A model generated the notes under the pieces. It saw only the letters and a list, made by a program, of their open reading frames with translations. It had not been told where the DNA came from and made no database searches. Positions 1 through 64,000 of a DNA stretch of 64,000 nt are shown here, one piece after another. A program made the translations under genes and the position numbers. The stretch is taken from NCBI GenBank assembly GCA_963666485.2, contig CAXXUO010000001.1, positions 608,001 through 672,000 of the forward strand. The letters are read 5' to 3'. Numbering within the stretch: the stretch's first letter is position 1; every line of letters starts with the position of its first letter. Source of the DNA: Syntrophorhabdaceae bacterium (GTDB lineage: Bacteria; Desulfobacterota; Syntrophorhabdia; Syntrophorhabdales; Syntrophorhabdaceae).

Positions 1-129
1 AACGCCGGCGGGATAGTCCCGGCCCGTCATATGCGCTGCAAGGTCCTCGAGGTCCTGATCCGATAATTCGCGAAAGATCCCGGTATTTTTAAGTGTTTCG
101 ATCTTGTCCTTATTCTCTTCGTTGTCCAT
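1..129 (-). CDS. Cyclic nucleotide-binding (Crp/cNMP) domain protein, N-terminal part, runs off the window edge
   Basis: Manual translation from ATG at 129: MDNEENKDKIETLKNTGIFRELSDQDLEDLAAHMTGRDYPAGV, typical of the cNMP-domain start (L..F..LS..DL..LA....R.YPAG); GGAG upstream. Confidence 0.7.
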   Translation of the reverse strand, partial: MDNEENKDKIETLKNTGIFRELSDQDLEDLAAHMTGRDYPAGV

Positions 130-330
130 GAGATGGCTCCGGCTGCACGGATGCAGCAGTAAATCCCGGTCGATACCTGTTTCATTATAAAATTAACAGG
201 AAAGAATGTTCAATATTTTAAAAAACTCCCATGTCCTGCACATCCGGCCCGGCCGGTGTCCCGGACGTGACGCCGGCAGGATGACCTTAAGCGGGTCGAC
301 GTGTCAATCGGTCTATCCCCGCGATACGTT

Positions 331-359
331 TTGAACTTTTTGAGAAATTGGTATATACT
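331..359 (+). promoter_or_regulatory. Putative sigma70 promoter of the cmk-ispH-rpsA operon
   Basis: TTGAAC-17 nt-TATACT, about 40 nt upstream of cmk. Confidence 0.45.
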
Positions 360-401
360 TATTACTTGGCTTAAGGCTTTTTTGAGGCTGCGGGAAACAA
401 C

Positions 402-1076
402 GTGACACTGAGAAAAAACACGATCATAACGATTGATGGTCCGAGCGGAGCCGGCAAAAGCACGATCGCAAAACTCCTGGCCTCTACTGCCGGCTACACG
501 TACATTGATTCGGGCGCGATCTACCGCGGTGTGGCATATGCTTATAAGACGCGTAAAAACGGGGAATCCCTGGAAGAGTTCCTCCATGATCTTCCCCTCG
601 CATTTCAGTTCGGTGCCGATACCCGCGTAACCCTATCGGGTAAAGACATCTCCGAAGAAATACGCAAACCTGACATTTCACTTCTCGCTTCCACCCTGTC
701 GCAGCAAGCGCCGGTCCGGCAATACGCGAACCAGGTCCAGCGCAGCCTTGCGGCGGACAAAAATGCTGTACTCGAGGGAAGGGATACGGGAAGCGTCGTT
801 TTCCCGGAGGCAGACATCAAATTTTACCTCGATGCGCGGCCCGACGAACGTGCAAGCCGGCGATACACCGAACTTGCATCGAAGGGTGATGACCAGGAAT
901 TCGATAAAGTCCGGCGGGATATGGAAAAACGTGACGCAAACGATTCGACGCGATCGATAGCGCCGCTCGTCGTCCCGGATGGGGCGATCGTTATCGACAC
1001 GTCGGGAACCGGTATCACCGAGGTTTTACGCATCATACTCAGCCACATACACCAGAGGGAAGGCCAGGAGAAATGA
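402..1076 (+). CDS. cmk: Cytidylate kinase
   Basis: ITIDGPSGAGKST P-loop, DSGAIYR, EGRDTGSVVFP, RDANDSTR; cmk-ispH-rpsA synteny. Confidence 0.97.
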   Translation: MTLRKNTIITIDGPSGAGKSTIAKLLASTAGYTYIDSGAIYRGVAYAYKTRKNGESLEEFLHDLPLAFQFGADTRVTLSGKDISEEIRKPDISLLASTLSQQAPVRQYANQVQRSLAADKNAVLEGRDTGSVVFPEADIKFYLDARPDERASRRYTELASKGDDQEFDKVRRDMEKRDANDSTRSIAPLVVPDGAIVIDTSGTGITEVLRIILSHIHQREGQEK

Positions 1077-1891
1077 ACGTCATAAAAACAAAGAATATCG
1101 GTTTTTGCTTCGGCGTAAAACGGGCTATCAAAATGGTGCTCAAGGCTGCGGAACAAGGCGATAAGGTCTTTACGATAGGCCCCATTATTCATAATCCCCA
1201 GATGGTCGAATTGCTGAAAGAAAAGGGGATCACTCCCGTCGATGACGTCTACCAGGTCAAAGAGGGTACGGTCGTGTTCCGCACGCACGGGATAAGAAAG
1301 GAAGAAGAGGAATATGTCCGCAAAAGCGGCCTGAAATCGATAGACACGACATGCCCGTTCGTAAAGAATGTCCGCAAGCATGCAAAGTACCTGGAGAGGA
1401 GCGGCTACCAGGTTGTTATTGTTGGGGATAAGAACCATCCCGAGGTCAAAAGCGTCTTGAGTTATTTGGATAATGATGGTATTGTACTACAAGAACCAAC
1501 AACATTGACTGCCAAAAAGGTGGGAGTTGTCAGTCAAACGACCCTCGATAAAGGGACGTTCGTTTCGATTGTAAAGGAGCTTATCGCGGGAGTCGAAGAG
1601 CTCAGGATATACAATACGATCTGCGAAAGCACGCAGATACGGCAAAACGAAGCGATTGAATTATCGGGCGAAGTCGACATGATGCTGGTGGTGGGGGGAA
1701 AGAACAGTTCAAACTGCACGAAGCTTTACAAGGTCGTTCATAAAGTCCAGCCGAATACCCATCATATTGAAACCGTCGATGACCTTCGTCCGGAATGGTT
1801 TGCGAACGTATCACGTATAGGTTTAACGGGCGGGGCATCAACACCCGACCTTATCATAGATATTGTTGAAGGCCGCGTAAAAAATTTCTAG
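1073..1891 (+). CDS. ispH: 4-hydroxy-3-methylbut-2-enyl diphosphate reductase
   Basis: GFCFGVKRA, IIHN, TCPFV, HPEV, TICEST, SSN and GASTP motifs. Confidence 0.97.
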   Translation: MNVIKTKNIGFCFGVKRAIKMVLKAAEQGDKVFTIGPIIHNPQMVELLKEKGITPVDDVYQVKEGTVVFRTHGIRKEEEEYVRKSGLKSIDTTCPFVKNVRKHAKYLERSGYQVVIVGDKNHPEVKSVLSYLDNDGIVLQEPTTLTAKKVGVVSQTTLDKGTFVSIVKELIAGVEELRIYNTICESTQIRQNEAIELSGEVDMMLVVGGKNSSNCTKLYKVVHKVQPNTHHIETVDDLRPEWFANVSRIGLTGGASTPDLIIDIVEGRVKNF

Positions 1892-1901
1892 GGGGCACAC
1901 C

Positions 1902-3617
1902 ATGATGGTGGAAGATTCCGCGACACCAAAAGACAACACACAGGAGGACATGCAGACATTATACGAAACGTCGATGAAAAGCCTCCAGGAAGGCAACATA
2001 CTGACGGGCAAGGTAATAAATATCGCGGGCGATTCTGTCATTATCGATGTTGGCCTGAAATCCGAAGGAATAGTACCGCTGCACGAATTTTCACCGCGTG
2101 AGGGCAGTGAGCACCCCGTAAGCGTCGACGATGAGGTAGAGGTCATGATCGTCGGCCGCGAGAAAGAATCGGGGCTCCTGAGATTGTCGAAAAAACGCGT
2201 CGATGAGATAAAGACGTGGGAAAAGATAGACAAGTCTCTTGAAGACGGGTCGCCCCTCGAAGGGCATATCGTCTCGGAAGTAAAGGGCGGGTTCATCGTC
2301 GACGTCGGGATCAACGCCTTCCTTCCCCTGTCCCAGGTTGATATAAAACCGGTCAAGAACCCGGCGTCGTTCGTCGGGCGCTCCCTCAAGTTCAAGGTGA
2401 TAAAGTCTAACCGGAGAAAAGGCAGCATCATCCTGTCGCGGCGGGTCCTTCTTGAGGAAGAGCGCGACAAGAAGAGGCAGGAGTTCTGGAAGAACGTCAA
2501 AGACGGCCAGATCATCTACGGTTTTGTCAGGAACATAACCGACTACGGTGCATTCGTCGACCTTGGCGGCGTGGACGGCTTCCTCCACATCAATGACATA
2601 ACCTGGGGAAAGATCACGCACCCCAAGGAATATTTAAGGATAGGGGACGAGGTCAAGGTCAAGATCATAGCGATCGACACGGAAAAAGGCCGTGTTTCCA
2701 TCGGTATGAAACAGCTGAAGACGGACCCGTGGCTGAAGATCGACGAAAAATACCCTCCCGGGACAAGGGTCAAAGGCAAGGTTGTCGGGATCGTGGAATA
2801 CGGCGCATTCGTTGAGCTGGAACAGGGCCTCGAAGGGCTTCTCCATGTCAGTGAAATGAGCTGGGACAAGAAATTCAAGAACCCGTCAAAAATGGTCAAC
2901 AAGGGCGACGCACTCGACCTTGTCGTGCTCAAGATCGACTTCGACAAGAAACGTATATCCCTTGGCTTGAAGCAGCTGGCCCCCGATCCGTGGGACGAAC
3001 TTGAAGCGAACTATCCCCCTGGATCGATCGTGAAGGGCAAGGTGAAGAACTTCACCGAATTCGGTATGTTCGTCGGCATCGGGAACGGTATCGACGGCCT
3101 TGTGCACATGTCCGAGCTTTCATGGTCGCGAAGAAAGAAGACCTCGCAGGAACAGCTCAAGAAAGGCATGGCGATAGACGCACTCGTACTCAATATCGAC
3201 AAGGGGCAGAAGAAATTTTCGTTAAGCTTGAAACGCCTTAAAGAAGACCCCTGGAAGGGTGTTTCCAATCGCTATTCCGTGGGAGACGTCATCGAGGGGC
3301 ACATTACCAGTATCACCGATTTCGGGGTTTTCGTAGAGATCGAAGAAGGGGTTGAAGGCCTCATTCACGTGTCCGAAATGGATGAGCTGCAGGGGAAACA
3401 GCCGTCCGAGGTATTCAAGCTCGACGATACGATACAGGCGGCCATCCTGAACATTGATGAAAAAGACAAGAGAATAGCGCTGAGCACGAAGGTACTGAGA
3501 AAGAGGGAAACCAAGACGGTATCCGAGGTCCGCGAAGAAACCGGCGGCGCGTTTTCTACTCTTGGCGATATCCTCGAACCGGCAATGAAGAAGAACAGCG
3601 AAAACGACGAATCATAA
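1902..3617 (+). CDS. rpsA: 30S ribosomal protein S1
   Basis: Six S1 repeats ([27 protein letters not shown], etc.). Confidence 0.97.
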
Positions 3618-3629
3618 AAGGAAAGAACC

Positions 3630-3812
3630 ATGCCCATCAGTCAGGACCTTATAGATATCCTGTGTTGCCCTAAATGTAAGGGAGATCTGACATTATCCTC
3701 CTCGCCCGAAGGGTTCGTGTGCGCGAAATGCGGGCTCCTTTACCCTGTACGGGACGGGATCCCCATCATGCTCACCTCGGAGGCAATTCCCGTAAAGCCG
3801 GAAAAGCCTTGA
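3630..3812 (+). CDS. Trm112/YcaR family protein
   Basis: LIDILCCPKCKGDL...C..C.LLYPVRDGIPIML signature. Confidence 0.9.
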   Translation: MPISQDLIDILCCPKCKGDLTLSSSPEGFVCAKCGLLYPVRDGIPIMLTSEAIPVKPEKP

Positions 3813-3822
3813 AACAGGACAG

Positions 3823-4728
3823 GTGAACATCGATCTTTTCCTTATTGCCCTCATTAAATTACTGCAATACACCCTGCGGGCCCTGCCGGAAAGCATGCAG
3901 GCCGCCACGGGGCGCCTCTTTGGCTCCCTGGGATACGCGATCCTCAGGAACCGCCGCAACATAGCGATCGCCAATATACAGCGGGCCTTCCCCGACCATA
4001 CGCGGGACGATGCCGTCAGGATCGCCCGGGGCTTTTTCAAAAACCTCGGCACGAACATGATCGAACTGCTCATGGCACCCTTTGTCCCCGAGGCCGAGGT
4101 ATCCCAAAGGTTTTCCTTCGAACCGAAGGACATAGCGGAGCGGACCTTAGGCTCGGGGCGCGGCGTCATCGCGCTCACATTTCACTATGGAAACTGGGAG
4201 ATCCTGGGGATCACGTCGAAGCTGCTCAATCAGCCCGTCGTCGCGCTCGCGCGCCCCTTGAAGAAGCACGCCCGCCTGAATGCCTTCCTCAACAGCCTCC
4301 GCGAATCGACAGGCCTCACGATAATTGTAAACGAGAACACGGCCAAAGAGGTCCTGCGGCTCCTCAAGCGGAACGCCATCATCGCCATTCTCGCCGACCA
4401 GCGCGAAAAGCGCTCCCGCGGAGTGATGGTCGATTTCTTCGGCCACAAGGTCCCGACATCCAAGGGCACCGCAATGATCGGCATGAAGACAGGATGCCTC
4501 GTCGTCCCCTGTTATGCGGTGCGCAAAGGCTTCCTTCGCTACACCATCATGTGCGGCGAACCGATCGTCATGGAACGCGAAGGTGACATCGAAGAGCTCA
4601 TTGCGAAGAACACGCGTAAGATAAACGCTTTCCTTGAAGACATAATCCGCAAGCACCCCGAAGAATGGTTCTGGGTCCACCAGAGATGGGGCCGCCCGAA
4701 CAGAAAACACAGACAGCACCGCTCCTAA
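3823..4728 (+). CDS. Lipid A biosynthesis acyltransferase (LpxL/HtrB family)
   Basis: HYGNWE acyltransferase motif, LADQ, V.FFG, PEEWFWVHQRW. Confidence 0.9.
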   Translation: MNIDLFLIALIKLLQYTLRALPESMQAATGRLFGSLGYAILRNRRNIAIANIQRAFPDHTRDDAVRIARGFFKNLGTNMIELLMAPFVPEAEVSQRFSFEPKDIAERTLGSGRGVIALTFHYGNWEILGITSKLLNQPVVALARPLKKHARLNAFLNSLRESTGLTIIVNENTAKEVLRLLKRNAIIAILADQREKRSRGVMVDFFGHKVPTSKGTAMIGMKTGCLVVPCYAVRKGFLRYTIMCGEPIVMEREGDIEELIAKNTRKINAFLEDIIRKHPEEWFWVHQRWGRPNRKHRQHRS

Positions 4729-4743
4729 CGTCCAACTTCTACC

Positions 4744-4945
4744 ATCGTCATTCCGGCTTGCCGGAATCCAGCGTCTTTTCTTTTTCTAACTTTTCAGGTT
4801 GCAATTTACTCGACCAATTGTTTTCCCTAAAATTATCTAAGGAGCTCTAGAGTTTAAAGACCGATATTTATATTGTAGTGGTTTCCCTGAATGATAAAGC
4901 AAAACAAAGACGCTGGATTCCGGCGCCAAGCGCCGGAATGACGAT
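4744..4945. repeat. Inverted pair of REP-like palindromes enclosing an AT-rich spacer
   Basis: ATCGTCATTCCGGCTTGCCGGAATCCAGCGTCTTT (4744-4778) and its near reverse complement at 4906-4945. Confidence 0.85.
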
Positions 4946-4982
4946 TAGGCAATGGATAATTCGTCGCTATGTGCTTGTTATT

Positions 4983-5777
4983 CTATTTCCGGCTGTATAA
5001 TATCCTGTCGATGAGCCAGCCTATTTTTGATGACCTTTCTTGTTTCTCACGATCTTCCTGCATCCTGGATATGGTCTTTTCGCCGGAAAGGTGTTCGAAA
5101 GTGCGCAGGAAAATAAGGCGTTCCCTATCGTTGACCGGCGCTCCAAACTGGCTGCTGTATTTCCGCACGTGCCTGTCAAGGCGCCAAAACATTTTTATAT
5201 AATCTTCGGTATGCAGCTTTTTCCGATATGCCTTGTCGAAATCGAGAAACAGCAGGCGTGCTGAAAGGTGGACAAGCACGTTTTTCAGGTGAAGGTCCGG
5301 GTGATACACGCCGAGGTCCCCGAGCATAACAAAATAAATAGCCAGTTTTCGCGCCATCCGCAGCCGGTCGCGCTTCCCTGACGACCTGAAATATTCGACG
5401 AGATCACGGGCGTCGCCTTCGAAGTATGTTATAAAAAAAAGCTCGTTTGCGATGATGCCTGATCGCGAGATGTACCCGAAAGGTTTCACGACCGGGAAGC
5501 CCTGTTCTTCGAGATATGCCGTGACGTTCAATTCATCGGATGCGCGCTTCTCTCCCGGGAATGCACCTCTCGTTATGCCCCTCAGCCACCCCCCGTGCAG
5601 GTACTGCCTGACAACATATACCTTCCCGCCAAATTCGAAAACACCGGGAGCGCCTCGTCCCGCGTTCAGCCTGCGGTCCGGCTTCATGGCCCTTTCAACA
5701 AATCCCGCAGCATCATCGCACTGCCCACGGTAAACAAGACTGCAACGCCCCACCTTCTCCCGCTTAAATTTTGCCAT
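4983..5777 (-). CDS. Kdo/lipopolysaccharide kinase (KdkA-like)
   Basis: GRG loop, VRQYLHGG, YHPDLHLKNVL catalytic loop and LDFDKA; next to the lipid A acyltransferase. Confidence 0.8.
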   Translation of the reverse strand: MAKFKREKVGRCSLVYRGQCDDAAGFVERAMKPDRRLNAGRGAPGVFEFGGKVYVVRQYLHGGWLRGITRGAFPGEKRASDELNVTAYLEEQGFPVVKPFGYISRSGIIANELFFITYFEGDARDLVEYFRSSGKRDRLRMARKLAIYFVMLGDLGVYHPDLHLKNVLVHLSARLLFLDFDKAYRKKLHTEDYIKMFWRLDRHVRKYSSQFGAPVNDRERLIFLRTFEHLSGEKTISRMQEDREKQERSSKIGWLIDRILYSRK

Positions 5778-5790
5778 TCTTACCCACTAG

Positions 5791-5986
5791 TCGTCATCCC
5801 GGGCGAATGCCGGAACCCTACCACCACCGTCATCCCGGCGAAGGCCGGGATCCAGCGTCTTGATGTTTCTCCATTTTTCCTGATTAGGATTGTATACGAT
5901 AAATAGAAAGCAGGCAATAGGCGATAGGCAACCGCAAGAAACAAGCAAAACCTTGAATCCCGGTGTCAAGCACCGGGATGACGACG
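5791..5986. repeat. Cluster of three REP-like palindromes
   Basis: CGTCATCCCGG..CCGGGATCCAGCGTCTT (5828-5861), a degenerate copy at 5791-5818 and an inverted copy at 5953-5986. Confidence 0.8.
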
Positions 5987-5996
5987 AGGTGGAAGT

Positions 5997-6042
5997 CTTT
6001 CGCCTTTAGCCTTTAGCCGTACGCCGTTAGCCGTACGCCGTT
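5997..6042. repeat. Heptamer tandem repeat (CCTTTAG/CCGTTAG/CCGTACG)
   Basis: Near reverse complement of the array at 60713-60778. Confidence 0.8.
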
Positions 6043-6764
6043 CATATTTCCATCTCCATCCCATCTTCCGCAATCAGGTACGGGTCGTGAAGCACCCCCG
6101 CATACGTGTCCCAGTCGGGATAAAGATGCGTGAGAAGAACACGCTTCGGCCCCGCCTTTTTCACCATTTTATCGAGTGCTTCCAGGTTCAGGTGCCCTTT
6201 TACCTTACGTTCCGGGAAAGCGCATTCGGCAACGAGGACATCGGCCCTCTGCGCCAACCGTATGAGATTTTGCGAATAATCCGTATCGCCCGAAAACGTC
6301 AATGACCTTTTTTCGTCAAGCCTGATCGCGATGCTTTCCGGATTATGTTTGACCGGTGCGGCGGTAATAGTAACCCCATTGTATGCCAGGGATCCGTTGA
6401 CGAGGCGCTTCACGGTGAGATCGTATGTTTTCGGGTGGACCCAGGGATAGATCTTTTTCAACCCCCGGTAAAACCGCGTGATCCCGTTGCCGCCAATGAC
6501 CATAAGCGGTTTCTCCCGCGCGACCTTCCCGTAATTGCATGCAAAGAAAAAGGTAGAGAGGTCCGCCGTATGATCGACATGGAAATGCGTGATAATCACG
6601 ACGTCGACATCATCGACATCGAAACCCCGCTCGAGAAGCCGTCTGACGACCGAGGGGCCGACATCCACGAGAATGTTGAGGCCTCTCGCCGTTACGAGGT
6701 ACGCGGAAGAGTTTCTCTCGAGACGGGGAATAGCAGTCCCCGTTCCCAGAATATGAAGTTTCAT
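6042..6764 (-). CDS. MBL-fold metallo-hydrolase (RNase Z/ElaC-like)
   Basis: MKLHILGTG start, THFHVDH motif, FSGDT, ECAF, GHL, LTHLY. Confidence 0.85.
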   Translation of the reverse strand: MKLHILGTGTAIPRLERNSSAYLVTARGLNILVDVGPSVVRRLLERGFDVDDVDVVIITHFHVDHTADLSTFFFACNYGKVAREKPLMVIGGNGITRFYRGLKKIYPWVHPKTYDLTVKRLVNGSLAYNGVTITAAPVKHNPESIAIRLDEKRSLTFSGDTDYSQNLIRLAQRADVLVAECAFPERKVKGHLNLEALDKMVKKAGPKRVLLTHLYPDWDTYAGVLHDPYLIAEDGMEMEI

Positions 6765-6898
6765 ATACGAATGATACGGCAAAGAAAATAGAAAAGCAAC
6801 GCGTTGCTAATGAAGGCTGTATATGGTAAAAATATTCGTACTTTATGACCACTCGCACTGCCTGAAAGTGGACCGAAGACTATTTGATCGAGGACAAC

Positions 6899-8581
6899 AT
6901 GACCGAGGAAATCACCCCCACGCAAACCGATTTTATACGCGAGATCATCGATAATGACCTTAAAACGGGAAAACATGACCGGATAGCCACCCGTTTCCCG
7001 CCGGAACCGAACGGATACCTCCACATAGGGCATGCCAAATCCGTCTGCCTCAACTTCGGACTTGCCGCGCAATATAGAGGCACCTGCAACCTGCGCATGG
7101 ACGACACCGACCCGGCAGGGGAGTCAATGGAATTCGTCGGGTCGATCCAGAACGACGTCAGGTGGCTGGGTTTTGACTGGGATGACCGGCTGTTTTACGC
7201 CTCCGACTATTTCGAAAAGCTCTATCAGTTCGCGATCGATCTCATCAAGGCCGGGAAGGCGTACGTGTGCAGCCTCAGCGCTGACGAGATGCGGGAATAC
7301 AGGGGAACTCTCACTGAACCGGGAAAGGACAGTCCCTATCGCGGCAGATCGATCGAGGAGAACCTCGACCTCTTCTCCCGTATGCGGGCAGGCGAGTTCA
7401 AGGACGGGGAACACGTCCTCAGGGCAAAGATAGATATGGCTTCGCCCAATATCACCATGCGTGACCCGGTGATCTACCGGATAAAAAGAACTGGCCACTA
7501 TCGCATGGCAGATACATGGGTCATATACCCCATGTATGATTTCGCCCATTGCCTTTCGGATTCGATCGAACGGATAACCCATTCGATATGCACGCTTGAA
7601 TTCGAGAACAACCGTCCGCTCTATGACTGGTTCGTCAACGAGCTTATCGACGGCCCCAAACCCAGGCAGATCGAATTTGCCCGCCTCAATTTGAGTTACA
7701 CCATCCTGAGCAAACGACGGCTCATCGAGCTCGTTGAGAATAAACTCGTCAACGGATGGGATGACCCCCGCATGCCGACCGTTGCCGGCATGAGGCGGCG
7801 CGGATATACGGCGCGCGCGATACGGGAGTTTTGCTCACGAATCGGCGTCGCAAAGAAGGATAACCTTGTGGATATCGCACTGCTCGAGCACTGCGTGCGC
7901 GAAGACCTGAACGATTCAGCACCGCGGGCAATGGCCGTCTTGCACCCCCTCAAGGTTGTCATCGATAATTATCCCGAGGACCGGGTCGAGGAAATGGAAT
8001 GCGCGAATCATCCCCAAAAACCGGAAATGGGCACCCGCAGCGTCCCGTTCTCAAAGACCATTTATATAGAAAAAGACGATTTCATGGAAAATCCTCCCCG
8101 AAAATATAAACGGCTTGGCCCCGGCCGCGAGATCCGGCTAAGGAACTCGTACGTCATCCGCTTCGCATCGATGGTCAAGGACGAAGCCACGGGCGAGGTC
8201 ACCGAACTGCACTGCACATATGACCCCGACACGAAGAACGCGGCCCCGGCAGACGGCCGGAAGGTCGACGGCGTTATACACTGGGTCTCCGCCGCGCATG
8301 CCGTCCCCGCCACGGTCCGCCTATATGACAGACTGTTCAAGGTCGCCGACCCCGCCTCGGTGGAAGGCGAAATGACCGATCTTTTAAATCCCGGGTCACT
8401 TGAGGTCATTGTGAACGCCTGTGTCGAACCAGGCCTTGGCGAGGTGGCGGCTGAAGAAAAGTACCAGTTCGAGCGTATCGGTTATTTCTGCTGTGATACG
8501 AAGGATTCGGCCCCCGGGAAGCCGGTTTTCAACCGAATCGTGACGCTGCGCGATTCCTGGGCGAAGATCGCCGGCAAATAG
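6899..8581 (+). CDS. glnS: Glutaminyl-tRNA synthetase
   Basis: [50 protein letters not shown]. Confidence 0.97.
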
Positions 8582-8603
8582 TATCGACCATGAAGGAGCA
8601 AAG

Positions 8604-9590
8604 ATGTCCCGTTTTACTCAAGCGATAATCTTCGCAGTTCTTGCCATTTGTTTCTTCATTGTGCCTGCATGGGCATCAGATAAGAAGCCTGTCTTCGTTT
8701 TTGCTTCCGTGGAAGAGGGAAAGGCAATACTGACCGCACGCGATGACTTCATCCAGAACATGAGCCCTCTCGACCGGGCCATCAGGATGCGGTCCGAGAA
8801 ACCCGTATCCGTGGATGAATTCTTGACATTCGTCGGGAACAACGTCATCGCGTGGGAAGACGAGGACAGGGAACAGATACAGAGGGTCCTGAACTCGCTC
8901 GCGCCAAAATTCGAGGTGTATGCGCACTATCTTCCCGATAAGATCTACCTTGTCAGAACCACGGGAAGTGAAGAGGGGGGGGTCGCCTATACCCGCGGCA
9001 ACGCGATCGTCTTCCCCCGGCGGCTTGGTATACCGGACCCTGTCAGTTTGTACAAGCTCATCTCTCACGAGCTGTTTCACGTCATCACCCGGCAGAATAA
9101 GCACCTCAGGGAGGAGCTTTACAGCACCATAGGGTTCAGAAAATGCCCTGCTTACAGCCTGCCGAAAAACCTCGATCACCGGCGTATCACGAACCCCGAT
9201 GCCCCGTTGAACGAATACTGCATCAAGGTAAAAGCATCAGGAAAGGACATTATCGTCCTTCCCCTGCTTTATTCCCAGGTCGATACGTACAACAAGCGGG
9301 ATGGTGAGGAGTTGTTCGATTATCTCCAGGCAGCGTACATCTCGGTCGCGCGGATTAAGGGTCCCGGGCAGAAACCAGTCATGCTGAAAGACAGGGAGAT
9401 GACCCTGTATAAAGAGGAGGAATTGCAGAACCTGTACGAGCAGATAGGGCAGAACACGGATTACACGATACATCCGGAAGAGATACTGGCAGATAATTTT
9501 TCGTATCTTTTCTTTGACATAACGGAAGTAGAATCGCCGCAGATCATCGAGAAGATGAAGAAGGTGTTTAAGGCGGGTAAAAATAGGTGA
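8604..9590 (+). CDS. Secreted protein, putative zinc metallopeptidase
   Basis: Signal peptide ending AWA; HELFH (HExxH) and downstream HPEEILADNF. Confidence 0.65.
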   Translation: MSRFTQAIIFAVLAICFFIVPAWASDKKPVFVFASVEEGKAILTARDDFIQNMSPLDRAIRMRSEKPVSVDEFLTFVGNNVIAWEDEDREQIQRVLNSLAPKFEVYAHYLPDKIYLVRTTGSEEGGVAYTRGNAIVFPRRLGIPDPVSLYKLISHELFHVITRQNKHLREELYSTIGFRKCPAYSLPKNLDHRRITNPDAPLNEYCIKVKASGKDIIVLPLLYSQVDTYNKRDGEELFDYLQAAYISVARIKGPGQKPVMLKDREMTLYKEEELQNLYEQIGQNTDYTIHPEEILADNFSYLFFDITEVESPQIIEKMKKVFKAGKNR

Positions 9591-9596
9591 TGGGTA

Positions 9597-10082
9597 ATGG
9601 GTAACAGGCCGCAAAAGGTCTTGTATGACATCTTGTTTAGAAGTTTGTTCGGATTGTCCATACTGATCATCATGACAGGGACCGCTGCGCTGGCGGGGGA
9701 AATCGCGACTGATGTAGAGAAGCTCCTGCGGGACATCCGCCAGGACCAACCGGTGCCTGCAGTCCCCTACCTGGAGAAGTCTGAGCCCATGAATGTTGAT
9801 TGCGCTTTTTACCGGGGCAGCTATGAGGGTATCGAAATATCCGTCGAAACTCATCCGAAAAGCCAGCGGGTCGCCTCGATCCTCCTGCGGGCCCCGGGGC
9901 CCGACCGGACTAAACAAATTCTCCCCGCCGTCAAACGCGTGATCGGCCCGCCCCGCTCGAGCAGCCCGAAAAGATCTGAGTACGGCTGGGAGTGGCCCGG
10001 CTACCGGGCCGCCTCGCTCCACTATGCAAAAGGCGTCAGGGCGGGGGAAGGATTCACGATTGTCTCGATCTTTTACCGGTAA
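9597..10082 (+). CDS. Hypothetical exported protein
   Basis: 161-aa ORF with an N-terminal hydrophobic segment, directly after the previous gene; start uncertain. Confidence 0.6.
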   Translation: MGNRPQKVLYDILFRSLFGLSILIIMTGTAALAGEIATDVEKLLRDIRQDQPVPAVPYLEKSEPMNVDCAFYRGSYEGIEISVETHPKSQRVASILLRAPGPDRTKQILPAVKRVIGPPRSSSPKRSEYGWEWPGYRAASLHYAKGVRAGEGFTIVSIFYR

Positions 10083-10131
10083 TTTCGTGGTACGGCATTG
10101 TAATCAGATACGCATATCGCGAAAGACCCGA

Positions 10132-10695
10132 TCATATTCCATGAGTTTCCGGCACCTCAATGGTGATCGGCCAGGCATACGTGCCCGGCTGTGCATCATC
10201 TGAAAGGATCAAACGATAACTGAATTCGACCATCTCGGCGCCCCTGACGTAGGGCCTTCGTGCGGAAGCCTTACCGCCATCGATATAGACATTCGTCCCA
10301 TTGCCTTTGACATGGGCAGCACTGAACGGCGTCATGTCGGCCCCGCGGAACGTGAAGATATAACCGTGCGGGTCATTGCTCTTCACCTCTAGCCGGGACC
10401 CTGAATTTATATCGATAAATCCCCGTTGAATATCGGCCTGCGTTATCCTGACCTGGGACACCTGGTAAAGCACCTTCATGTGGGAATGGGCTATGACCCT
10501 GGCGGATATCCGGACCTTGCATACAGCGGGACCGGCATATGCCAGGCCGGCTTGACCGGCTGCGGCGATGGCAACGACCACTGCGACCGTGGCCGCAATG
10601 ATAATATTATGAGATCTGAAACCCCGCGAAATCTTCCTCCGGGCAATACAACCCTTTTCGACGAGCATAATCCCGATCTTTTTGCCAATACGCAA
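10132..10695 (-). CDS. Hypothetical secreted beta-rich protein
   Basis: Hydrophobic signal-like segment; C-terminus PGTYAWPITIEV; start uncertain. Confidence 0.6.
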   Translation of the reverse strand: MRIGKKIGIMLVEKGCIARRKISRGFRSHNIIIAATVAVVVAIAAAGQAGLAYAGPAVCKVRISARVIAHSHMKVLYQVSQVRITQADIQRGFIDINSGSRLEVKSNDPHGYIFTFRGADMTPFSAAHVKGNGTNVYIDGGKASARRPYVRGAEMVEFSYRLILSDDAQPGTYAWPITIEVPETHGI

Positions 10696-10837
10696 TCTAT
10701 TTATGGCGAAACGTCATTATTTCTTGTCTAATACTACGTAAAGTAGTCCACATCTCAATATTATCATCTGATTTCAATAAGGCAATGGGGTTTCATTGAG
10801 GGTACAATATTGGGTTAACTACCATGGTCAGGTATTT

Positions 10838-12013
10838 TTATCGTAATTTCATCTTTTCCCGATGACTGATTTCAGTGCCCCCGGAATCAGGGAACCCGAC
10901 GAGTTCGGTTCCGCAATCGGGACAACTGCCTTTATTCACGGAAAATTGATTTTCGCAGCGCGGACAATACGCCGAACAATTTTCCTGCATCTCGGGGGCG
11001 CATAGTAACTCGGAAATATCTATCCGATGTTCCGCAAAAATTCTTTCGTAAGCTTTGAGCATAAAGCCACCGGCTTCGATGCTGCCCGGCCTGGCAATTG
11101 CCTCGCGGGCGGGAAAAGATATACCGCGGACGATCCGCCGGGCAAACTCCCTGGCAGTTTGTGAATCACACAGGAGAAATGCGGGGACCAGGGGATCATA
11201 CGACGATAACAAATGCCGTCCCAAATTGGCATATGCCCGGACTGCCGCCGGCGGGCATAACGTCATGCCCACGAGGTCCGCGAGACGGTCCCCGGAGAAT
11301 CCGGGGAAAAATCTTTTATGATAACGGTGATATAAGATTAAAATTGGGAGTTGCAGGGCCAGCATGCCGGAAACGACGTAAACGGTCATAAAACTGTATC
11401 CGAAGAAAATGATAAACGGCAGAAAAAAGATGATATAAATGAATAATAAATTACAGATCACCTGTAACATTTTGGTTTTGTTCTTATAATAGCCGATCAA
11501 ATATTTCGCACCGTCGATATCAAGGGTTTGTTTCGATATCATCATGACCTTTGCGGCCCGGTCCAGTTCATTCAAGGTTCTCAATTCCTGTATAAGTCCG
11601 TGCACCCCTTCGGCGTATCGTTCACCAGGGAATTCGATCGAGTATTGCTCGTTTATAATTATTGTCCTGCCCGATAATTCACTCGATGTAATGTCGCTAT
11701 ATCTGAAATCGGCAGGCTTGCCCGGATCGGGAATGCCGGGCACCGGGAACATATGAAAATATATTCCGGCCGGTGAAAAAATAGCGATCGGCAAATGCGC
11801 CATGAACGCGGGTGTTAACGGAGGAAATGGCGACACAAAATTGAAACCCCCTCTATTATTTGCCAGCAATGATGATTTTATTTTCCATCCGCTTCCAAAA
11901 TGAGGATCAAAAACAATAGAATTCGAGGGAATCTTCACGACACATTCAAAAAAATATATTATCAGCAAGACGGCGATAAAAAGTAAATATTCGGAAAAAA
12001 ACTCCGGCGTCAT
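10838..12013 (-). CDS. Hypothetical membrane protein with C-terminal zinc ribbon
   Basis: 391-aa ORF, several TM segments, CPRC...CPDCG at the C-terminus; AT-rich. Confidence 0.7.
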   Translation of the reverse strand: MTPEFFSEYLLFIAVLLIIYFFECVVKIPSNSIVFDPHFGSGWKIKSSLLANNRGGFNFVSPFPPLTPAFMAHLPIAIFSPAGIYFHMFPVPGIPDPGKPADFRYSDITSSELSGRTIIINEQYSIEFPGERYAEGVHGLIQELRTLNELDRAAKVMMISKQTLDIDGAKYLIGYYKNKTKMLQVICNLLFIYIIFFLPFIIFFGYSFMTVYVVSGMLALQLPILILYHRYHKRFFPGFSGDRLADLVGMTLCPPAAVRAYANLGRHLLSSYDPLVPAFLLCDSQTAREFARRIVRGISFPAREAIARPGSIEAGGFMLKAYERIFAEHRIDISELLCAPEMQENCSAYCPRCENQFSVNKGSCPDCGTELVGFPDSGGTEISHREKMKLR

Positions 12014-12858
12014 TTATTCTTTCGACCGAATATCTTTCTGAAGAAGGCTATTATCGCAATAACCACGCCAACAATAATTTTCCAGGCCCATTTGAAAAAC
12101 CCGGTTTTCGCAGCGACAGCCGCTGCTCCCCCGACTATAAGACCTGTCAAACCGTACGCCGCGACCTTATCTCCCTTTACGAACTCTTCATACCGGTTTC
12201 CGCTTTTATAGCCAAATGTCCCGATTATGGCGTTAAAATCCGGCAGGTCCTGGGTAAACGTCTGGTCATCACATACCAGGGTCACATTCATAACCCCTTT
12301 TCTGCCAAGTATTCTCGAATTGTGGTTGAGCCTGAAGCTCTTATCCTCCTGGCCGTCGCCTCGCACCTGAACGGTCCACTCAAGGTTGTGGTTTTCCGGA
12401 TTATAGTACGGGGTTTTGTACCATCCTTCGAAGTACAAAAGTTTCCAGCCTCTTTTCTTTCGTTCCTCGTTCGCCAGATCGTTATTCTTTTTCAACGCCT
12501 CAAGTATCTTGCTTGCGTTCAGGGAGTCCTTCTCGTCGTTTTTTATATACCCGGTCTCGGTAAAATCAAAAAGTGCGAACCAGTTATTCGGCTTGCATGC
12601 TATCAACCCGAGTTCCTTTCCGCTTGTCGGGTTTTGCATCGCCTCCATGAGCATTTTAGCATCTGATGCGTTTGCAAATGCACAGTTTTCCGGAATTTCT
12701 ATCTGTGCAATATTCCCCAGGTCCGCAACTGCGGGCCCTACCTGCCATTTCACGCTTTTGATCACAAAGTCCAAATTAAAATTCTGCCCAAATGTGACGG
12801 AATCACAGAATGCCATGGCGAAACAGAACAATGCCGCAAAAACTACTTTTGTGCGCAT
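12010..12858 (-). CDS. DUF2167 family membrane-anchored protein
   Basis: Signal peptide; GYIKNDE, ANEERKKRG, RILGRKGV, GDKVAAYGLTGLI motifs; C-terminal TM. Confidence 0.85.
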   Translation of the reverse strand: MRTKVVFAALFCFAMAFCDSVTFGQNFNLDFVIKSVKWQVGPAVADLGNIAQIEIPENCAFANASDAKMLMEAMQNPTSGKELGLIACKPNNWFALFDFTETGYIKNDEKDSLNASKILEALKKNNDLANEERKKRGWKLLYFEGWYKTPYYNPENHNLEWTVQVRGDGQEDKSFRLNHNSRILGRKGVMNVTLVCDDQTFTQDLPDFNAIIGTFGYKSGNRYEEFVKGDKVAAYGLTGLIVGGAAAVAAKTGFFKWAWKIIVGVVIAIIAFFRKIFGRKNK

Positions 12859-12877
12859 AATTCCCCCTGGGCCTTTT

Positions 12878-13027
12878 TCATGCCGGACGTCCTCTTCCGA
12901 ACCTCACCCTGGTGCTATGCCCATGCCTCTCAAGAATTTGTTTTTGGGAAATGGTAATAAGGGCTTCGTCCTCTGCGAGGAGGATGGTCTTTTTGCCGGG
13001 AAGTAAAGAGTCGTGGCCAGTATTCAT
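12878..13027 (-). pseudogene. Truncated response-regulator receiver domain remnant
   Basis: 49-aa ORF MNTGHDSLLPGKKTILLAEDEALITISQKQILERHGH...; matches receiver beta1-alpha1, then stops. Confidence 0.55.
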
Positions 13028-13195
13028 CACCCGCCAGGATGGTTATTACATCTGTATTAGTATTTTCGCGCAATATCTTCGTTAATTAATAAATTTTCCG
13101 TGTTTTATAATGTCAAGGCGCTGGAGACATTGAATAAGACCTTGAATCCGGGTTCACCTTCACATTTATTTCACAATGCGGGGTTTCGGGGAATG

Positions 13196-13223
13196 AAAAA
13201 GGGTCACACTTTCGTGCAACCCC
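13196..13223 (-). terminator. Intrinsic terminator downstream of tRNA-Gln
   Basis: GGGTTGCAC-GAAA-GTGTGACCC followed by TTTTT on the minus strand. Confidence 0.7.
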
Positions 13224-13234
13224 TTGATTATATT

Positions 13235-13308
13235 TGGCTGGGAGACAAGGATTTGAACCTTGATTCACGGAGTCAGAGTCCGTTGTCCTGCCGTTGAACG
13301 ATCTCCCA
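13235..13308 (-). tRNA. tRNA-Gln (anticodon CTG)
   Basis: TGGGAGATCGTTCAACGGCAGGACAACGGACTCTGACTCCGTGAATCAAGGTTCAAATCCTTGTCTCCCAGCCA; cloverleaf, anticodon loop CTCTGAC, encoded CCA. Confidence 0.96.
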
Positions 13309-13365
13309 GTATTTTCGTATACTGCGGTCCGTGCGGATGGCACAGGAGTACTGTGCCATATTATA

Positions 13366-13929
13366 TCACTCTTCGGCTTTCGGTTCTTCGGTTTTTTTCT
13401 CGGCCTTCGGCTTGCGTGTCCGTTTCGGTTTTTCTTCGCCGGACGCTTCTTTGGCCGCGGCTTTTTTCTTGGCCGGTGCTTTTTCTTTCTTTTCTTTCGG
13501 TTCTTTCGCGGCTTTGGCCTTTACTTCCTTCTTCGGTTTGGCCTTGCCTTTTTCCGGTTCTTTTTCGGGCTCTTTCTTCTGTGTAAGCTCGATTATCGCC
13601 ATCGGAGCGGCGTCACCCTTTCTCAGGCCGATCTTGACCACCCGGGTGTAGCCCCCGTTTATGGCGGCGTACCGGTCCCCGATATCGGAGAAGAGCTTCC
13701 TGACAACTTTTTTATCCCTCAGAAAGGCAAAGACCAGGCGCAGGGAATGAAGGTCTTTCTTTTTGGCCAGGGTGATGAGCCTGTCAGCCACTTTTTTGAG
13801 CTCCATTGCCTTCGGGTTCGTCGTCTTTATGCTTTCATGATCGAAAAGAGCATTGGCGAGATTCATGAACAATGCCTTCCTGTGGCTCTTGGTCCGATTC
13901 ATTTTTTTCACTCTGTTCTGATGCCTCAT
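13366..13929 (-). CDS. rplQ: 50S ribosomal protein L17 with Lys/Glu/Ala-rich C-terminal tail
   Basis: MRHQ..KKMNRTKSHRKAL, GGYTRV, RKGDAAPMAIIEL. Confidence 0.97.
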   Translation of the reverse strand: MRHQNRVKKMNRTKSHRKALFMNLANALFDHESIKTTNPKAMELKKVADRLITLAKKKDLHSLRLVFAFLRDKKVVRKLFSDIGDRYAAINGGYTRVVKIGLRKGDAAPMAIIELTQKKEPEKEPEKGKAKPKKEVKAKAAKEPKEKKEKAPAKKKAAAKEASGEEKPKRTRKPKAEKKTEEPKAEE

Positions 13930-13939
13930 TGGTCAACCC

Positions 13940-14965
13940 CTACATGTGATCTTTTTTCTTGAGAACCATCTTATCCAGTTCTTCCCGCGCAGGAAAACTG
14001 TCCAGTTTGAGGCCGAGCCGAAGCCCCATGCACGAGAGGATCTCCTTGATCTCATTCAAGGATTTCCTTCCGAAATTCTTCGTCATGAGTATTTCCTGCT
14101 CGGTCTTCTGGACCAGTTCGCCTATATACTTTATGTCTGCGTTCTTCAGGCAGTTCGCGCTTCTGACCGAGAGTTCGAGCTCGTCGACGCTGCGATACAG
14201 GTTCTCGTTGAAGTCGGTCTTTTCCTGCCCTCTTTCCTCTGCTGATTCCGCTTCTTCAATTTCGTCAAAGTTGATGAAGATCCTCATCTGCTCTTTTATG
14301 ATCTTGGCCGCAAATGAGAGTGCGTCGAGAGGATCGACGCTCCCGTCGGTCCAGATCTCCATGGTCAGCTTGTCGTAATCCGTACGGCGCCCGACGCGGG
14401 CCTGGCTGACGTTGTAGCTCACCTTGCGTATAGGAGAGAAGATCGCGTCGATCGGTATGGTCCCGATAGGTTCCGCTTCGTCGACATTCTGCTCGGACGG
14501 CTGGTAGCCGCGGCCGAGCTTGGCCTTCATTTCCATGTAGAGCTTCGCGTCGCTCGATAATGTAGCGATATGCAGGTCGGGGTTCACGACCTCCACGCCG
14601 CCGTCATGGGTGATATCGCCCGCCTTGACTTCCTTTTTGCCCTTGACTTCGATCTTCAAAAGGGCCGGTTTGTCATCGGTCATCCTGATGACTGTTTTTT
14701 TCAGGTTCAGGATGATCTCGGTCACATCTTCTTTGACCCCGCGAATTGTCGAAAATTCGTGGTCGACAGACTCTATCCAGACCGATGTAATTGCAGCACC
14801 CATGATCGAGGAGAGTAATACCCTGCGAATAGAGTTGCCGATCGTCACACCGTACCCTCTTTCGAACGGCTCGGTCGAGAACTTGACGTAATCGTTCTCT
14901 TTCTTCTCTATCTCGATCTTGGTCGGCCTGATGAGCTCCTGCCAATTCTTTTCAAACATAGGCAT
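13940..14965 (-). CDS. rpoA: RNA polymerase subunit alpha
   Basis: [40 protein letters not shown]. Confidence 0.98.
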
Positions 14966-14987
14966 GTACCCTCCTTGGGGTAGGTAA

Positions 14988-15608
14988 CTACCTTGAATAG
15001 TATTCTACGATGAGCTGTTCCTTGATCGGCAATGTTATATCGTCACGTGTCGGGAATAATTTAATGGTGCCTTTCATGTTGTCCTTATCAAGGTCGATCC
15101 ATGCGGGAATGCCTCTGCGGACCACAGATTCCAGTGCATTGATAACGGAGGGCAGATTCTTATGCCGGACCTCTATGACATCCCCGACTTTGACGAGGTA
15201 CGAAGAGGAGTTCACGGTCCTGCCGTTGACCGTTATATGCTTATGCGAAACAAGCTGCCGGGCCTCTGCGTGAGACGTGGCAAAACCCAGGCGGAACACC
15301 ATGTTATCGATCCTTCTCTCGAGAAAGACGAGGAAATTCGTACCGGTGATGCCTTCCTTGCGCTCGGCCATGACGAAAAACCTTCTGAACTGTTTTTCGC
15401 TGAGTCCATACATCCTGCGGGCGCGCTGTTTTTCACGCAGCCGCATTGCATATTCCATAACCTTGCCCTTCGTGTCGACGTGCTGTCCGGGCGGGTAGTT
15501 CCTTTTCTCGATGGCGCACTTTTCCGTGAAGCACCGTTCGCCTTTTAAATAAAGCTTTATGCCTTCTCTTCTGCACAATTTGCATACTGGTCCAACGTAA
15601 CGTGACAA
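14988..15608 (-). CDS. rpsD: 30S ribosomal protein S4 (TTG start)
   Basis: SRYVGPVCKLCRREG, PPGQH, LIVEYYSR; AAGGAGG RBS before TTG at 15608. Confidence 0.97.
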   Translation of the reverse strand: MSRYVGPVCKLCRREGIKLYLKGERCFTEKCAIEKRNYPPGQHVDTKGKVMEYAMRLREKQRARRMYGLSEKQFRRFFVMAERKEGITGTNFLVFLERRIDNMVFRLGFATSHAEARQLVSHKHITVNGRTVNSSSYLVKVGDVIEVRHKNLPSVINALESVVRRGIPAWIDLDKDNMKGTIKLFPTRDDITLPIKEQLIVEYYSR

Positions 15609-15619
15609 TTTTGCCTCCT

Positions 15620-16009
15620 TTAAACTCTTCTGCGTTTCGGCGGTCTGCACCCGTTATGAGGAATGGGCGTAACATCGCGGATCAGGTGAATCTTCAGACC
15701 GGCGCTCTGCAGTGCCCGAAGGGCTGCCTCACGTCCCGCCCCGGGACCTTTTACGTATACGTCAACCGTTCTGAGCCCGTGTTCCATTGCCTTCTTTGCC
15801 GCATTTTCGGCAGCCAGCTGGGCAGCGAACGGGGTGCTTTTCCTCGATCCCTTGAAGCCTACCACGCCGCCGCTCGACCAGGACACGACATTGCCCTGCG
15901 GGTCAGTGATCGTGATAATGGTATTGTTGAAGCTCGACTGTATATATGCTCCGCCGACGGGGATATTCTTTTTGACTTTCTTCTTACCGCTTCTTCTGAC
16001 TTTCGCCAT
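15620..16009 (-). CDS. rpsK: 30S ribosomal protein S11
   Basis: [31 protein letters not shown]. Confidence 0.98.
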
Positions 16010-16025
16010 TTACGCCACCTCGTCG

Positions 16026-16391
16026 TTATTTTCGTTTCATCGAAGTCTTTCTCGGGCCTTTCCGGGTCCGGGAATTCGTCCGCGTCCTCTGCCCGTGAAC
16101 AGGGAGGCTTCTGCGGTGCCGAAGGCCCCGGTAGCAGCCGATGTCCATGAGCCTCTTTATATTCATGCTCACTTCTTTCCTCAGATCACCCTCGACCTTG
16201 TATTCATTCTCGAGGATGTCCCTGATCTTTGCGATCTCGTCGTCCAGAAGCGTGTGCGTTCTCTTGTTCGGATCGATCCCGGCCTGGGCCAGTATCTTGC
16301 TGGAAAGGGTCCGCCCGATCCCGTAAATGTAGGTCAGTGCGACCTCGATCCTTTTGTCCCTGGGTATGTCAACACCTGCAATACGTGCCAC
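16026..16391 (-). CDS. rpsM: 30S ribosomal protein S13
   Basis: [29 protein letters not shown]. Confidence 0.98.
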
Positions 16392-16402
16392 GCTTTGCCT
16401 CC

Positions 16403-16516
16403 TTAACCCTGTTTCTGTTTATGTTTGGGGTTCTCGCAAATGATCCTGACAACACCCTTACGCTTGATGATCTTGCATTTGTCGCATCTCTTCTTGACCG
16501 AAGGTTTCACCTTCAT
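16403..16516 (-). CDS. rpmJ: 50S ribosomal protein L36 (Zn-binding type)
   Basis: Manual translation [37 protein letters not shown]; too short for the ORF track. Confidence 0.97.
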
Positions 16517-16525
16517 GCTGTCCTC

Positions 16526-16744
16526 CTACTTAACCCGGTAAATGATCCTGCCTCGCGTGAGGTCATAGGGTGATAATTCAACAACTACCTTGTCTCCCCG
16601 CAGGATTTTTATGTAATGCATGCGCATCTTTCCCGATACGTGGGCCAGCACCCTGTGCCCGTTGGGGAGTTCTACTCTGAACATTGCGTTCGGCAGCGGT
16701 TCCACGACCGTGCCCTCTATTTCTATCCCTTCGCCTTTTGGCAT
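16526..16744 (-). CDS. infA: Translation initiation factor IF-1
   Basis: [33 protein letters not shown]. Confidence 0.98.
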
Positions 16745-16753
16745 TTTACCTCT

Positions 16754-17503
16754 CTATACCCTGCTGAGTATCACGGGCCCGTTGTTCGTAACGGCCACGG
16801 TATGTTCAAAATGAGCCGACAGGCTGCCGTCCTTCGTTACGGCAGTCCATCCGTTGTCCTTGATGTAAACGTCGCACTTTCCCATATTCACCATCGGCTC
16901 GATCGCTAAGACCATTCCCGCTTTCAGCCTGAGCCCGGTCCCCTTCGTCCCGTAATTGGGAAGCTGGGGGTCTTCGTGCAGGCTCCTTCCGATGCCATGG
17001 CCGACGAATTCCCGTACCACCGAGAACCCGAATGACTCGACATGTTCCTGGACAGCGTGGGATATATCGTACAGCCTGTTGCCTTCGCGGGCCTCGGCTA
17101 TGCCCCGGTACAGAGATTCCTCCGTTACGGTCATAAGCTTCTGTGCGGCCTTTGAAATGCCTCCCACGGCATATGTCATTGCGACGTCTCCATAATATCC
17201 TTCATAAAGAAGGCCAAAATCGATGCTGACGATGTCGTTCTCTTTAAGCTGCCGGTCAGACGGCATGCCGTGAACGACCTCGTCATTCACCGAGATACAG
17301 AGGCAATAGGGAAATCCGTTATATCCCTTGAAGGCGGCTATTACGTCTCCTGCCTCTTTTATCCTTTCTTCACAGGCGGCCTCAAGGTCCATCGTCTTGA
17401 TGCCGGGTTTTACAAAATCTTTAAGGTAGAGGAGAATTTCCATCGCCCGGCTGCTGGCGACGCGCATCTTTTCAATCTCCTCGCTCGTCTTTAGAAAGAT
17501 CAT
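16754..17503 (-). CDS. map: Methionine aminopeptidase type I
   Basis: SVNDEVVHG, GHGIG..LHEDP, AIEPM, SAHFEHT. Confidence 0.97.
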   Translation of the reverse strand: MIFLKTSEEIEKMRVASSRAMEILLYLKDFVKPGIKTMDLEAACEERIKEAGDVIAAFKGYNGFPYCLCISVNDEVVHGMPSDRQLKENDIVSIDFGLLYEGYYGDVAMTYAVGGISKAAQKLMTVTEESLYRGIAEAREGNRLYDISHAVQEHVESFGFSVVREFVGHGIGRSLHEDPQLPNYGTKGTGLRLKAGMVLAIEPMVNMGKCDVYIKDNGWTAVTKDGSLSAHFEHTVAVTNNGPVILSRV

Positions 17504-17569
17504 TTCTTCTTTCGGGCGCCGTGACCTCCGGCAAACCTCATACCCGGACAATCGCCCGGATCTAAGCCG

Positions 17570-18877
17570 CTATCGTCGCCCCTTCATCCTCTGCGATTTC
17601 TTCACCAGACCGTCGTAATGCCTCAGGATAAGATGCGATTCTATCTGCTGGATCGTATCCAGGGCGACACCGACGACAATGAGAAGCGCCGTTCCGCCGA
17701 AGTAGAAGGGAACATTGAATTTTTTCACGAGCAATGTCGGCAGGACGCAAACGAACGAGATATATATCGCGCCGATGAACGTTATCCGTGTCAGGATCTT
17801 GTCGATATACTCGCTGGTGCGCTTGCCCGGCCTGATGCCCGGTATATATCCGCCATACTTTTTCATATTATCCGCCACACTGTCCGGGTTGAAGACAATG
17901 GCGGTGTAAAAATAACAGAAGAAAATGATGAAGCCGATATAGAACAGCTCATGCAGGAACGATCCGGGCGTGAAAAGCTCCGCGACCTTCTTTGCATACG
18001 GGTGCGTTATAAAATTCGAGATCGTTGCCGGGAACATGATGATCGACGAGGCGAAGATCGGCGGGATAACGCCTGCCGTATTGACCTTCAGCGGAAGGTG
18101 CGTCGCCTGTCCGCCCATCATCTTGCGTCCCACGACCCGTTTCGCATACTGCACCGGGATCCTGCGCTGCGACGTCTCCATGAATATGATAAAGGCGATG
18201 ACCGCCAGCATCATCACAATAAGGACAAGGACGACGAACCAGTTGAGCTCGCCCGTATTGACGAGGCTCCATGTGCCCGCAATAGCGTTCGGCATACGGG
18301 CAACAATACCCGCGAATATAATAAGCGAGATCCCGTTGCCGATACCTTTTTCCGTGATCTGCTCGCCAAGCCACATGATGAACGATGTCCCGCCCGTAAG
18401 GGTGATCATCGTCATGAGCCTGAATCCCCAGCCGGGGTTGAAAACGACCGCTTCGCCGCCGGCGCCGCGCATCTGCTCGAGGCCTATCGCAATGAAGAGG
18501 CCCTGGATAATACTGATGACGATCGTCCCGTAGCGGGTGTACTGGGTTATTTTCCGCCTGCCCGCTTCCCCTTCTTTCGATAGCCTCTCCAAAGTGGGGA
18601 TGACGACGGTCAAGAGCTGCAGGATGATCGATGCGCTGATGTACGGCATGATGCCGAGGGCAAAAATGGAAAGCCTCTCGAGCCCGCCACCCGCGAACAT
18701 ATCAAAAAACCCGAGCAATGTACCCTTGGCGCGTTCGAAGATACCGGCGAGAACATTCCCGTCAATTCCCGGGGTCGGGATATGAATACCGACGCGGTAC
18801 ACGGCGAGCAACGCCAGCGTCCATATAATTCTGCGCTTGAGCTCGGGGATCTTTCCAATATTTTGGAAACCTCCCAT
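17570..18877 (-). CDS. secY: Preprotein translocase subunit SecY
   Basis: ALGIMPYISASII, GIGNGISLII, IPGIRPG, FGGTALLIVVGV. Confidence 0.98.
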   Translation of the reverse strand: MGGFQNIGKIPELKRRIIWTLALLAVYRVGIHIPTPGIDGNVLAGIFERAKGTLLGFFDMFAGGGLERLSIFALGIMPYISASIILQLLTVVIPTLERLSKEGEAGRRKITQYTRYGTIVISIIQGLFIAIGLEQMRGAGGEAVVFNPGWGFRLMTMITLTGGTSFIMWLGEQITEKGIGNGISLIIFAGIVARMPNAIAGTWSLVNTGELNWFVVLVLIVMMLAVIAFIIFMETSQRRIPVQYAKRVVGRKMMGGQATHLPLKVNTAGVIPPIFASSIIMFPATISNFITHPYAKKVAELFTPGSFLHELFYIGFIIFFCYFYTAIVFNPDSVADNMKKYGGYIPGIRPGKRTSEYIDKILTRITFIGAIYISFVCVLPTLLVKKFNVPFYFGGTALLIVVGVALDTIQQIESHLILRHYDGLVKKSQRMKGRR

Positions 18878-19320
18878 TAAGCGATTACCTCCACTGCACC
18901 GCCCTTGGCCTCGATCTTCTCGATGGCTTTCTGGGATGCCTTGTGAACCGAGATCTTTATCGGGAAATCTATTTCACCGACAGCGAGAAGCTTGATGCCG
19001 TCTTTCATCTTCTTAATGAATCCCGCCTTCATGATGTCTTCAATACCGACCTTTTCCAGGCCTTTGAATTTCTCGAGATCGGCGATGTTTATGATTGCAT
19101 ATTCCTTGCGGAACGGGTTCTTGAAGCCTCTCTTGGGAATCCTGCGTGTGAGCGGAAGCTGCCCGCCCTCGAAGCTCTTTCCCTTTGTCCCGCCGCTCGT
19201 AGACCGCTGTCCTTTATTTCCATAGCCCGCCGTCGTGCCGAGGCCCGAACCGGTGCCGCGCCCTACGCGCTTGGGGCTCTTCTTTGCTCCGGGAATTGGT
19301 TTAAGGTCTGATAGTTTCAT
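18877..19320 (-). CDS. rplO: 50S ribosomal protein L15
   Basis: RVGRGTGSG, FEGGQLPL.RRIPKRGF. Confidence 0.97.
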   Translation of the reverse strand: MKLSDLKPIPGAKKSPKRVGRGTGSGLGTTAGYGNKGQRSTSGGTKGKSFEGGQLPLTRRIPKRGFKNPFRKEYAIINIADLEKFKGLEKVGIEDIMKAGFIKKMKDGIKLLAVGEIDFPIKISVHKASQKAIEKIEAKGGAVEVIA

Positions 19321-19506
19321 TTATCGAACATCCTCCAATACTGTAACAAGGTGGATCACCTTTTTGACCATGCCCCTGATCTCGGGAGTGTTCTTGACGA
19401 CCCTCTCCTGGTTCAGCTTCTTGAACCCCAGGCTCCTGACGGTCGCCCTCTGGTCCTCCGGACAGCTGATGAAGCTTTTTGTCCATTTTATTTTGAGGTG
19501 GCTCAT
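19321..19506 (-). CDS. rpmD: 50S ribosomal protein L30
   Basis: Size, position, TVRSLG and NTPEIRGMVKKV. Confidence 0.93.
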   Translation of the reverse strand: MSHLKIKWTKSFISCPEDQRATVRSLGFKKLNQERVVKNTPEIRGMVKKVIHLVTVLEDVR

Positions 19507-19507
19507 T

Positions 19508-20017
19508 TTAACCCTCTTCTACTTTCAGTTTTCCTCTCTGCTTGAGCGCCAGTTCCGGCGATTTCAGCAGGGACAGGCCCCTAATCGTTGCCTTGACGAC
19601 ATTGTGGTAATTCCGGGAGCCGTAGCATTTGGTAAGGATATTCGTGATCCCGGCAACCTCAACGACAGCCCGGACGGCCCGGCCGGCGATAACGCCTGTG
19701 CCTTCCCGCGCCGGTTTCAGAAAAACCTGGCTTGTTCCGTATTTTGCCATGATCTCGTGGGGGATCGTTCCCTTTTCGAGGGAGACATCTACGAGGCTTT
19801 TCTTCGCCCTTTCCACGGCTTTTCGTATTGCATCCGGGACTTCGTTGGCTTTGCCGAGTCCGTAACCGACCTTCCCTTTCCCGTCGCCGACAACAACTAT
19901 GGCGCTGAAGGAAAATCTGCGGCCACCCTTGACAACCTTGGCGACGCGGTTGATGTAAACCAGCCTGTCCTGTAACTCGAGATCGCCTGCGTCTATTCGC
20001 TTTCTTTCAACCAACAC
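19508..20017 (-). CDS. rpsE: 30S ribosomal protein S5
   Basis: [23 protein letters not shown]. Confidence 0.97.
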
Positions 20018-20026
20018 AACCTCCCG

Positions 20027-20392
20027 TTAAAATTTTAACCCTGCTTCACGAGCCCCGTCAGCGAGTGCTTTGATCCTGCCGTGATATTTAAAACCGTTCC
20101 GGTCGAAGACGATCTCGGTTATCCCGAGCCCTATCGCCTTCTTGCCGATGGCCTCACCGACCTTTTTCGCGGCGTCGTTGTTGCCGCCGCTCTTCAACCC
20201 GTCCTGGACTTCCTTGTTGAGGGTTGATATACCGGTCAAGACCTTCTGCTGGGTATCATCGATCAACTGTGCATAGATCTGCCTTAAGCTCTTGAAAACC
20301 GTGAGCCTTGGCTTCGTCGGGGTACCGTGGACCTTTTTCCGTATTCTCCGTTTGCGTCTCTGCCGGGCTTCGACTTTATCCTTTCTCTGCAT
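20027..20392 (-). CDS. rplR: 50S ribosomal protein L18
   Basis: PRLTVFKS, VFDRNGFKYHGRIKALADGARE. Confidence 0.97.
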   Translation of the reverse strand: MQRKDKVEARQRRKRRIRKKVHGTPTKPRLTVFKSLRQIYAQLIDDTQQKVLTGISTLNKEVQDGLKSGGNNDAAKKVGEAIGKKAIGLGITEIVFDRNGFKYHGRIKALADGAREAGLKF

Positions 20393-20403
20393 ACCGCTAC
20401 TCC

Positions 20404-20940
20404 TTATTTCCCGCTTTTGCCTGCTTTCTTCTTCAAGACCTCGTCAGCATACTTGACGCCCTTGTTCTTGTAGGCATCCGGTTTCCGCAAGGCCCGTATC
20501 TTTGCTGCGGTCTGTCCCACCAATTCTTTATCGATACCCTGTATGGAGATCTGGGTCTGTTTCTCGAGCTGTCCGCTGATCCCTTCCGGGAGTTCGAAAA
20601 CGATCGGGTGTGAATAACCCAGGAAGAATGTGAACGCGCCGGGCTGAAACTCGGCCCTGTAACCGATGCCGATTATTTCAAGCTTCTTCTCGAATCCCTT
20701 CGACACGCCGTCGACCATGTTCGCGATGAGTGTCCTCATCAGCCCATGGTACCCCCGGATCGTCTTTTCGTCGCTTGTACGGGTTACCGTCACATTGCTG
20801 CCGTCAATATTGAGTTCCAATCCTCTCAGGAAGGGCCTTTTCAGCGAACCCTTCGGGCCCGTCACGAGGACTTCGCCGTCTTTGAGCTCAAGATTGGTCC
20901 CCTGCGGGAGTATAATTGGTTTTTTTCCTATCCTCGACAT
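20404..20940 (-). CDS. rplF: 50S ribosomal protein L6
   Basis: MSRIGKKPI, LGYSHP, PDAYKNKGV. Confidence 0.97.
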   Translation of the reverse strand: MSRIGKKPIILPQGTNLELKDGEVLVTGPKGSLKRPFLRGLELNIDGSNVTVTRTSDEKTIRGYHGLMRTLIANMVDGVSKGFEKKLEIIGIGYRAEFQPGAFTFFLGYSHPIVFELPEGISGQLEKQTQISIQGIDKELVGQTAAKIRALRKPDAYKNKGVKYADEVLKKKAGKSGK

Positions 20941-20949
20941 AAATACACC

Positions 20950-21351
20950 TCACCAGACTACGAGAAGGGGCTCGCCCCCAACCTTGTTCTTTTTTGCGTT
21001 TCTGTCGGTCATGATGCCTTTCGACGTCGAAATGACAACGATCCCCGTCCTGCTGCGGAACTTGGGAAGGTCGCCGACGCCGGCATATACACGCCTTCCC
21101 GGCTTGCTGATCGTCTTGAGACCGGTTATGACGCTCTTCGAGTTTTCGTCATAGCTGATATATACCTTGAGGAATTTTTTCCGTGATTCGTCAACGAAGG
21201 TCTTGTAATTTCTCACGTAGCCTTCTTCCTTGAGGATCTTGGATATAGAGAACTTCATATTTGAATAAGGAATGTCTACCGTTTCATGACGGGCAATGAT
21301 GGCGTTCCGTATCCGTGTCATCATGTCTGCTATTGGATCAACCATACCCAT
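20950..21351 (-). CDS. rpsH: 30S ribosomal protein S8
   Basis: DPIADMMTRIRNA, SKPGRRVY, STSKG. Confidence 0.97.
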   Translation of the reverse strand: MGMVDPIADMMTRIRNAIIARHETVDIPYSNMKFSISKILKEEGYVRNYKTFVDESRKKFLKVYISYDENSKSVITGLKTISKPGRRVYAGVGDLPKFRSRTGIVVISTSKGIMTDRNAKKNKVGGEPLLVVW

Positions 21352-21360
21352 AGTACCACC

Positions 21361-21546
21361 TCACCAGCTTGATTTTGTAACACCGGGGATCTCGCCCCTT
21401 AAGGAATACGACCGAAAGCAGACCCTGCACATCTGGAACTTCCTGATAAATGCCCGTGGCCTGCCACAGACTGCGCATCTGTTGCGCACGCGCACTTTGA
21501 ATTTCGGTGCCCTCTTTGTCTTCTCGATCATTGCTTTTCTTGCCAT
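21361..21546 (-). CDS. rpsN: 30S ribosomal protein S14 (Zn-binding type Z)
   Basis: [20 protein letters not shown], 61 aa. Confidence 0.96.
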
Positions 21547-21558
21547 GCGAGTCCTCCA

Positions 21559-22098
21559 CTAACTCCTGAAAGGCATGCCCATGAGCTTCAACAGTTCATG
21601 GCCTTCTTCATCCGTCTTCGCGGTTGTTGTAATGGTAATATTCATTCCCCGGACCTTATCGATCTTGTCGTATTCGATCTCCGGGAATATGATCTGCTCT
21701 TTAAGGCCAAGGGTATAATTGCCGCGGCCGTCGAAGGATTTCGGCGATACACCCTTGAAGTCCCTCACCCTTGGCAGGACGATGGTCACGAGTTTGCGAT
21801 AGAACTCGTACATCCTCTCCCTGCGTAATGTGACCATGCACCCGACCGACATTCCCTCGCGCAGCTTAAAGGATGCTATCGATTTTTTCGCCTTCGTAAT
21901 GACCGGCTTCTGGCCTGTGATGGCTTTTACGTCGCCTGACGCTGCGTCAAGCGCCTTGATGTTCTGGAGCGCCTCGCCAAGGCCTATATTCAAAGTGATC
22001 TTCACGATCTTGGGCACTTCCATGACGTTCTTGTACTGAAAACGCCGCATAAGGGCCGATTTGACTTCTTTTTCGTAAAATTCGCTAAAATTCTCCAA
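21559..22098 (-). CDS. rplE: 50S ribosomal protein L5
   Basis: ITGQKP, PRVRDF, FDGRGNY, FPEIEYD. Confidence 0.97.
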
Positions 22099-22112
22099 CG
22101 ACCGCCTCCCGC

Positions 22113-22436
22113 TTACTTATCAATGACCTCGTCACACTTCTTGCAGAAACGGACCTTCTTGCCGTCTTCCAGGACCTTCTTCCCTGTCCGCACCGGCTTT
22201 GCACATTTCTCGCAATAGATCATGACGTTCGAGACATGGATCGAGCTTTCTTTCTCCATGATGCCGCCCTTTGCCTTCTGGCTCGGCCGGACATGCTTCT
22301 TCACCATGTTGACCTTTTCCACGATCAGTCTGTCTTTTTTCTTGTTTATCCTGAGGACCTTGCCGGTCTTTCCTTTGTCTTTCCCGGTTGTCACCATGAC
22401 CAGGTCGTTCTTCTTGACGTGATAGAGTTTTTCCAT
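22113..22436 (-). CDS. rplX: 50S ribosomal protein L24
   Basis: KOW motif [16 protein letters not shown]. Confidence 0.96.
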
Positions 22437-22443
22437 ATTTACC

Positions 22444-22812
22444 TCACACAACCTCAGGTGCCAGCGAAACGATCTTCATGAACCTCTTGGCCCTGAGTTC
22501 CCGTGCTACGGGGCCGAAGATGCGCGTTCCGACAGGTTCATTGTACTGGTTTATTATGACCGCCGAGTTGTCGTCGAACTTTACGTAGGAGCCGTCATTC
22601 CGGCGGATCTCTTTTTTCGTCCTGACGATAACGGCCTTGACCACTTCACCTTTCTTCACCTTGGAGTTCGGGATGACCTCTTTCACGGATGCGACGATAA
22701 TATCGCCCACTGTCCCATACCGTTTCCGCGACCCGCCGAGGACCTTGATGCAGCCAAGTTTCTTTGCACCGGAATTGTCGGCAACTTCGAGTTTAGATCT
22801 CTCCTGAATCAT
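22444..22812 (-). CDS. rplN: 50S ribosomal protein L14
   Basis: [29 protein letters not shown]. Confidence 0.98.
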
Positions 22813-23101
22813 GCGCCACCTCGTTCTTGACCAAGAAAAGTTCCTCGTGCCTGACAACCTCTTTCACGAGCCAGCGTTTATCTTTGGAGAGAGGTCTTGT
22901 CTCGACGATCAACACCCTGTCGCCCGTCTTGCTGGAATTATTCTCGTCATGTGCTTTATATCTGAGTTTCCTTTTGATGAACTTGTGGTATTTCGGGTGT
23001 TTGAGGAATTTCTCAACCTCAACCACGACCGTTTTATCCATTTTGTCCTTGATGACCCTTCCGACCATCTTTCGCTTGCTTATTTCACGTTTGGCTTCCA
23101 T
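22793..23101 (-). CDS. rpsQ: 30S ribosomal protein S17
   Basis: [24 protein letters not shown]. Confidence 0.97.
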
Positions 23102-23119
23102 GGGAACCTCTTTAAGCAT

Positions 23120-23305
23120 TTATTCCTTTGCGCTCAAGACGGTTTCTATCCTGGCGACATCTTTCTTTAAGGTATTCATACGTGCCGTATTCTCGAGCTG
23201 GCCGGTAGAATGCTGAAATCTCAAGTTAAAGAGCTCTTCCTTGATGTCTTTCCTCTTCTTGAGCAGCTCTTCCTTCGTCAATTCCTTGAAGTCTTTCGCT
23301 TTCAT
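23120..23305 (-). CDS. rpmC: 50S ribosomal protein L29
   Basis: [14 protein letters not shown]. Confidence 0.96.
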
Positions 23306-23718
23306 TGGTCCTCGCTCCGTGCTATGAACTTGGTGCCGATGGGAAGTTTAAAGGAAGCAATTCTCATTGCCTCGCGGGCCTTGTCCTCGGGAACACCTGT
23401 GATCTCGTAGAGGACCCTGCCGGGCTTTACGACGGCAACCCACCCTTCGTTCGGGCCTTTTCCCTTGCCCATCCGTGTTTCAGCCGGTTTCTTCGTTATC
23501 GGTTTGTCGGGGAATACCCTGATCCAGACCTTACCGGTCCTTTTGACGTATCTCGTAAGGGCGATACGTGCTGCTTCGATCTGGCGGGACGTGATCCATC
23601 CGCCTTCCGTGGCCTGGAGACCGAAGTCCCCGAAACTGACCACATTGCCGCGCTGCGCGACGCCCTTCAGGGTACCTTTCATAACTTTTCTATATCTTAC
23701 CCTTTTTGGTGCAAGCAT
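23302..23718 (-). CDS. rplP: 50S ribosomal protein L16
   Basis: [24 protein letters not shown]. Confidence 0.98.
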
Positions 23719-24362
23719 TACCGAGCCTCCTGAAAAACTTCTCCTTTAAATATCCAAACCTTAATGCCGATCACGCCGTATTTCGTGGTGGCCCTGGCGT
23801 AACCGTAATCAATGTCAGCACGAATCGTCTGCAGGGGCACTCTGCCCTCGCGGTACCATTCCGTTCTCGCCATTTCAGCACCGCCGAGCCGCCCGGCGCA
23901 CATCGCCTTGATGCCCTTGGCGCCAAATTTCAGGGACTGCTGGACATTCTTCTTCATCGCCCGCCTGAATGAGACCCTCCGCTCGATCTGCAAAGCAACA
24001 TTCTCCGCGACGAGCTGGGCATCGGTTTCCGGTCTTTTCACCTCTGTTATATTGAGGATGACCTCTTTATCGGTGATCCTCTGCAGTTCCCTTTTGAGGT
24101 TCTCGACTTCTGCCCCTTTACGCCCGATGACAAGGCCCGGCCGTGATGTGTGGATGTTTATTTTGGCCCTTTTGTCCTTGTTTGCCGCGCGTTCGATCTC
24201 TATCTTCGAAATCCCGGCCTGATAGAGCTTCTTCTTCAAGAATTTCTTGATGATGAGATCTTCGTGCAGGAACTTCGCATAGTTGCGGGCTGCGAACCAT
24301 TTTGAATCCCAGGTCTTGATGACCCCGAGTCTGAAACCGAAAGGGTTAACTTTCTGACCCAT
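23718..24362 (-). CDS. rpsC: 30S ribosomal protein S3
   Basis: [30 protein letters not shown]. Confidence 0.98.
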
Positions 24363-24378
24363 TTAACCTCCAAAAAGT

Positions 24379-24711
24379 CTATGCTTCATCCAGGATGAGC
24401 GTGATATGGCTTAGTCTTTTGCGTATTTTTGTAGCACGGCCCATGGCGCGCGGCATGAACCGCTTCATTATCGGGCCGCCGTCAACCATGACGTTCTTGA
24501 CGTAAAGGTTGTCTATATCCACGTACTTTTTCTGCCGGGCATTGGCTATTGCGCTGTCGAGGAGCTTCTTCAAAATAAAGGCGCCTTTCTGCGGCATGTA
24601 GGTCAAAAGCCCCGATGCGTCGTTGACGTTCTTCTGCTTGATGAGGTCAGCGACGATCCGCACCTTTCTTGGTGATATGTGTATCATTCGAGTTTTCGCC
24701 TTGATCTCCAT
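24379..24711 (-). CDS. rplV: 50S ribosomal protein L22
   Basis: SPRKVR, SAIANA, PRAMGRA, SHIT. Confidence 0.97.
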   Translation of the reverse strand: MEIKAKTRMIHISPRKVRIVADLIKQKNVNDASGLLTYMPQKGAFILKKLLDSAIANARQKKYVDIDNLYVKNVMVDGGPIMKRFMPRAMGRATKIRKRLSHITLILDEA

Positions 24712-24716
24712 AATCA

Positions 24717-25007
24717 TCAATCCTTTTTCTTTGCCACTTTTGACTTTCTATCGCCGGAATGGCTGTGGAATGTCCGCGTGGGCGAGAATTCGCCGAGCTT
24801 ATGGCCGACCATTTCTTCCGTTACGAAAACCGGGATGAACTTCTTGCCATTGTGAACGGCAAATGTAAGCCCCACAAAATCAGGAGTTATCGTCGAGCGG
24901 CGTGACCACGTCTTGATGACCTTCGTGCCTTTGGTTTCCTTCGCCTCATCGACTTTCTTAACTAGCTTTTCTTCAATGAATGGCCCTTTTTTGACGGAAC
25001 GTGCCAC
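24717..25007 (-). CDS. rpsS: 30S ribosomal protein S19
   Basis: [21 protein letters not shown]. Confidence 0.98.
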
Positions 25008-25017
25008 AAAAAACCTC

Positions 25018-25845
25018 CTAACCTCTCAGTTTAATAATAAACTTGTCTGTCCGCTTGTTCTTCCGCGTCTTCTTGCCTTTTGCGAGCTGGCCCCAGGGAG
25101 AACAGGGATGCCTGCCGCCCTTTGACCGGCCTTCGCCGCCGCCTAAGGGGTGATCGACAGGGTTCATCGCGGTGCCGCGGACAGTAGGCCTTACGCCGAG
25201 CCATCTCGGCTTTCCTGCCTTACCGACCGTTATATTCTCGTGATCTATATTGCCCACCTGACCGATAGTGGCCATGCAGACGAGATTGACAAGCCTGACG
25301 CCGCCTGACGGAAGCCTTAAGTGGCCGTAATCGCCTTCTTTCGCAACGATCTGTGCGTAGCTTCCGGCGCTGCGGGCAAGCTGTCCGCCCTTGCCGGGCT
25401 TCATTTCGATGTTATGGACAAAGGTTCCGAGCGGGATGAACTTCAGGGGAAGGGCGTTGCCTTCCTTGATCTCGGTGTCCGGCTTCATGCTGGCGATGAT
25501 CGTATCGCCCGCCTTGACGCCCAGAGGTGCCAGGATGTAGCGTTTCTCACCATCAATGTAGTTGATGAGCGCGATATTTGCTGACCGGTTGGGATCGTAT
25601 TCGATACCGGCGACCTTGCCCAGGATCTCAAACTTGTCGCGCTTGAAATCGATGATACGGAAACGCCTTTTATGTCCGCCGCCAATGTGCCGCGTGGTGA
25701 TCTTTCCGCTGTGATTTCGTCCGCCCGTTTTCTTGATCGGCTTTAAGAGCGATTTCTCCGGCTTGTCCTTTGATATCTCGTCAAAGGTGAGCCCGCTCAT
25801 GAAGCGCCGTCCGGCGGAGGTTGGCTTGTATTCTTTCACGCCCAT
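25018..25845 (-). CDS. rplB: 50S ribosomal protein L2
   Basis: [24 protein letters not shown]. Confidence 0.98.
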
Positions 25846-26132
25846 TACGCACCCTCAAAAATCGTGATTTTGTCCTTCGGACTTAACTTTACGATGGCCT
25901 TTTTCCAGTCTGACCTTTTGCCCGCGTAGCGTCCGAGGCGTTTTTTCTTCCCTTCCATGTTCTGGACATGGACGTCTATTACCTTGACCTTGAAAAGCTT
26001 TTCGACCGCTTTGCGGATCTCTATCTTGTTCGCGCTCCGCAGGACCTCGAAGACGTACTGGTTCCCCGTTTCCTTCACGAGCGTGCTTTTCTCGGTAATG
26101 ATCGGCCTTAAGATGATGTCATATTCGTTCAT
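25845..26132 (-). CDS. rplW: 50S ribosomal protein L23
   Basis: PIITEKS, ANKIEI..AVE, WKKAIV. Confidence 0.97.
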
Positions 26133-26752
26133 GATGCCAGCACCTCTTCTACTTTCTTAACCGCATCGACCGTCATGATGAGCTGCTCGTAGCGGATCAC
26201 GTCATAAACATTCAGCCCTTCGACCCTGAGCACTTTCACGTACGGGATGTTCCGCGCGGATTTCTCGACTGTCTCATCTTTCTTGTCTATGATGAACAAG
26301 GGCTTTGTCAGTCCCAGTGTCGTGACGATCCCGAAAAATTTCTTCGTGCTGATGTCGGTAAATTCAAGTTTATCGAGGACCTTCATGGCCGCGCCGGTAT
26401 TGCGCACGGTAAGAGCAGATCTGAGCGCGCTCCTGCGCACCTTCTTTGGTACCGAGTAGCTGTAATCCCTCGGCTGGGGGCCGAATATCGTACCGCCCCC
26501 GACCATGACCGGTGAACGGGATGAGCCGCGCCGCGCCTGGCCGGTGCCTTTCTGCTTGTAGGGTTTGCGCCCGCCGCCGGAGACCTCGGACCGCCCTTTT
26601 GTCTTCGCGGTCCCTCTTCTGCGGCTCGCAAGCTGCATCTTGACCACATCATGGATGAGATGCTGTTTCACCTCACAGTTGAAGATCTCGTCCTTGATCT
26701 CGAGTTCTCCGACCTTTGCTCCCTCTATGTTCAATATATCTGTAACCGCCAT
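26129..26752 (-). CDS. rplD: 50S ribosomal protein L4
   Basis: RRGTAKTKGRSEVSGGGRKPYKQKGTGQAR, FGPQPRDY, RNIP. Confidence 0.97.
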   Translation of the reverse strand: MAVTDILNIEGAKVGELEIKDEIFNCEVKQHLIHDVVKMQLASRRRGTAKTKGRSEVSGGGRKPYKQKGTGQARRGSSRSPVMVGGGTIFGPQPRDYSYSVPKKVRRSALRSALTVRNTGAAMKVLDKLEFTDISTKKFFGIVTTLGLTKPLFIIDKKDETVEKSARNIPYVKVLRVEGLNVYDVIRYEQLIMTVDAVKKVEEVLAS

Positions 26753-26762
26753 AACCTTACTC

Positions 26763-27068
26763 CTAGGATTTGATCTCCACATCGACGCCGGCTGCCAGTT
26801 CGAGCTTCATAAGGGCATCAACCGTCTGCTGGGTAGGATCAACGATGTCCATCAACCGTTTGTGTGTACGGATCTCAAACTGTTCCCGTGATTTTTTATC
26901 GATGTGCGGCGATCTCAAGACTGTGAATTTTTGTATTCTCGTGGGGAGCGGAACAGGCCCGATGACCTGCGCCCCTGTCTTTTTGGCTGCATCGACGATC
27001 TCTTTGACAGACTGATCGAGCAGTCTGTGATCAAATGCTTTCAGGCATATCCTGATTCTCTGCCGCAT
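26763..27068 (-). CDS. rpsJ: 30S ribosomal protein S10
   Basis: [29 protein letters not shown]. Confidence 0.98.
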
Positions 27069-27080
27069 TGTAATTCCCCT

Positions 27081-28280
27081 TTATTCGATTATCTCGGTGA
27101 CGACGCCGGCACCGACCGTCTTGCCGCCCTCGCGGATGGCAAACCTCAGCTCCTTCTCGAGCGCGATGGGTGTGACGAGCTCAACGGAGAGCGTCACGTT
27201 GTCGCCGGGCATGACCATCTCGACGCCGTCGGGGAGCTTCGCCACGCCGGTGACGTCCGTTGTCCGCAGGTAGAACTGGGGACGGTAGCCGGAGAAGAAC
27301 GGCGTGTGGCGGCCGCCCTCTTCCTTCGTCAGGATGTAGACCTCGCCCTTGAACTTCGTGTGGGGCGTGATGGAGCCGGGCTTCGCGACGACCTGGCCGC
27401 GCTCGACCTCGTCCTTCTTCGTGCCACGGAGCAGCAGGCCGACGTTGTCGCCCGCCATACCGGAGTCGAGGATCTTTCTGAACATCTCGACGGAGGTGGT
27501 GACGGTCTTCTGGGTGGGACGGAAGCCGATGATCTCGACCTCGTCGCCGGGCTTCACGACGCCCCTCTCTATCCTTCCCGTTACGACCGTGCCGCGGCCG
27601 GAGATCGTGAAGACGTCCTCGACGGGCATGAGGAAGGGCTTGTCCGTGTCGCGGGCGGGCTCGGGTATATAGGAGTCGACCGCATCGAGGAGCTCGTAGA
27701 TGCTCTTGCAGTCAGGGCAGTTCGGGTCCCCGCAGCCGTGCTCCAAGGCCTTTAAGGCCGATCCCTTGATGATGGGGATGTCGTCGCCGGGGAACTCGTA
27801 CTGGGTTAAGAGCTCACGGAGCTCCATCTCGACGAGCTCGATGAGCTCGGGGTCGTCGACCATGTCCGTCTTGTTGAGGTAGACGACCATGGAGGGCACG
27901 CCGACCTGGCGGGCAAGGAGTATGTGCTCACGGGTCTGGGGCATGGGGCCGTCGTTGGCTCCCACGACCAGGATAGCGCCGTCCATCTGGGCGGCACCCG
28001 TGATCATGTTCTTGATATAGTCGGCATGGCCCGGGCAGTCCACGTGCGCGTAGTGGCGGTTGGCCGTCTCGTACTCGACGTGGGCGGTGGCGATCGTGAT
28101 GCCCCTTTCCTTCTCCTCGGGCGCCTTGTCGATCTGGTCGAACGGGATCCACTCGGCCTGGCCCTTGTTCGCGAGGCAGCGGGTGATGGCGCTCGTCAGG
28201 GTGGTCTTCCCGTGATCTATATGGCCGATGGTTCCTATGTTGACATGTGGTTTCGTCCGTTCAAACTTTTTCTTACCCAT
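27081..28280 (-). CDS. tuf: Elongation factor Tu
   Basis: [30 protein letters not shown]. Confidence 0.99.
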
Positions 28281-30351
28281 ACTGGACCTCCGTTGCAAAT
28301 TTATCTTTTCTTTTTAAATTCTCTAATATGTTCGAGGGCACGGGGTGGTAATGGAAAAATTCCATACTTGAATACCCGCGTCCCTGAGTCAGCGAGCGAA
28401 GCTGCGTGGTGTAGCCGAACATCTCGTCGAGCGGGATGTGTGCGAGGATGTGCTTGAAACCGTTCCTTTCATCGACCTCGAGGACCCTTCCCCTCCGGGA
28501 CGTGGCATCACCGATCACGGCACCCATCGCCTCCTGGGGTGAATGGATGTCAACCTTCATGATAGGTTCGAGGACGACAGGGTTCGCCCGGTGGACGGCC
28601 TCTTTCACCGCGATGGAACCGGCCATCTTGAATGCGAGTTCCGAAGAATCGACATCGTGGTATGACCCGTCTACAAGCTCGACCTTTACGTTGATCAGGG
28701 GATAACCGAGGTAGATGCCTTTTTCGAGGGCTTCCCGGATCCCTGTTTCGACGCTGCTGATATATTCCCTCGGGATTGCGCCGCCGATGATCTTGTTCTC
28801 AAAGATGAAATCGGCGCCGTCATGGGGTTCGATATTAATGACAACGTGGCCGTACTGACCGCGGCCGCCGGACTGCTTGATATATTTGCCGACCGAAGAT
28901 GCATGCCTCGTTATCGTTTCGCGATAGGCGACCTGCGGCGGCGATGTGACCATGTCGAGGTTGTGCTCCCTCTTCGCGCGGTCCATGATGATCTCCAAAT
29001 GGAGCTCGCCCATTCCGGACAATATGACCTCGCCCGTTTCGCTATCGAGCTTGACGGTCAAGGAGGGATCTTCGACAGTATACTTATTGAAGACGAGCCA
29101 CATTTTTTTCAGGTCGTCTTTCTTTTTCGGTGTTATGGCGCACGATAGAACAGGTGTCGGGATCTCGATGGTCTCGAAGACAACGTCGTGGCCCGCGGAT
29201 GAAAGGGTATCGCCTGTAACGGCGCCCTTCAAACCGACGATCGCGCAGATGTCGCCTGCCCTGACCTTTTTCACATCTTCACGTTTATTCGCGTGCAGGC
29301 GGATTATCCTGCCAACCCTTTCGGTTTTGTCCCGTGACGTATTGGTGACGACGTCGCCTGCATTGATCTCGCCCGAGTAAACGCGCACGTAGCTTAAGTG
29401 GCCGACGAAAGGATCGGTCATTATCTTGAATACCAGCGCGCTCATGGGTTCGTCGGCAGTGCCGTTGAGGCTGAGCTCTTCGCCGCCGCTCGTCCAGCAC
29501 TGGTACGGGGATACATCATCCGGCGAGGGCAGGTAATCCACGATCGCATCGAGAAGCGGCTGGATGCCTTTATTCTTGAATGCGCTCCCGCACAGGACCG
29601 GAAGGATTGTCCCCTCCAGCGTGCCTTTCCTGATGATCGCCTCTATTTCCATCCTGGTTATTTCTTCGCCGTCGAGATACTTTGCCATAAGCTCATCGTC
29701 GATCTCGGACAGCGTTTCGAACATGGCTACCCTGAGCTCTTCAACCCGGGCTTTATATTCTTCGGGGACCTCTTCATCCGCGCAGTCAAGGCCGAGATGG
29801 TCCTTATCGTACCTGTTCATTGTCTGTTTAATGATATCGACGACGCCGATAAACTCGTCGCCGTTCTTGACCGGTATCTGGAGCGCGAGCGGATTTGCCT
29901 TGAGGATGTCCCGCATCATCGCGGTGCATTTATCGAAGTCAGCGCCCGGCCGGTCCATCTTATTGATGAAGCCTATGCGGGGGACGCCGTACCGGTCCGC
30001 CTGGCGCCAGACCGTTTCGGACTGGGGCTCGACGCCTTCAACGCCCGAGAAGAGCGCGACAGCGCCGTCGAGGACGCGCAGGGACCTGCCGACCTCGATC
30101 GTGAAATCTATGTGGCCCGGGGTATCGATGATATTGATGCGGTGGTCGCGCCAGAAGCATGTCGTAGCGGCGGATGTTATCGTGATCCCCCGCTCCTTTT
30201 CCTGCTCCATCCAATCCATCGTTGCCGCGCCGTCATCAACTTCGCCTATCCTGTTGTTGACGCCTGTATAAAAGAGGATCCTTTCCGTTGCAGTCGTCTT
30301 CCCTGCATCGATATGCGCCATGATCCCCACATTTCGTACTCGATTGTTCAT
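28273..30351 (-). CDS. fusA: Elongation factor G (str-operon copy, somewhat divergent)
   Basis: [48 protein letters not shown]. Confidence 0.95.
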
Positions 30352-30361
30352 TGTAAACCTG

Positions 30362-30832
30362 TTACCACCTGTAGTGGGCGAACGCCTTGTTGGCCTCGGC
30401 CATCTTGTGCGTATCTTCCCTCTTCTTGACCGCGCTTCCCTTGTTGTTGTAAGCGTCGATCAATTCGCCCGCCAGCCTCTCCATCATCGTCTTTTCAGAA
30501 CGCGCCCGCGAATAGCGGATAAGCCACCGAATGCCGAGGGAAAGTTTTCTGTTGAGCCTGACTTCTACAGGTACCTGGTAGGTAGCCCCGCCGACACGTC
30601 TCGCCTTGACTTCGATCTCCGGCTTGATGTTGTCGAGGGCCTTGTGGAAAACCTTGAGACCTTCTTCTTTGACTCTTTCCTGAATGAGATCTATCGCTCC
30701 GTACACGATACCGGACGCTATGCTCTTCTTGCCGTCGAGCATGACACAATTGATGAGTCTCTGCACCATCATGTCGTTATACTTCGGATCGGCCGTTTTT
30801 TCCCTTTTGGATATGTGTCCTTTGCGTGGCAT
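30362..30832 (-). CDS. rpsG: 30S ribosomal protein S7
   Basis: [24 protein letters not shown]. Confidence 0.98.
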
Positions 30833-30851
30833 TTCTTATGCTCCCTCACTC

Positions 30852-31226
30852 TTACTGTTTCGGTTTCTTTGCCCCATACTTGGACCGGCTCTTCTTCCTG
30901 TTCGCAACGCCGCTGGCGTCGAGAGAGCCCCTGATGATGTGATACCTGACGCCCGGTAAGTCTTTGACCCTGCCGCCCCTGATCAGGACAACAGAGTGTT
31001 CCTGCAGGTTGTGGCCGATACCGGGAATGTATGTCGTCACTTCGACACTGTTCGTGAGCCTGACACGGGCAACCTTCCGTAATGCCGAGTTAGGTTTTTT
31101 CGGTGTCGTCGTATAGACCCTTACGCAAACTCCGCGCTTCTGCGGGCAGTTTGTCAAGGCGGGAGACGAGCTCTTCTTTTTGACGGCTTCTCTCCCAAGC
31201 CTCACTAATTGGTTAATAGTAGGCAT
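30852..31226 (-). CDS. rpsL: 30S ribosomal protein S12
   Basis: [28 protein letters not shown]. Confidence 0.99.
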
Positions 31227-31296
31227 TAATCCCTCCAAAAAAATAATCCCTCAGCATCAAGGGACATAGGTCATCACTTGCGCAAAAACGTTTGCT

Positions 31297-31326
31297 ATAT
31301 TAGCCGATTACTTCTTTTAATGTCAA
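31297..31326 (-). promoter_or_regulatory. Putative sigma70 promoter of the str operon
   Basis: TTGACA-18 nt-TAATAT on the minus strand within an AT-rich intergenic region. Confidence 0.45.
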
Positions 31327-31577
31327 GACTTTTTTGGCGCGGCCAAAGGAAAAAAGAGTGTTTTCCCGGCATCGTGCGGCTTCAAAAAATCGCAAAAAAT
31401 AGCTTTTGAAGGGTTTCCTTGGATCTAAATATTTGCAAGTATTGGATATTATAGTATAAAAAGTTAAAATATTTTTTTTCACAACTGCGGGACCAGGGCG
31501 GGCGGGGATATGACCGTGTCGATGGTTACGAGGCGCCCCGGTCAGGGTGTCGGGCGTCTGTGGCCGCGAAGCCCCTG

Positions 31578-32534
31578 TTATTGCTTGCTTATCAGAAGAT
31601 ATTCGTATTCGTAGATGTCGCCGATGAACTGGCAGATGATCTCCTCGGAATCACTGTAGAGGCCGCGCGACTGAAGGACCGCCTTTACGTAATCATTGAT
31701 ATCGGGAACGATGAAATCGGCAAACGGGCCGCGTTTTACCTGAAAGCCATGGTGGCGCGCTATCGCCTCCAGACAGGAGAATTTAATTGTATATTCGTCG
31801 TGCCCCTTCAGGCGGATCCTTCGCGGGTCACCGGTGGCCGATGCCGCAAAATACGGCTTTATATCAGGAGGCATACGCCATTCGCAGCTGTGCTCCCCGA
31901 TAAAGATATTCGACACCCCCGCCCCGCAGACCTTCTCGAGCATCCGCATCGCACCGATATTCAGGTTGAAGGCCGTGGACGGCCTGTCGAGGCCATACAC
32001 ATCGAAGAAATCACGGACGAGGGCGACGGTCTTGTCAGGCCCGACGGCGCGGTCCACGTCGAGGATGGCCGGGTCGACCTCCGCCAGTACCGGGAAATCC
32101 CCCAGGTTCTCATTGAAAATGACGAACTCGAACGGCGCAAAAAATGCTGGCTCCATCTCAAGCGCATCATTGAGATGATATACAACATCGTGGCCGGCCA
32201 GTGTTTCCTCCTGTTTTTTCAGCAGGGCCGGAGAAATGTCGAGCATGGTCGGCCGTATCCCCGGATTGTTCTTAAGAAGGTCTTTCATCAGGTAGCCGTA
32301 CCCGCCGCCGACCTCCAGGACGTTTTTCATCTGCGAGAGCGGGACCGAGGCACAGAGGAAATGGAAGAGAAGGTCTCCGTACGACGCGTTTTTCTTAAGG
32401 ACCTTTCGGATGGGCGTATTTTCGGGATACAGCGAATTGCTGACGGTAAGCTCCCACCCGAGCGATTCAAGGTCCTGCCTGTGGTAGTCTTCCGTACTGC
32501 TCAGCCGGTACAATTCCTTATTTTCCGTTGACAT
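31578..32534 (-). CDS. Class I SAM-dependent methyltransferase
   Basis: VLEVGGGYG motif I, LDIS, FNENLGDFP. Confidence 0.8.
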   Translation of the reverse strand: MSTENKELYRLSSTEDYHRQDLESLGWELTVSNSLYPENTPIRKVLKKNASYGDLLFHFLCASVPLSQMKNVLEVGGGYGYLMKDLLKNNPGIRPTMLDISPALLKKQEETLAGHDVVYHLNDALEMEPAFFAPFEFVIFNENLGDFPVLAEVDPAILDVDRAVGPDKTVALVRDFFDVYGLDRPSTAFNLNIGAMRMLEKVCGAGVSNIFIGEHSCEWRMPPDIKPYFAASATGDPRRIRLKGHDEYTIKFSCLEAIARHHGFQVKRGPFADFIVPDINDYVKAVLQSRGLYSDSEEIICQFIGDIYEYEYLLISKQ

Positions 32535-32544
32535 GCGCCCTCAC

Positions 32545-32575
32545 AAAAAAGAGCCCCCGGGATTCCCGGGGGCTC
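32545..32575 (-). terminator. Intrinsic terminator of acs
   Basis: GAGCCCCCGGG/CCCGGGGGCTC stem followed by a T tract on the minus strand. Confidence 0.85.
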
Positions 32576-32598
32576 GAATTACCGCTTAAATCCTGGTC

Positions 32599-34587
32599 TT
32601 ACTGACGGCCTTTTACGATATCGTCAACAACTGACGGATCGGCAAGTGTCGTGGTATCGCCAAGCTGATCGAGCTCGCCGGAGGCGACCTTTCTCAGGAT
32701 CCTTCTCATGATCTTGCCGGAACGGGTCTTCGGCAGACCGGGGACAAACTGGATCTTGCCCGGTGATGCGATGGGGCCGATCTCTTTTCTTACGTGGGCA
32801 ACGAGCTCTTTCTTGAGAGCATCGCTTCCCTCGACGCCTGTCTTCAGAATGATGTAGGCATAGAGGTCTTCGCCCTTGACTTCGTGCGGGAAGCCGACAA
32901 CGGCCGATTCCGCAACTGCTGTATTGAAGGAGTTGAGAGCTGCTTCGACTTCTGCTGTTCCCATCCTGTGGCCGGATACGTTGACGACGTCGTCAATACG
33001 TCCCATAAGCCTGAAGTAGCCGTTCTCATCCTTTAATGCGCCGTCACCGGAGAAGTAGAATCCCGGCTGCTGGACGAAATATGTGTTGAAGAACCTTTCC
33101 GGCTCGCCGAAAACGCCCCTCATCATGCCCGGCCATGAACGGCCGATGCAAAGCTCGCCCTGCTCGTTCATCGGTGCATCTTCTGCGGGTTTGGATGCGT
33201 CTGAACGTGACTGGAGTGCGCGGGCGTCAACGCCAAAGAACGGAAGGGTTGCGTAGCCCGGTTTTCCCGGCCATGCGCCAGGAAGAGAGGTGATGAGGAT
33301 GCCGCCTGTCTCTGTCTGCCACCAGGTATCTGCGATCGGGCACTTTTCGGAGCCGATGTACTTGTGATACCAGAGCCATGCTTCCGGGTTGATCGGCTCG
33401 CCGACTGAACCAAGAAGTCTCAGTGAGGACAGGTTCCTGCCCTGGGGCCACTTTTCGCCTTCTTTCATGAGGGCGCGGATGGCTGTCGGGGCGGTGTAGA
33501 AGATGCTGACCTTGAATTTCTCGACGATCTGCCAGAACCTATCGGGATTCGGGAATGTCGGGACTGATTCAAAGACGATCGAGGTTGCGCCGTTGCAAAG
33601 CGGTCCGTACACGATGTAGCTGTGACCGGTTACCCAGCCGATGTCGGCGGTGCAGAAGAAAACGTCTTTATCTTTGTAATCAAAGATGTATTTGAATGTT
33701 GAATATGCATAGACCATGTAGCCGCCGACGGTGTGAAGAACACCCTTCGGCTTGCCTGTTGAACCGGAGGTATAGAGGATGAACAGGGGATCTTCCGCAT
33801 CCATCTGCTCTGCAGGGCAGTCGTCGGTGATGTCTGCCGCTGCCAGTTCTTCCTCAAACCAGGTGTCGCGGCCCGCTTTCATCGGGACGTCGAACTTGTC
33901 GAGCCTCTTGACGACGACGACTTTGTCAACCGTGTGGCCCTGCGCGAGGCAAAGGTCACATGCTGTGTCGGCGCTTGCCTTGGAGCTCACGGTCTTGCCT
34001 GAACGCCAGTAACCGTTCGTCGTGATGAGCAGTTTTGCGCCGGCGTCGATGATCCTGTCGCGGAGCGCCTCAGCGGAGAAACCGCCGAAAACGATCGTGT
34101 GGACCGCGCCTATCCTTGCGCATGCGAGCATGACGACGGGCAGCTGCCAGATCATCGGGAGATAAATGGCGACCCTGTCACCCTTGCGGACGCCTTTCTT
34201 TTTCAGGACGTTCGCAAACTTCGATACCATGGAAAGCATTTCTTTGTAGGTCAGTTTTACGACATCATCTTCCGGCTCGCCCTGGAAAAGGATAGCGACT
34301 TTGTCGCCCTTGCCCTTCTCAACCTGGGCATCGAGACAGTTGTATGCGATGTTGGTTTTTCCGCCTATGAACCACTCCACTTCGCCTTTCGCAAAGTCTT
34401 CCCTGTTGACCTTCAGCCAGGGTTTGAACCAGCTCAGCTCTTTCGCTACTCCGCCCCAGAATGTTTCGGGATCCTGGATCGACTGTTTCCACATTTTTTC
34501 GTATTCGTCGCGGCTCTTTACATACGCCTGGTCGACAAATTCCTTTGATGGGGGATACAGCCTGGTGTCATCTGATACGTCTGCCAT
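32599..34587 (-). CDS. acs: Acetyl-CoA synthetase (acetate-CoA ligase)
   Basis: YTSGSTGKPKG, DTWWQTETG, GRIDDV.NVSGHR, LPKTRSGKIMRR. Confidence 0.97.
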   Translation of the reverse strand: MADVSDDTRLYPPSKEFVDQAYVKSRDEYEKMWKQSIQDPETFWGGVAKELSWFKPWLKVNREDFAKGEVEWFIGGKTNIAYNCLDAQVEKGKGDKVAILFQGEPEDDVVKLTYKEMLSMVSKFANVLKKKGVRKGDRVAIYLPMIWQLPVVMLACARIGAVHTIVFGGFSAEALRDRIIDAGAKLLITTNGYWRSGKTVSSKASADTACDLCLAQGHTVDKVVVVKRLDKFDVPMKAGRDTWFEEELAAADITDDCPAEQMDAEDPLFILYTSGSTGKPKGVLHTVGGYMVYAYSTFKYIFDYKDKDVFFCTADIGWVTGHSYIVYGPLCNGATSIVFESVPTFPNPDRFWQIVEKFKVSIFYTAPTAIRALMKEGEKWPQGRNLSSLRLLGSVGEPINPEAWLWYHKYIGSEKCPIADTWWQTETGGILITSLPGAWPGKPGYATLPFFGVDARALQSRSDASKPAEDAPMNEQGELCIGRSWPGMMRGVFGEPERFFNTYFVQQPGFYFSGDGALKDENGYFRLMGRIDDVVNVSGHRMGTAEVEAALNSFNTAVAESAVVGFPHEVKGEDLYAYIILKTGVEGSDALKKELVAHVRKEIGPIASPGKIQFVPGLPKTRSGKIMRRILRKVASGELDQLGDTTTLADPSVVDDIVKGRQ

Positions 34588-34616
34588 AACATAACCTCCT
34601 TATTGATTTTGGAATG

Positions 34617-34656
34617 AAGCTGTCCGTATTCAGCTTAAGCTACCCGTATTTAGCTT
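34617..34656. promoter_or_regulatory. Tandem pair of 20-bp palindromic units in the acs leader
   Basis: AAGCTGTCCGTATTCAGCTT followed directly by AAGCTACCCGTATTTAGCTT. Confidence 0.55.
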
Positions 34657-34668
34657 ATTGAACAGATT

Positions 34669-34697
34669 ATTTTAAACGGGCTATGGAGCGATGTCAA
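34669..34697 (-). promoter_or_regulatory. Putative sigma70 promoter of acs
   Basis: TTGACA-17 nt-TAAAAT on the minus strand. Confidence 0.65.
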
Positions 34698-34826
34698 TAA
34701 AATTTTGTTAATCTTTTCACAATACTGGAGGCTTCATCGGCCATGGCTAAAGTTCGGTTTAAGATTGCCGAATATTACTAAATGGATTATCATGACTAAA
34801 ACATCAAAACGGAGGGATATCCAACC

Positions 34827-35411
34827 ATGATCAACGATCCGGCAATCAAGCAGGCACTTCAAAACCTTATCGACGGCAACAAACGGTTTGTCGCCATGAA
34901 ACCGGCGCACCCCAACCAGGACAAGGACCGCAGGGACGAGGTCAAAGGTGGCCAGAAACCATTTGCCATAATTGTCGGATGCTCCGATTCCCGCATCCCT
35001 CCCGAGATCCTCTTCGACCAGGGGATCGGCGACCTTTTCGTTATCAGGCTCGCGGGAAATATCGTCGATGACACGGCGCTCGGAAGTATCGAATACGCCG
35101 CTGATCACCTCGGGACGCGGCTCGTCGTCGTCCTCGGTCACGCAAAGTGCGGGGCGGTCACGGCAGCAGCGGGCGGCGGCGAAGCGCACGGCCATATAGG
35201 AAGCATCGTGCAGCTTATAATACCCGCTGTGGAAAAGGCGAAAGCGGGATCGGGAGACCTTGTCGATAATGCCATCAGGGAAAACGCGAAGCTCGTTGCC
35301 GCAACCATCTCTTCTTCAAAGCCTATTCTCTCAAAGATGGTCGAGGAAGGCAAAATAGCCGTCGTCCCGGCATATTATAGTATTGATACGGGGGCGGTAG
35401 AGTTATTGTAA
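34827..35411 (+). CDS. Beta-class carbonic anhydrase
   Basis: GNKRF, GQKP, CSDSR, GDLFVIRLAGN, GH..CGA. Confidence 0.95.
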   Translation: MINDPAIKQALQNLIDGNKRFVAMKPAHPNQDKDRRDEVKGGQKPFAIIVGCSDSRIPPEILFDQGIGDLFVIRLAGNIVDDTALGSIEYAADHLGTRLVVVLGHAKCGAVTAAAGGGEAHGHIGSIVQLIIPAVEKAKAGSGDLVDNAIRENAKLVAATISSSKPILSKMVEEGKIAVVPAYYSIDTGAVELL

Positions 35412-35489
35412 AGACCGTTCTACGTTCCGCGTTCTACGTTTATCACGATTACTAATGAGAAGTTTTTAACGTAGAACGTAGAACGTCTT
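35411..35489. repeat. Inverted heptamer arrays (CGTTCTA / TAGAACG) between convergent genes
   Basis: CGTTCTA CGTTCCG CGTTCTA CGTT ... AACG TAGAACG TAGAACG. Confidence 0.75.
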
Positions 35490-36284
35490 CTAGCATTTCC
35501 GTTTTTCAAGATACGGAAACAACCAGAACTTAAGGACCAGCCCGATGATGGCCATGATCAGGCTCAAGACCTGTCCCATACTCAAAGGGCCGAGAACGTA
35601 GCCGAGCTGGGCGTCGGGCAGCCGGAAAAATTCACAAAACGTCCGAAAGAATCCATAAAGTATGAGGAACATCGCGAAAACATCGCCGTTCCTCTTCTTT
35701 TTATCCTTATAGAACCAGAGGATAACGAAGAGAAGGATGCCTTCGAAGAACGCCTCGTACAATTGAGATGGGTGCCGGGGCAAAGGCCCGCCGTGCGGGA
35801 ATATCATCGCCCAGGGGACTGATGACGGTTTACCGAATAATTCGCCGTTTATGAAATTGCCGAGCCTGCCGAGGCAGATACCGATCGGCGCCGTCGGGAT
35901 GATGAGGTCGGCCGTGGCGCGGAAGGGGAGATCTTTCCTGATAATGACGATAACTCCGGCAATTAATGCGCCCCCTAAACCTCCGTGGAAGGACATGCCG
36001 CCATGCCAGACCATGAATACCTCGAGGGGGTTCGCGATATAAAAGCTGAAATTGTAGAAAAAGGCATACCCCAGCCTCGCCCCGACGATAAGGCCTATAA
36101 TAAGGTAGAAGAAGAGGTCGTCGATCGCCTCTTTCGTTATCCCCGGCCTCGGCCCCTTGCGCAACTGGTAGATCGTCAGCCCATAGGAGGCAAAAAACCC
36201 GAGGATGTACATTAAACCGTACCATCGCATCGCAAACGGACCGATCGAGAAGATAACGGGGTCTATGTTGGGGAAATGAAGAAT
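35490..36284 (-). CDS. lgt: Prolipoprotein diacylglyceryl transferase (probable ATT start)
   Basis: RWYG, GARLGY, GGMSFHGG, GRLGNFINGEL, RHPSQLYE; conserved N-terminus ILHFPNIDPVIFSIGP lies upstream of the first ATG. Confidence 0.95.
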   Translation of the reverse strand: MLHFPNIDPVIFSIGPFAMRWYGLMYILGFFASYGLTIYQLRKGPRPGITKEAIDDLFFYLIIGLIVGARLGYAFFYNFSFYIANPLEVFMVWHGGMSFHGGLGGALIAGVIVIIRKDLPFRATADLIIPTAPIGICLGRLGNFINGELFGKPSSVPWAMIFPHGGPLPRHPSQLYEAFFEGILLFVILWFYKDKKKRNGDVFAMFLILYGFFRTFCEFFRLPDAQLGYVLGPLSMGQVLSLIMAIIGLVLKFWLFPYLEKRKC

Positions 36285-36298
36285 AATTCCTCCGAAAA

Positions 36299-36383
36299 AC
36301 AGGCGATGGGCGATGGGCGATGGGCGATGGGCGACTCTTTTTTATTTTTCCCCATTGCCTATTGCCTCTCGCCCATTGCCTGT
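36299..36383. repeat. Inverted heptamer arrays (GGCGATG / CATTGCC-like)
   Basis: Four or more GGCGATG units facing CCATTGC CTATTGC CTCTCGC CCATTGC. Confidence 0.75.
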
Positions 36384-36384
36384 C

Positions 36385-37002
36385 CTATATACAATTTTCG
36401 TTTATCACTTTCCATATATCCGCCGCCTCCCTGAATACGATGCCGGGAATGCCGTACTCGGAGGCGGCACGGATGTATTCAGGGATATCATCTATATAGA
36501 GTACTTCATGCCGCTCCAGCGCCTTCTTTTCAAATATCATGTCATATATCCGCCGGTGAGGTTTCTTTGCGCCCACTTCGAACGACAGTATCCACTCATC
36601 GAGATGGTGGATTATCGGATATCTCTCCATTATATAGGAGAAATGCATTTCGTTCGTATTGCTCAGGAGATAGATCGGATACCCCCTGTCCTTCAGGTAC
36701 CGTATGATCTCGGTGACTGCCGGGTCTTCCTCGAAGATCTGGTTCCAGATATCTTTGAATTCATCGGGCTCCACATCGAGCCTGTATTTATGCCTGATCT
36801 TTTCAATAAATTCCGCTGTCGTCATTCGGCCCGTTTCATAATCGTTGATGAACCCCTTGCTATGATCGAACAGGAAGTTGAAGATATCACCCGGTGAGCA
36901 GCGGTCCTTGACGAGCGACGTCTCGTAGAGCTTATCGGCTATCTGGTGATGTTCAAAGGGAAGAATGACATTCCCGAGGTCGAAAACGAAAAGCTTAATC
37001 AT
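36385..37002 (-). CDS. HAD family phosphatase (YihX-like)
   Basis: FDLGNVI motif I, LSNTN, KP...IY, YIDD. Confidence 0.9.
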   Translation of the reverse strand: MIKLFVFDLGNVILPFEHHQIADKLYETSLVKDRCSPGDIFNFLFDHSKGFINDYETGRMTTAEFIEKIRHKYRLDVEPDEFKDIWNQIFEEDPAVTEIIRYLKDRGYPIYLLSNTNEMHFSYIMERYPIIHHLDEWILSFEVGAKKPHRRIYDMIFEKKALERHEVLYIDDIPEYIRAASEYGIPGIVFREAADIWKVINENCI

Positions 37003-37684
37003 AGGGGAAGATCTTTACAGGCTGAAATGCCTCGTACAGGGAGAGAGGGTCTCTCAAATGCTGCCAGCCGGCGATATGAAGGAATCGCCCTCCCCTGTAT
37101 CTTTTTCTGAGAATGTCGATCCTGTGGCACATAAAATTGTCCCGTATCGCCATTTCTTCATCATAGCGAAAAGCGGCCACGCCCTTGTGGAAATACAGGT
37201 CCGCGAGGATTTTCCCGGATTCCCCGCGCGCGGCATCGTCGGCCAGGGGGCCCATGATATTCTTCCCGTCGGTCAACTCATCGATCTTGTTGAGCTTCAG
37301 GAGGGAAAACAGGTCCATATCGACCGGGTAGACCTGTATATTGTTGCGCCGGCAATACTCGTCGGCGATCGTGAACTCTTTCGGCATGTCGATGAACGAA
37401 TTGATGGCGGCGATGCTGCGGCCGCACTGCACGGGATCGCTATTGCCGCACATGTTATGGAGCTTTTCGCGGTACATATTGCCGGCCAGGCGCCTGAAAT
37501 CTATGGCATACCGGGATATTTCGACCGTGATCACGTCGGGCCGCAGCTTTTCGAGCCATGCGCGCAGGATAGCCGGGTTGCGTTCGTCACGGTGAATGAT
37601 CCCGAGCATGTAAAAATCGCCGGAATATTCGGTATCAGCACGTGCCATTGTAAAATTAACGCACGGACCTTTGGCCTCTTTCAA
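36995..37684 (-). CDS. Hypothetical protein (possibly TraB/GumN-like)
   Basis: ORF overlapping the HAD start; LGIIH, PDVITVE, RD..M, G..HL pattern; start uncertain. Confidence 0.55.
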   Translation of the reverse strand: MKEAKGPCVNFTMARADTEYSGDFYMLGIIHRDERNPAILRAWLEKLRPDVITVEISRYAIDFRRLAGNMYREKLHNMCGNSDPVQCGRSIAAINSFIDMPKEFTIADEYCRRNNIQVYPVDMDLFSLLKLNKIDELTDGKNIMGPLADDAARGESGKILADLYFHKGVAAFRYDEEMAIRDNFMCHRIDILRKRYRGGRFLHIAGWQHLRDPLSLYEAFQPVKIFPYD

Positions 37685-37769
37685 GAAAAATTCATCCGCC
37701 CGCCTGTTTTTTCACTTTTTCTGTTGTCAATTGCCGGGATGTATAATAGAATTAGCTCCTGTTATACGA

Positions 37770-38777
37770 ATGAAATCATTAATTAAAACAGCGTTTTTTC
37801 TTGTGTGCATCCTTATCGCTGCCCATGCCTCGGCGGACACGATCATTGGCGGCGACGTCACGCATACCGTGGGTAAGGGAGAAAACCTTTACCGGGTCGG
37901 CGCCAAGTATGGAGTGTACTGGAAAACCATTGCAAAAAACAACGGGCTCAACGAAAAGGACCCCCTCGTAGAAGGAACGGTCCTCAAGCTCAATACCCGC
38001 AGGATCGTGCCCCGTACCATGGATAACGGCATCATCGTGAACATCCCCGACCGGACCCTGTATTTCTTCCGGGACAAGCAATTGCTGGCCCTGCCCGTCG
38101 GCCTCGGCGCGATCTTCAAGAACGAGTACAGCGACTGGAAGACCCCGGAAGGCAAGTTCAAGATCGTGAGTAAACGGAAGGACCCCACGTGGTATGTCCC
38201 GGAGTCGATCCAGATAGAATACGCCTTGAAGGGAAAACCCGTCGAGGAATCCGTCCCGCCGGGACCGAAGAACCCGCTGGGTAAATATGCCATAAAAACA
38301 TCGCTTCCGGCTGTCCTTATCCATGAGACGATATGGCCGGGGAGCGTGTATCGCTACATGAGCCACGGGTGCATCCGGATGCTCCGCGAGCATATCGAGC
38401 AGTTGTTCCCTCTTGTCGAGGTCAACATGCCCGGGGAAATAATATATGAACCTGTCAAGGTCGCCCTGACCGAGGACGGCAGGACATTTGTCGAAATACG
38501 AACGGACATTTACAGAAAACATAAATCTCTGAAAACGTACACGGCAAAACTGATTGACGCAAAGGGCATGTCCGATAAGGTCGACTGGCAGAAGATCGAA
38601 AAGCTCATCAAGGAAGAGTCGGGTGTTGCCGAAGATGTCAGTCTCGGCAAACTGCAGAAGTCCTCCTCGTCATCATCGGGCAATTCGTCCGGCGGGACCG
38701 GCTTCACGGACCGCGTCGTCGATTATTTCAGGAGCAAATTCAAGAAGACCGACCAGGTAAGCACGCAAAAGTTTTAA
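37770..38777 (+). CDS. LysM-domain L,D-transpeptidase
   Basis: Signal peptide, LysM (HTVGKGENL), TP.GKF, P.W.VP.SI, PGPKNPLG, IHET...SHGCIRM. Confidence 0.93.
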   Translation: MKSLIKTAFFLVCILIAAHASADTIIGGDVTHTVGKGENLYRVGAKYGVYWKTIAKNNGLNEKDPLVEGTVLKLNTRRIVPRTMDNGIIVNIPDRTLYFFRDKQLLALPVGLGAIFKNEYSDWKTPEGKFKIVSKRKDPTWYVPESIQIEYALKGKPVEESVPPGPKNPLGKYAIKTSLPAVLIHETIWPGSVYRYMSHGCIRMLREHIEQLFPLVEVNMPGEIIYEPVKVALTEDGRTFVEIRTDIYRKHKSLKTYTAKLIDAKGMSDKVDWQKIEKLIKEESGVAEDVSLGKLQKSSSSSSGNSSGGTGFTDRVVDYFRSKFKKTDQVSTQKF

Positions 38778-38799
38778 AAGAAAGGCGTACGCCGTTCTT

Positions 38800-39654
38800 T
38801 TACTTTCCCCTATTTTCCCAGAAGCTTTTATCCAGCCTTGCCGTAAATGTCTCGGGCTGCTTTCCCTCGTTGAATATCTGCGCGTACACTACGGGTGCCG
38901 ACCCGGGCTCCAATCGTATCACCCACGTCGCGAGGGTCCGGATGCTCGATCCTTTGCGGGGGTCCCTCATCACCGGGCCCGGGCCGCCCGAATTGCGGTC
39001 GCGGCTCATGGCAATATAATCATCGAGGGTGTGCTCCCGGTTGAGGGAGGCGATCAACTGGTTGATCCTCTTGAGGCGCAGCGTGCTTTCGCGGCTGATC
39101 TTTTCGTTGGCGCCGGCAAGGCTCTCGGATGTGTAATGATTCGTAAAGGCGACAGCCCCATTGTCCTTTACCGTGATCGCGACCTGGCCGCGCGGTGCCA
39201 CTTCGACGGACATGATCCGGGTAGAATCGGCTATTATATAAAGTGCCGGATGGGTCTTCCGGAAAATGTCCCTCTGCTTGTCCAGCGAATCCACGGAATC
39301 GAAGTTCTCGAGGATCCTTTGCGTGAAATCCTCGACTGCGACATGTCTCTTGCTGCGCTGGACGCTGTTCGCCGACGCATTGACGACGACAAGACCCTTT
39401 TCATTCACGGCCGCCACGACGTACCCGTCGGCCTCGATATCGAGGACGCCGAGGAAACGAAAGCCCTTGGCCGGGAAGACAAGACCCAGTCTCGTATGCA
39501 GCGGCGATGAATTGTCCCGGTTCTTTCCGACGATCACCCCTTTGCCCGCGACGATATCGCCGGCTGAGGCCCAGATGGTGCAAGTTTCTCCATACCCTGC
39601 AAATAAAAAACAAAGTATTGTGCAACAGACGAAACCCGTGATGATGCGTGGCAT
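38800..39654 (-). CDS. Exported Ntn hydrolase (peptidase C45/C69-like)
   Basis: Signal peptide then CT nucleophile, GKNRD, VNEKGL, TNHY, S..R. Confidence 0.75.
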   Translation of the reverse strand: MPRIITGFVCCTILCFLFAGYGETCTIWASAGDIVAGKGVIVGKNRDNSSPLHTRLGLVFPAKGFRFLGVLDIEADGYVVAAVNEKGLVVVNASANSVQRSKRHVAVEDFTQRILENFDSVDSLDKQRDIFRKTHPALYIIADSTRIMSVEVAPRGQVAITVKDNGAVAFTNHYTSESLAGANEKISRESTLRLKRINQLIASLNREHTLDDYIAMSRDRNSGGPGPVMRDPRKGSSIRTLATWVIRLEPGSAPVVYAQIFNEGKQPETFTARLDKSFWENRGK

Positions 39655-39679
39655 GATTCGCGATTATAGCATAAAAACT

Positions 39680-39788
39680 GGTTCAAGGTTCAAAGTTCAA
39701 AGTTCAAGGCAAAAACCAGGGAACTGCTTTCAAAATGCGTCGTGATATCGGTTTTTTGCCTTGAACTTTGAACCTTGAACCTTGAACC
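39680..39788. repeat. Inverted heptamer arrays (RGTTCAA x4 / TTGAACY x4)
   Basis: Arms continue inward as GGCAAAAACC / GGTTTTTTGCC, forming a long hairpin. Confidence 0.85.
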
Positions 39789-39834
39789 TTCTTATTTGTT
39801 GTATTTATTTTCCTTTTCTTTTTAAAATAGGTGC

Positions 39835-41562
39835 ATGACGAAAACGACAAACGATTCACCGGATGGCAGGCTGGCCGCTTTTCTTCTCGACCAGAGGCTG
39901 ATCGCGCAGGAACAACTCGACAAGGCACTCGAGATCCAGGCGGTAAGCGGCGGGTACCTGAGCGAGATCCTCGTGAACAAGGGGCTGATCGCGGAAGATG
40001 ATGTGGCGTTCTCCCTGTCCGAGGAGTTCGGCATTCCGCTTCTGTCTTCACAGAACGGTGCCCTGCAGCCCGCCGCCGAAGACCAGGAACTCAAAAGGCT
40101 TATACCGAAACAGTTCGCCCTGAGGAATTTTATCTTTCCGGTCTCCCGGAAGGACAACATCTTCACCTGCATAATGTTCAATCCCCTGGATGTTATGCTG
40201 ATCGATGAGCTCAAGAAGATAACCGGGTGCCAGGTGAAGCCTGTCGTCGCTACCCGGTCCGACATCCTACGGGCGATAGAGGGCTTCTATGATGCGGGCG
40301 CCGTATCCCGGAAATACCACCGCGACAATCACGCGATAAACAGCATCGAATTGCAGTCCCCGTCGATCGTCGACGAGACGGCGGGCGTTGAAGGCATGAT
40401 GGCGCGGGCGAAGGCTGCACCGGTCATCAAGCTTGTGGATCTCATGCTCTGGCAGGCGATCGATAAACGCGCATCGGACATCCACCTGGAGCCTTTCGAA
40501 AACCATATTTCGCTCAGGTACCGGATCGACGGGAAGCTCTATGAAATGTCGGCACCGCCGAAACACATGCACCTGCCCATCGTCTCGAGGATCAAGATAT
40601 TGTCCCGCCTCGATATTTCCGAGAAACGCCTTCCCCAGGACGGTACGTTCATGGTGAAGATCCATGACCGGACGATCGACCTCAGGATATCGGTCATTCC
40701 CACCATATACGGGGAAAAAGTGGTCATGCGCATCCTCGACCGGACAGGGGTTGTCTTCGACCTCGCACAGATGGGCTTCGAGGAGGACGATCTCGAGAAA
40801 CTGAAGAAAGCGATCTTCAGCCCGTATGGCCTTGTATTTCTTACGGGGCCGACAGGCAGCGGAAAATCAACGACACTGTATGCGATCCTGCAGGAGATCA
40901 AATCGACCGAGAAGAACATCGTGACGGTCGAAGACCCGGTCGAATACAGGCTTGAGGGGATCAACCAGGTGCAGGTGAAACCCGAGATCGGCCTGACGTT
41001 CGCCTCGTCGCTGCGGGCATTCCTCCGGCAGGACCCCGACATCATGCTTGTCGGCGAGGTGCGGGACCTCGAAACGGCCGAGATATGCGTGCGGTCAGCC
41101 CTTACCGGCCACCTTGTCCTCTCGACGCTCCACACGAATGACGCCCCGTCCGCTGTGACCCGGCTCATCGATATCGGCGTCGAGCCCTACCTTCTCGCGC
41201 CGACGCTCCTTGCCGTCGTCGGCCAAAGACTCGTGCGGAAGCTCTGTCCCGAGTGCAAGGAAGCCTACACCCCCGAAAAGAAAGAACTCGGCATGGCGAA
41301 ACTGAACACCGATGTCATCTATCGCCCGAAAGGATGTCCCGCCTGCAACAACACGGGATACCGCGGCAGGACCCTCGTCGCCGAGGTGATGTCCACATCC
41401 GAAGAGCTGAAAACGTTCATCACCCATAACGTCTCCTACCGTGACATGCACAAGCGTGCCCGCGAGCTGGGGATGAAGACGCTTTTTGAATCAGGATTAC
41501 GAAAAGTCGAAAAAGGGATTACGAGTTTGGATGAAGTTATGCATGTCGCTTTTGGCATATAA
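39835..41562 (+). CDS. PilB/GspE family secretion ATPase
   Basis: MshEN-like N-terminus (RLAAFL...QL..AL..Q..G.YL.EILV), ASDIH, RLPQDG, GPTGSGKST, EDPVE, LRQDPD, CPEC/CPAC. Confidence 0.95.
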   Translation: MTKTTNDSPDGRLAAFLLDQRLIAQEQLDKALEIQAVSGGYLSEILVNKGLIAEDDVAFSLSEEFGIPLLSSQNGALQPAAEDQELKRLIPKQFALRNFIFPVSRKDNIFTCIMFNPLDVMLIDELKKITGCQVKPVVATRSDILRAIEGFYDAGAVSRKYHRDNHAINSIELQSPSIVDETAGVEGMMARAKAAPVIKLVDLMLWQAIDKRASDIHLEPFENHISLRYRIDGKLYEMSAPPKHMHLPIVSRIKILSRLDISEKRLPQDGTFMVKIHDRTIDLRISVIPTIYGEKVVMRILDRTGVVFDLAQMGFEEDDLEKLKKAIFSPYGLVFLTGPTGSGKSTTLYAILQEIKSTEKNIVTVEDPVEYRLEGINQVQVKPEIGLTFASSLRAFLRQDPDIMLVGEVRDLETAEICVRSALTGHLVLSTLHTNDAPSAVTRLIDIGVEPYLLAPTLLAVVGQRLVRKLCPECKEAYTPEKKELGMAKLNTDVIYRPKGCPACNNTGYRGRTLVAEVMSTSEELKTFITHNVSYRDMHKRARELGMKTLFESGLRKVEKGITSLDEVMHVAFGI

Positions 41563-41566
41563 TGCC

Positions 41567-41720
41567 AAAAACGGTTCAAGGTTCAAGGTTCAAGGTTCAA
41601 GGTTCAAGGTTCAAGGTTCAAGGTTCAAGGTTCAAGGTAAAAAAAGATGCCCGGTTCCGGGCATCTTTTTTAGTTCTTTTTTAACTTTGAACTTTGAACT
41701 TTGAACCTTGAACCGTTTTT
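41567..41720. repeat. Inverted heptamer arrays (GGTTCAA x9 / TTGAACY) around a terminator
   Basis: Nine perfect GGTTCAA copies at 41573-41635; inverted copies at 41685-41714. Confidence 0.9.
41639..41671. terminator. Bidirectional intrinsic terminator between the PilB gene and greA
   Basis: A tract, GATGCCCGG-TT-CCGGGCATC, T tract. Confidence 0.85.
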
Positions 41721-42184
41721 TAATCCACTTTCACTATTTCGTACGTCCTCTTCCCGCCCGGCGCGTTGAAGTTTACTTCATCACCAACGGTCTTGCCCAT
41801 GAGGGCGCGGCCTAAGGGGGATGTGATAGATATGGTGCTTTTCTTGATGTCGGATTCGTAGGGCCCGACGATGCGGTACAGGGACTCTTCATCGGTGTCA
41901 AGGTTTACGAGGTGCACGGTACAGCCGAACTCCACGGTCTCGCCATCCCTTTTTTTCGCATCGACGATCTCGGAGTTCCTAAGCTGCTCCTCGATCTCGG
42001 CGACCCTTTGCTGAAGGAACTGGAACTCTTCACGGGCGGCGTCGTATTCCGCATTTTCGGAAAGGTCCCCGTGTTCCCGCGCCTCTTCGATAGCTTTCAA
42101 GATCTGCGGGCGTTTGACGCTCAGCATATTCTCGTGCTCTTTCTTTAATGCTTCGTAGCCTTCCCTGGTGATCGGTACTTTCAT
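41720..42184 (-). CDS. greA: Transcription elongation factor GreA
   Basis: AREHGDLSENAEYDAA, IS.TSPLGRAL. Confidence 0.96.
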   Translation of the reverse strand: MKVPITREGYEALKKEHENMLSVKRPQILKAIEEAREHGDLSENAEYDAAREEFQFLQQRVAEIEEQLRNSEIVDAKKRDGETVEFGCTVHLVNLDTDEESLYRIVGPYESDIKKSTISITSPLGRALMGKTVGDEVNFNAPGGKRTYEIVKVD

Positions 42185-42321
42185 TCATGCTCCGGTTTTG
42201 TAAATTGGAGTAAAAGACTACCTAAAGCAGGATAAATTATCAACAGATTTGTGTCAGTATCCGGCTTGCCCCCCAAATCCTTACCACCGCCGGAAATATC
42301 GATAAAATCAGGAAAAAATCC

Positions 42322-42351
42322 TTGACAAGATCCTTGACTAACAAGTATAAC
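42322..42351 (+). promoter_or_regulatory. Putative sigma70 promoter of the dcw cluster
   Basis: TTGACA-18 nt-TATAAC upstream of mraZ. Confidence 0.55.
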
Positions 42352-42357
42352 TGACTA

Positions 42358-42386
42358 AAGTGGTAAAAGGTGTAAAAAGGTGGGAG
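42358..42386 (+). promoter_or_regulatory. MraZ-binding repeats
   Basis: GTGGT, GTGTA and GTGGG at exact 10-bp spacing (42360, 42370, 42380) just before mraZ. Confidence 0.7.
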
Positions 42387-42387
42387 A

Positions 42388-42828
42388 TTGTTCATAGGGA
42401 GATACGAATATTCCATCGATGATAAAAGCAGGGTGAGCGTCCCGGCGAGGTTCAGGGAAGCCCTTTCCTCAAGCGCCGACTCCCGGCTCATCCTCACTAT
42501 TCTCGACGGCTGCGTTGTGGCGTATCCCTACCAGGAATGGCTTTATATCCAGGATAAGATCTCGGCCTCCGGGTCGATGAGCAAAGAGCAGAGGGCTTTT
42601 CTGCGCTATTTCTTTTCCGGTGCCACCGAGTGCACTTTTGACAAGCTGGGAAGGATCCTTATTCCCCAGGCGCTCAAGACCGACGCGCATATCCAGAAAA
42701 ATGTCGTCATAGTCGGCGTGGGAAAGAAAATAGAGGTCTGGGCAAAAGAAAAATGGGAAGAACTGGTTCGGACAGCCACTGCCGATCCCGATCAGATAGC
42801 CACTATCGTATCGGAACTCGGTCTTTGA
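42388..42828 (+). CDS. mraZ: Division/cell wall cluster transcriptional regulator MraZ
   Basis: DDKSRVSVPARFR, DKLGRILIP, EVW; heads the dcw cluster. Confidence 0.95.
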   Translation: MFIGRYEYSIDDKSRVSVPARFREALSSSADSRLILTILDGCVVAYPYQEWLYIQDKISASGSMSKEQRAFLRYFFSGATECTFDKLGRILIPQALKTDAHIQKNVVIVGVGKKIEVWAKEKWEELVRTATADPDQIATIVSELGL

Positions 42829-43712
42829 GTGACGCCGGACATATCCCGGTTCTTTTCCAGGAAGTACTTGAAAACCTGATCAGCAACACAAGCGGCACAT
42901 TCGTCGACGCAACTCTCGGGGGTGCGGGACACGCCCTCGGATTGCTGAGCAGGAACAGTAAATTACACCTAATAGGTATTGATAGAGATCAGGAAGCCTT
43001 AGAGCGGGCGCGGGACGTACTCAGAGCATATAGCGACCGGGTAACTTTACTGAGAGGCAACTTCGGGGACATGAAGGGTTTGCTCCACAGTGCAGGGGTG
43101 AAATCTATTGACGGTGCCCTCTTTGATCTTGGTATTTCCAGCTATCAATTGGAAAGCGGCAGGGGATTCAGCTTTAACGACGACGAGGAACTCGATATGA
43201 GGATGGACCGGGGACAGGACCTCACTGCATATCACATCGTTAATTCATATCGCCAGGAAGAGATCGCCCGGATCCTCTACGAATACGGGGAAGAGTGGCA
43301 ATCGCGCAAAATAGCGAAGGCCATCTTCGATGCCCGGAAAAAAGACCGTATACGGACAGGCAGGCAGCTCGCCGGGATCATCGCATCGGTAAAGAAACGG
43401 ACCGGGAAGACCCATCCTGCCACGAAATCTTTCCAGGCTTTAAGGATAGCCGTCAACGACGAACTGAAAAGCGTGGTGAACGGGCTCGATGCGGCCCTCG
43501 AGCTTCTGTCGCCCGGGTCCAGAATAGGCGTCATAACGTTTCATTCCCTTGAAGACCGGATCGTCAAGGAGCGTTTTCGCAACGATGACGCCCTGGCAGT
43601 CGTGACCCGCAAGCCCTTGAGGCCGGGCCGCGACGAGGTCCGTTCCAACCCGCGGTCGCGCAGCGCCAAACTGCGCATCGCAGAGAAAAAATCAGTGGGG
43701 GGTGCATCATGA
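42825..43712 (+). CDS. rsmH: 16S rRNA m4C1402 methyltransferase
   Basis: HIPVL, DATLGGAGH, DLGISS.QL, LDMRM, FQALRIAVN.EL, FHSLEDR, NPRSRSAKLR. Confidence 0.96.
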   Translation: MSDAGHIPVLFQEVLENLISNTSGTFVDATLGGAGHALGLLSRNSKLHLIGIDRDQEALERARDVLRAYSDRVTLLRGNFGDMKGLLHSAGVKSIDGALFDLGISSYQLESGRGFSFNDDEELDMRMDRGQDLTAYHIVNSYRQEEIARILYEYGEEWQSRKIAKAIFDARKKDRIRTGRQLAGIIASVKKRTGKTHPATKSFQALRIAVNDELKSVVNGLDAALELLSPGSRIGVITFHSLEDRIVKERFRNDDALAVVTRKPLRPGRDEVRSNPRSRSAKLRIAEKKSVGGAS

Positions 43713-44023
43713 TGTACAGATCGAGAAAGATATATATAGACACATCGGGCGACAAGCTGTTCGACGGCGTCCGGCCCATTCTCTTTCTGGGAGTCATGAT
43801 AGCTTTTGTCATCATTGTAAGCTGCCTGCTCGTCAATGCCCACAGCCGGGCACGGCAGGACCTTATCGAGACGCTGACGCTCGAGCGCCAGATGAGGGAG
43901 ACGCACCAGAAACTGGCCTCCGACATGGCAGGCGTTACGCAGTCGCGGCTCCTCGCCCTGAAGGCGAAAGAAAGGCTGGGTTTGACAAAACCAAAGGATG
44001 AAGAGGTTCTCGTCTTGAAATGA
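43709..44023 (+). CDS. ftsL: Cell division protein FtsL
   Basis: Position after rsmH; single TM, coiled coil, AKERLGL..P. Confidence 0.75.
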   Translation: MMYRSRKIYIDTSGDKLFDGVRPILFLGVMIAFVIIVSCLLVNAHSRARQDLIETLTLERQMRETHQKLASDMAGVTQSRLLALKAKERLGLTKPKDEEVLVLK

Positions 44024-44871
44024 ACAAACAGGCGATCAGGAAAGCCTTCATTGTATGCACACTCATAGGGCTCATGTATGCAGGGATTGCGTTCAATGTT
44101 CAGGACCGGTTCTCCATGAAGAGGACGTCGGGGAAGCTCGCCGCAAAGGCACCCCGGAGCTTGAGCGTCGCCGCGCCGCAGCCGAAACCGGACCCGGTCC
44201 CCCAGAAAAAGGCCCTGGTCGCAGATAGCAGCACCGGTTTAGAGCCCGCATTCCTCATCGCCGTCCCCATCATCGCTTTTGCCATACGCGAAAATCTCCT
44301 CGAAAAAGACGGCATGGTCGTCGTTCAGAAGAATGACGAGGATTCGTCTTCGGTCTACCTGAAGAAACCCATGGACATATTGAAAGACAGGGACAAGGAA
44401 GGCCTCAAGGCCTTATCGCGCATCATCGGCAAAAAGAATATCGAGGTCTTTCTCACAAAACAGGGTGTGAAGGTCCCCGATAAATCCCTGTCTGTTGATA
44501 CTATCACCGGAATCGGTTACAGTATTGACCGGAAATTGCTTGTTAGTATGTACGATCAGTATGTCGGTGAAGGCTTCGCTTCCCTCATGCCTTATGCCTC
44601 TGGCGGTTTTGAAGTCTCAAGAAAAAATAACGGGTACCAGATCAATGCGGTCCGGAATGAAAAAACACCGGAGAACGCGGGGGCAAGTTCCGCCTTTTCC
44701 ATGCCGGACCTCACGGGATTGTCCATGAAAGCGGCCCTCGACAGGATATCGCCGAAGGCCGAGGTCAAGATCCACGGTTCGGGCATCGTTGTCGACCAGT
44801 TCCCCAAACCAAAGGAAAGAGTTGAAAAAGAGACCCGGTGCGTTCTGTATGGGAGGTCATACCAAAAGTGA
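44020..44871 (+). CDS. Degenerate FtsI-like protein (TM + transpeptidase remnant + PASTA) lacking catalytic motifs
   Basis: ftsI slot between ftsL and murE; 283 aa; C-terminal PASTA (MPDLTGLSMKAAL...GSGIVVDQFP); no SxxK or KTG. Confidence 0.75.
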   Translation: MNKQAIRKAFIVCTLIGLMYAGIAFNVQDRFSMKRTSGKLAAKAPRSLSVAAPQPKPDPVPQKKALVADSSTGLEPAFLIAVPIIAFAIRENLLEKDGMVVVQKNDEDSSSVYLKKPMDILKDRDKEGLKALSRIIGKKNIEVFLTKQGVKVPDKSLSVDTITGIGYSIDRKLLVSMYDQYVGEGFASLMPYASGGFEVSRKNNGYQINAVRNEKTPENAGASSAFSMPDLTGLSMKAALDRISPKAEVKIHGSGIVVDQFPKPKERVEKETRCVLYGRSYQK

Positions 44872-46319
44872 AACTTGGCAGCATAATAAAAGGGGTAGAC
44901 ACGATAAGCATCCGCGGCAATACCTCCCTTGAAATAACAGGTATTACGAAAGATTCGCGCGATGTCACGCAGGGTTCCCTCTTCTTCGTGACGCGCTCGA
45001 GCAACGCATACATAGAAGACGCCTTCAAACGCGGCGCGAGCGCCGTCGTGACGGATGGAGAGATAAACGAGCCCTTCGGCTGCATCATCCATGTCGGGGA
45101 TGTCATGAAAGCGCTCGGTCAGGCGGCGTCGAACTTTTATCATCACCCGTCGCGCCGGGTCCATATCACCGGGATAACCGGGACAAACGGCAAGACGACA
45201 ATAACGTACCTCATAGAGTCCGTCCTGCGCTCGGCCGGAAAAGAACCCGGGGTGATCGGGACGATCTCATACCGTTATGCAGGGAAAACGTTCAAAGCGG
45301 CAAACACCACCCCCGGCGCAAGTGAAATGAACGGCCTCCTGAGCGACATGGCCGCCTCAGGCGTAAACCACGTGATCATGGAGGTGTCGTCCCATGCCCT
45401 CGACCAGAGACGGGTCGAAGGCATCGACTTCGATGTCGCGGTGTTCACGAACCTCACGCACGACCACCTGGATTACCATGGCACTTTCGAGAATTACGGG
45501 GCTGCCAAGAGGCTTCTTTTCGAGGACTATCTCGCACGGAGCAGGAAAAAGAAGAGATACGCCGTGATGAATATTGATGATCCCGCTATCAGGGACTTCA
45601 TTATAACCGCGCCTGTAACAATGCTCTCTTACAGCACGCGGGGCTTTGCCGACGCCTGCCTTTCGGAGTACTCCGAAAGCATCGATGGCCTGACACTCAC
45701 CATAAGCCTTCCGGGGAAGAAGATCCCCATCGTCACACCTTTAATCGGCATGTTCAATGCCTCCAACATCCTTGCCGCAGCACTGTCAGGTTATGCAGCG
45801 GGCATACCGCACCGCGCCATCAAAGAGGGTATCGAGCGTGTAAAGGGCGTTCCGGGAAGATTGGAACGGGTTGCAAACGACAGGGGCATTTCGGTCTTCG
45901 TGGATTATGCGCATACCCCGGACGCCATCAAGAACGTGCTTTCGCTTCTCGGAGGTCTCAAGAAGGGAAAGCTTATCGCCGTTTTCGGATGCGGAGGAAA
46001 CAGGGACGCGGCGAAACGGCCCATCATGGGCGCGCTTGCTTCCCGGCTCGCGGATGAGGTGATCATCACATCGGACAATCCGCGGAATGAGGACCCTGCT
46101 AGGATCATCGCGGACATCGCGCGGGGGGTCGAGGGAAAACGGTACAGGATCATCGAAGACAGGAGGGAGGCCATCTTCGAGAGCATTCGCACGGCACGGC
46201 CCGATGACGTCGTGCTCGTGGCGGGCAAGGGACATGAGGATTACCAGATCGTGGGCGACACCATACTGCATTTCAGTGATCGTGAGGTTGTCGAGGAGTG
46301 TTTCCATGTGGCGACTTGA
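44868..46319 (+). CDS. murE: UDP-MurNAc-tripeptide synthetase (meso-DAP type)
   Basis: GITGTNGKTT, MEVSSH, DHLDYH, VDYAHTPD, DNPR, GKGHE. Confidence 0.97.
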   Translation: MKLGSIIKGVDTISIRGNTSLEITGITKDSRDVTQGSLFFVTRSSNAYIEDAFKRGASAVVTDGEINEPFGCIIHVGDVMKALGQAASNFYHHPSRRVHITGITGTNGKTTITYLIESVLRSAGKEPGVIGTISYRYAGKTFKAANTTPGASEMNGLLSDMAASGVNHVIMEVSSHALDQRRVEGIDFDVAVFTNLTHDHLDYHGTFENYGAAKRLLFEDYLARSRKKKRYAVMNIDDPAIRDFIITAPVTMLSYSTRGFADACLSEYSESIDGLTLTISLPGKKIPIVTPLIGMFNASNILAAALSGYAAGIPHRAIKEGIERVKGVPGRLERVANDRGISVFVDYAHTPDAIKNVLSLLGGLKKGKLIAVFGCGGNRDAAKRPIMGALASRLADEVIITSDNPRNEDPARIIADIARGVEGKRYRIIEDRREAIFESIRTARPDDVVLVAGKGHEDYQIVGDTILHFSDREVVEECFHVAT

Positions 46320-47667
46320 AGACATCATCACGGCGGTGAAGGGAACGGTCCTGAAAAGAACGCGGGACGCCTTTACCGGCATCTCCACCGACTCCCGCGC
46401 GATCGGTGAAGGCGAGCTCTTCATTCCCATCGTCGGCAAGACCTTCGACGGCCATTCGTTCATCGAACAGGCGCTGAAGATCTCCCACGGCGGAACGCTC
46501 TGCAGGAACGACTACCCGGCGCCCCTTGCCGATGTGCCCGGAACGGTCATCCTTGTCGAGGACACGAACCAGGCCCTGCTCGACATCGCACGCTTCAAAC
46601 GCGACAGCATCGCGGCGAAATTCATCTGCATAACGGGCAGCAACGGCAAGACCACAACCAAAGAGATCCTCGCAGGAATGCTGAAAAAGAAGTTCGACGT
46701 ACACTATAACGAGAAGAACCTCAACAACCTGATCGGTGTACCTCTCGCCATCCTCGCAATCGCGGGAGAACCCGGGGCATGCATCATGGAGCTGGGAACA
46801 AATATGCCCGGTGAGATAAAAAAACTCGCCATCGCCACCGATCCCGACATCTCGCTTATCACGAACGTCAACCCGTCGCATCTCGAGGGGCTGGAATCGC
46901 TTGAGGGGGTACTCGAAGAAAAGCTCGACCTCTTCCGGTACACGAGGCCCCACGGGAAGATCCTTGTCAACATCGACGATCCCGGCATTGCCGGGCGGTA
47001 CCGGCAAACGGGCCACAAGGCGATAACGTTCGGCATCGAAAATGACGCGCACTACCGCTTGCGCGTGATACGCGACCTCGGCTGGGAAGGCGCGGTCATA
47101 TCCATAATCTCCCCGGCCGGGACGATCGAGGCGAGAACGTCTCTTCTCGGGCGGCACAACCACTATGACCTGCTTGCCGCCGCGACGTGCGCTTCCGTTA
47201 TGGGGGTCGACCATGGATTGATCGCAGAGGCCATCGAAGAGTTCACGTCGTATGACAAACGGCTTCAGCCGATCAGGAGTTCCCGCGGGTTCGTCATCAT
47301 AGACGATACGTACAACGCGAACCCGTCTTCCGTGGAGTGGGCCATACACACCTTGAGCGATCTCCCGTCCGACGGCAGGAAGGTGGTCGTGCTTGGCGGG
47401 ATGAAGGAACTCGGCAAAGAAAGCGTCTTCTACCACGGGGAAATAGGCAGGTTCCTCAACAAGATGAAAGATATCGGCCTTATTGTCCTTTTCGGCGAGG
47501 AGACCGGCGACACATACTCCGAGCTCGGCAACGGGAAAGCCGTGCACTTCAACAACAAGGAACAGCTCGTCGAATACCTGAGAGGGGAACTTAAGACCGG
47601 CGACACGGTCCTCGTCAAAGGGTCGCGGGCATTTAAGATGGAGGAAATAGTGGAGGCCCTGAAGTAA
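46306..47667 (+). CDS. murF: UDP-MurNAc-pentapeptide synthetase
   Basis: [35 protein letters not shown]. Confidence 0.96.
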
Positions 47668-48743
47668 TGCTGTACTACCTGCTCTATCAGCTCCACGGAA
47701 AGATCGGCGCGTTCAACGTCTTTCGCTATATTACGTTCAGGGCGGTCCTCGGGATCCTGTCGGCCCTCATCATCAGTTTTATCCTGACACCCTACGTTAT
47801 CCGGAAATTCCACGAATGGAAGATCCGCAGCGGCAAGCGCGAAGATGTCCCGGACCGCCACGAGGCAAAGAAAGAAACCCCGACCATGGGCGGGTTCGTG
47901 ATCCTCATCGCGACCGTCATACCAACGCTCCTGTGGGCGGACCTCACCAATTACTATATATGGGTCGTCATCTTCTCCCTCGTGTCGTTCGGCTTCATTG
48001 GGTTCATGGACGATGTGCAGAAACTCCGCGGGGTAAACGGGAAAGGCATAACGGGGCGGACGAAGCTGTCGCTCCAGCTTCTCTTTGCGGCCATGATCGG
48101 TGCGATGATCTTCTTTAAGTACGGCTTCGTCACGCAGCTGACCATACCGTTCTTCAAGACCCTTCTCCCTGATCTCGGGGTCTTCTACATCGCCCTGTGC
48201 ATCTTTATGATCGCGGGGACCTCGAACGCGGTGAACCTGACCGACGGGCTTGACGGCCTGGCGATCGGCCCGGTCCTCACCGTCTGCACGACGTTCATGG
48301 TATTCTGCTATCTCGTTGGAAATGCGATATTCTCGCAATACCTCCAGATATTTTTCGTAAAGGGCGCCGGGGAGCTCACCGTCCTGTGCGGCGCGATGCT
48401 CGGGGCCGGCATCGGGTTCCTCTGGTACAATGCCCACCCGGCGGAGCTTTTCATGGGCGATACGGGCTCACTTTCGCTCGGCGCCGCACTCGCGACCATC
48501 GCCGTCATCATCAAGCAGGAGTTCCTCCTCGTTATCGCAGGCGGGATATTCGTCCTCGAGACGTTGTCCGTCATCATCCAGGTCTATTCTTTCAAACTCC
48601 GGGGGAAGAGGGTTTTCAGGATGGCGCCCATCCACCACCATTTCGAGCTGAAAGGGTGGAACGAGGAAAAGATCGTTGTCCGGTTCTGGATCATCTCGGT
48701 GATCCTCGGACTTATTGCCATGAGCACACTGAAGTTGAGGTAA
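47667..48743 (+). CDS. mraY: Phospho-MurNAc-pentapeptide transferase
   Basis: [34 protein letters not shown]. Confidence 0.98.
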
Positions 48744-48744
48744 A

Positions 48745-50070
48745 ATGGACATACCTGATCGCATACTTATCGTCGGACTTGGCACATCGGGAATAGCCGT
48801 TGCCAGGTTCCTTTCCCGGCTCGGGAAGACGATCGGTATCGCCGACGAAAAGAGTGAAAATGAGCTCGGCAACGCCCTTTCGGCGCTTGAAGGGATCGCA
48901 TATACCGGCCATTTCGGCCCGCACCGGCAAGCCGATTTCACCTCCTATCCACTCATTGTCCTGAGCCCCGGCGTCGATACGGAGCTGCCCGTCATCCGGG
49001 AGGCCAAAAAGGCCGGCGTCAGGGTCATCGGCGAGATGGAACTTGCCTCATCCTTTGTGAAAGACCCGATAATAGCGATCACGGGAACAAATGGAAAGAC
49101 AACGACGACAACCCTCATCGGTGAGATATTTTCGAAGGGGCTCGGGCCCTGCTTCGTCGGGGGGAACATCGGCAACCCTCTCATCAACTACGTGGCGGAC
49201 GGCACACGTTGCCCGGCCGTTATCGTGGAGGTGAGCAGCTTTCAGCTCGAAACGATCGAGGGCTTCAGGCCGTCAACCGCCCTGCTCCTCAACATCACCG
49301 AAGACCACCTCGACCGCTACCGTAGCTACGAGGAATACAAAGCCGCGAAATACCGCATCTTCGATAACCAGGCAAGTACGGACAATGCCATCGTACGGTC
49401 CGGGCTCGATGTCCCGATGAAAGGCACGCCGCGCGCGTTCACGTTCTCTGCGACAGATGAGGTCCGCGAGGGGGCATTCGCGAAGGACGGCAGGCTCTAT
49501 GTGAGGTTCGACGGCAAGGAATCGTCCTTCCGGCGGGACATCTCGCCTCTCGTCGGCGTCCATAACACGGAGAACATCCTCGCCGCCATTCTTACGGCCC
49601 GCATTCACGGAATAGACGATGCGGTCATTGAAAGTTGTTTGCGGAGATTCCGCGGGCTCCCCCACCGGGTCGAATTCGTGCGCACCGTACGGGATGTTGC
49701 CTTTTACAATGATTCGAAGGCCACGAACGTCGATGCCACAAAGAGGGCCCTCGAAGGCTTCGACAGGAACGTCATCCTGATCGCCGGCGGCAAGGACAAG
49801 GGCGGAAGCTACAAAGCGATACGCGATATGAGTGCGCGCATAAAGGCCATTATTCTTATCGGCGAGGCAAAGGACCGGATCGCCGCGGAGCTTTTCGATA
49901 TCGCCCCGACGTACGGGGAAAGCGATATGACGTCCGCCGTGTATGCAGCCTTTTCGCAGGCATCGGCAGGGGACACCGTCCTCCTGTCGCCGATGTGCAG
50001 CAGCTTCGACATGTTCACGAGCTACAAGGAGCGGGGAAATACATTCAGGAGAATAGTGGAGTCGCTGTGA
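48745..50070 (+). CDS. murD: UDP-MurNAc-L-Ala:D-Glu ligase
   Basis: ITGTNGKTTT, GGNIG, EVSSFQL, DHLDRY, NDSKATN, SFDMF. Confidence 0.97.
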   Translation: MDIPDRILIVGLGTSGIAVARFLSRLGKTIGIADEKSENELGNALSALEGIAYTGHFGPHRQADFTSYPLIVLSPGVDTELPVIREAKKAGVRVIGEMELASSFVKDPIIAITGTNGKTTTTTLIGEIFSKGLGPCFVGGNIGNPLINYVADGTRCPAVIVEVSSFQLETIEGFRPSTALLLNITEDHLDRYRSYEEYKAAKYRIFDNQASTDNAIVRSGLDVPMKGTPRAFTFSATDEVREGAFAKDGRLYVRFDGKESSFRRDISPLVGVHNTENILAAILTARIHGIDDAVIESCLRRFRGLPHRVEFVRTVRDVAFYNDSKATNVDATKRALEGFDRNVILIAGGKDKGGSYKAIRDMSARIKAIILIGEAKDRIAAELFDIAPTYGESDMTSAVYAAFSQASAGDTVLLSPMCSSFDMFTSYKERGNTFRRIVESL

Positions 50071-50858
50071 AAAAGATAGGAATAGCCATAGTGTCCCTTA
50101 TCCTCGTATACAGCTTTTTCCGCGAATTCTCGCTCATGCGCGTCGCCATCATACTTGCGGGCGCCGCGGCGGGCTTCGGCATCTCGCTGATCCCCCGGCG
50201 CGGGATCGAGGCGATGAAGTACCCTCTCATTATCATCTCTTTCGCCATAACCGTCCTCCTGTTCTTCTACCCGAAGGTCACGATACCGGATGCCGCAAAA
50301 ATGGCGATCGTCTTTGTTTCCTTCTACGGCTTCGCCTTCTACCTCATAGGCATAGAGAACAAGGACCAGGACTTTTTCAAGGAAGTGACCGCGCTGTCCA
50401 TCCTTTTCTTCTCGTCCGGCTTCAATCTCTATATCACGGGGAACCTCGTATACCTGATCTCGTTCGCGCTCGCCCTCATGCTGTTCCTCTTCATCCTGGG
50501 AAGGTACCGCGTCATTGCCTTTATCGCCGCGTATACCCTCGTGGCATGCTTCATGATCTACCGTCAGAAGACGGGAATCCTGGGAAGCGGCCTCACGGGC
50601 CTTTCGGAGATCAACAAGTACATGCTCCTCGGGACGTCCTTCGCGCTTCTCGCTATCAGTTTTGCGACGATCATGAAGAAAGGCAGCTTCACGAATATGC
50701 TGCCTTTCTTCGGTTTCCTCTATGTGGCAGTGGATATCCTGCTCGTCGTCGGAATGAAGCTGCAGGCAGGGCTCCTCTATCAGCCGGTCCTTTTCCTTGC
50801 CATCGTCGTCCCGCTCGCGGGAACGATGATGATGAAGACGGAAGGAGGGCGGGCATGA
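50067..50858 (+). CDS. Degenerate FtsW-like multi-pass membrane protein lacking SEDS catalytic loop
   Basis: ftsW slot between murD and murG; GTG start overlapping the murD stop; 263 aa, mostly TM helices; no HTDF or SYGGS motif. Confidence 0.7.
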   Translation: MKKIGIAIVSLILVYSFFREFSLMRVAIILAGAAAGFGISLIPRRGIEAMKYPLIIISFAITVLLFFYPKVTIPDAAKMAIVFVSFYGFAFYLIGIENKDQDFFKEVTALSILFFSSGFNLYITGNLVYLISFALALMLFLFILGRYRVIAFIAAYTLVACFMIYRQKTGILGSGLTGLSEINKYMLLGTSFALLAISFATIMKKGSFTNMLPFFGFLYVAVDILLVVGMKLQAGLLYQPVLFLAIVVPLAGTMMMKTEGGRA

Positions 50859-51922
50859 AGCTCGTGATCAGCGCCGGCGGAACAGGAGGGCATATCTTTC
50901 CGGGGATAGCCGTGGCGGAATCCTTGATCGCTCAAGGGGGCGGCAACAGCGCCGTATTTATCGGGACGCCCTACGGCCTCGAGAAATCGATCATCCCCAA
51001 TGCCGGGTTTAAACTCCACCTTATCGAGGCCCATCAATTCCTGGGACGCTCGGTGGTACACAAGGCAGTAACGCTCCTTCGGATCATCAAAGGCGTCTTC
51101 ATGTGCCTTAAGATATTGAAACAGGAAAGACCGGACGCCATACTCGGCATGGGCGGGTTTACCTCGGTGCCCGTCATCATTGCGGGGAGAATGCGCGGGA
51201 TCCCCTGCTTCATCCATGAACAGAATGTCGAGCCCGGGCTTGCAAACAAATTATTGTCGCGCATAACCCGGACGGTTTTTGTGAGCTTCGACGCCACGGC
51301 CGCGAAACTGCCGCACGGAAGCGCCGTGCATACCGGCAACCCGCTCCGCCAGAAATTGAAGAAGATCGAGGGGATCAAGGATCCGGAGTCGTTCGGCATC
51401 TTTGTCTTCGGGGGCTCGCGGGGGGCAAAAAGCATCAACGATGCCGTCGTGTCGCTCCTGCCCCACCTCGCGGAGCATCACAATGTCGTCGTCTATCACC
51501 AGACCGGGCCGGATGATCTCGACCGGATACGTGACGCGTATTCCAAGGTCCGCGTCCCGCATGAGGTCTTCGCCTTCACGAACGAGATGGAAAAATATTA
51601 CGCGCTTTCCGATGTGGTGATAGCACGCGCAGGCGCAACGACGATCTTCGAACTCGCCTTTTTCCGGAAGGCGGCGATACTGATACCGTATCCGTACTCG
51701 GCCGGCAATCACCAGTGGCAGAACGCGGCATACGTGGAAGAAAAGGGCGGATGCCATCTTGTCAACAATGACGAAGCAACGGGTGAATTGCTGTTCGGCT
51801 TGATCCGGCAGCTCATGAAAGATAGAGAGCTCATCAAGAAAATGGGCGAGAACCTGGGAAAGATATTCGTGGACAATGCCGCATTACGCATCATCGGAGG
51901 AATAGAACATGGTCTTTCATAA
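50855..51922 (+). CDS. murG: Lipid I GlcNAc transferase
   Basis: GGTGGHIFP, HEQN, GNPLR, GGSRGA, RAGATT, HQ..NA. Confidence 0.97.
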   Translation: MKLVISAGGTGGHIFPGIAVAESLIAQGGGNSAVFIGTPYGLEKSIIPNAGFKLHLIEAHQFLGRSVVHKAVTLLRIIKGVFMCLKILKQERPDAILGMGGFTSVPVIIAGRMRGIPCFIHEQNVEPGLANKLLSRITRTVFVSFDATAAKLPHGSAVHTGNPLRQKLKKIEGIKDPESFGIFVFGGSRGAKSINDAVVSLLPHLAEHHNVVVYHQTGPDDLDRIRDAYSKVRVPHEVFAFTNEMEKYYALSDVVIARAGATTIFELAFFRKAAILIPYPYSAGNHQWQNAAYVEEKGGCHLVNNDEATGELLFGLIRQLMKDRELIKKMGENLGKIFVDNAALRIIGGIEHGLS

Positions 51923-53285
51923 GATCGAACGCGTCCACTTCGTGGGCATAGGCGGCATTGGGATGAGCGGCATCGCCGAGGTCCTCATCAACCTCGGCTT
52001 CAAGGTGACAGGGTCCGATGTCCGCCAGACGGATATAACGGAGAGGCTCGCATCCCTCGGCGCGGTCATCTTCCAGGGCCACCGGGAGGAGAACATCGTC
52101 GATTCCGACGTCGTCGTCGTTTCGTCAGCGGTGAGACCCGACAATCCCGAGGTAAAAAAGGCACGTGAGCTCTTCATTCCCGTCATCCAGCGCGCCGAGA
52201 TGCTCGCCGAGCTCATGCGTATGAAATATTCGATCGCTGTCGCGGGGGCGCACGGAAAGACGACGACAACGTCCCTCGTTTCCTCGATCCTGGGCCAGGC
52301 CGGCCTTGACCCGACCTGCGTCATCGGCGGGCGCTTGAACAGCCTCGGCAGCAACGCGAAGCTCGGGGATAGCAAGTACCTCGTCGCCGAGGCCGACGAA
52401 AGCGACGGCACGTTCCTGCTTCTCTTCCCCACGATCGCTGTTGCGACGAACATCGACCTCGAGCACCTCGATTTTTACAAAGACATAAACGAGATCAAGG
52501 CGGCGTTCCTCGCATTCCTGAACAAGGTGCCTTTCTACGGGGTGAACATCCTTTGCATCGACAACCCGAACATCCAGGGCCTCATACCCTCGCTCAAGCG
52601 GCGCTACATGACCTACGGCTTGTCGAAGCAGGCCGATCTCAGGGCGGACAATATCTCGTACAAGGGGTTCGTAACAAAGTTCAGGGTGATATACAAAGGG
52701 TACGACCTGGGTGAGATCGAGCTTAACCTCGCCGGGGCGCACAATGTCGTGAACGCCCTTGCCGCCTGCGGCGTGGCGATCGAACTCGACATACCGTTTT
52801 ACACCATACAGGAGGCCCTCAAGAATTTCTCCGGCATCCATCGCAGGCTGGAGATAAAGTACGACGGCGATATCAAGCTCATAGACGATTACGGGCACCA
52901 CCCGACGGAGATCAAAGCGACCTTGAGCGCCATGCGGAAGATGTGGAAGGGCCGGATCATCGTCGCATTCCAGCCCCACCGCTACACGCGGACCCAGGGG
53001 CTCATGGATGAATTCGCCACGTCCTTCAACGAAGCCGACGTCCTCATCATTACCGAGATATACGCGGCATCGGAAGACCCTATCAAAGGGATCAGCGGAT
53101 CGGCGCTCGCCGAAAAGTTACGCGCGAGCGGGCATAAGAATGTGATCTTCGCCCCGACGCGGGATGATGTGATCGACAGGGTACTGGAAAACGCTAAACC
53201 GGGGGACGTCGTAATAACCCTCGGCGCCGGGGACCTGTACAGGATAGACGAACGTTTAAGAAGCGCATGGACTGGAAAGAAATAA
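51909..53285 (+). CDS. murC: UDP-MurNAc:L-Ala ligase
   Basis: GIGGIGMSG, GAHGKTTT, EADESD, DDYGHHPTE, FQPHRYTRT. Confidence 0.98.
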   Translation: MVFHKIERVHFVGIGGIGMSGIAEVLINLGFKVTGSDVRQTDITERLASLGAVIFQGHREENIVDSDVVVVSSAVRPDNPEVKKARELFIPVIQRAEMLAELMRMKYSIAVAGAHGKTTTTSLVSSILGQAGLDPTCVIGGRLNSLGSNAKLGDSKYLVAEADESDGTFLLLFPTIAVATNIDLEHLDFYKDINEIKAAFLAFLNKVPFYGVNILCIDNPNIQGLIPSLKRRYMTYGLSKQADLRADNISYKGFVTKFRVIYKGYDLGEIELNLAGAHNVVNALAACGVAIELDIPFYTIQEALKNFSGIHRRLEIKYDGDIKLIDDYGHHPTEIKATLSAMRKMWKGRIIVAFQPHRYTRTQGLMDEFATSFNEADVLIITEIYAASEDPIKGISGSALAEKLRASGHKNVIFAPTRDDVIDRVLENAKPGDVVITLGAGDLYRIDERLRSAWTGKK

Positions 53286-54163
53286 AAGGAGCGGTATTGA
53301 AAGACGTGCCCATGAAACGGTACACATCGATGCGGGTCGGCGGACCGGCGAGGATGCTCCTCTACCCGGCCGACAGGGCGGACCTGCAGGCAATGGTGCG
53401 CCGTCTTCGCGATTCGGGCATCCCGTACCGGTTCCTCGGCAACGGGACGAATATCATCGTCAGCGATGACGGCATCGGCGACGCGCTTATACGGCTAAGC
53501 AGGATGGCGAGGCTTCATTTCACCAAAACACCGGATGGGGCCATCGCGGAGGTCGGCGGCGGCTTTTCGCTCAAGCGCTTCATCCGTGAATGTGCGCGGC
53601 GCGGCCTCGGAGGGCTCGAGAAACTGTACTGGATACCCGGGAGCGTCGGCGGCGGCATCAGGATGAACGCGGGAAGCTTCGGCCAATCAATATCGGACAC
53701 ACTGACAGGCATCGCGGTCCTTGACGGCCGGGGCCAGGTGATCGAAAAAGAGACTGCGCCGGGTGATTTCGGATACCGCGCATCCCTCGTAAAGCAGTCC
53801 GAATGCGTCATCAGCGGGCGATTTCAGCTGAAAAATGCCGACAGGGCCCAACTCGAAAGGGACATGGACTACGTCTACCGGGAAAGGAAGTTGAGACACC
53901 CCATGGACTACCCTTCGGCGGGGTCCGTATTCAAGGGTGTCAATGGACAATCGGCATGGTGGTTCGTCGAAGAGGCGGGCCTGCGCGGGTACCGGATAGG
54001 CGACGCATGCGTCTCGGACAAGCATACGAATTTCATCATCAACATGGGACATGCCCGGGCCCGGGACATAGCCGCCCTTATCAAAAAGATAAAGGATGAG
54101 GTCCTGGCCAGGTTCGGTGTCACACTGGAGGAAGAAGTTGAGTTGTGGGGATTTAATGGATAA
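53267..54163 (+). CDS. murB: UDP-N-acetylenolpyruvoylglucosamine reductase
   Basis: GGPA, LGNGTN, IPGSVGG..RMNAG, SAGSVFK, HTNFIIN. Confidence 0.96.
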   Translation: MDWKEIKGAVLKDVPMKRYTSMRVGGPARMLLYPADRADLQAMVRRLRDSGIPYRFLGNGTNIIVSDDGIGDALIRLSRMARLHFTKTPDGAIAEVGGGFSLKRFIRECARRGLGGLEKLYWIPGSVGGGIRMNAGSFGQSISDTLTGIAVLDGRGQVIEKETAPGDFGYRASLVKQSECVISGRFQLKNADRAQLERDMDYVYRERKLRHPMDYPSAGSVFKGVNGQSAWWFVEEAGLRGYRIGDACVSDKHTNFIINMGHARARDIAALIKKIKDEVLARFGVTLEEEVELWGFNG

Positions 54164-55064
54164 GGAAACTTTGAAAACGATAAAGATAGGGGTCCTCTTC
54201 GGCGGCAGGTCATCGGAAAGGGAGATATCGCTGAGAAGCGGAAAGGCCGTTTTCGATGCCCTTATCCGGCTCGGATACAACGCGGTCGCGATCGACGCCG
54301 AGAAAAAACTTATCGATAAGCTAAAAAAACAGAAGATCGAGGCGGCTTTTATCGTGCTCCATGGAAGATGGGGCGAGGACGGTACGGTACAGGGACTCCT
54401 CGAGCTCATGGGAATACCGTACACCGGCCCCGGCGTGATGGGTTCGTCCGCGGCAATGGACAAGGCGATCATGAAATTCATCCTTGAGGCATCGCACATC
54501 CCCACCCCGAAATATGCCGTCGCGGGTGCGGGTGATCGTATCACCTTCAAACCGCCCTTCGTCGTGAAACCCGCAAACGAAGGATCGACGATAGGGATAT
54601 CGCTCGTCCAGAAAAGAAAGGATATACCGGCAGCCATGGAACTCGCGCTCAGGTACGACAGGAAAGTAGTTGTCGAAGAATTTATAGCCGGCCAGGAGAT
54701 CACGGTTGCCGTCATCAACGGAAGGGCCCTGCCCGTCATCGAGGTGCGGCCGCTGTCCGGTTTCTATGATTTCGAGGCAAAGTACACAAAAGGGATGACG
54801 GAATACATCGTCCCCGCCCGGATATCCCGGACGATCGCCAGAAAGGCGCAGGCCATCGCGCTCGATGTGAGCCGCCGGTTCGACCTTACCGGGTGCGTAC
54901 GGATCGATATGCTTATCAAGGAAGAGGTCCCCTACGTGATCGATATCAACACCTCCCCCGGCATGACGGAGACATCGCTCGTCCCCAAGGCATGGGCATA
55001 CGAAGGAAAGACATTTGACGAGCTTATCGACGAGATACTTTCAGGAGCTTCGCTGAAGATATGA
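54156..55064 (+). CDS. ddl: D-alanine--D-alanine ligase
   Basis: GG.SSEREISL, LHGRWGEDG, FYDFEAKY, INTSPGMT. Confidence 0.97.
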   Translation: MDKETLKTIKIGVLFGGRSSEREISLRSGKAVFDALIRLGYNAVAIDAEKKLIDKLKKQKIEAAFIVLHGRWGEDGTVQGLLELMGIPYTGPGVMGSSAAMDKAIMKFILEASHIPTPKYAVAGAGDRITFKPPFVVKPANEGSTIGISLVQKRKDIPAAMELALRYDRKVVVEEFIAGQEITVAVINGRALPVIEVRPLSGFYDFEAKYTKGMTEYIVPARISRTIARKAQAIALDVSRRFDLTGCVRIDMLIKEEVPYVIDINTSPGMTETSLVPKAWAYEGKTFDELIDEILSGASLKI

Positions 55065-55762
55065 AGAAGTTTCTCTACTTTCTGTTCATCGGGCCGGTCT
55101 GCATACTCTCCATGCTGTCGATCGCCTATTTGTTCTCCCGGGAGGAGCCGCTCTTTTTCCTGCAGAACATAAAGGTGAACGGCTTGAGCCAGCTCGGTGA
55201 CAAGGAAACGGTCGCGAAGATCCAGCCGTACGTCACGCAGAACATCTTCAAGGTGGACCTCGAGAAGATGCAGGAAACCCTTACCGCGCACCCCTTCGTC
55301 AAAGAGGTCAGCGTAAAGCGGGTCTACCCGTTCTCGCTCGTCATCGACGTGAAGGAGAAGAAGCCGTCCGCCCTCTGGGTCGCAAACGACGGCGCGGTCC
55401 TCGTCCTCGACGAGGCAGGCGAAGCGTACCGCTCACTGGGAAAGGACGACGTCAGGGGGCTCTACATTATCAATACCCGCGAAAAGTCTGATGCCAAGAG
55501 CGTCTTTCACGAGACAAACAGTTTTATCGCGGACGGGATAATCAAGAAAGGTCAGCTTTCGGAAGTATCTTACGTCAACGGGAATCTTATAATGTTCGGC
55601 TTCAATGACGGCGTCGAGATCATACTCGGCAAGGAAGACCACAAGACCCGGCTTAAACGGGCCATGACTGTCCTTAAGGACGCGAGCAAACGCGGCCTTC
55701 TCATAAAATGCATCGACGCGCGCTTTGAAAAAGGCGCCATAATCCAGGAAAAGAAGGGGTGA
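55061..55762 (+). CDS. ftsQ: Cell division protein FtsQ/DivIB
   Basis: TM + POTRA (HPFVKEVSVKRVYP..L.I.VKE), C-terminal IDARF; between ddl and ftsA. Confidence 0.88.
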   Translation: MKKFLYFLFIGPVCILSMLSIAYLFSREEPLFFLQNIKVNGLSQLGDKETVAKIQPYVTQNIFKVDLEKMQETLTAHPFVKEVSVKRVYPFSLVIDVKEKKPSALWVANDGAVLVLDEAGEAYRSLGKDDVRGLYIINTREKSDAKSVFHETNSFIADGIIKKGQLSEVSYVNGNLIMFGFNDGVEIILGKEDHKTRLKRAMTVLKDASKRGLLIKCIDARFEKGAIIQEKKG

Positions 55763-57012
55763 GGCGGGTGAAGGAAGAGGAACAGCTGCTTGTAGGTCTC
55801 GATATCGGAACAACGAAGATCTGCGTTGTCGTCGGAAAGGCGGCGGAAGACAAGGTCAACATCATCGGCATAGGATCGCATCCTTCCACCGGCCTGCGCA
55901 AAGGCGTCGTCGTCAACATGGACAGCACCGTCAACTCGATCAAGAAGGCCGTCGAAGAAGCGGAGCTCATGGCCGGCATCAAGATCGATTCATGCCTTGC
56001 CGGCATCGGCGGGGCCCACATCAAGAGCTTCAACAGCAATGGCGTTGTGGCGGTCAAGGACCGCGAGGTCCGTCCCGATGACATCGATCGTGCGATCGAC
56101 GCCGCAAAGGCGGTCGCCATACCCGCCGACCGGGAACTGATCCATGTCATCCCGCAGGAATTTATCGTCGATGACCAGGACGGGATACGCGACCCCGTGG
56201 GCATAACAGGGGTCAGACTCGAAGTGAAGGTACACATCGTGACCGGGAGCATCTCGTCAGCCCAGAACATCATCAAATGCTGCAAACTTGCCGGGCTCAA
56301 TGTCGACGACGTGATACTCTGCCAGCTCGCGTCGGCGGAAGCCGTCCTGACACCGGAGGAAAAGGAGATAGGCGTGGCCGTCGTCGACATAGGGGGCGGA
56401 ACGAGCGACATCGCCGTCTATGCGAACGGGGCAATAAAGCACACATCCGTCCTGCCGTTCGGCGGCAACAATATCACGAACGACATAGCGATCGGCCTGA
56501 GGACGCCGATCGACGACGCCGAGAAGATCAAGAAAAAATACGGCTGCGCTATGGCGAGCCTCGTCGGCCAGAATGAGACGATAGAGGTTCCGAGCGTCGG
56601 CGGCAGGAAACCCAGGACCCTCCAGAGAAAGACCCTGGCGGACATCATAGAGCCCCGGGTCGAAGAGGTGTCCTCACTTATTTACGATGAGATCAAGAAG
56701 TCGGGCCTCGAGAAGCTGCTTGCATCAGGCGTTGTCCTGACGGGCGGATGCTCGAACCTCGACGGGCTGCCGGAAATGGCGGAGAACATATTCAACCTGC
56801 CGGCCCGAAAAGGCGACCCGATCGGGGTCGGCGGGCTTATCGACGTCGTCAACAACCCGGCATATGCAACGGCTGTCGGGCTCTTGCTGTTCGGTTTCAA
56901 GGAAGGACGAGGGAAAAAACGCGGGTTTGACGCTGCGCGCTCGATGAGGAAGTTGTTCAGCAACCAGCGGCTGCTCACGAAGATGAAAGACTGGTTTAAA
57001 GAAATATTCTAG
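55759..57012 (+). CDS. ftsA: Cell division protein FtsA
   Basis: GLDIGTTKI, VDIGGGT, AEKIK, VLTGG, C-terminal amphipathic WFKEIF. Confidence 0.98.
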   Translation: MRRVKEEEQLLVGLDIGTTKICVVVGKAAEDKVNIIGIGSHPSTGLRKGVVVNMDSTVNSIKKAVEEAELMAGIKIDSCLAGIGGAHIKSFNSNGVVAVKDREVRPDDIDRAIDAAKAVAIPADRELIHVIPQEFIVDDQDGIRDPVGITGVRLEVKVHIVTGSISSAQNIIKCCKLAGLNVDDVILCQLASAEAVLTPEEKEIGVAVVDIGGGTSDIAVYANGAIKHTSVLPFGGNNITNDIAIGLRTPIDDAEKIKKKYGCAMASLVGQNETIEVPSVGGRKPRTLQRKTLADIIEPRVEEVSSLIYDEIKKSGLEKLLASGVVLTGGCSNLDGLPEMAENIFNLPARKGDPIGVGGLIDVVNNPAYATAVGLLLFGFKEGRGKKRGFDAARSMRKLFSNQRLLTKMKDWFKEIF

Positions 57013-57022
57013 GAGGTGCGAG

Positions 57023-58189
57023 GTGAGTGGAATGTTCTACATGGACGAGAGCAACGGTTTTTCAGCAAAATTGATTGTCGTGGGGGTAGGTGGAGGGGGC
57101 TGCAATGCACTCAACAACATGGTCGAAGCGGGGATCCAGGGTGTTGAGTTCATCGCGGTTAACACGGATATCAAGTCGCTCAGCACATGCAAGGCACCGG
57201 TCAAGATACAGATCGGGACGAAGCTGACCGAGGGGCTCGGTGCCGGTGCGAATCCCGAGGTAGGCAAAAAGGCCGCGCTCGAGGATGTCGACAAGATAAA
57301 GGACCACCTCAAGGGCGCGCACATGGTCTTCATCACCTGCGGGCTTGGCGGGGGAACGGGGACAGGGGCGTCACCGGTCATAGCGGAGATAGCGCGCGAG
57401 GTCGGGGCGCTCACGGTCGCGATCACGACGAAGCCTTTCGCCTTCGAGGGGAAGGACAGGATGACCCAGTCGGAAAACGGCGTCACCCAGCTCAAGTCAC
57501 GGGTTGACTCGCTCATTACGATCCCCAACCAGAGACTGCTCTCGGTCGGTGGAAAACACATGACGATCATGGAGGCATTTCTCAAAGCCGACGAGGTCCT
57601 CCTCAACGCGGTGCGTTCCATTTCCGACCTCATCATCGGGTCCGGCCATGTCGTCGTGGATTTCGCCGATGTCAAGACGATCATGAGCGAGCGGGGAATG
57701 GCCATCATGGGCATTGGCGAGGCACAGGGAGAGTCGAGGGCGCGCGACGCGGCACAGAAAGCGATCTCGAGCCCGCTTCTCGAAGATATCTCCATCCATG
57801 GCGCCCGCGGCGTTCTCATCAACGTCACCGGCAACACCGACATGACACTGATGGAGGTCAGCGAAGCATCGACGCTTATCCAGGAACAGGCCCACGAAGA
57901 CGCGAAGATCATCTGGGGCCTTGTCTACGACCCGTCCATGCAGGATATGATCAGGATCACCGTCATCGCGACCGGTTTCGAGGAACGGGCCGCCATAGAC
58001 GACGACACGACCGAGCTTTTCCTGAAGGACAGGCTCTTCGATGATGGCAGTATGCCGTCTTTTATGAAGAAGAAGGTCGCCATCGATTACAAGGTCGACT
58101 ACAAGGAAATCAGGCAGAAGAGCGATACGATCGATATCGACGACGATCGCTATGATATACCGACATTCCTCAGAAAACAGGCAGATTAA
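57023..58189 (+). CDS. ftsZ: Cell division protein FtsZ
   Basis: GVGGGG.NA, GAGANPEVG, GGGTGTG, DFADV, DIPTFLRKQAD. Confidence 0.99.
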   Translation: MSGMFYMDESNGFSAKLIVVGVGGGGCNALNNMVEAGIQGVEFIAVNTDIKSLSTCKAPVKIQIGTKLTEGLGAGANPEVGKKAALEDVDKIKDHLKGAHMVFITCGLGGGTGTGASPVIAEIAREVGALTVAITTKPFAFEGKDRMTQSENGVTQLKSRVDSLITIPNQRLLSVGGKHMTIMEAFLKADEVLLNAVRSISDLIIGSGHVVVDFADVKTIMSERGMAIMGIGEAQGESRARDAAQKAISSPLLEDISIHGARGVLINVTGNTDMTLMEVSEASTLIQEQAHEDAKIIWGLVYDPSMQDMIRITVIATGFEERAAIDDDTTELFLKDRLFDDGSMPSFMKKKVAIDYKVDYKEIRQKSDTIDIDDDRYDIPTFLRKQAD

Positions 58190-58345
58190 ATGTTGCGCTT
58201 ATACATTCATATCGAAGATGATCCCGCCCGATACCAGCCTCATCCGGGTTGGAGACGCAGTTTACGGCACCGCTTCGGCATGGACCTGCAATAACCTCCT
58301 GAACAGGGGGGCGGTGATATGCTCTCGTCCCGCCGCCCCCCACCT

Positions 58346-58468
58346 CTTCCGGATCATATCAAAGCACTGGCTTCGTTAGCTCCTCGTTGCACTCCTCGAC
58401 GTACGGACGTACGCCTGCGTCGCGCACCTCGTCGCTGCCTCGCCATTATCTTTGATATGATCCGGAAG
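58346..58468. repeat. 123-bp element with perfect 19-bp terminal inverted repeats (MITE/REP-like)
   Basis: CTTCCGGATCATATCAAAG (58346-58364) and CTTTGATATGATCCGGAAG (58450-58468). Confidence 0.75.
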
Positions 58469-58519
58469 GCCGGTTTCATACCTACCTTCGTTTTCCGTTT
58501 TATGTTATCGTAGTTACGT

Positions 58520-60145
58520 ATGTCGCAGAAGCGCAAAGGCAGGGAGAGTTCCGGTTGGACGGGATACCTCGCTGAGGAAAAAGGCACCGTCCGGAAGAAG
58601 TGGGGCGGAAGGGTTCCGGTCGCCGTGGTCTTTCCGAATTCGTACCACGTCGGGATGTCCAACCTCGCCGTTCACATCCTGTACGGGATGCTCAACGAAC
58701 GCGACGATGTTGTATGCGAGAGGTTCTTTTACGAAGACGATATGCCCCTTGTGTCCGTAGAAAACTCCCGGCCGCTTGCAGAGTTTGCCCTTGTTTTTTT
58801 CACCCTTTCGTTCGAGCTCGACTATCCCAATATTGTTTCAATCCTGGAGAGATCTTCCCTGCTCCCGTTTGCGAAGGACCGCGGCGAGCATTCCCCGCTC
58901 GTCGCCGGCGGCGGCGTCTGCGTCATGGCCAATCCCGAGCCGGTCGCACCGTTTTTCGATCTCATGTTATTGGGCGATATCGAGGCAACCCTGCCGCAAT
59001 TCATGGACCAATTCATGGCATCCCAGACGTCCGGCAGAGAGGATGTCATTGCCGGTTTTGAGGGTCTCCCCTTTGTGTATCGTCCGGCCAGCCTTTCCGT
59101 ACAGTACCGGGAGGACGGCCGGGTCGCAGGCTTCGAACCACCAGGCTTTTCGGTAAAGGTCGAGCATTATTCCGGAGACGCGCTCGGTTCATCCGCGGTC
59201 ATCTCGTCAGGCACAGAGTTCGGCGATATGGCCCCTTATCGAGGGAACCCGGGGGATGCCCGTCGCTGGTGCTCATTTTGCCTCATCGGGCAACCTGTAC
59301 AGGTTCCGGACCGAGGACATCCGGCCGACGATCGGCGATACCCGGGACGTGGGGATCATTGGCGGGGGGATGTCGTTCCACCCCCGGATCGTCGAGATCG
59401 TCGAGAGCTTCCGCAAAGAAGGTATCAGAGTACACCTGCCGTCACTTCGCCTCGACGAGGTCCCGATAGAACTGATCGGACTTCTCAAAGACGATATCAA
59501 AACCCTCACATTCGGGATCGAAGCGGGTACGGAGCAGCTTCGGGCATTTCTCGGCAAGAAAATAACCGATGACGAGATCCTCTCCCGCATCGGGGCAATC
59601 ATGGAGTTGAGGTCCTTTAATCTCAAGCTGTATTTCATGATCGGCAATCCCCGGGGAAAACCCTGGGCGACATCGATGCGATACCGGAACTCGTCAAAAA
59701 AGTCCGCCACATCATGATACAGCATGGGGCCCCGCGTGGATCGCTCGGGAATATCACGATCCATGTGAGCCCGCTGGTCCCCAAGGCGGCAACCCCGTTC
59801 CAGTGGGCACCCATGGAAGACATGGATGGGCTCAAGCTAAAGCTGGCACGCCTGCGCACCGCGTTCCGGAAGATAGACAACACGGTGTTCACACACGATT
59901 CGGTAAAGTTCAGCTTCCTCCAGGCAGTCCTCTCCCGCGGCGACAGGCGCATATCCGACGTGATAATCCGCCTGGCGCACGGTGAAAGCTTGAACAGGAT
60001 CGTCCGGGAAAGCTCCGTCAACCTGAATTTCTACGCCCTGCGGGAACGGTCTCCCGACGAGGTCTTCCCGTGGGATTTCATCCGTGGGCATATCTCTAAA
60101 AAGCACTTATTTGAAACGTTCAAAAAAAGAGTGGTGGTGAAGTAA
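58520..60145 (+). CDS. Radical SAM protein, split by apparent frameshifts (likely sequencing errors)
   Basis: FPNSY.VGMSNL, GG...ANPEP; removing single extra bases near 59232-59292 restores IEGTRGCxxxCSFC; later TFGIEAG, KLYFMIG.PGE, VPKA.TPFQW, FPWDFI. Confidence 0.8.
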
Positions 60146-60198
60146 AATCATCAAAATATGGACTCGTTACGCGTAAAAAATAGGTATTATAACGGTCA

Positions 60199-60227
60199 TT
60201 GACTTTTACCTTTCCATACTATACGAT
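60199..60227 (+). promoter_or_regulatory. Putative sigma70 promoter of ssb
   Basis: TTGACT-17 nt-TACGAT. Confidence 0.5.
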
Positions 60228-60270
60228 TGAGCATTAATTTTTTCTGCGATTAACCCAAGGGGGATAAAAA

Positions 60271-60710
60271 ATGTCTAATCTTAACAAGGTATTACTTGTC
60301 GGCCGCCTCGGCAAAGATCCCGAGGTGCGGTATACGGCGGATGGCACGCCCCGTCCGCGTCATTTACCATGGCCACGTCGGAAAGGTACAACGATCGGTC
60401 CGGCGTCAGGCAGGAGCGCACTGAGTGGCACAACATCGTTGTATGGCGTAAGCTTGCGGAGATCGCCGGTCAATACCTGAAAAAGGGATCTCTCGTATAC
60501 ATAGAAGGCAGGATACAGTCCCGGGAGTATGACGGGAAAGACGGCATCAAGAGACGGGCGTACGAGATCGTCGCTTCCGATATGAAAATGTTCCCGACAG
60601 GCCAGGGACAGGGACAGAACCAGAGCTATCAGCAGGAAGAGCGCAGGGGTTCAGGCCCATCCCGGTCATTCGATGACGATTTCGTGCGTGAGGATGATGT
60701 GCCTATGTAG
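60271..60710 (+). CDS. ssb: Single-stranded DNA-binding protein, apparent frameshift near 60350
   Basis: [18 protein letters not shown] in one frame; [28 protein letters not shown] in another. Confidence 0.9.
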
Positions 60711-60712
60711 GG

Positions 60713-60778
60713 ACGGCTAACGGCGTACGGCTAACGGCGTACGGCTAAAGGCGTACGGCTAAAGGCTAAAGGCGAAAG
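60713..60778. repeat. Heptamer tandem repeat (ACGGCTA/ACGGCGT/AAGGCTA)
   Basis: About nine heptamer units between convergent ssb and mtgA; reverse complement of the 5997-6042 array. Confidence 0.85.
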
Positions 60779-60786
60779 GTCGATAT

Positions 60787-61650
60787 TTACTTTGGTTCTC
60801 CCTGATCTGGAACGGGGGTTTCTTTCGCGGGCTGCACATTTTCGGGTTCACTCTTGACGGGAACGGGTGCCTCAATTAATTCTTCGGGGGGAGTTTTCAC
60901 GACTTCCTCGTATTCCGGAACGACAATTCCGCGCTTTGCCATGATGGCGTATATGATCTTTGCGCGGCGCTCTACGTACTGTGATGTGCCGTCTACACGG
61001 TAGCGGCGCGGGTTGGGCAGTGCGGCTGCCAACTTCGCGGCCTCTTCGGCCGTGAGCGCTGCTGCCGACTTGCCGAAATGCCTGCGTGCCGCAGCCTCGG
61101 CGCCAAATATGCCATCTCCCCATTCGACCACGTTCAGGTAAAGCTCCAGTATCCGCCGCTTTGTCAGCGTTTTTTCCATGCGCCATGTGATTATGGCCTC
61201 TTTGAGCTTGCGGACCGGGTTCTTGGCGGGGGTGAGATAGAGGTTCTTTGTCAGCTGCTGGCTTATCGTGCTGCCGCCCAGTTTGAACTTCCCTGATTCC
61301 AGGTTCTTTTCAAATGCCTTCTGAATGGCCTCTTTGTCGAAACCGTGGTGTTTCCAGAACTTGTCATCCTCCGCGATGAGCACGGCCTTCATGAGGTACG
61401 GGGATATGGACCCCAAAGGGACCCATCTTTGCTGGATCTTTATGTTCTTGCCTTTTGCACGGTATTCCGCCTCGCGGTATTGCATGAAAGAGGTCTTGCC
61501 CGGGTTCTGTTTCTTGAGTTTCGCTACGTCGGGGTAAACGAGGTAGAATGCACCGAAGCCTGCTACGCACAGGATGCCGATAATGAACAGATATACGATG
61601 AACCGGAAGAATCCGCCCGGCTTTTTCTTCTTCTTATTTTTCCTTTTCAA
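60787..61650 (-). CDS. mtgA: Monofunctional biosynthetic peptidoglycan transglycosylase
   Basis: GT51 motifs AEDDKF..HHGFD, GGSTISQQL.KNL, RK..E, RILELYLN..EWG, LAA.LPNP; no transpeptidase domain. Confidence 0.93.
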   Translation of the reverse strand: MKRKNKKKKKPGGFFRFIVYLFIIGILCVAGFGAFYLVYPDVAKLKKQNPGKTSFMQYREAEYRAKGKNIKIQQRWVPLGSISPYLMKAVLIAEDDKFWKHHGFDKEAIQKAFEKNLESGKFKLGGSTISQQLTKNLYLTPAKNPVRKLKEAIITWRMEKTLTKRRILELYLNVVEWGDGIFGAEAAARRHFGKSAAALTAEEAAKLAAALPNPRRYRVDGTSQYVERRAKIIYAIMAKRGIVVPEYEEVVKTPPEELIEAPVPVKSEPENVQPAKETPVPDQGEPK

Positions 61651-62485
61651 GACTCTTCACATCGATAAACGGCACGGAACTTCCCGTAACCTTTGGGAGA
61701 TGACCGTCCCATTTCTCTATCGCCTTCATCGACGCCTCTATTTGCCTGAGCTTTACGAGCTCCACGGTTATGTTCGCTTTCTGGAGGCGAAGCGCCTCGG
61801 CTTCCGCCTTCGCCTGCGTTACCTTCTGCTCCGCTTCTATTTTGATGCGCTCGAGGTCGCGCTGGGCCTTCAACGCAAACTGCTCCGCGGTCTGCTTCGA
61901 CTCGATCGCCTGCGTGAACTGCTGGGAAAATTTAAAATTGACGATCGAAAAGTCGTCGACGTTGATATTGTACCCGATAAGGCGGCTTTTCAGGAGCTCT
62001 TTTATCTCGGACCGCACGCGTTCACGCTGGGTGATGAGCTCCACCGCCGTGTACTTCGCCGTTATCGCCTTGACGACCTCCTGGACCGCCGGGTCGATAA
62101 TGCGCTCTTTATATTGAAGCCCGATGTTCTGGTACACCCAGCTTGCCTGGTCCGGGATGATATGATAGTTGACGGCTATCGTGGAGTGCGTGTCCTGGAG
62201 GTCCTTCGACACCGATTCGGCGTCAGTCTGCGACTTGTGGACCCTGACATCCACCTTTATGACCTTTTGCACGACGGGGATCCTCAGGTGAAGGCCCTCG
62301 CTGAATACGGTCTTCTGGACCGCGCCGAACGTCAGCACGATCCCGCGCTCACCGGGCCCGACGATCACAAAGGGATTGACTATGGAGACAACGATAATGA
62401 AAGCGATGATGATAAAGATCCATTTCGCGAGTCTCTTAAACGTGGATTGCGTGTCTTTGACCATATTGACCACTTTTGGATCCAT
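61634..62485 (-). CDS. SPFH/prohibitin family membrane protein
   Basis: TM, PGERG, EGLH.RIP, SKDLQ, AIE.KQ.AEQ, KWDG.LP. Confidence 0.92.
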   Translation of the reverse strand: MDPKVVNMVKDTQSTFKRLAKWIFIIIAFIIVVSIVNPFVIVGPGERGIVLTFGAVQKTVFSEGLHLRIPVVQKVIKVDVRVHKSQTDAESVSKDLQDTHSTIAVNYHIIPDQASWVYQNIGLQYKERIIDPAVQEVVKAITAKYTAVELITQRERVRSEIKELLKSRLIGYNINVDDFSIVNFKFSQQFTQAIESKQTAEQFALKAQRDLERIKIEAEQKVTQAKAEAEALRLQKANITVELVKLRQIEASMKAIEKWDGHLPKVTGSSVPFIDVKSLEKEK

Positions 62486-62604
62486 ATGTCCTCCCCCGCA
62501 TCATTGTGTACTGTAGTAATCTCTTATCACATCCGGCGGGGCATTGGAATATTTTCCCGTGCTGCATATTGCGGTTTTCCCCCTTAATAAAAAACAAAGA
62601 CAAG

Positions 62605-62700
62605 AAAGACACTGGATCCCGGCTTTCGCCGGGATGACGACGGTGGGGGGGCGTGATGACGACGGTGGGGGACGGGATGACGATGACGGGGGGTGGGATG
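62605..62700. repeat. REP-like palindrome followed by G-rich degenerate tandem units
   Basis: AAGACACTGGATCCCGGCTTTCGCCGGGATGACG, then repeated GATGACGACGGTGGGGG. Confidence 0.8.
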
Positions 62701-62807
62701 GAATGATGATAGAATTGTCTATGTATGAACATCTTCTATCTAAATAATGCGCCATTTACACGTGGAACCCGGAGCGTGGGCCAAGTTCCCTTGATGCCGC
62801 ATTTCCC

Positions 62808-62836
62808 CGTGGAACGTGGAACGTGGAACGTGGAAC
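62808..62836. repeat. Heptamer tandem repeat CGTGGAA x4
   Basis: Direct reading of the sequence. Confidence 0.85.
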
Positions 62837-62927
62837 AAGTTCAGTGCCTTTATTGCAAACCACCATCCACCTGGTGTATATTTTCCTTGTTTCTTCAGCA
62901 ATTTAAGCGCATTCAACGAGGTGTAGC

Positions 62928-64000
62928 GTGGATTATGGTGATTATGAAGGCGTGATGGGCCTCGAGGTCCATGCGCATCTTTTGACACAGAGCAAGATCT
63001 TCTGCGGCTGCTCGACCGAGTTCGGGGCGGAGCCGAACAGCCACACGTGCCCGACCTGCATGGGCCTTCCGGGGGCGCTGCCTGTGCTCAACAAGAAAGT
63101 TGTTGAATTTGCGATCAAGCTCGGGCTTGCCCTTCACTGCTCGATAAGCCATAAGAGCGTGTTCGCACGCAAGAACTATTTCTATCCTGACCTTCCGAAG
63201 GGATACCAGATATCGCAGTACGAAGAACCGATCTGCAACCACGGCTGGCTCGATATCGAGGTCGACGGCCAGGCAAAGCGCATCCGCATCCTCAGAATAC
63301 ACATGGAAGAGGATGCCGGAAAACTCGTCCACGAACGAACGATCGAGACGAGCAGCTACAGCATGGTCGACTACAACCGCTCTTCAACACCGCTGCTCGA
63401 GATCGTCAGCGAGCCCGACTTAAGGACGCCCGCCGAGGCGACAGCGTACCTCAAGGCGCTCCGTGATATCCTTATGTACCTCGAGATATGCGACGGCAAC
63501 ATGGAGGAAGGAAGTTTCCGGTGCGACGCGAACGTTTCGGTGCGCAAAAAAGGTGACGAGGCCTTCGGCACGAGGGCCGAACTCAAGAACCTGAACTCCT
63601 TCCGGTTCATTGAAAGGTCTCTTGACTACGAGATCGAACGCCAGATAGCCCTTATAAAAAAGGGCGGGACCGTCGTCCAGGAGACGCGGCTGTTCAATGC
63701 CGATCAGGGCGTCACCTACTCGATGCGCGGCAAAGAAGAGGCGCACGATTACCGGTACTTCCCGGAACCGGACCTTCTTCCGGTGACTGTCGACGACGCG
63801 TGGATCGATGCCGTACAGAGCACCCTTCCCGAACTGCCGACCGAAAAAATGGAACGCTTTATAACGGACTACGGCCTTCCCCGGTACGACGTGGAGATCC
63901 TGGCATCCGACAGGGAACTCGCGGCGTATTTCGAGGATGTCCTCAAGGTATTCCCCGAACCGAAGACGGTCAGCAATTTCATCATGACGGAACTCCTGCG
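62928..64000 (+). CDS. gatB: Asp/Glu-tRNA amidotransferase subunit B, runs off the window edge
   Basis: Manual translation from [26 protein letters not shown]...[49 protein letters not shown]. Confidence 0.97.

What the first reader, a model, noticed from the sequence alone, without database searches (positions are those of the whole stretch)
44020..44871. Mini-FtsI: TM anchor, eroded transpeptidase core and PASTA, with no SxxK, SxN or KTG
Seen: N-terminal TM, a Pro-rich linker in place of the pedestal domain, and a clear C-terminal PASTA. I find no SxxK or KTG/KSG in the protein. By eye, three segments follow the class B PBP order with catalytic residues replaced: GLEPAFLIAVPIIAFAIRENL vs EPGSTxKP..AAALE; DILKDRDKEGLKALSRIIGKKNIEVFLTKQG vs IL..SSNVG...LG....Y...FG; TITGIGYSIDRKLLVSMY vs SFGQG..VTPLQL..AY. 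Inference: a non-catalytic peptidoglycan-sensing or scaffold protein derived from PBP3, which would not be a beta-lactam target.
Basis: partly seen in the sequence, partly recalled or inferred. Interest (0 to 1): 0.8.

Follow-up and report, generated by a model that had tools for sequence, protein, structure and literature searches.

The report
Dead FtsI-FtsW pair kept by selection
Across a whole order of anaerobic bacteria, the two gene slots for the enzymes that normally build the division wall hold shortened proteins without catalytic residues (a shrunken FtsI and a likely FtsW remnant) that selection still preserves, so these cells likely build the wall with another enzyme while the remnants would act as a scaffold.

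Summary
Confirmed and extended. The 283-aa ORF sits in the ftsI slot of the dcw cluster. It has a TM helix, a disordered linker, a 150-residue core that folds like a PBP transpeptidase domain (Z 11-12), and a PASTA domain. The catalytic Ser and Lys align to F78 and A81; 0 of 119 homologues have SxxK or SxN there.

It holds a 263-aa membrane protein with no Pfam family and no SEDS motifs, likely an FtsW remnant (weak homology). The 99%-complete genome has only RodA-PBP2 as a SEDS-class B pair.

The mini-FtsI occurs in 95 of 96 genomes of the order (Syntrophorhabdales by hit names). Both genes are under purifying selection (dN/dS 0.22 and 0.16). FtsZ, FtsA, FtsQ, FtsL, FtsB and FtsK remain.

Best model: a non-catalytic FtsWI scaffold, with a conserved class A PBP building the septum (inferred).

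Precedents: division without FtsWI is published for C. difficile, and ftsW absence for Desulfobulbaceae. This scan found dead FtsI with no ftsW earlier on other DNA. Keeping both partners as dead remnants was not found in eight paper searches.

The parts
44020..44871 (+). Mini-FtsI (pI), 283 aa, in the ftsI slot; start overlaps the ftsL stop (ATGA), stop overlaps the murE start (GTGA)
44026..44100 (+). N-terminal TM helix (residues 3-27); invariant R35 follows
44104..44232 (+). Low-confidence, length-variable linker (residues 29-71) in place of the pedestal domain
44221..44676 (+). Reduced transpeptidase-fold core (residues 68-219); catalytic Ser->F78, Lys->A81, SxN->R124-D125-K126; conserved charged patch K115 K116 P117 ... 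D125, G128
44686..44859 (+). Single PASTA domain (residues 223-280), closest to FtsI-type PASTA
50067..50858 (+). 263-aa multi-TM protein (pW) in the ftsW slot, likely FtsW remnant; no Pfam family, no SEDS catalytic motifs; 4-nt overlaps with murD and murG
43709..44023 (+). ftsL-like gene (assigned by slot, size and single TM; no Pfam FtsL hit)
42388..43712 (+). mraZ and rsmH, head of the dcw cluster
   Evidence: MraZ; rsmH recognised from sequence and slot
44868..50070 (+). murE, murF, mraY, murD (intact)
50855..58189 (+). murG, murC, murB, ddl, ftsQ, ftsA, ftsZ (open frames)
   Evidence: murB, ddl, ftsQ, ftsA, ftsZ recognised from sequence and slot, not scanned against Pfam

Best explanation
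The ORF is a shrunken FtsI that has lost its pedestal domain and catalytic motifs and, with a likely FtsW remnant four genes downstream, would form a non-catalytic scaffold in the divisome while a conserved class A PBP likely builds the septum. Shown: both slots hold shortened, motif-less proteins across the order; both are under purifying selection; the genome's only SEDS-class B pair is RodA-PBP2 in the mreBCD operon; the rest of the divisome and intact class A PBPs are present. Inferred: (1) pW descends from FtsW (about 0.8); (2) pI and pW still bind each other and FtsQLB in the membrane (about 0.6); (3) PASTA and the charged dead core, on a flexible tether, bind peptidoglycan or a partner enzyme; (4) the septal synthase is the 623-aa class A PBP (about 0.5) rather than RodA-PBP2 (about 0.25) or something else.
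For: Slot: ftsL-pI-murE and murD-pW-murG; 51 of 55 loci with both genes have the exact order. Fold of pI: Foldseek top hits PBP2x, E 9e-5; unbiased search, top 50 all PBP/beta-lactamase/PASTA. The pI core aligns better to FtsI (E 0.0017, 122 columns) than to the PBP2 set (E 0.09, 20 columns) or five Mur/RsmH controls (best E 0.016, 38 columns). Nearest outsiders among 1.84 billion proteins are PASTA-bearing class B PBPs or pieces of them (13 of 13 scanned). Motifs: 0 of 119 with SxxK or SxN at the site versus 19 of 19 control FtsI. pW: best non-self profile hit among about 13,350 ORFs is an FtsW, E 1.1e-4, the same gene that was best outside the order in 131 genomes; its N-terminal 112 residues align to FtsW (E 0.0009) but not RodA (0.27) or MraY (0.35); 0 of 56 carry RW, QPxE, QPDxG, HTDF or YGG[ST], versus 16-19 of 19 FtsW. 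One SEDS and one class B PBP in the genome; one SEDS match in 82 of 95 other genomes of the order versus two or more in 102 of 126 phylum genomes outside it (my count). Median dN/dS pI 0.215, pW 0.159, murE 0.154, 32 pairs. FtsB and FtsK present. One class A PBP orthologue in 75 of 77 genomes at 64-95% identity, motifs intact in this genome, and the only GT51 match in G072. Precedents: a class A PBP drives division in C. difficile (PMC10693644, abstract and Discussion); inactive PBP2B keeps a structural role in B. subtilis (PMC5656894, abstract).
Against: pW-FtsW homology is weak: only 1 of 19 FtsW was among the top 30 hits of the profile search; hhalign probability 9-23%; the C-terminal third has no significant match; the pW model is poor (pLDDT 52) and FtsW ranks only 18th in the unbiased fold search, Z 7.1, among unrelated helical proteins. 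The pI core profile does not find FtsI significantly by HMMER (best E 1.6). The pedestal, which carries one of the two FtsL contact sites in the FtsWIQBL structure (PMC7614612, passages), is gone, so the canonical FtsL-FtsI interface cannot be kept as such. No gene-context link ties either class A PBP to the dcw cluster. In eight other lineage samples ftsW is simply absent beside an eroded ftsI, so a pW scaffold is not a general requirement. No localisation, binding or essentiality data exist.
Confidence: 0.55

Rival explanations
1. The remnants are adaptors that bring the elongation pair RodA-PBP2 to midcell, so one SEDS-class B pair does both elongation and division.
For: RodA and PBP2 are present throughout the order with motifs intact in this genome. 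Alternative class B PBPs can supply activity beside an inactive canonical one (PMC5656894 abstract; PMC12516126 passage).
Against: RodA-PBP2 sits in an ordinary mreBCD operon with ordinary sizes; no duplication or added domain seen. In C. difficile the sole essential SEDS-bPBP pair serves elongation (PMC10693644, section title and Discussion).
Confidence: 0.22
2. pI is a dead FtsI, but pW is an unrelated membrane protein that took over the ftsW slot; the two are not a complex and pI acts alone as a peptidoglycan-binding tether.
For: Weak and partial pW-FtsW similarity; eroded FtsI without any gene in the ftsW slot in other lineages.
Against: Exact slot with 4-nt overlaps; collinear N-terminal match to FtsW TM1-4; an FtsW is the best non-self hit in two searches; FtsW preferred over RodA and MraY.
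Confidence: 0.15
3. The eroded core or pW has gained a new catalytic activity that uses the conserved charged residues (K115, K116, D125 in pI; N120, D223 in pW).
For: D125 is invariant in 119 of 119 and K115/K116 nearly so; N120 and D223 are invariant in 56 pW.
Against: No conserved Ser, Cys or His in the core positions inspected; the strand region 185-210 is partly deleted in a family f3 member; rates are like those of structural neighbours.
Confidence: 0.05
4. The genes are decaying relics, and true ftsW/ftsI are missing only because assemblies are incomplete.
For: Most genomes are fragmented assemblies; a few members are frameshifted.
Against: 95 of 96 genomes carry pI; dN/dS about 0.2. 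The one-contig genome G051 has the same dcw layout and its second SEDS is a non-dcw 482-aa type. The dcw cluster is contiguous here.
Confidence: 0.03

Closest known systems
FtsI/PBP3 with C-terminal PASTA (class B PBP; fold matches PBP2x, M. tuberculosis PBP3, E. coli PBP3) and FtsW (SEDS) of the FtsWIQBL divisome core (PMC7614612)
   Same: dcw slots, TM-transpeptidase fold-PASTA order, collinear FtsW TM1-4 segment, FtsQ/L/B/A/Z/K retained.
   Different: No pedestal, core cut to about 150 residues, no SxxK/SxN/KTG; pW about 100 residues shorter than FtsW with no SEDS motifs.
Clostridioides difficile divisome with class A PBP1 as septal synthase (PMC10693644)
   Same: Vegetative division without a catalytic FtsW-FtsI pair; one RodA-PBP2 pair; class A PBP available.
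   Different: In C. difficile the dcw pair stays catalytic for sporulation, FtsQLB is dispensable for vegetative division and FtsA is missing. Here both slots hold motif-less remnants under selection and FtsA is kept.
Desulfobulbaceae and other Desulfobacterota with ftsW absent (PMC7873302) and dead FtsI (scan note e1-3060603)
   Same: Same phylum, loss of FtsI catalytic motifs, no canonical FtsW.
   Different: Those mostly keep a longer FtsI (340-668 aa open frames) with a pedestal-like region and delete ftsW outright (murD next to murG). Here the pedestal is gone and a membrane protein persists in the ftsW slot. The tree favours a separate origin but does not prove it (p-AU 0.12).
Catalytically inactive PBP2B of Bacillus subtilis (engineered; PMC5656894)
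   Same: Shows that an FtsI-type protein has a structural role separable from catalysis.
   Different: A laboratory point mutant rescued by another class B PBP with FtsW intact; not a natural, fixed, two-partner loss.

Membership tests
FtsI/PBP3 (class B PBP) | Encoded between ftsL and murE in the dcw cluster | tested here: met
FtsI/PBP3 (class B PBP) | Single N-terminal TM anchor | tested here: met
   helix 3-24; one predicted TM in 47 of 56, two in 9
FtsI/PBP3 (class B PBP) | Pedestal (PBP_dimer) domain | tested here: not met
   only about 45 low-confidence residues between TM and core; no PF03717 hit in 60 members
FtsI/PBP3 (class B PBP) | Penicillin-binding transpeptidase fold | tested here: met
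   reduced form: Z 10.8-11.9, rmsd 3-4 A over about 150 residues; Pfam PF00905 not reached
FtsI/PBP3 (class B PBP) | SxxK and SxN motifs | tested here: not met
   0 of 119 at the aligned sites; 19 of 19 controls have them
FtsI/PBP3 (class B PBP) | K[TS]G motif | tested here: not met
   none in this protein; 6 of 119 homologues have K[TS]G somewhere in the domain, not conserved
FtsI/PBP3 (class B PBP) | Beta-lactam acylation and transpeptidase activity | not testable with these tools
   needs a Bocillin-FL assay
PASTA domain | PF03793 over cut-off and PASTA fold | tested here: met
   24.1 bits vs 23.2; Z 9.2, rmsd 1.4 A over 58 residues
FtsW (SEDS) - for the 263-aa ORF | Encoded between murD and murG | tested here: met
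FtsW (SEDS) - for the 263-aa ORF | PF01098 match | tested here: not met
   0 of 77 members
FtsW (SEDS) - for the 263-aa ORF | Catalytic Asp motif (HTDF, recalled) and RW, QPxE, QPDxG, YGG[ST] motifs | tested here: not met
   0 of 56 versus 16-19 of 19
FtsW (SEDS) - for the 263-aa ORF | Ten-TM SEDS fold / remote homology | tested here: inconclusive
   model pLDDT 52; FtsW Z 7.1-7.5, rmsd 3.2-3.3 A over 112-120 residues; profile E 1e-4 to 4e-3
FtsWI complex | Physical pI-pW interaction | not testable with these tools
   needs co-purification or two-hybrid tests; see Tried and rejected for the one prediction job
C. difficile-type aPBP-driven divisome | No canonical vegetative FtsW/FtsI; class A PBP present | tested here: met
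C. difficile-type aPBP-driven divisome | Class A PBP drives septal synthesis | not testable with these tools
   needs inhibition or depletion with septal labelling

The most novel reading that the evidence does not exclude
Syntrophorhabdales carry a natural pseudo-enzyme FtsWI: both partners have shed their catalytic parts and the matching pedestal and periplasmic-loop interface, and the minimal complex that remains couples FtsZ-FtsA-FtsQLB to a class A PBP. It would mark the smallest non-catalytic function of FtsWI, and be one of several separate exits from FtsWI catalysis within Desulfobacterota.
Probability: 0.4. Interest if true: 0.88.

Novelty: new variant of a known kind. Interest (0 to 1): 0.74.

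Why it matters
FtsW-FtsI is described as universally essential for septal synthesis, with C. difficile as the worked exception (PMC10693644). Here an entire order with FtsZ, FtsA and FtsQLB lacks any catalytic FtsW/FtsI yet keeps both slots filled under selection. That separates the structural from the enzymatic role of FtsWI by natural experiment and names what is kept: the FtsI TM, a dead core, PASTA, and the FtsW-like helices. It makes two open questions testable: what FtsWI does besides catalysis, and how a class A PBP or RodA-PBP2 is coupled to the Z-ring. It also predicts that PBP3-selective beta-lactams would not filament these cells, and gives names to two 'hypothetical protein' families.

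Tried and rejected
1) Complex prediction pW + pI(1-45): no verdict, scores 0.19 and 0.13 against a mark of 0.32, controls not folded; not evidence either way.
2) HMM of pI against PDB sequences: nothing significant, best PASTA E 0.28.
3) Pfam Transpeptidase and FTSW_RODA_SPOVE not hit by any member.
4) Foldseek with the pW model: no match at E<=0.001; RodA 8tj3_B at rank 8, E 1.6. Unbiased VIA search: FtsW rank 18 among unrelated helical proteins.
5) Global hhalign of pW failed; the C-terminal third of pW has no significant match.
6) Whether residues 192-210 of pI descend from the hairpin after LMKPY (sequence alignment) or from the central sheet including the KTG strand (chain ranges) is unresolved; no residue-level superposition was available and the targeted alignment found nothing.
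7) ESM Atlas: pI core gave leads only (0.88, including a PF00905 cluster); pW gave nothing usable (0.82).
8) No RNA holder listed; promoter and terminator counts equal shuffles.
9) Independence from other dead-FtsI lineages: the IQ-TREE tree separates them, FastTree drew one long branch (L164) next to the order, and the AU test did not reject a joint clade, p 0.123.
10) MtgA and the L,D-transpeptidase near the cluster were considered as replacements; G072 has a single GT51 match, so MtgA is unlikely to be the general answer; L,D-transpeptidase conservation was not surveyed.
11) Sequence and place look-ups in earlier scan findings were blank.

Full report
1. The observation. The ORF at 44020-44871 encodes 283 aa. 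Its neighbours form a complete dcw cluster: mraZ, rsmH, ftsL, [this ORF], murE, murF, mraY, murD, [263-aa ORF], murG, murC, murB, ddl, ftsQ, ftsA, ftsZ (the Mur ligases, MraY, MurG and MraZ by Pfam, the others recognised from sequence and slot). The ORF occupies the ftsI slot and overlaps both neighbours by four bases. Pfam finds only PASTA. The AlphaFold2 model from 60 homologues (mean pLDDT 73.5) has a TM helix, a disordered linker at 29-71, a compact core and PASTA.

2. The core is a reduced transpeptidase domain. Foldseek's eight matches at E<=0.001 are all PBP2x. In a search of 48,161 chains without Foldseek, the top 50 rows are all PBP, beta-lactamase or PASTA domains; the best is Z 11.9, rmsd 4.1 A over residues 68-219, and E. 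coli PBP3 scores Z 10.8. This signal is weak alone (E 0.001-0.002, probability 14-21%) but specific: FtsI E 0.0017 over 122 columns against PBP2 E 0.09 over 20 columns. The catalytic Ser falls on F78 (Leu, Phe or Tyr in 105 of 119) and the Lys on A81 (Ala or Ser in 111 of 119). None of 119 sequences has SxxK or SxN at the site and 6 have K[TS]G anywhere in the domain (the set overlaps between database hits and genome loci, so rows are not independent). All 19 controls have all three motifs. The origin of strands 192-210 is unresolved.

3. The partner slot is eroded too. The ORF between murD and murG (50067-50858, 263 aa, nine hydrophobic segments) has 78 homologues and no meaningful Pfam family. 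Its profile's best non-self hit among about 13,350 ORFs is an FtsW (E 1.1e-4), though only 1 of 19 FtsW was among the top 30 hits. The same gene was the best hit outside the order in 131 genomes. The N-terminal 112 residues align collinearly with FtsW TM1-4, with the GAxRW loop deleted (E 0.0009 against RodA 0.27 and MraY 0.35). None of 56 carries RW, QPxE, QPDxG, HTDF or YGG[ST]; that the Asp of HTDF is the catalytic D275/D297 of PMC7614612 is recalled. The fold test is inconclusive: pLDDT 52; FtsW is the best natural chain among Foldseek's candidates (Z 7.5) but rank 18 in the unbiased search. I put FtsW descent at about 0.8, resting on slot plus weak sequence signal.

4. No other FtsW or FtsI. 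This genome (99% complete) has one SEDS match and five transpeptidase matches over cut-off: PBP2, a class D beta-lactamase-like protein and three class A PBPs. RodA and PBP2 lie in mreB-mreC-mreD-mrdA-rodA with motifs intact. pI is found in 95 of 96 genomes of the order; the one miss, G002, also gave no murE match. Of 59 loci examined, 55 held both genes in full (4 dropped: three without pW in the stretch, one partial). Of these 55, 51 show the exact order, three differ likely only through how overlapping frames were sorted, and one lacks murD. SEDS matches number one in 82 of 95 other genomes. Of the 13 with more, the extras I read were RodA-like (G003) or a non-dcw 466-482-aa type (G039, G051, G054); the rest I judged only by size, score and position as split genes, duplicates or fragments. 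PBP_dimer matches number one in 87 of 96, none in 2, more in 7; one 91-aa contig-end fragment in G054 was not examined. Outside the order, 102 of 126 phylum genomes have two or more SEDS matches (my count). Hit names give Syntrophorhabdaceae and Syntrophorhabdus; the genomes themselves are unnamed, so the order name is inferred.

5. Kept by selection. Median dN/dS over 32 unsaturated, non-independent pairs: pI 0.215, pW 0.159, murE 0.154, murF 0.160, murD 0.132, mraY 0.055. pI keeps invariant R35, D125, G164 and PASTA residues; pW keeps Y52, P69, N120, F214, D223.

6. Mechanism. Shown: a walled bacterium with FtsZ, FtsA, FtsQ, FtsL, FtsB and FtsK lacks a catalytic FtsW-FtsI pair and preserves motif-less proteins in both slots. 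Inferred: what was lost fits together (catalytic motifs of both partners, the pedestal, and about 100 residues of FtsW that probably include the large periplasmic loop), and what was kept is what anchors and tethers (TM helices, PASTA). The remnants would therefore serve as a membrane scaffold with FtsQLB. A polymerase is still needed; the recognised candidates are class A PBPs (GT51 matches in 77 of 77 genomes), MtgA and RodA. One 623-aa class A PBP is present in 75 of 77 genomes at 64-95% identity and is the only GT51 match in G072, which makes it my first candidate, by analogy with C. difficile. RodA-PBP2 is the main rival. Nothing here tests localisation or binding.

7. Related losses. Among 10 single-SEDS genomes of the phylum, 9 have no gene between murD and murG, and the 8 of these with a visible slot have eroded FtsI. 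A six-gene tree of 28 rows (10 of 38 left out for run time) places the order (SH-aLRT 100) beside an intact-FtsWI lineage (97), apart from those, but a joint clade is not rejected (p-AU 0.123). A separate origin is favoured, not shown.

8. Literature. PMC10693644 (abstract, Discussion): C. difficile lacks canonical FtsW/FtsI and uses a class A PBP. PMC7873302 (passages): ftsW absent in four Desulfobulbaceae genomes, with FtsI treated as functional. PMC12516126 (passages, section 17): a domain-wide survey lists taxa without FtsI and does not mention this order in the main text; its supplement was cut when stored, I saw only a Table S12 row (three class A PBPs in S. aromaticivorans), and Tables S3-S7 could already record the missing FtsI/FtsW. 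PMC7614612 (passages): FtsWIQBL interfaces. PMC5656894 (abstract): inactive PBP2B supports division. Eight searches returned no paper on these two families or on division in this order; the library lacks most subscription journals.

9. Verdict. A real, order-wide feature. pI is FtsI-derived but not a member of the active family (pedestal and motifs tested, not met); pW works as a likely FtsW remnant and fails SEDS membership. It is a new variant of a known kind (division without catalytic FtsWI), distinctive in keeping both slots filled with selected, non-catalytic proteins. Interest 0.74.

Noticed in passing
L155-L164 (G113, G154, G126, G151, G164, G198, G231, G187, G124; G207 intact): Of 10 single-SEDS genomes of the phylum whose dcw region was fetched, 9 have murD directly next to murG (no ftsW); the 8 of these with a visible ftsI slot have eroded FtsI of 340-668 aa with no GSxxK or SxN[IV]. 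They fall in three places on the quick tree.
   Followed up: partly
window 60787-61650 (-): MtgA-like monofunctional GT51 glycosyltransferase 2.6 kb downstream of ftsZ.
   Followed up: partly
window 37671-38777 (+): LysM-YkuD L,D-transpeptidase 3.6 kb upstream of mraZ; four YkuD genes in the genome.
   Followed up: no
G000 whole genome: No FtsX_ECD match; the only SPOR match lies in a 950-aa protein that does not look like FtsN. FtsEX and FtsN may be missing or divergent.
   Followed up: partly
L034:4786-7997, L035:5516-8253, L036:4337-7503: A few genomes of the order carry an extra, divergent 466-482-aa SEDS gene next to an atypical class B PBP outside the dcw cluster; patchy, likely acquired.
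   Followed up: partly
L047:11076-11819 (G072): The shortest pI (248 aa, family f3) lacks most of the linker and about 20 residues of the strand region after the core, which points to the minimal conserved unit.
   Followed up: no
L054 (G095): murD is absent between mraY and pW in this locus.
   Followed up: no
window 58520-60145 (+): A radical-SAM-like gene (recognised by eye) after ftsZ appears split over three overlapping frames, possibly frameshifted.
   Followed up: no
L002 (G000:C9:54216-54872 -): Class D beta-lactamase-like secreted protein with SxxK and KTG intact (family assigned by eye).
   Followed up: no
window 38800-39654 (-): Peptidase C45/AAT-family protein convergent with the L,D-transpeptidase.
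   Followed up: no
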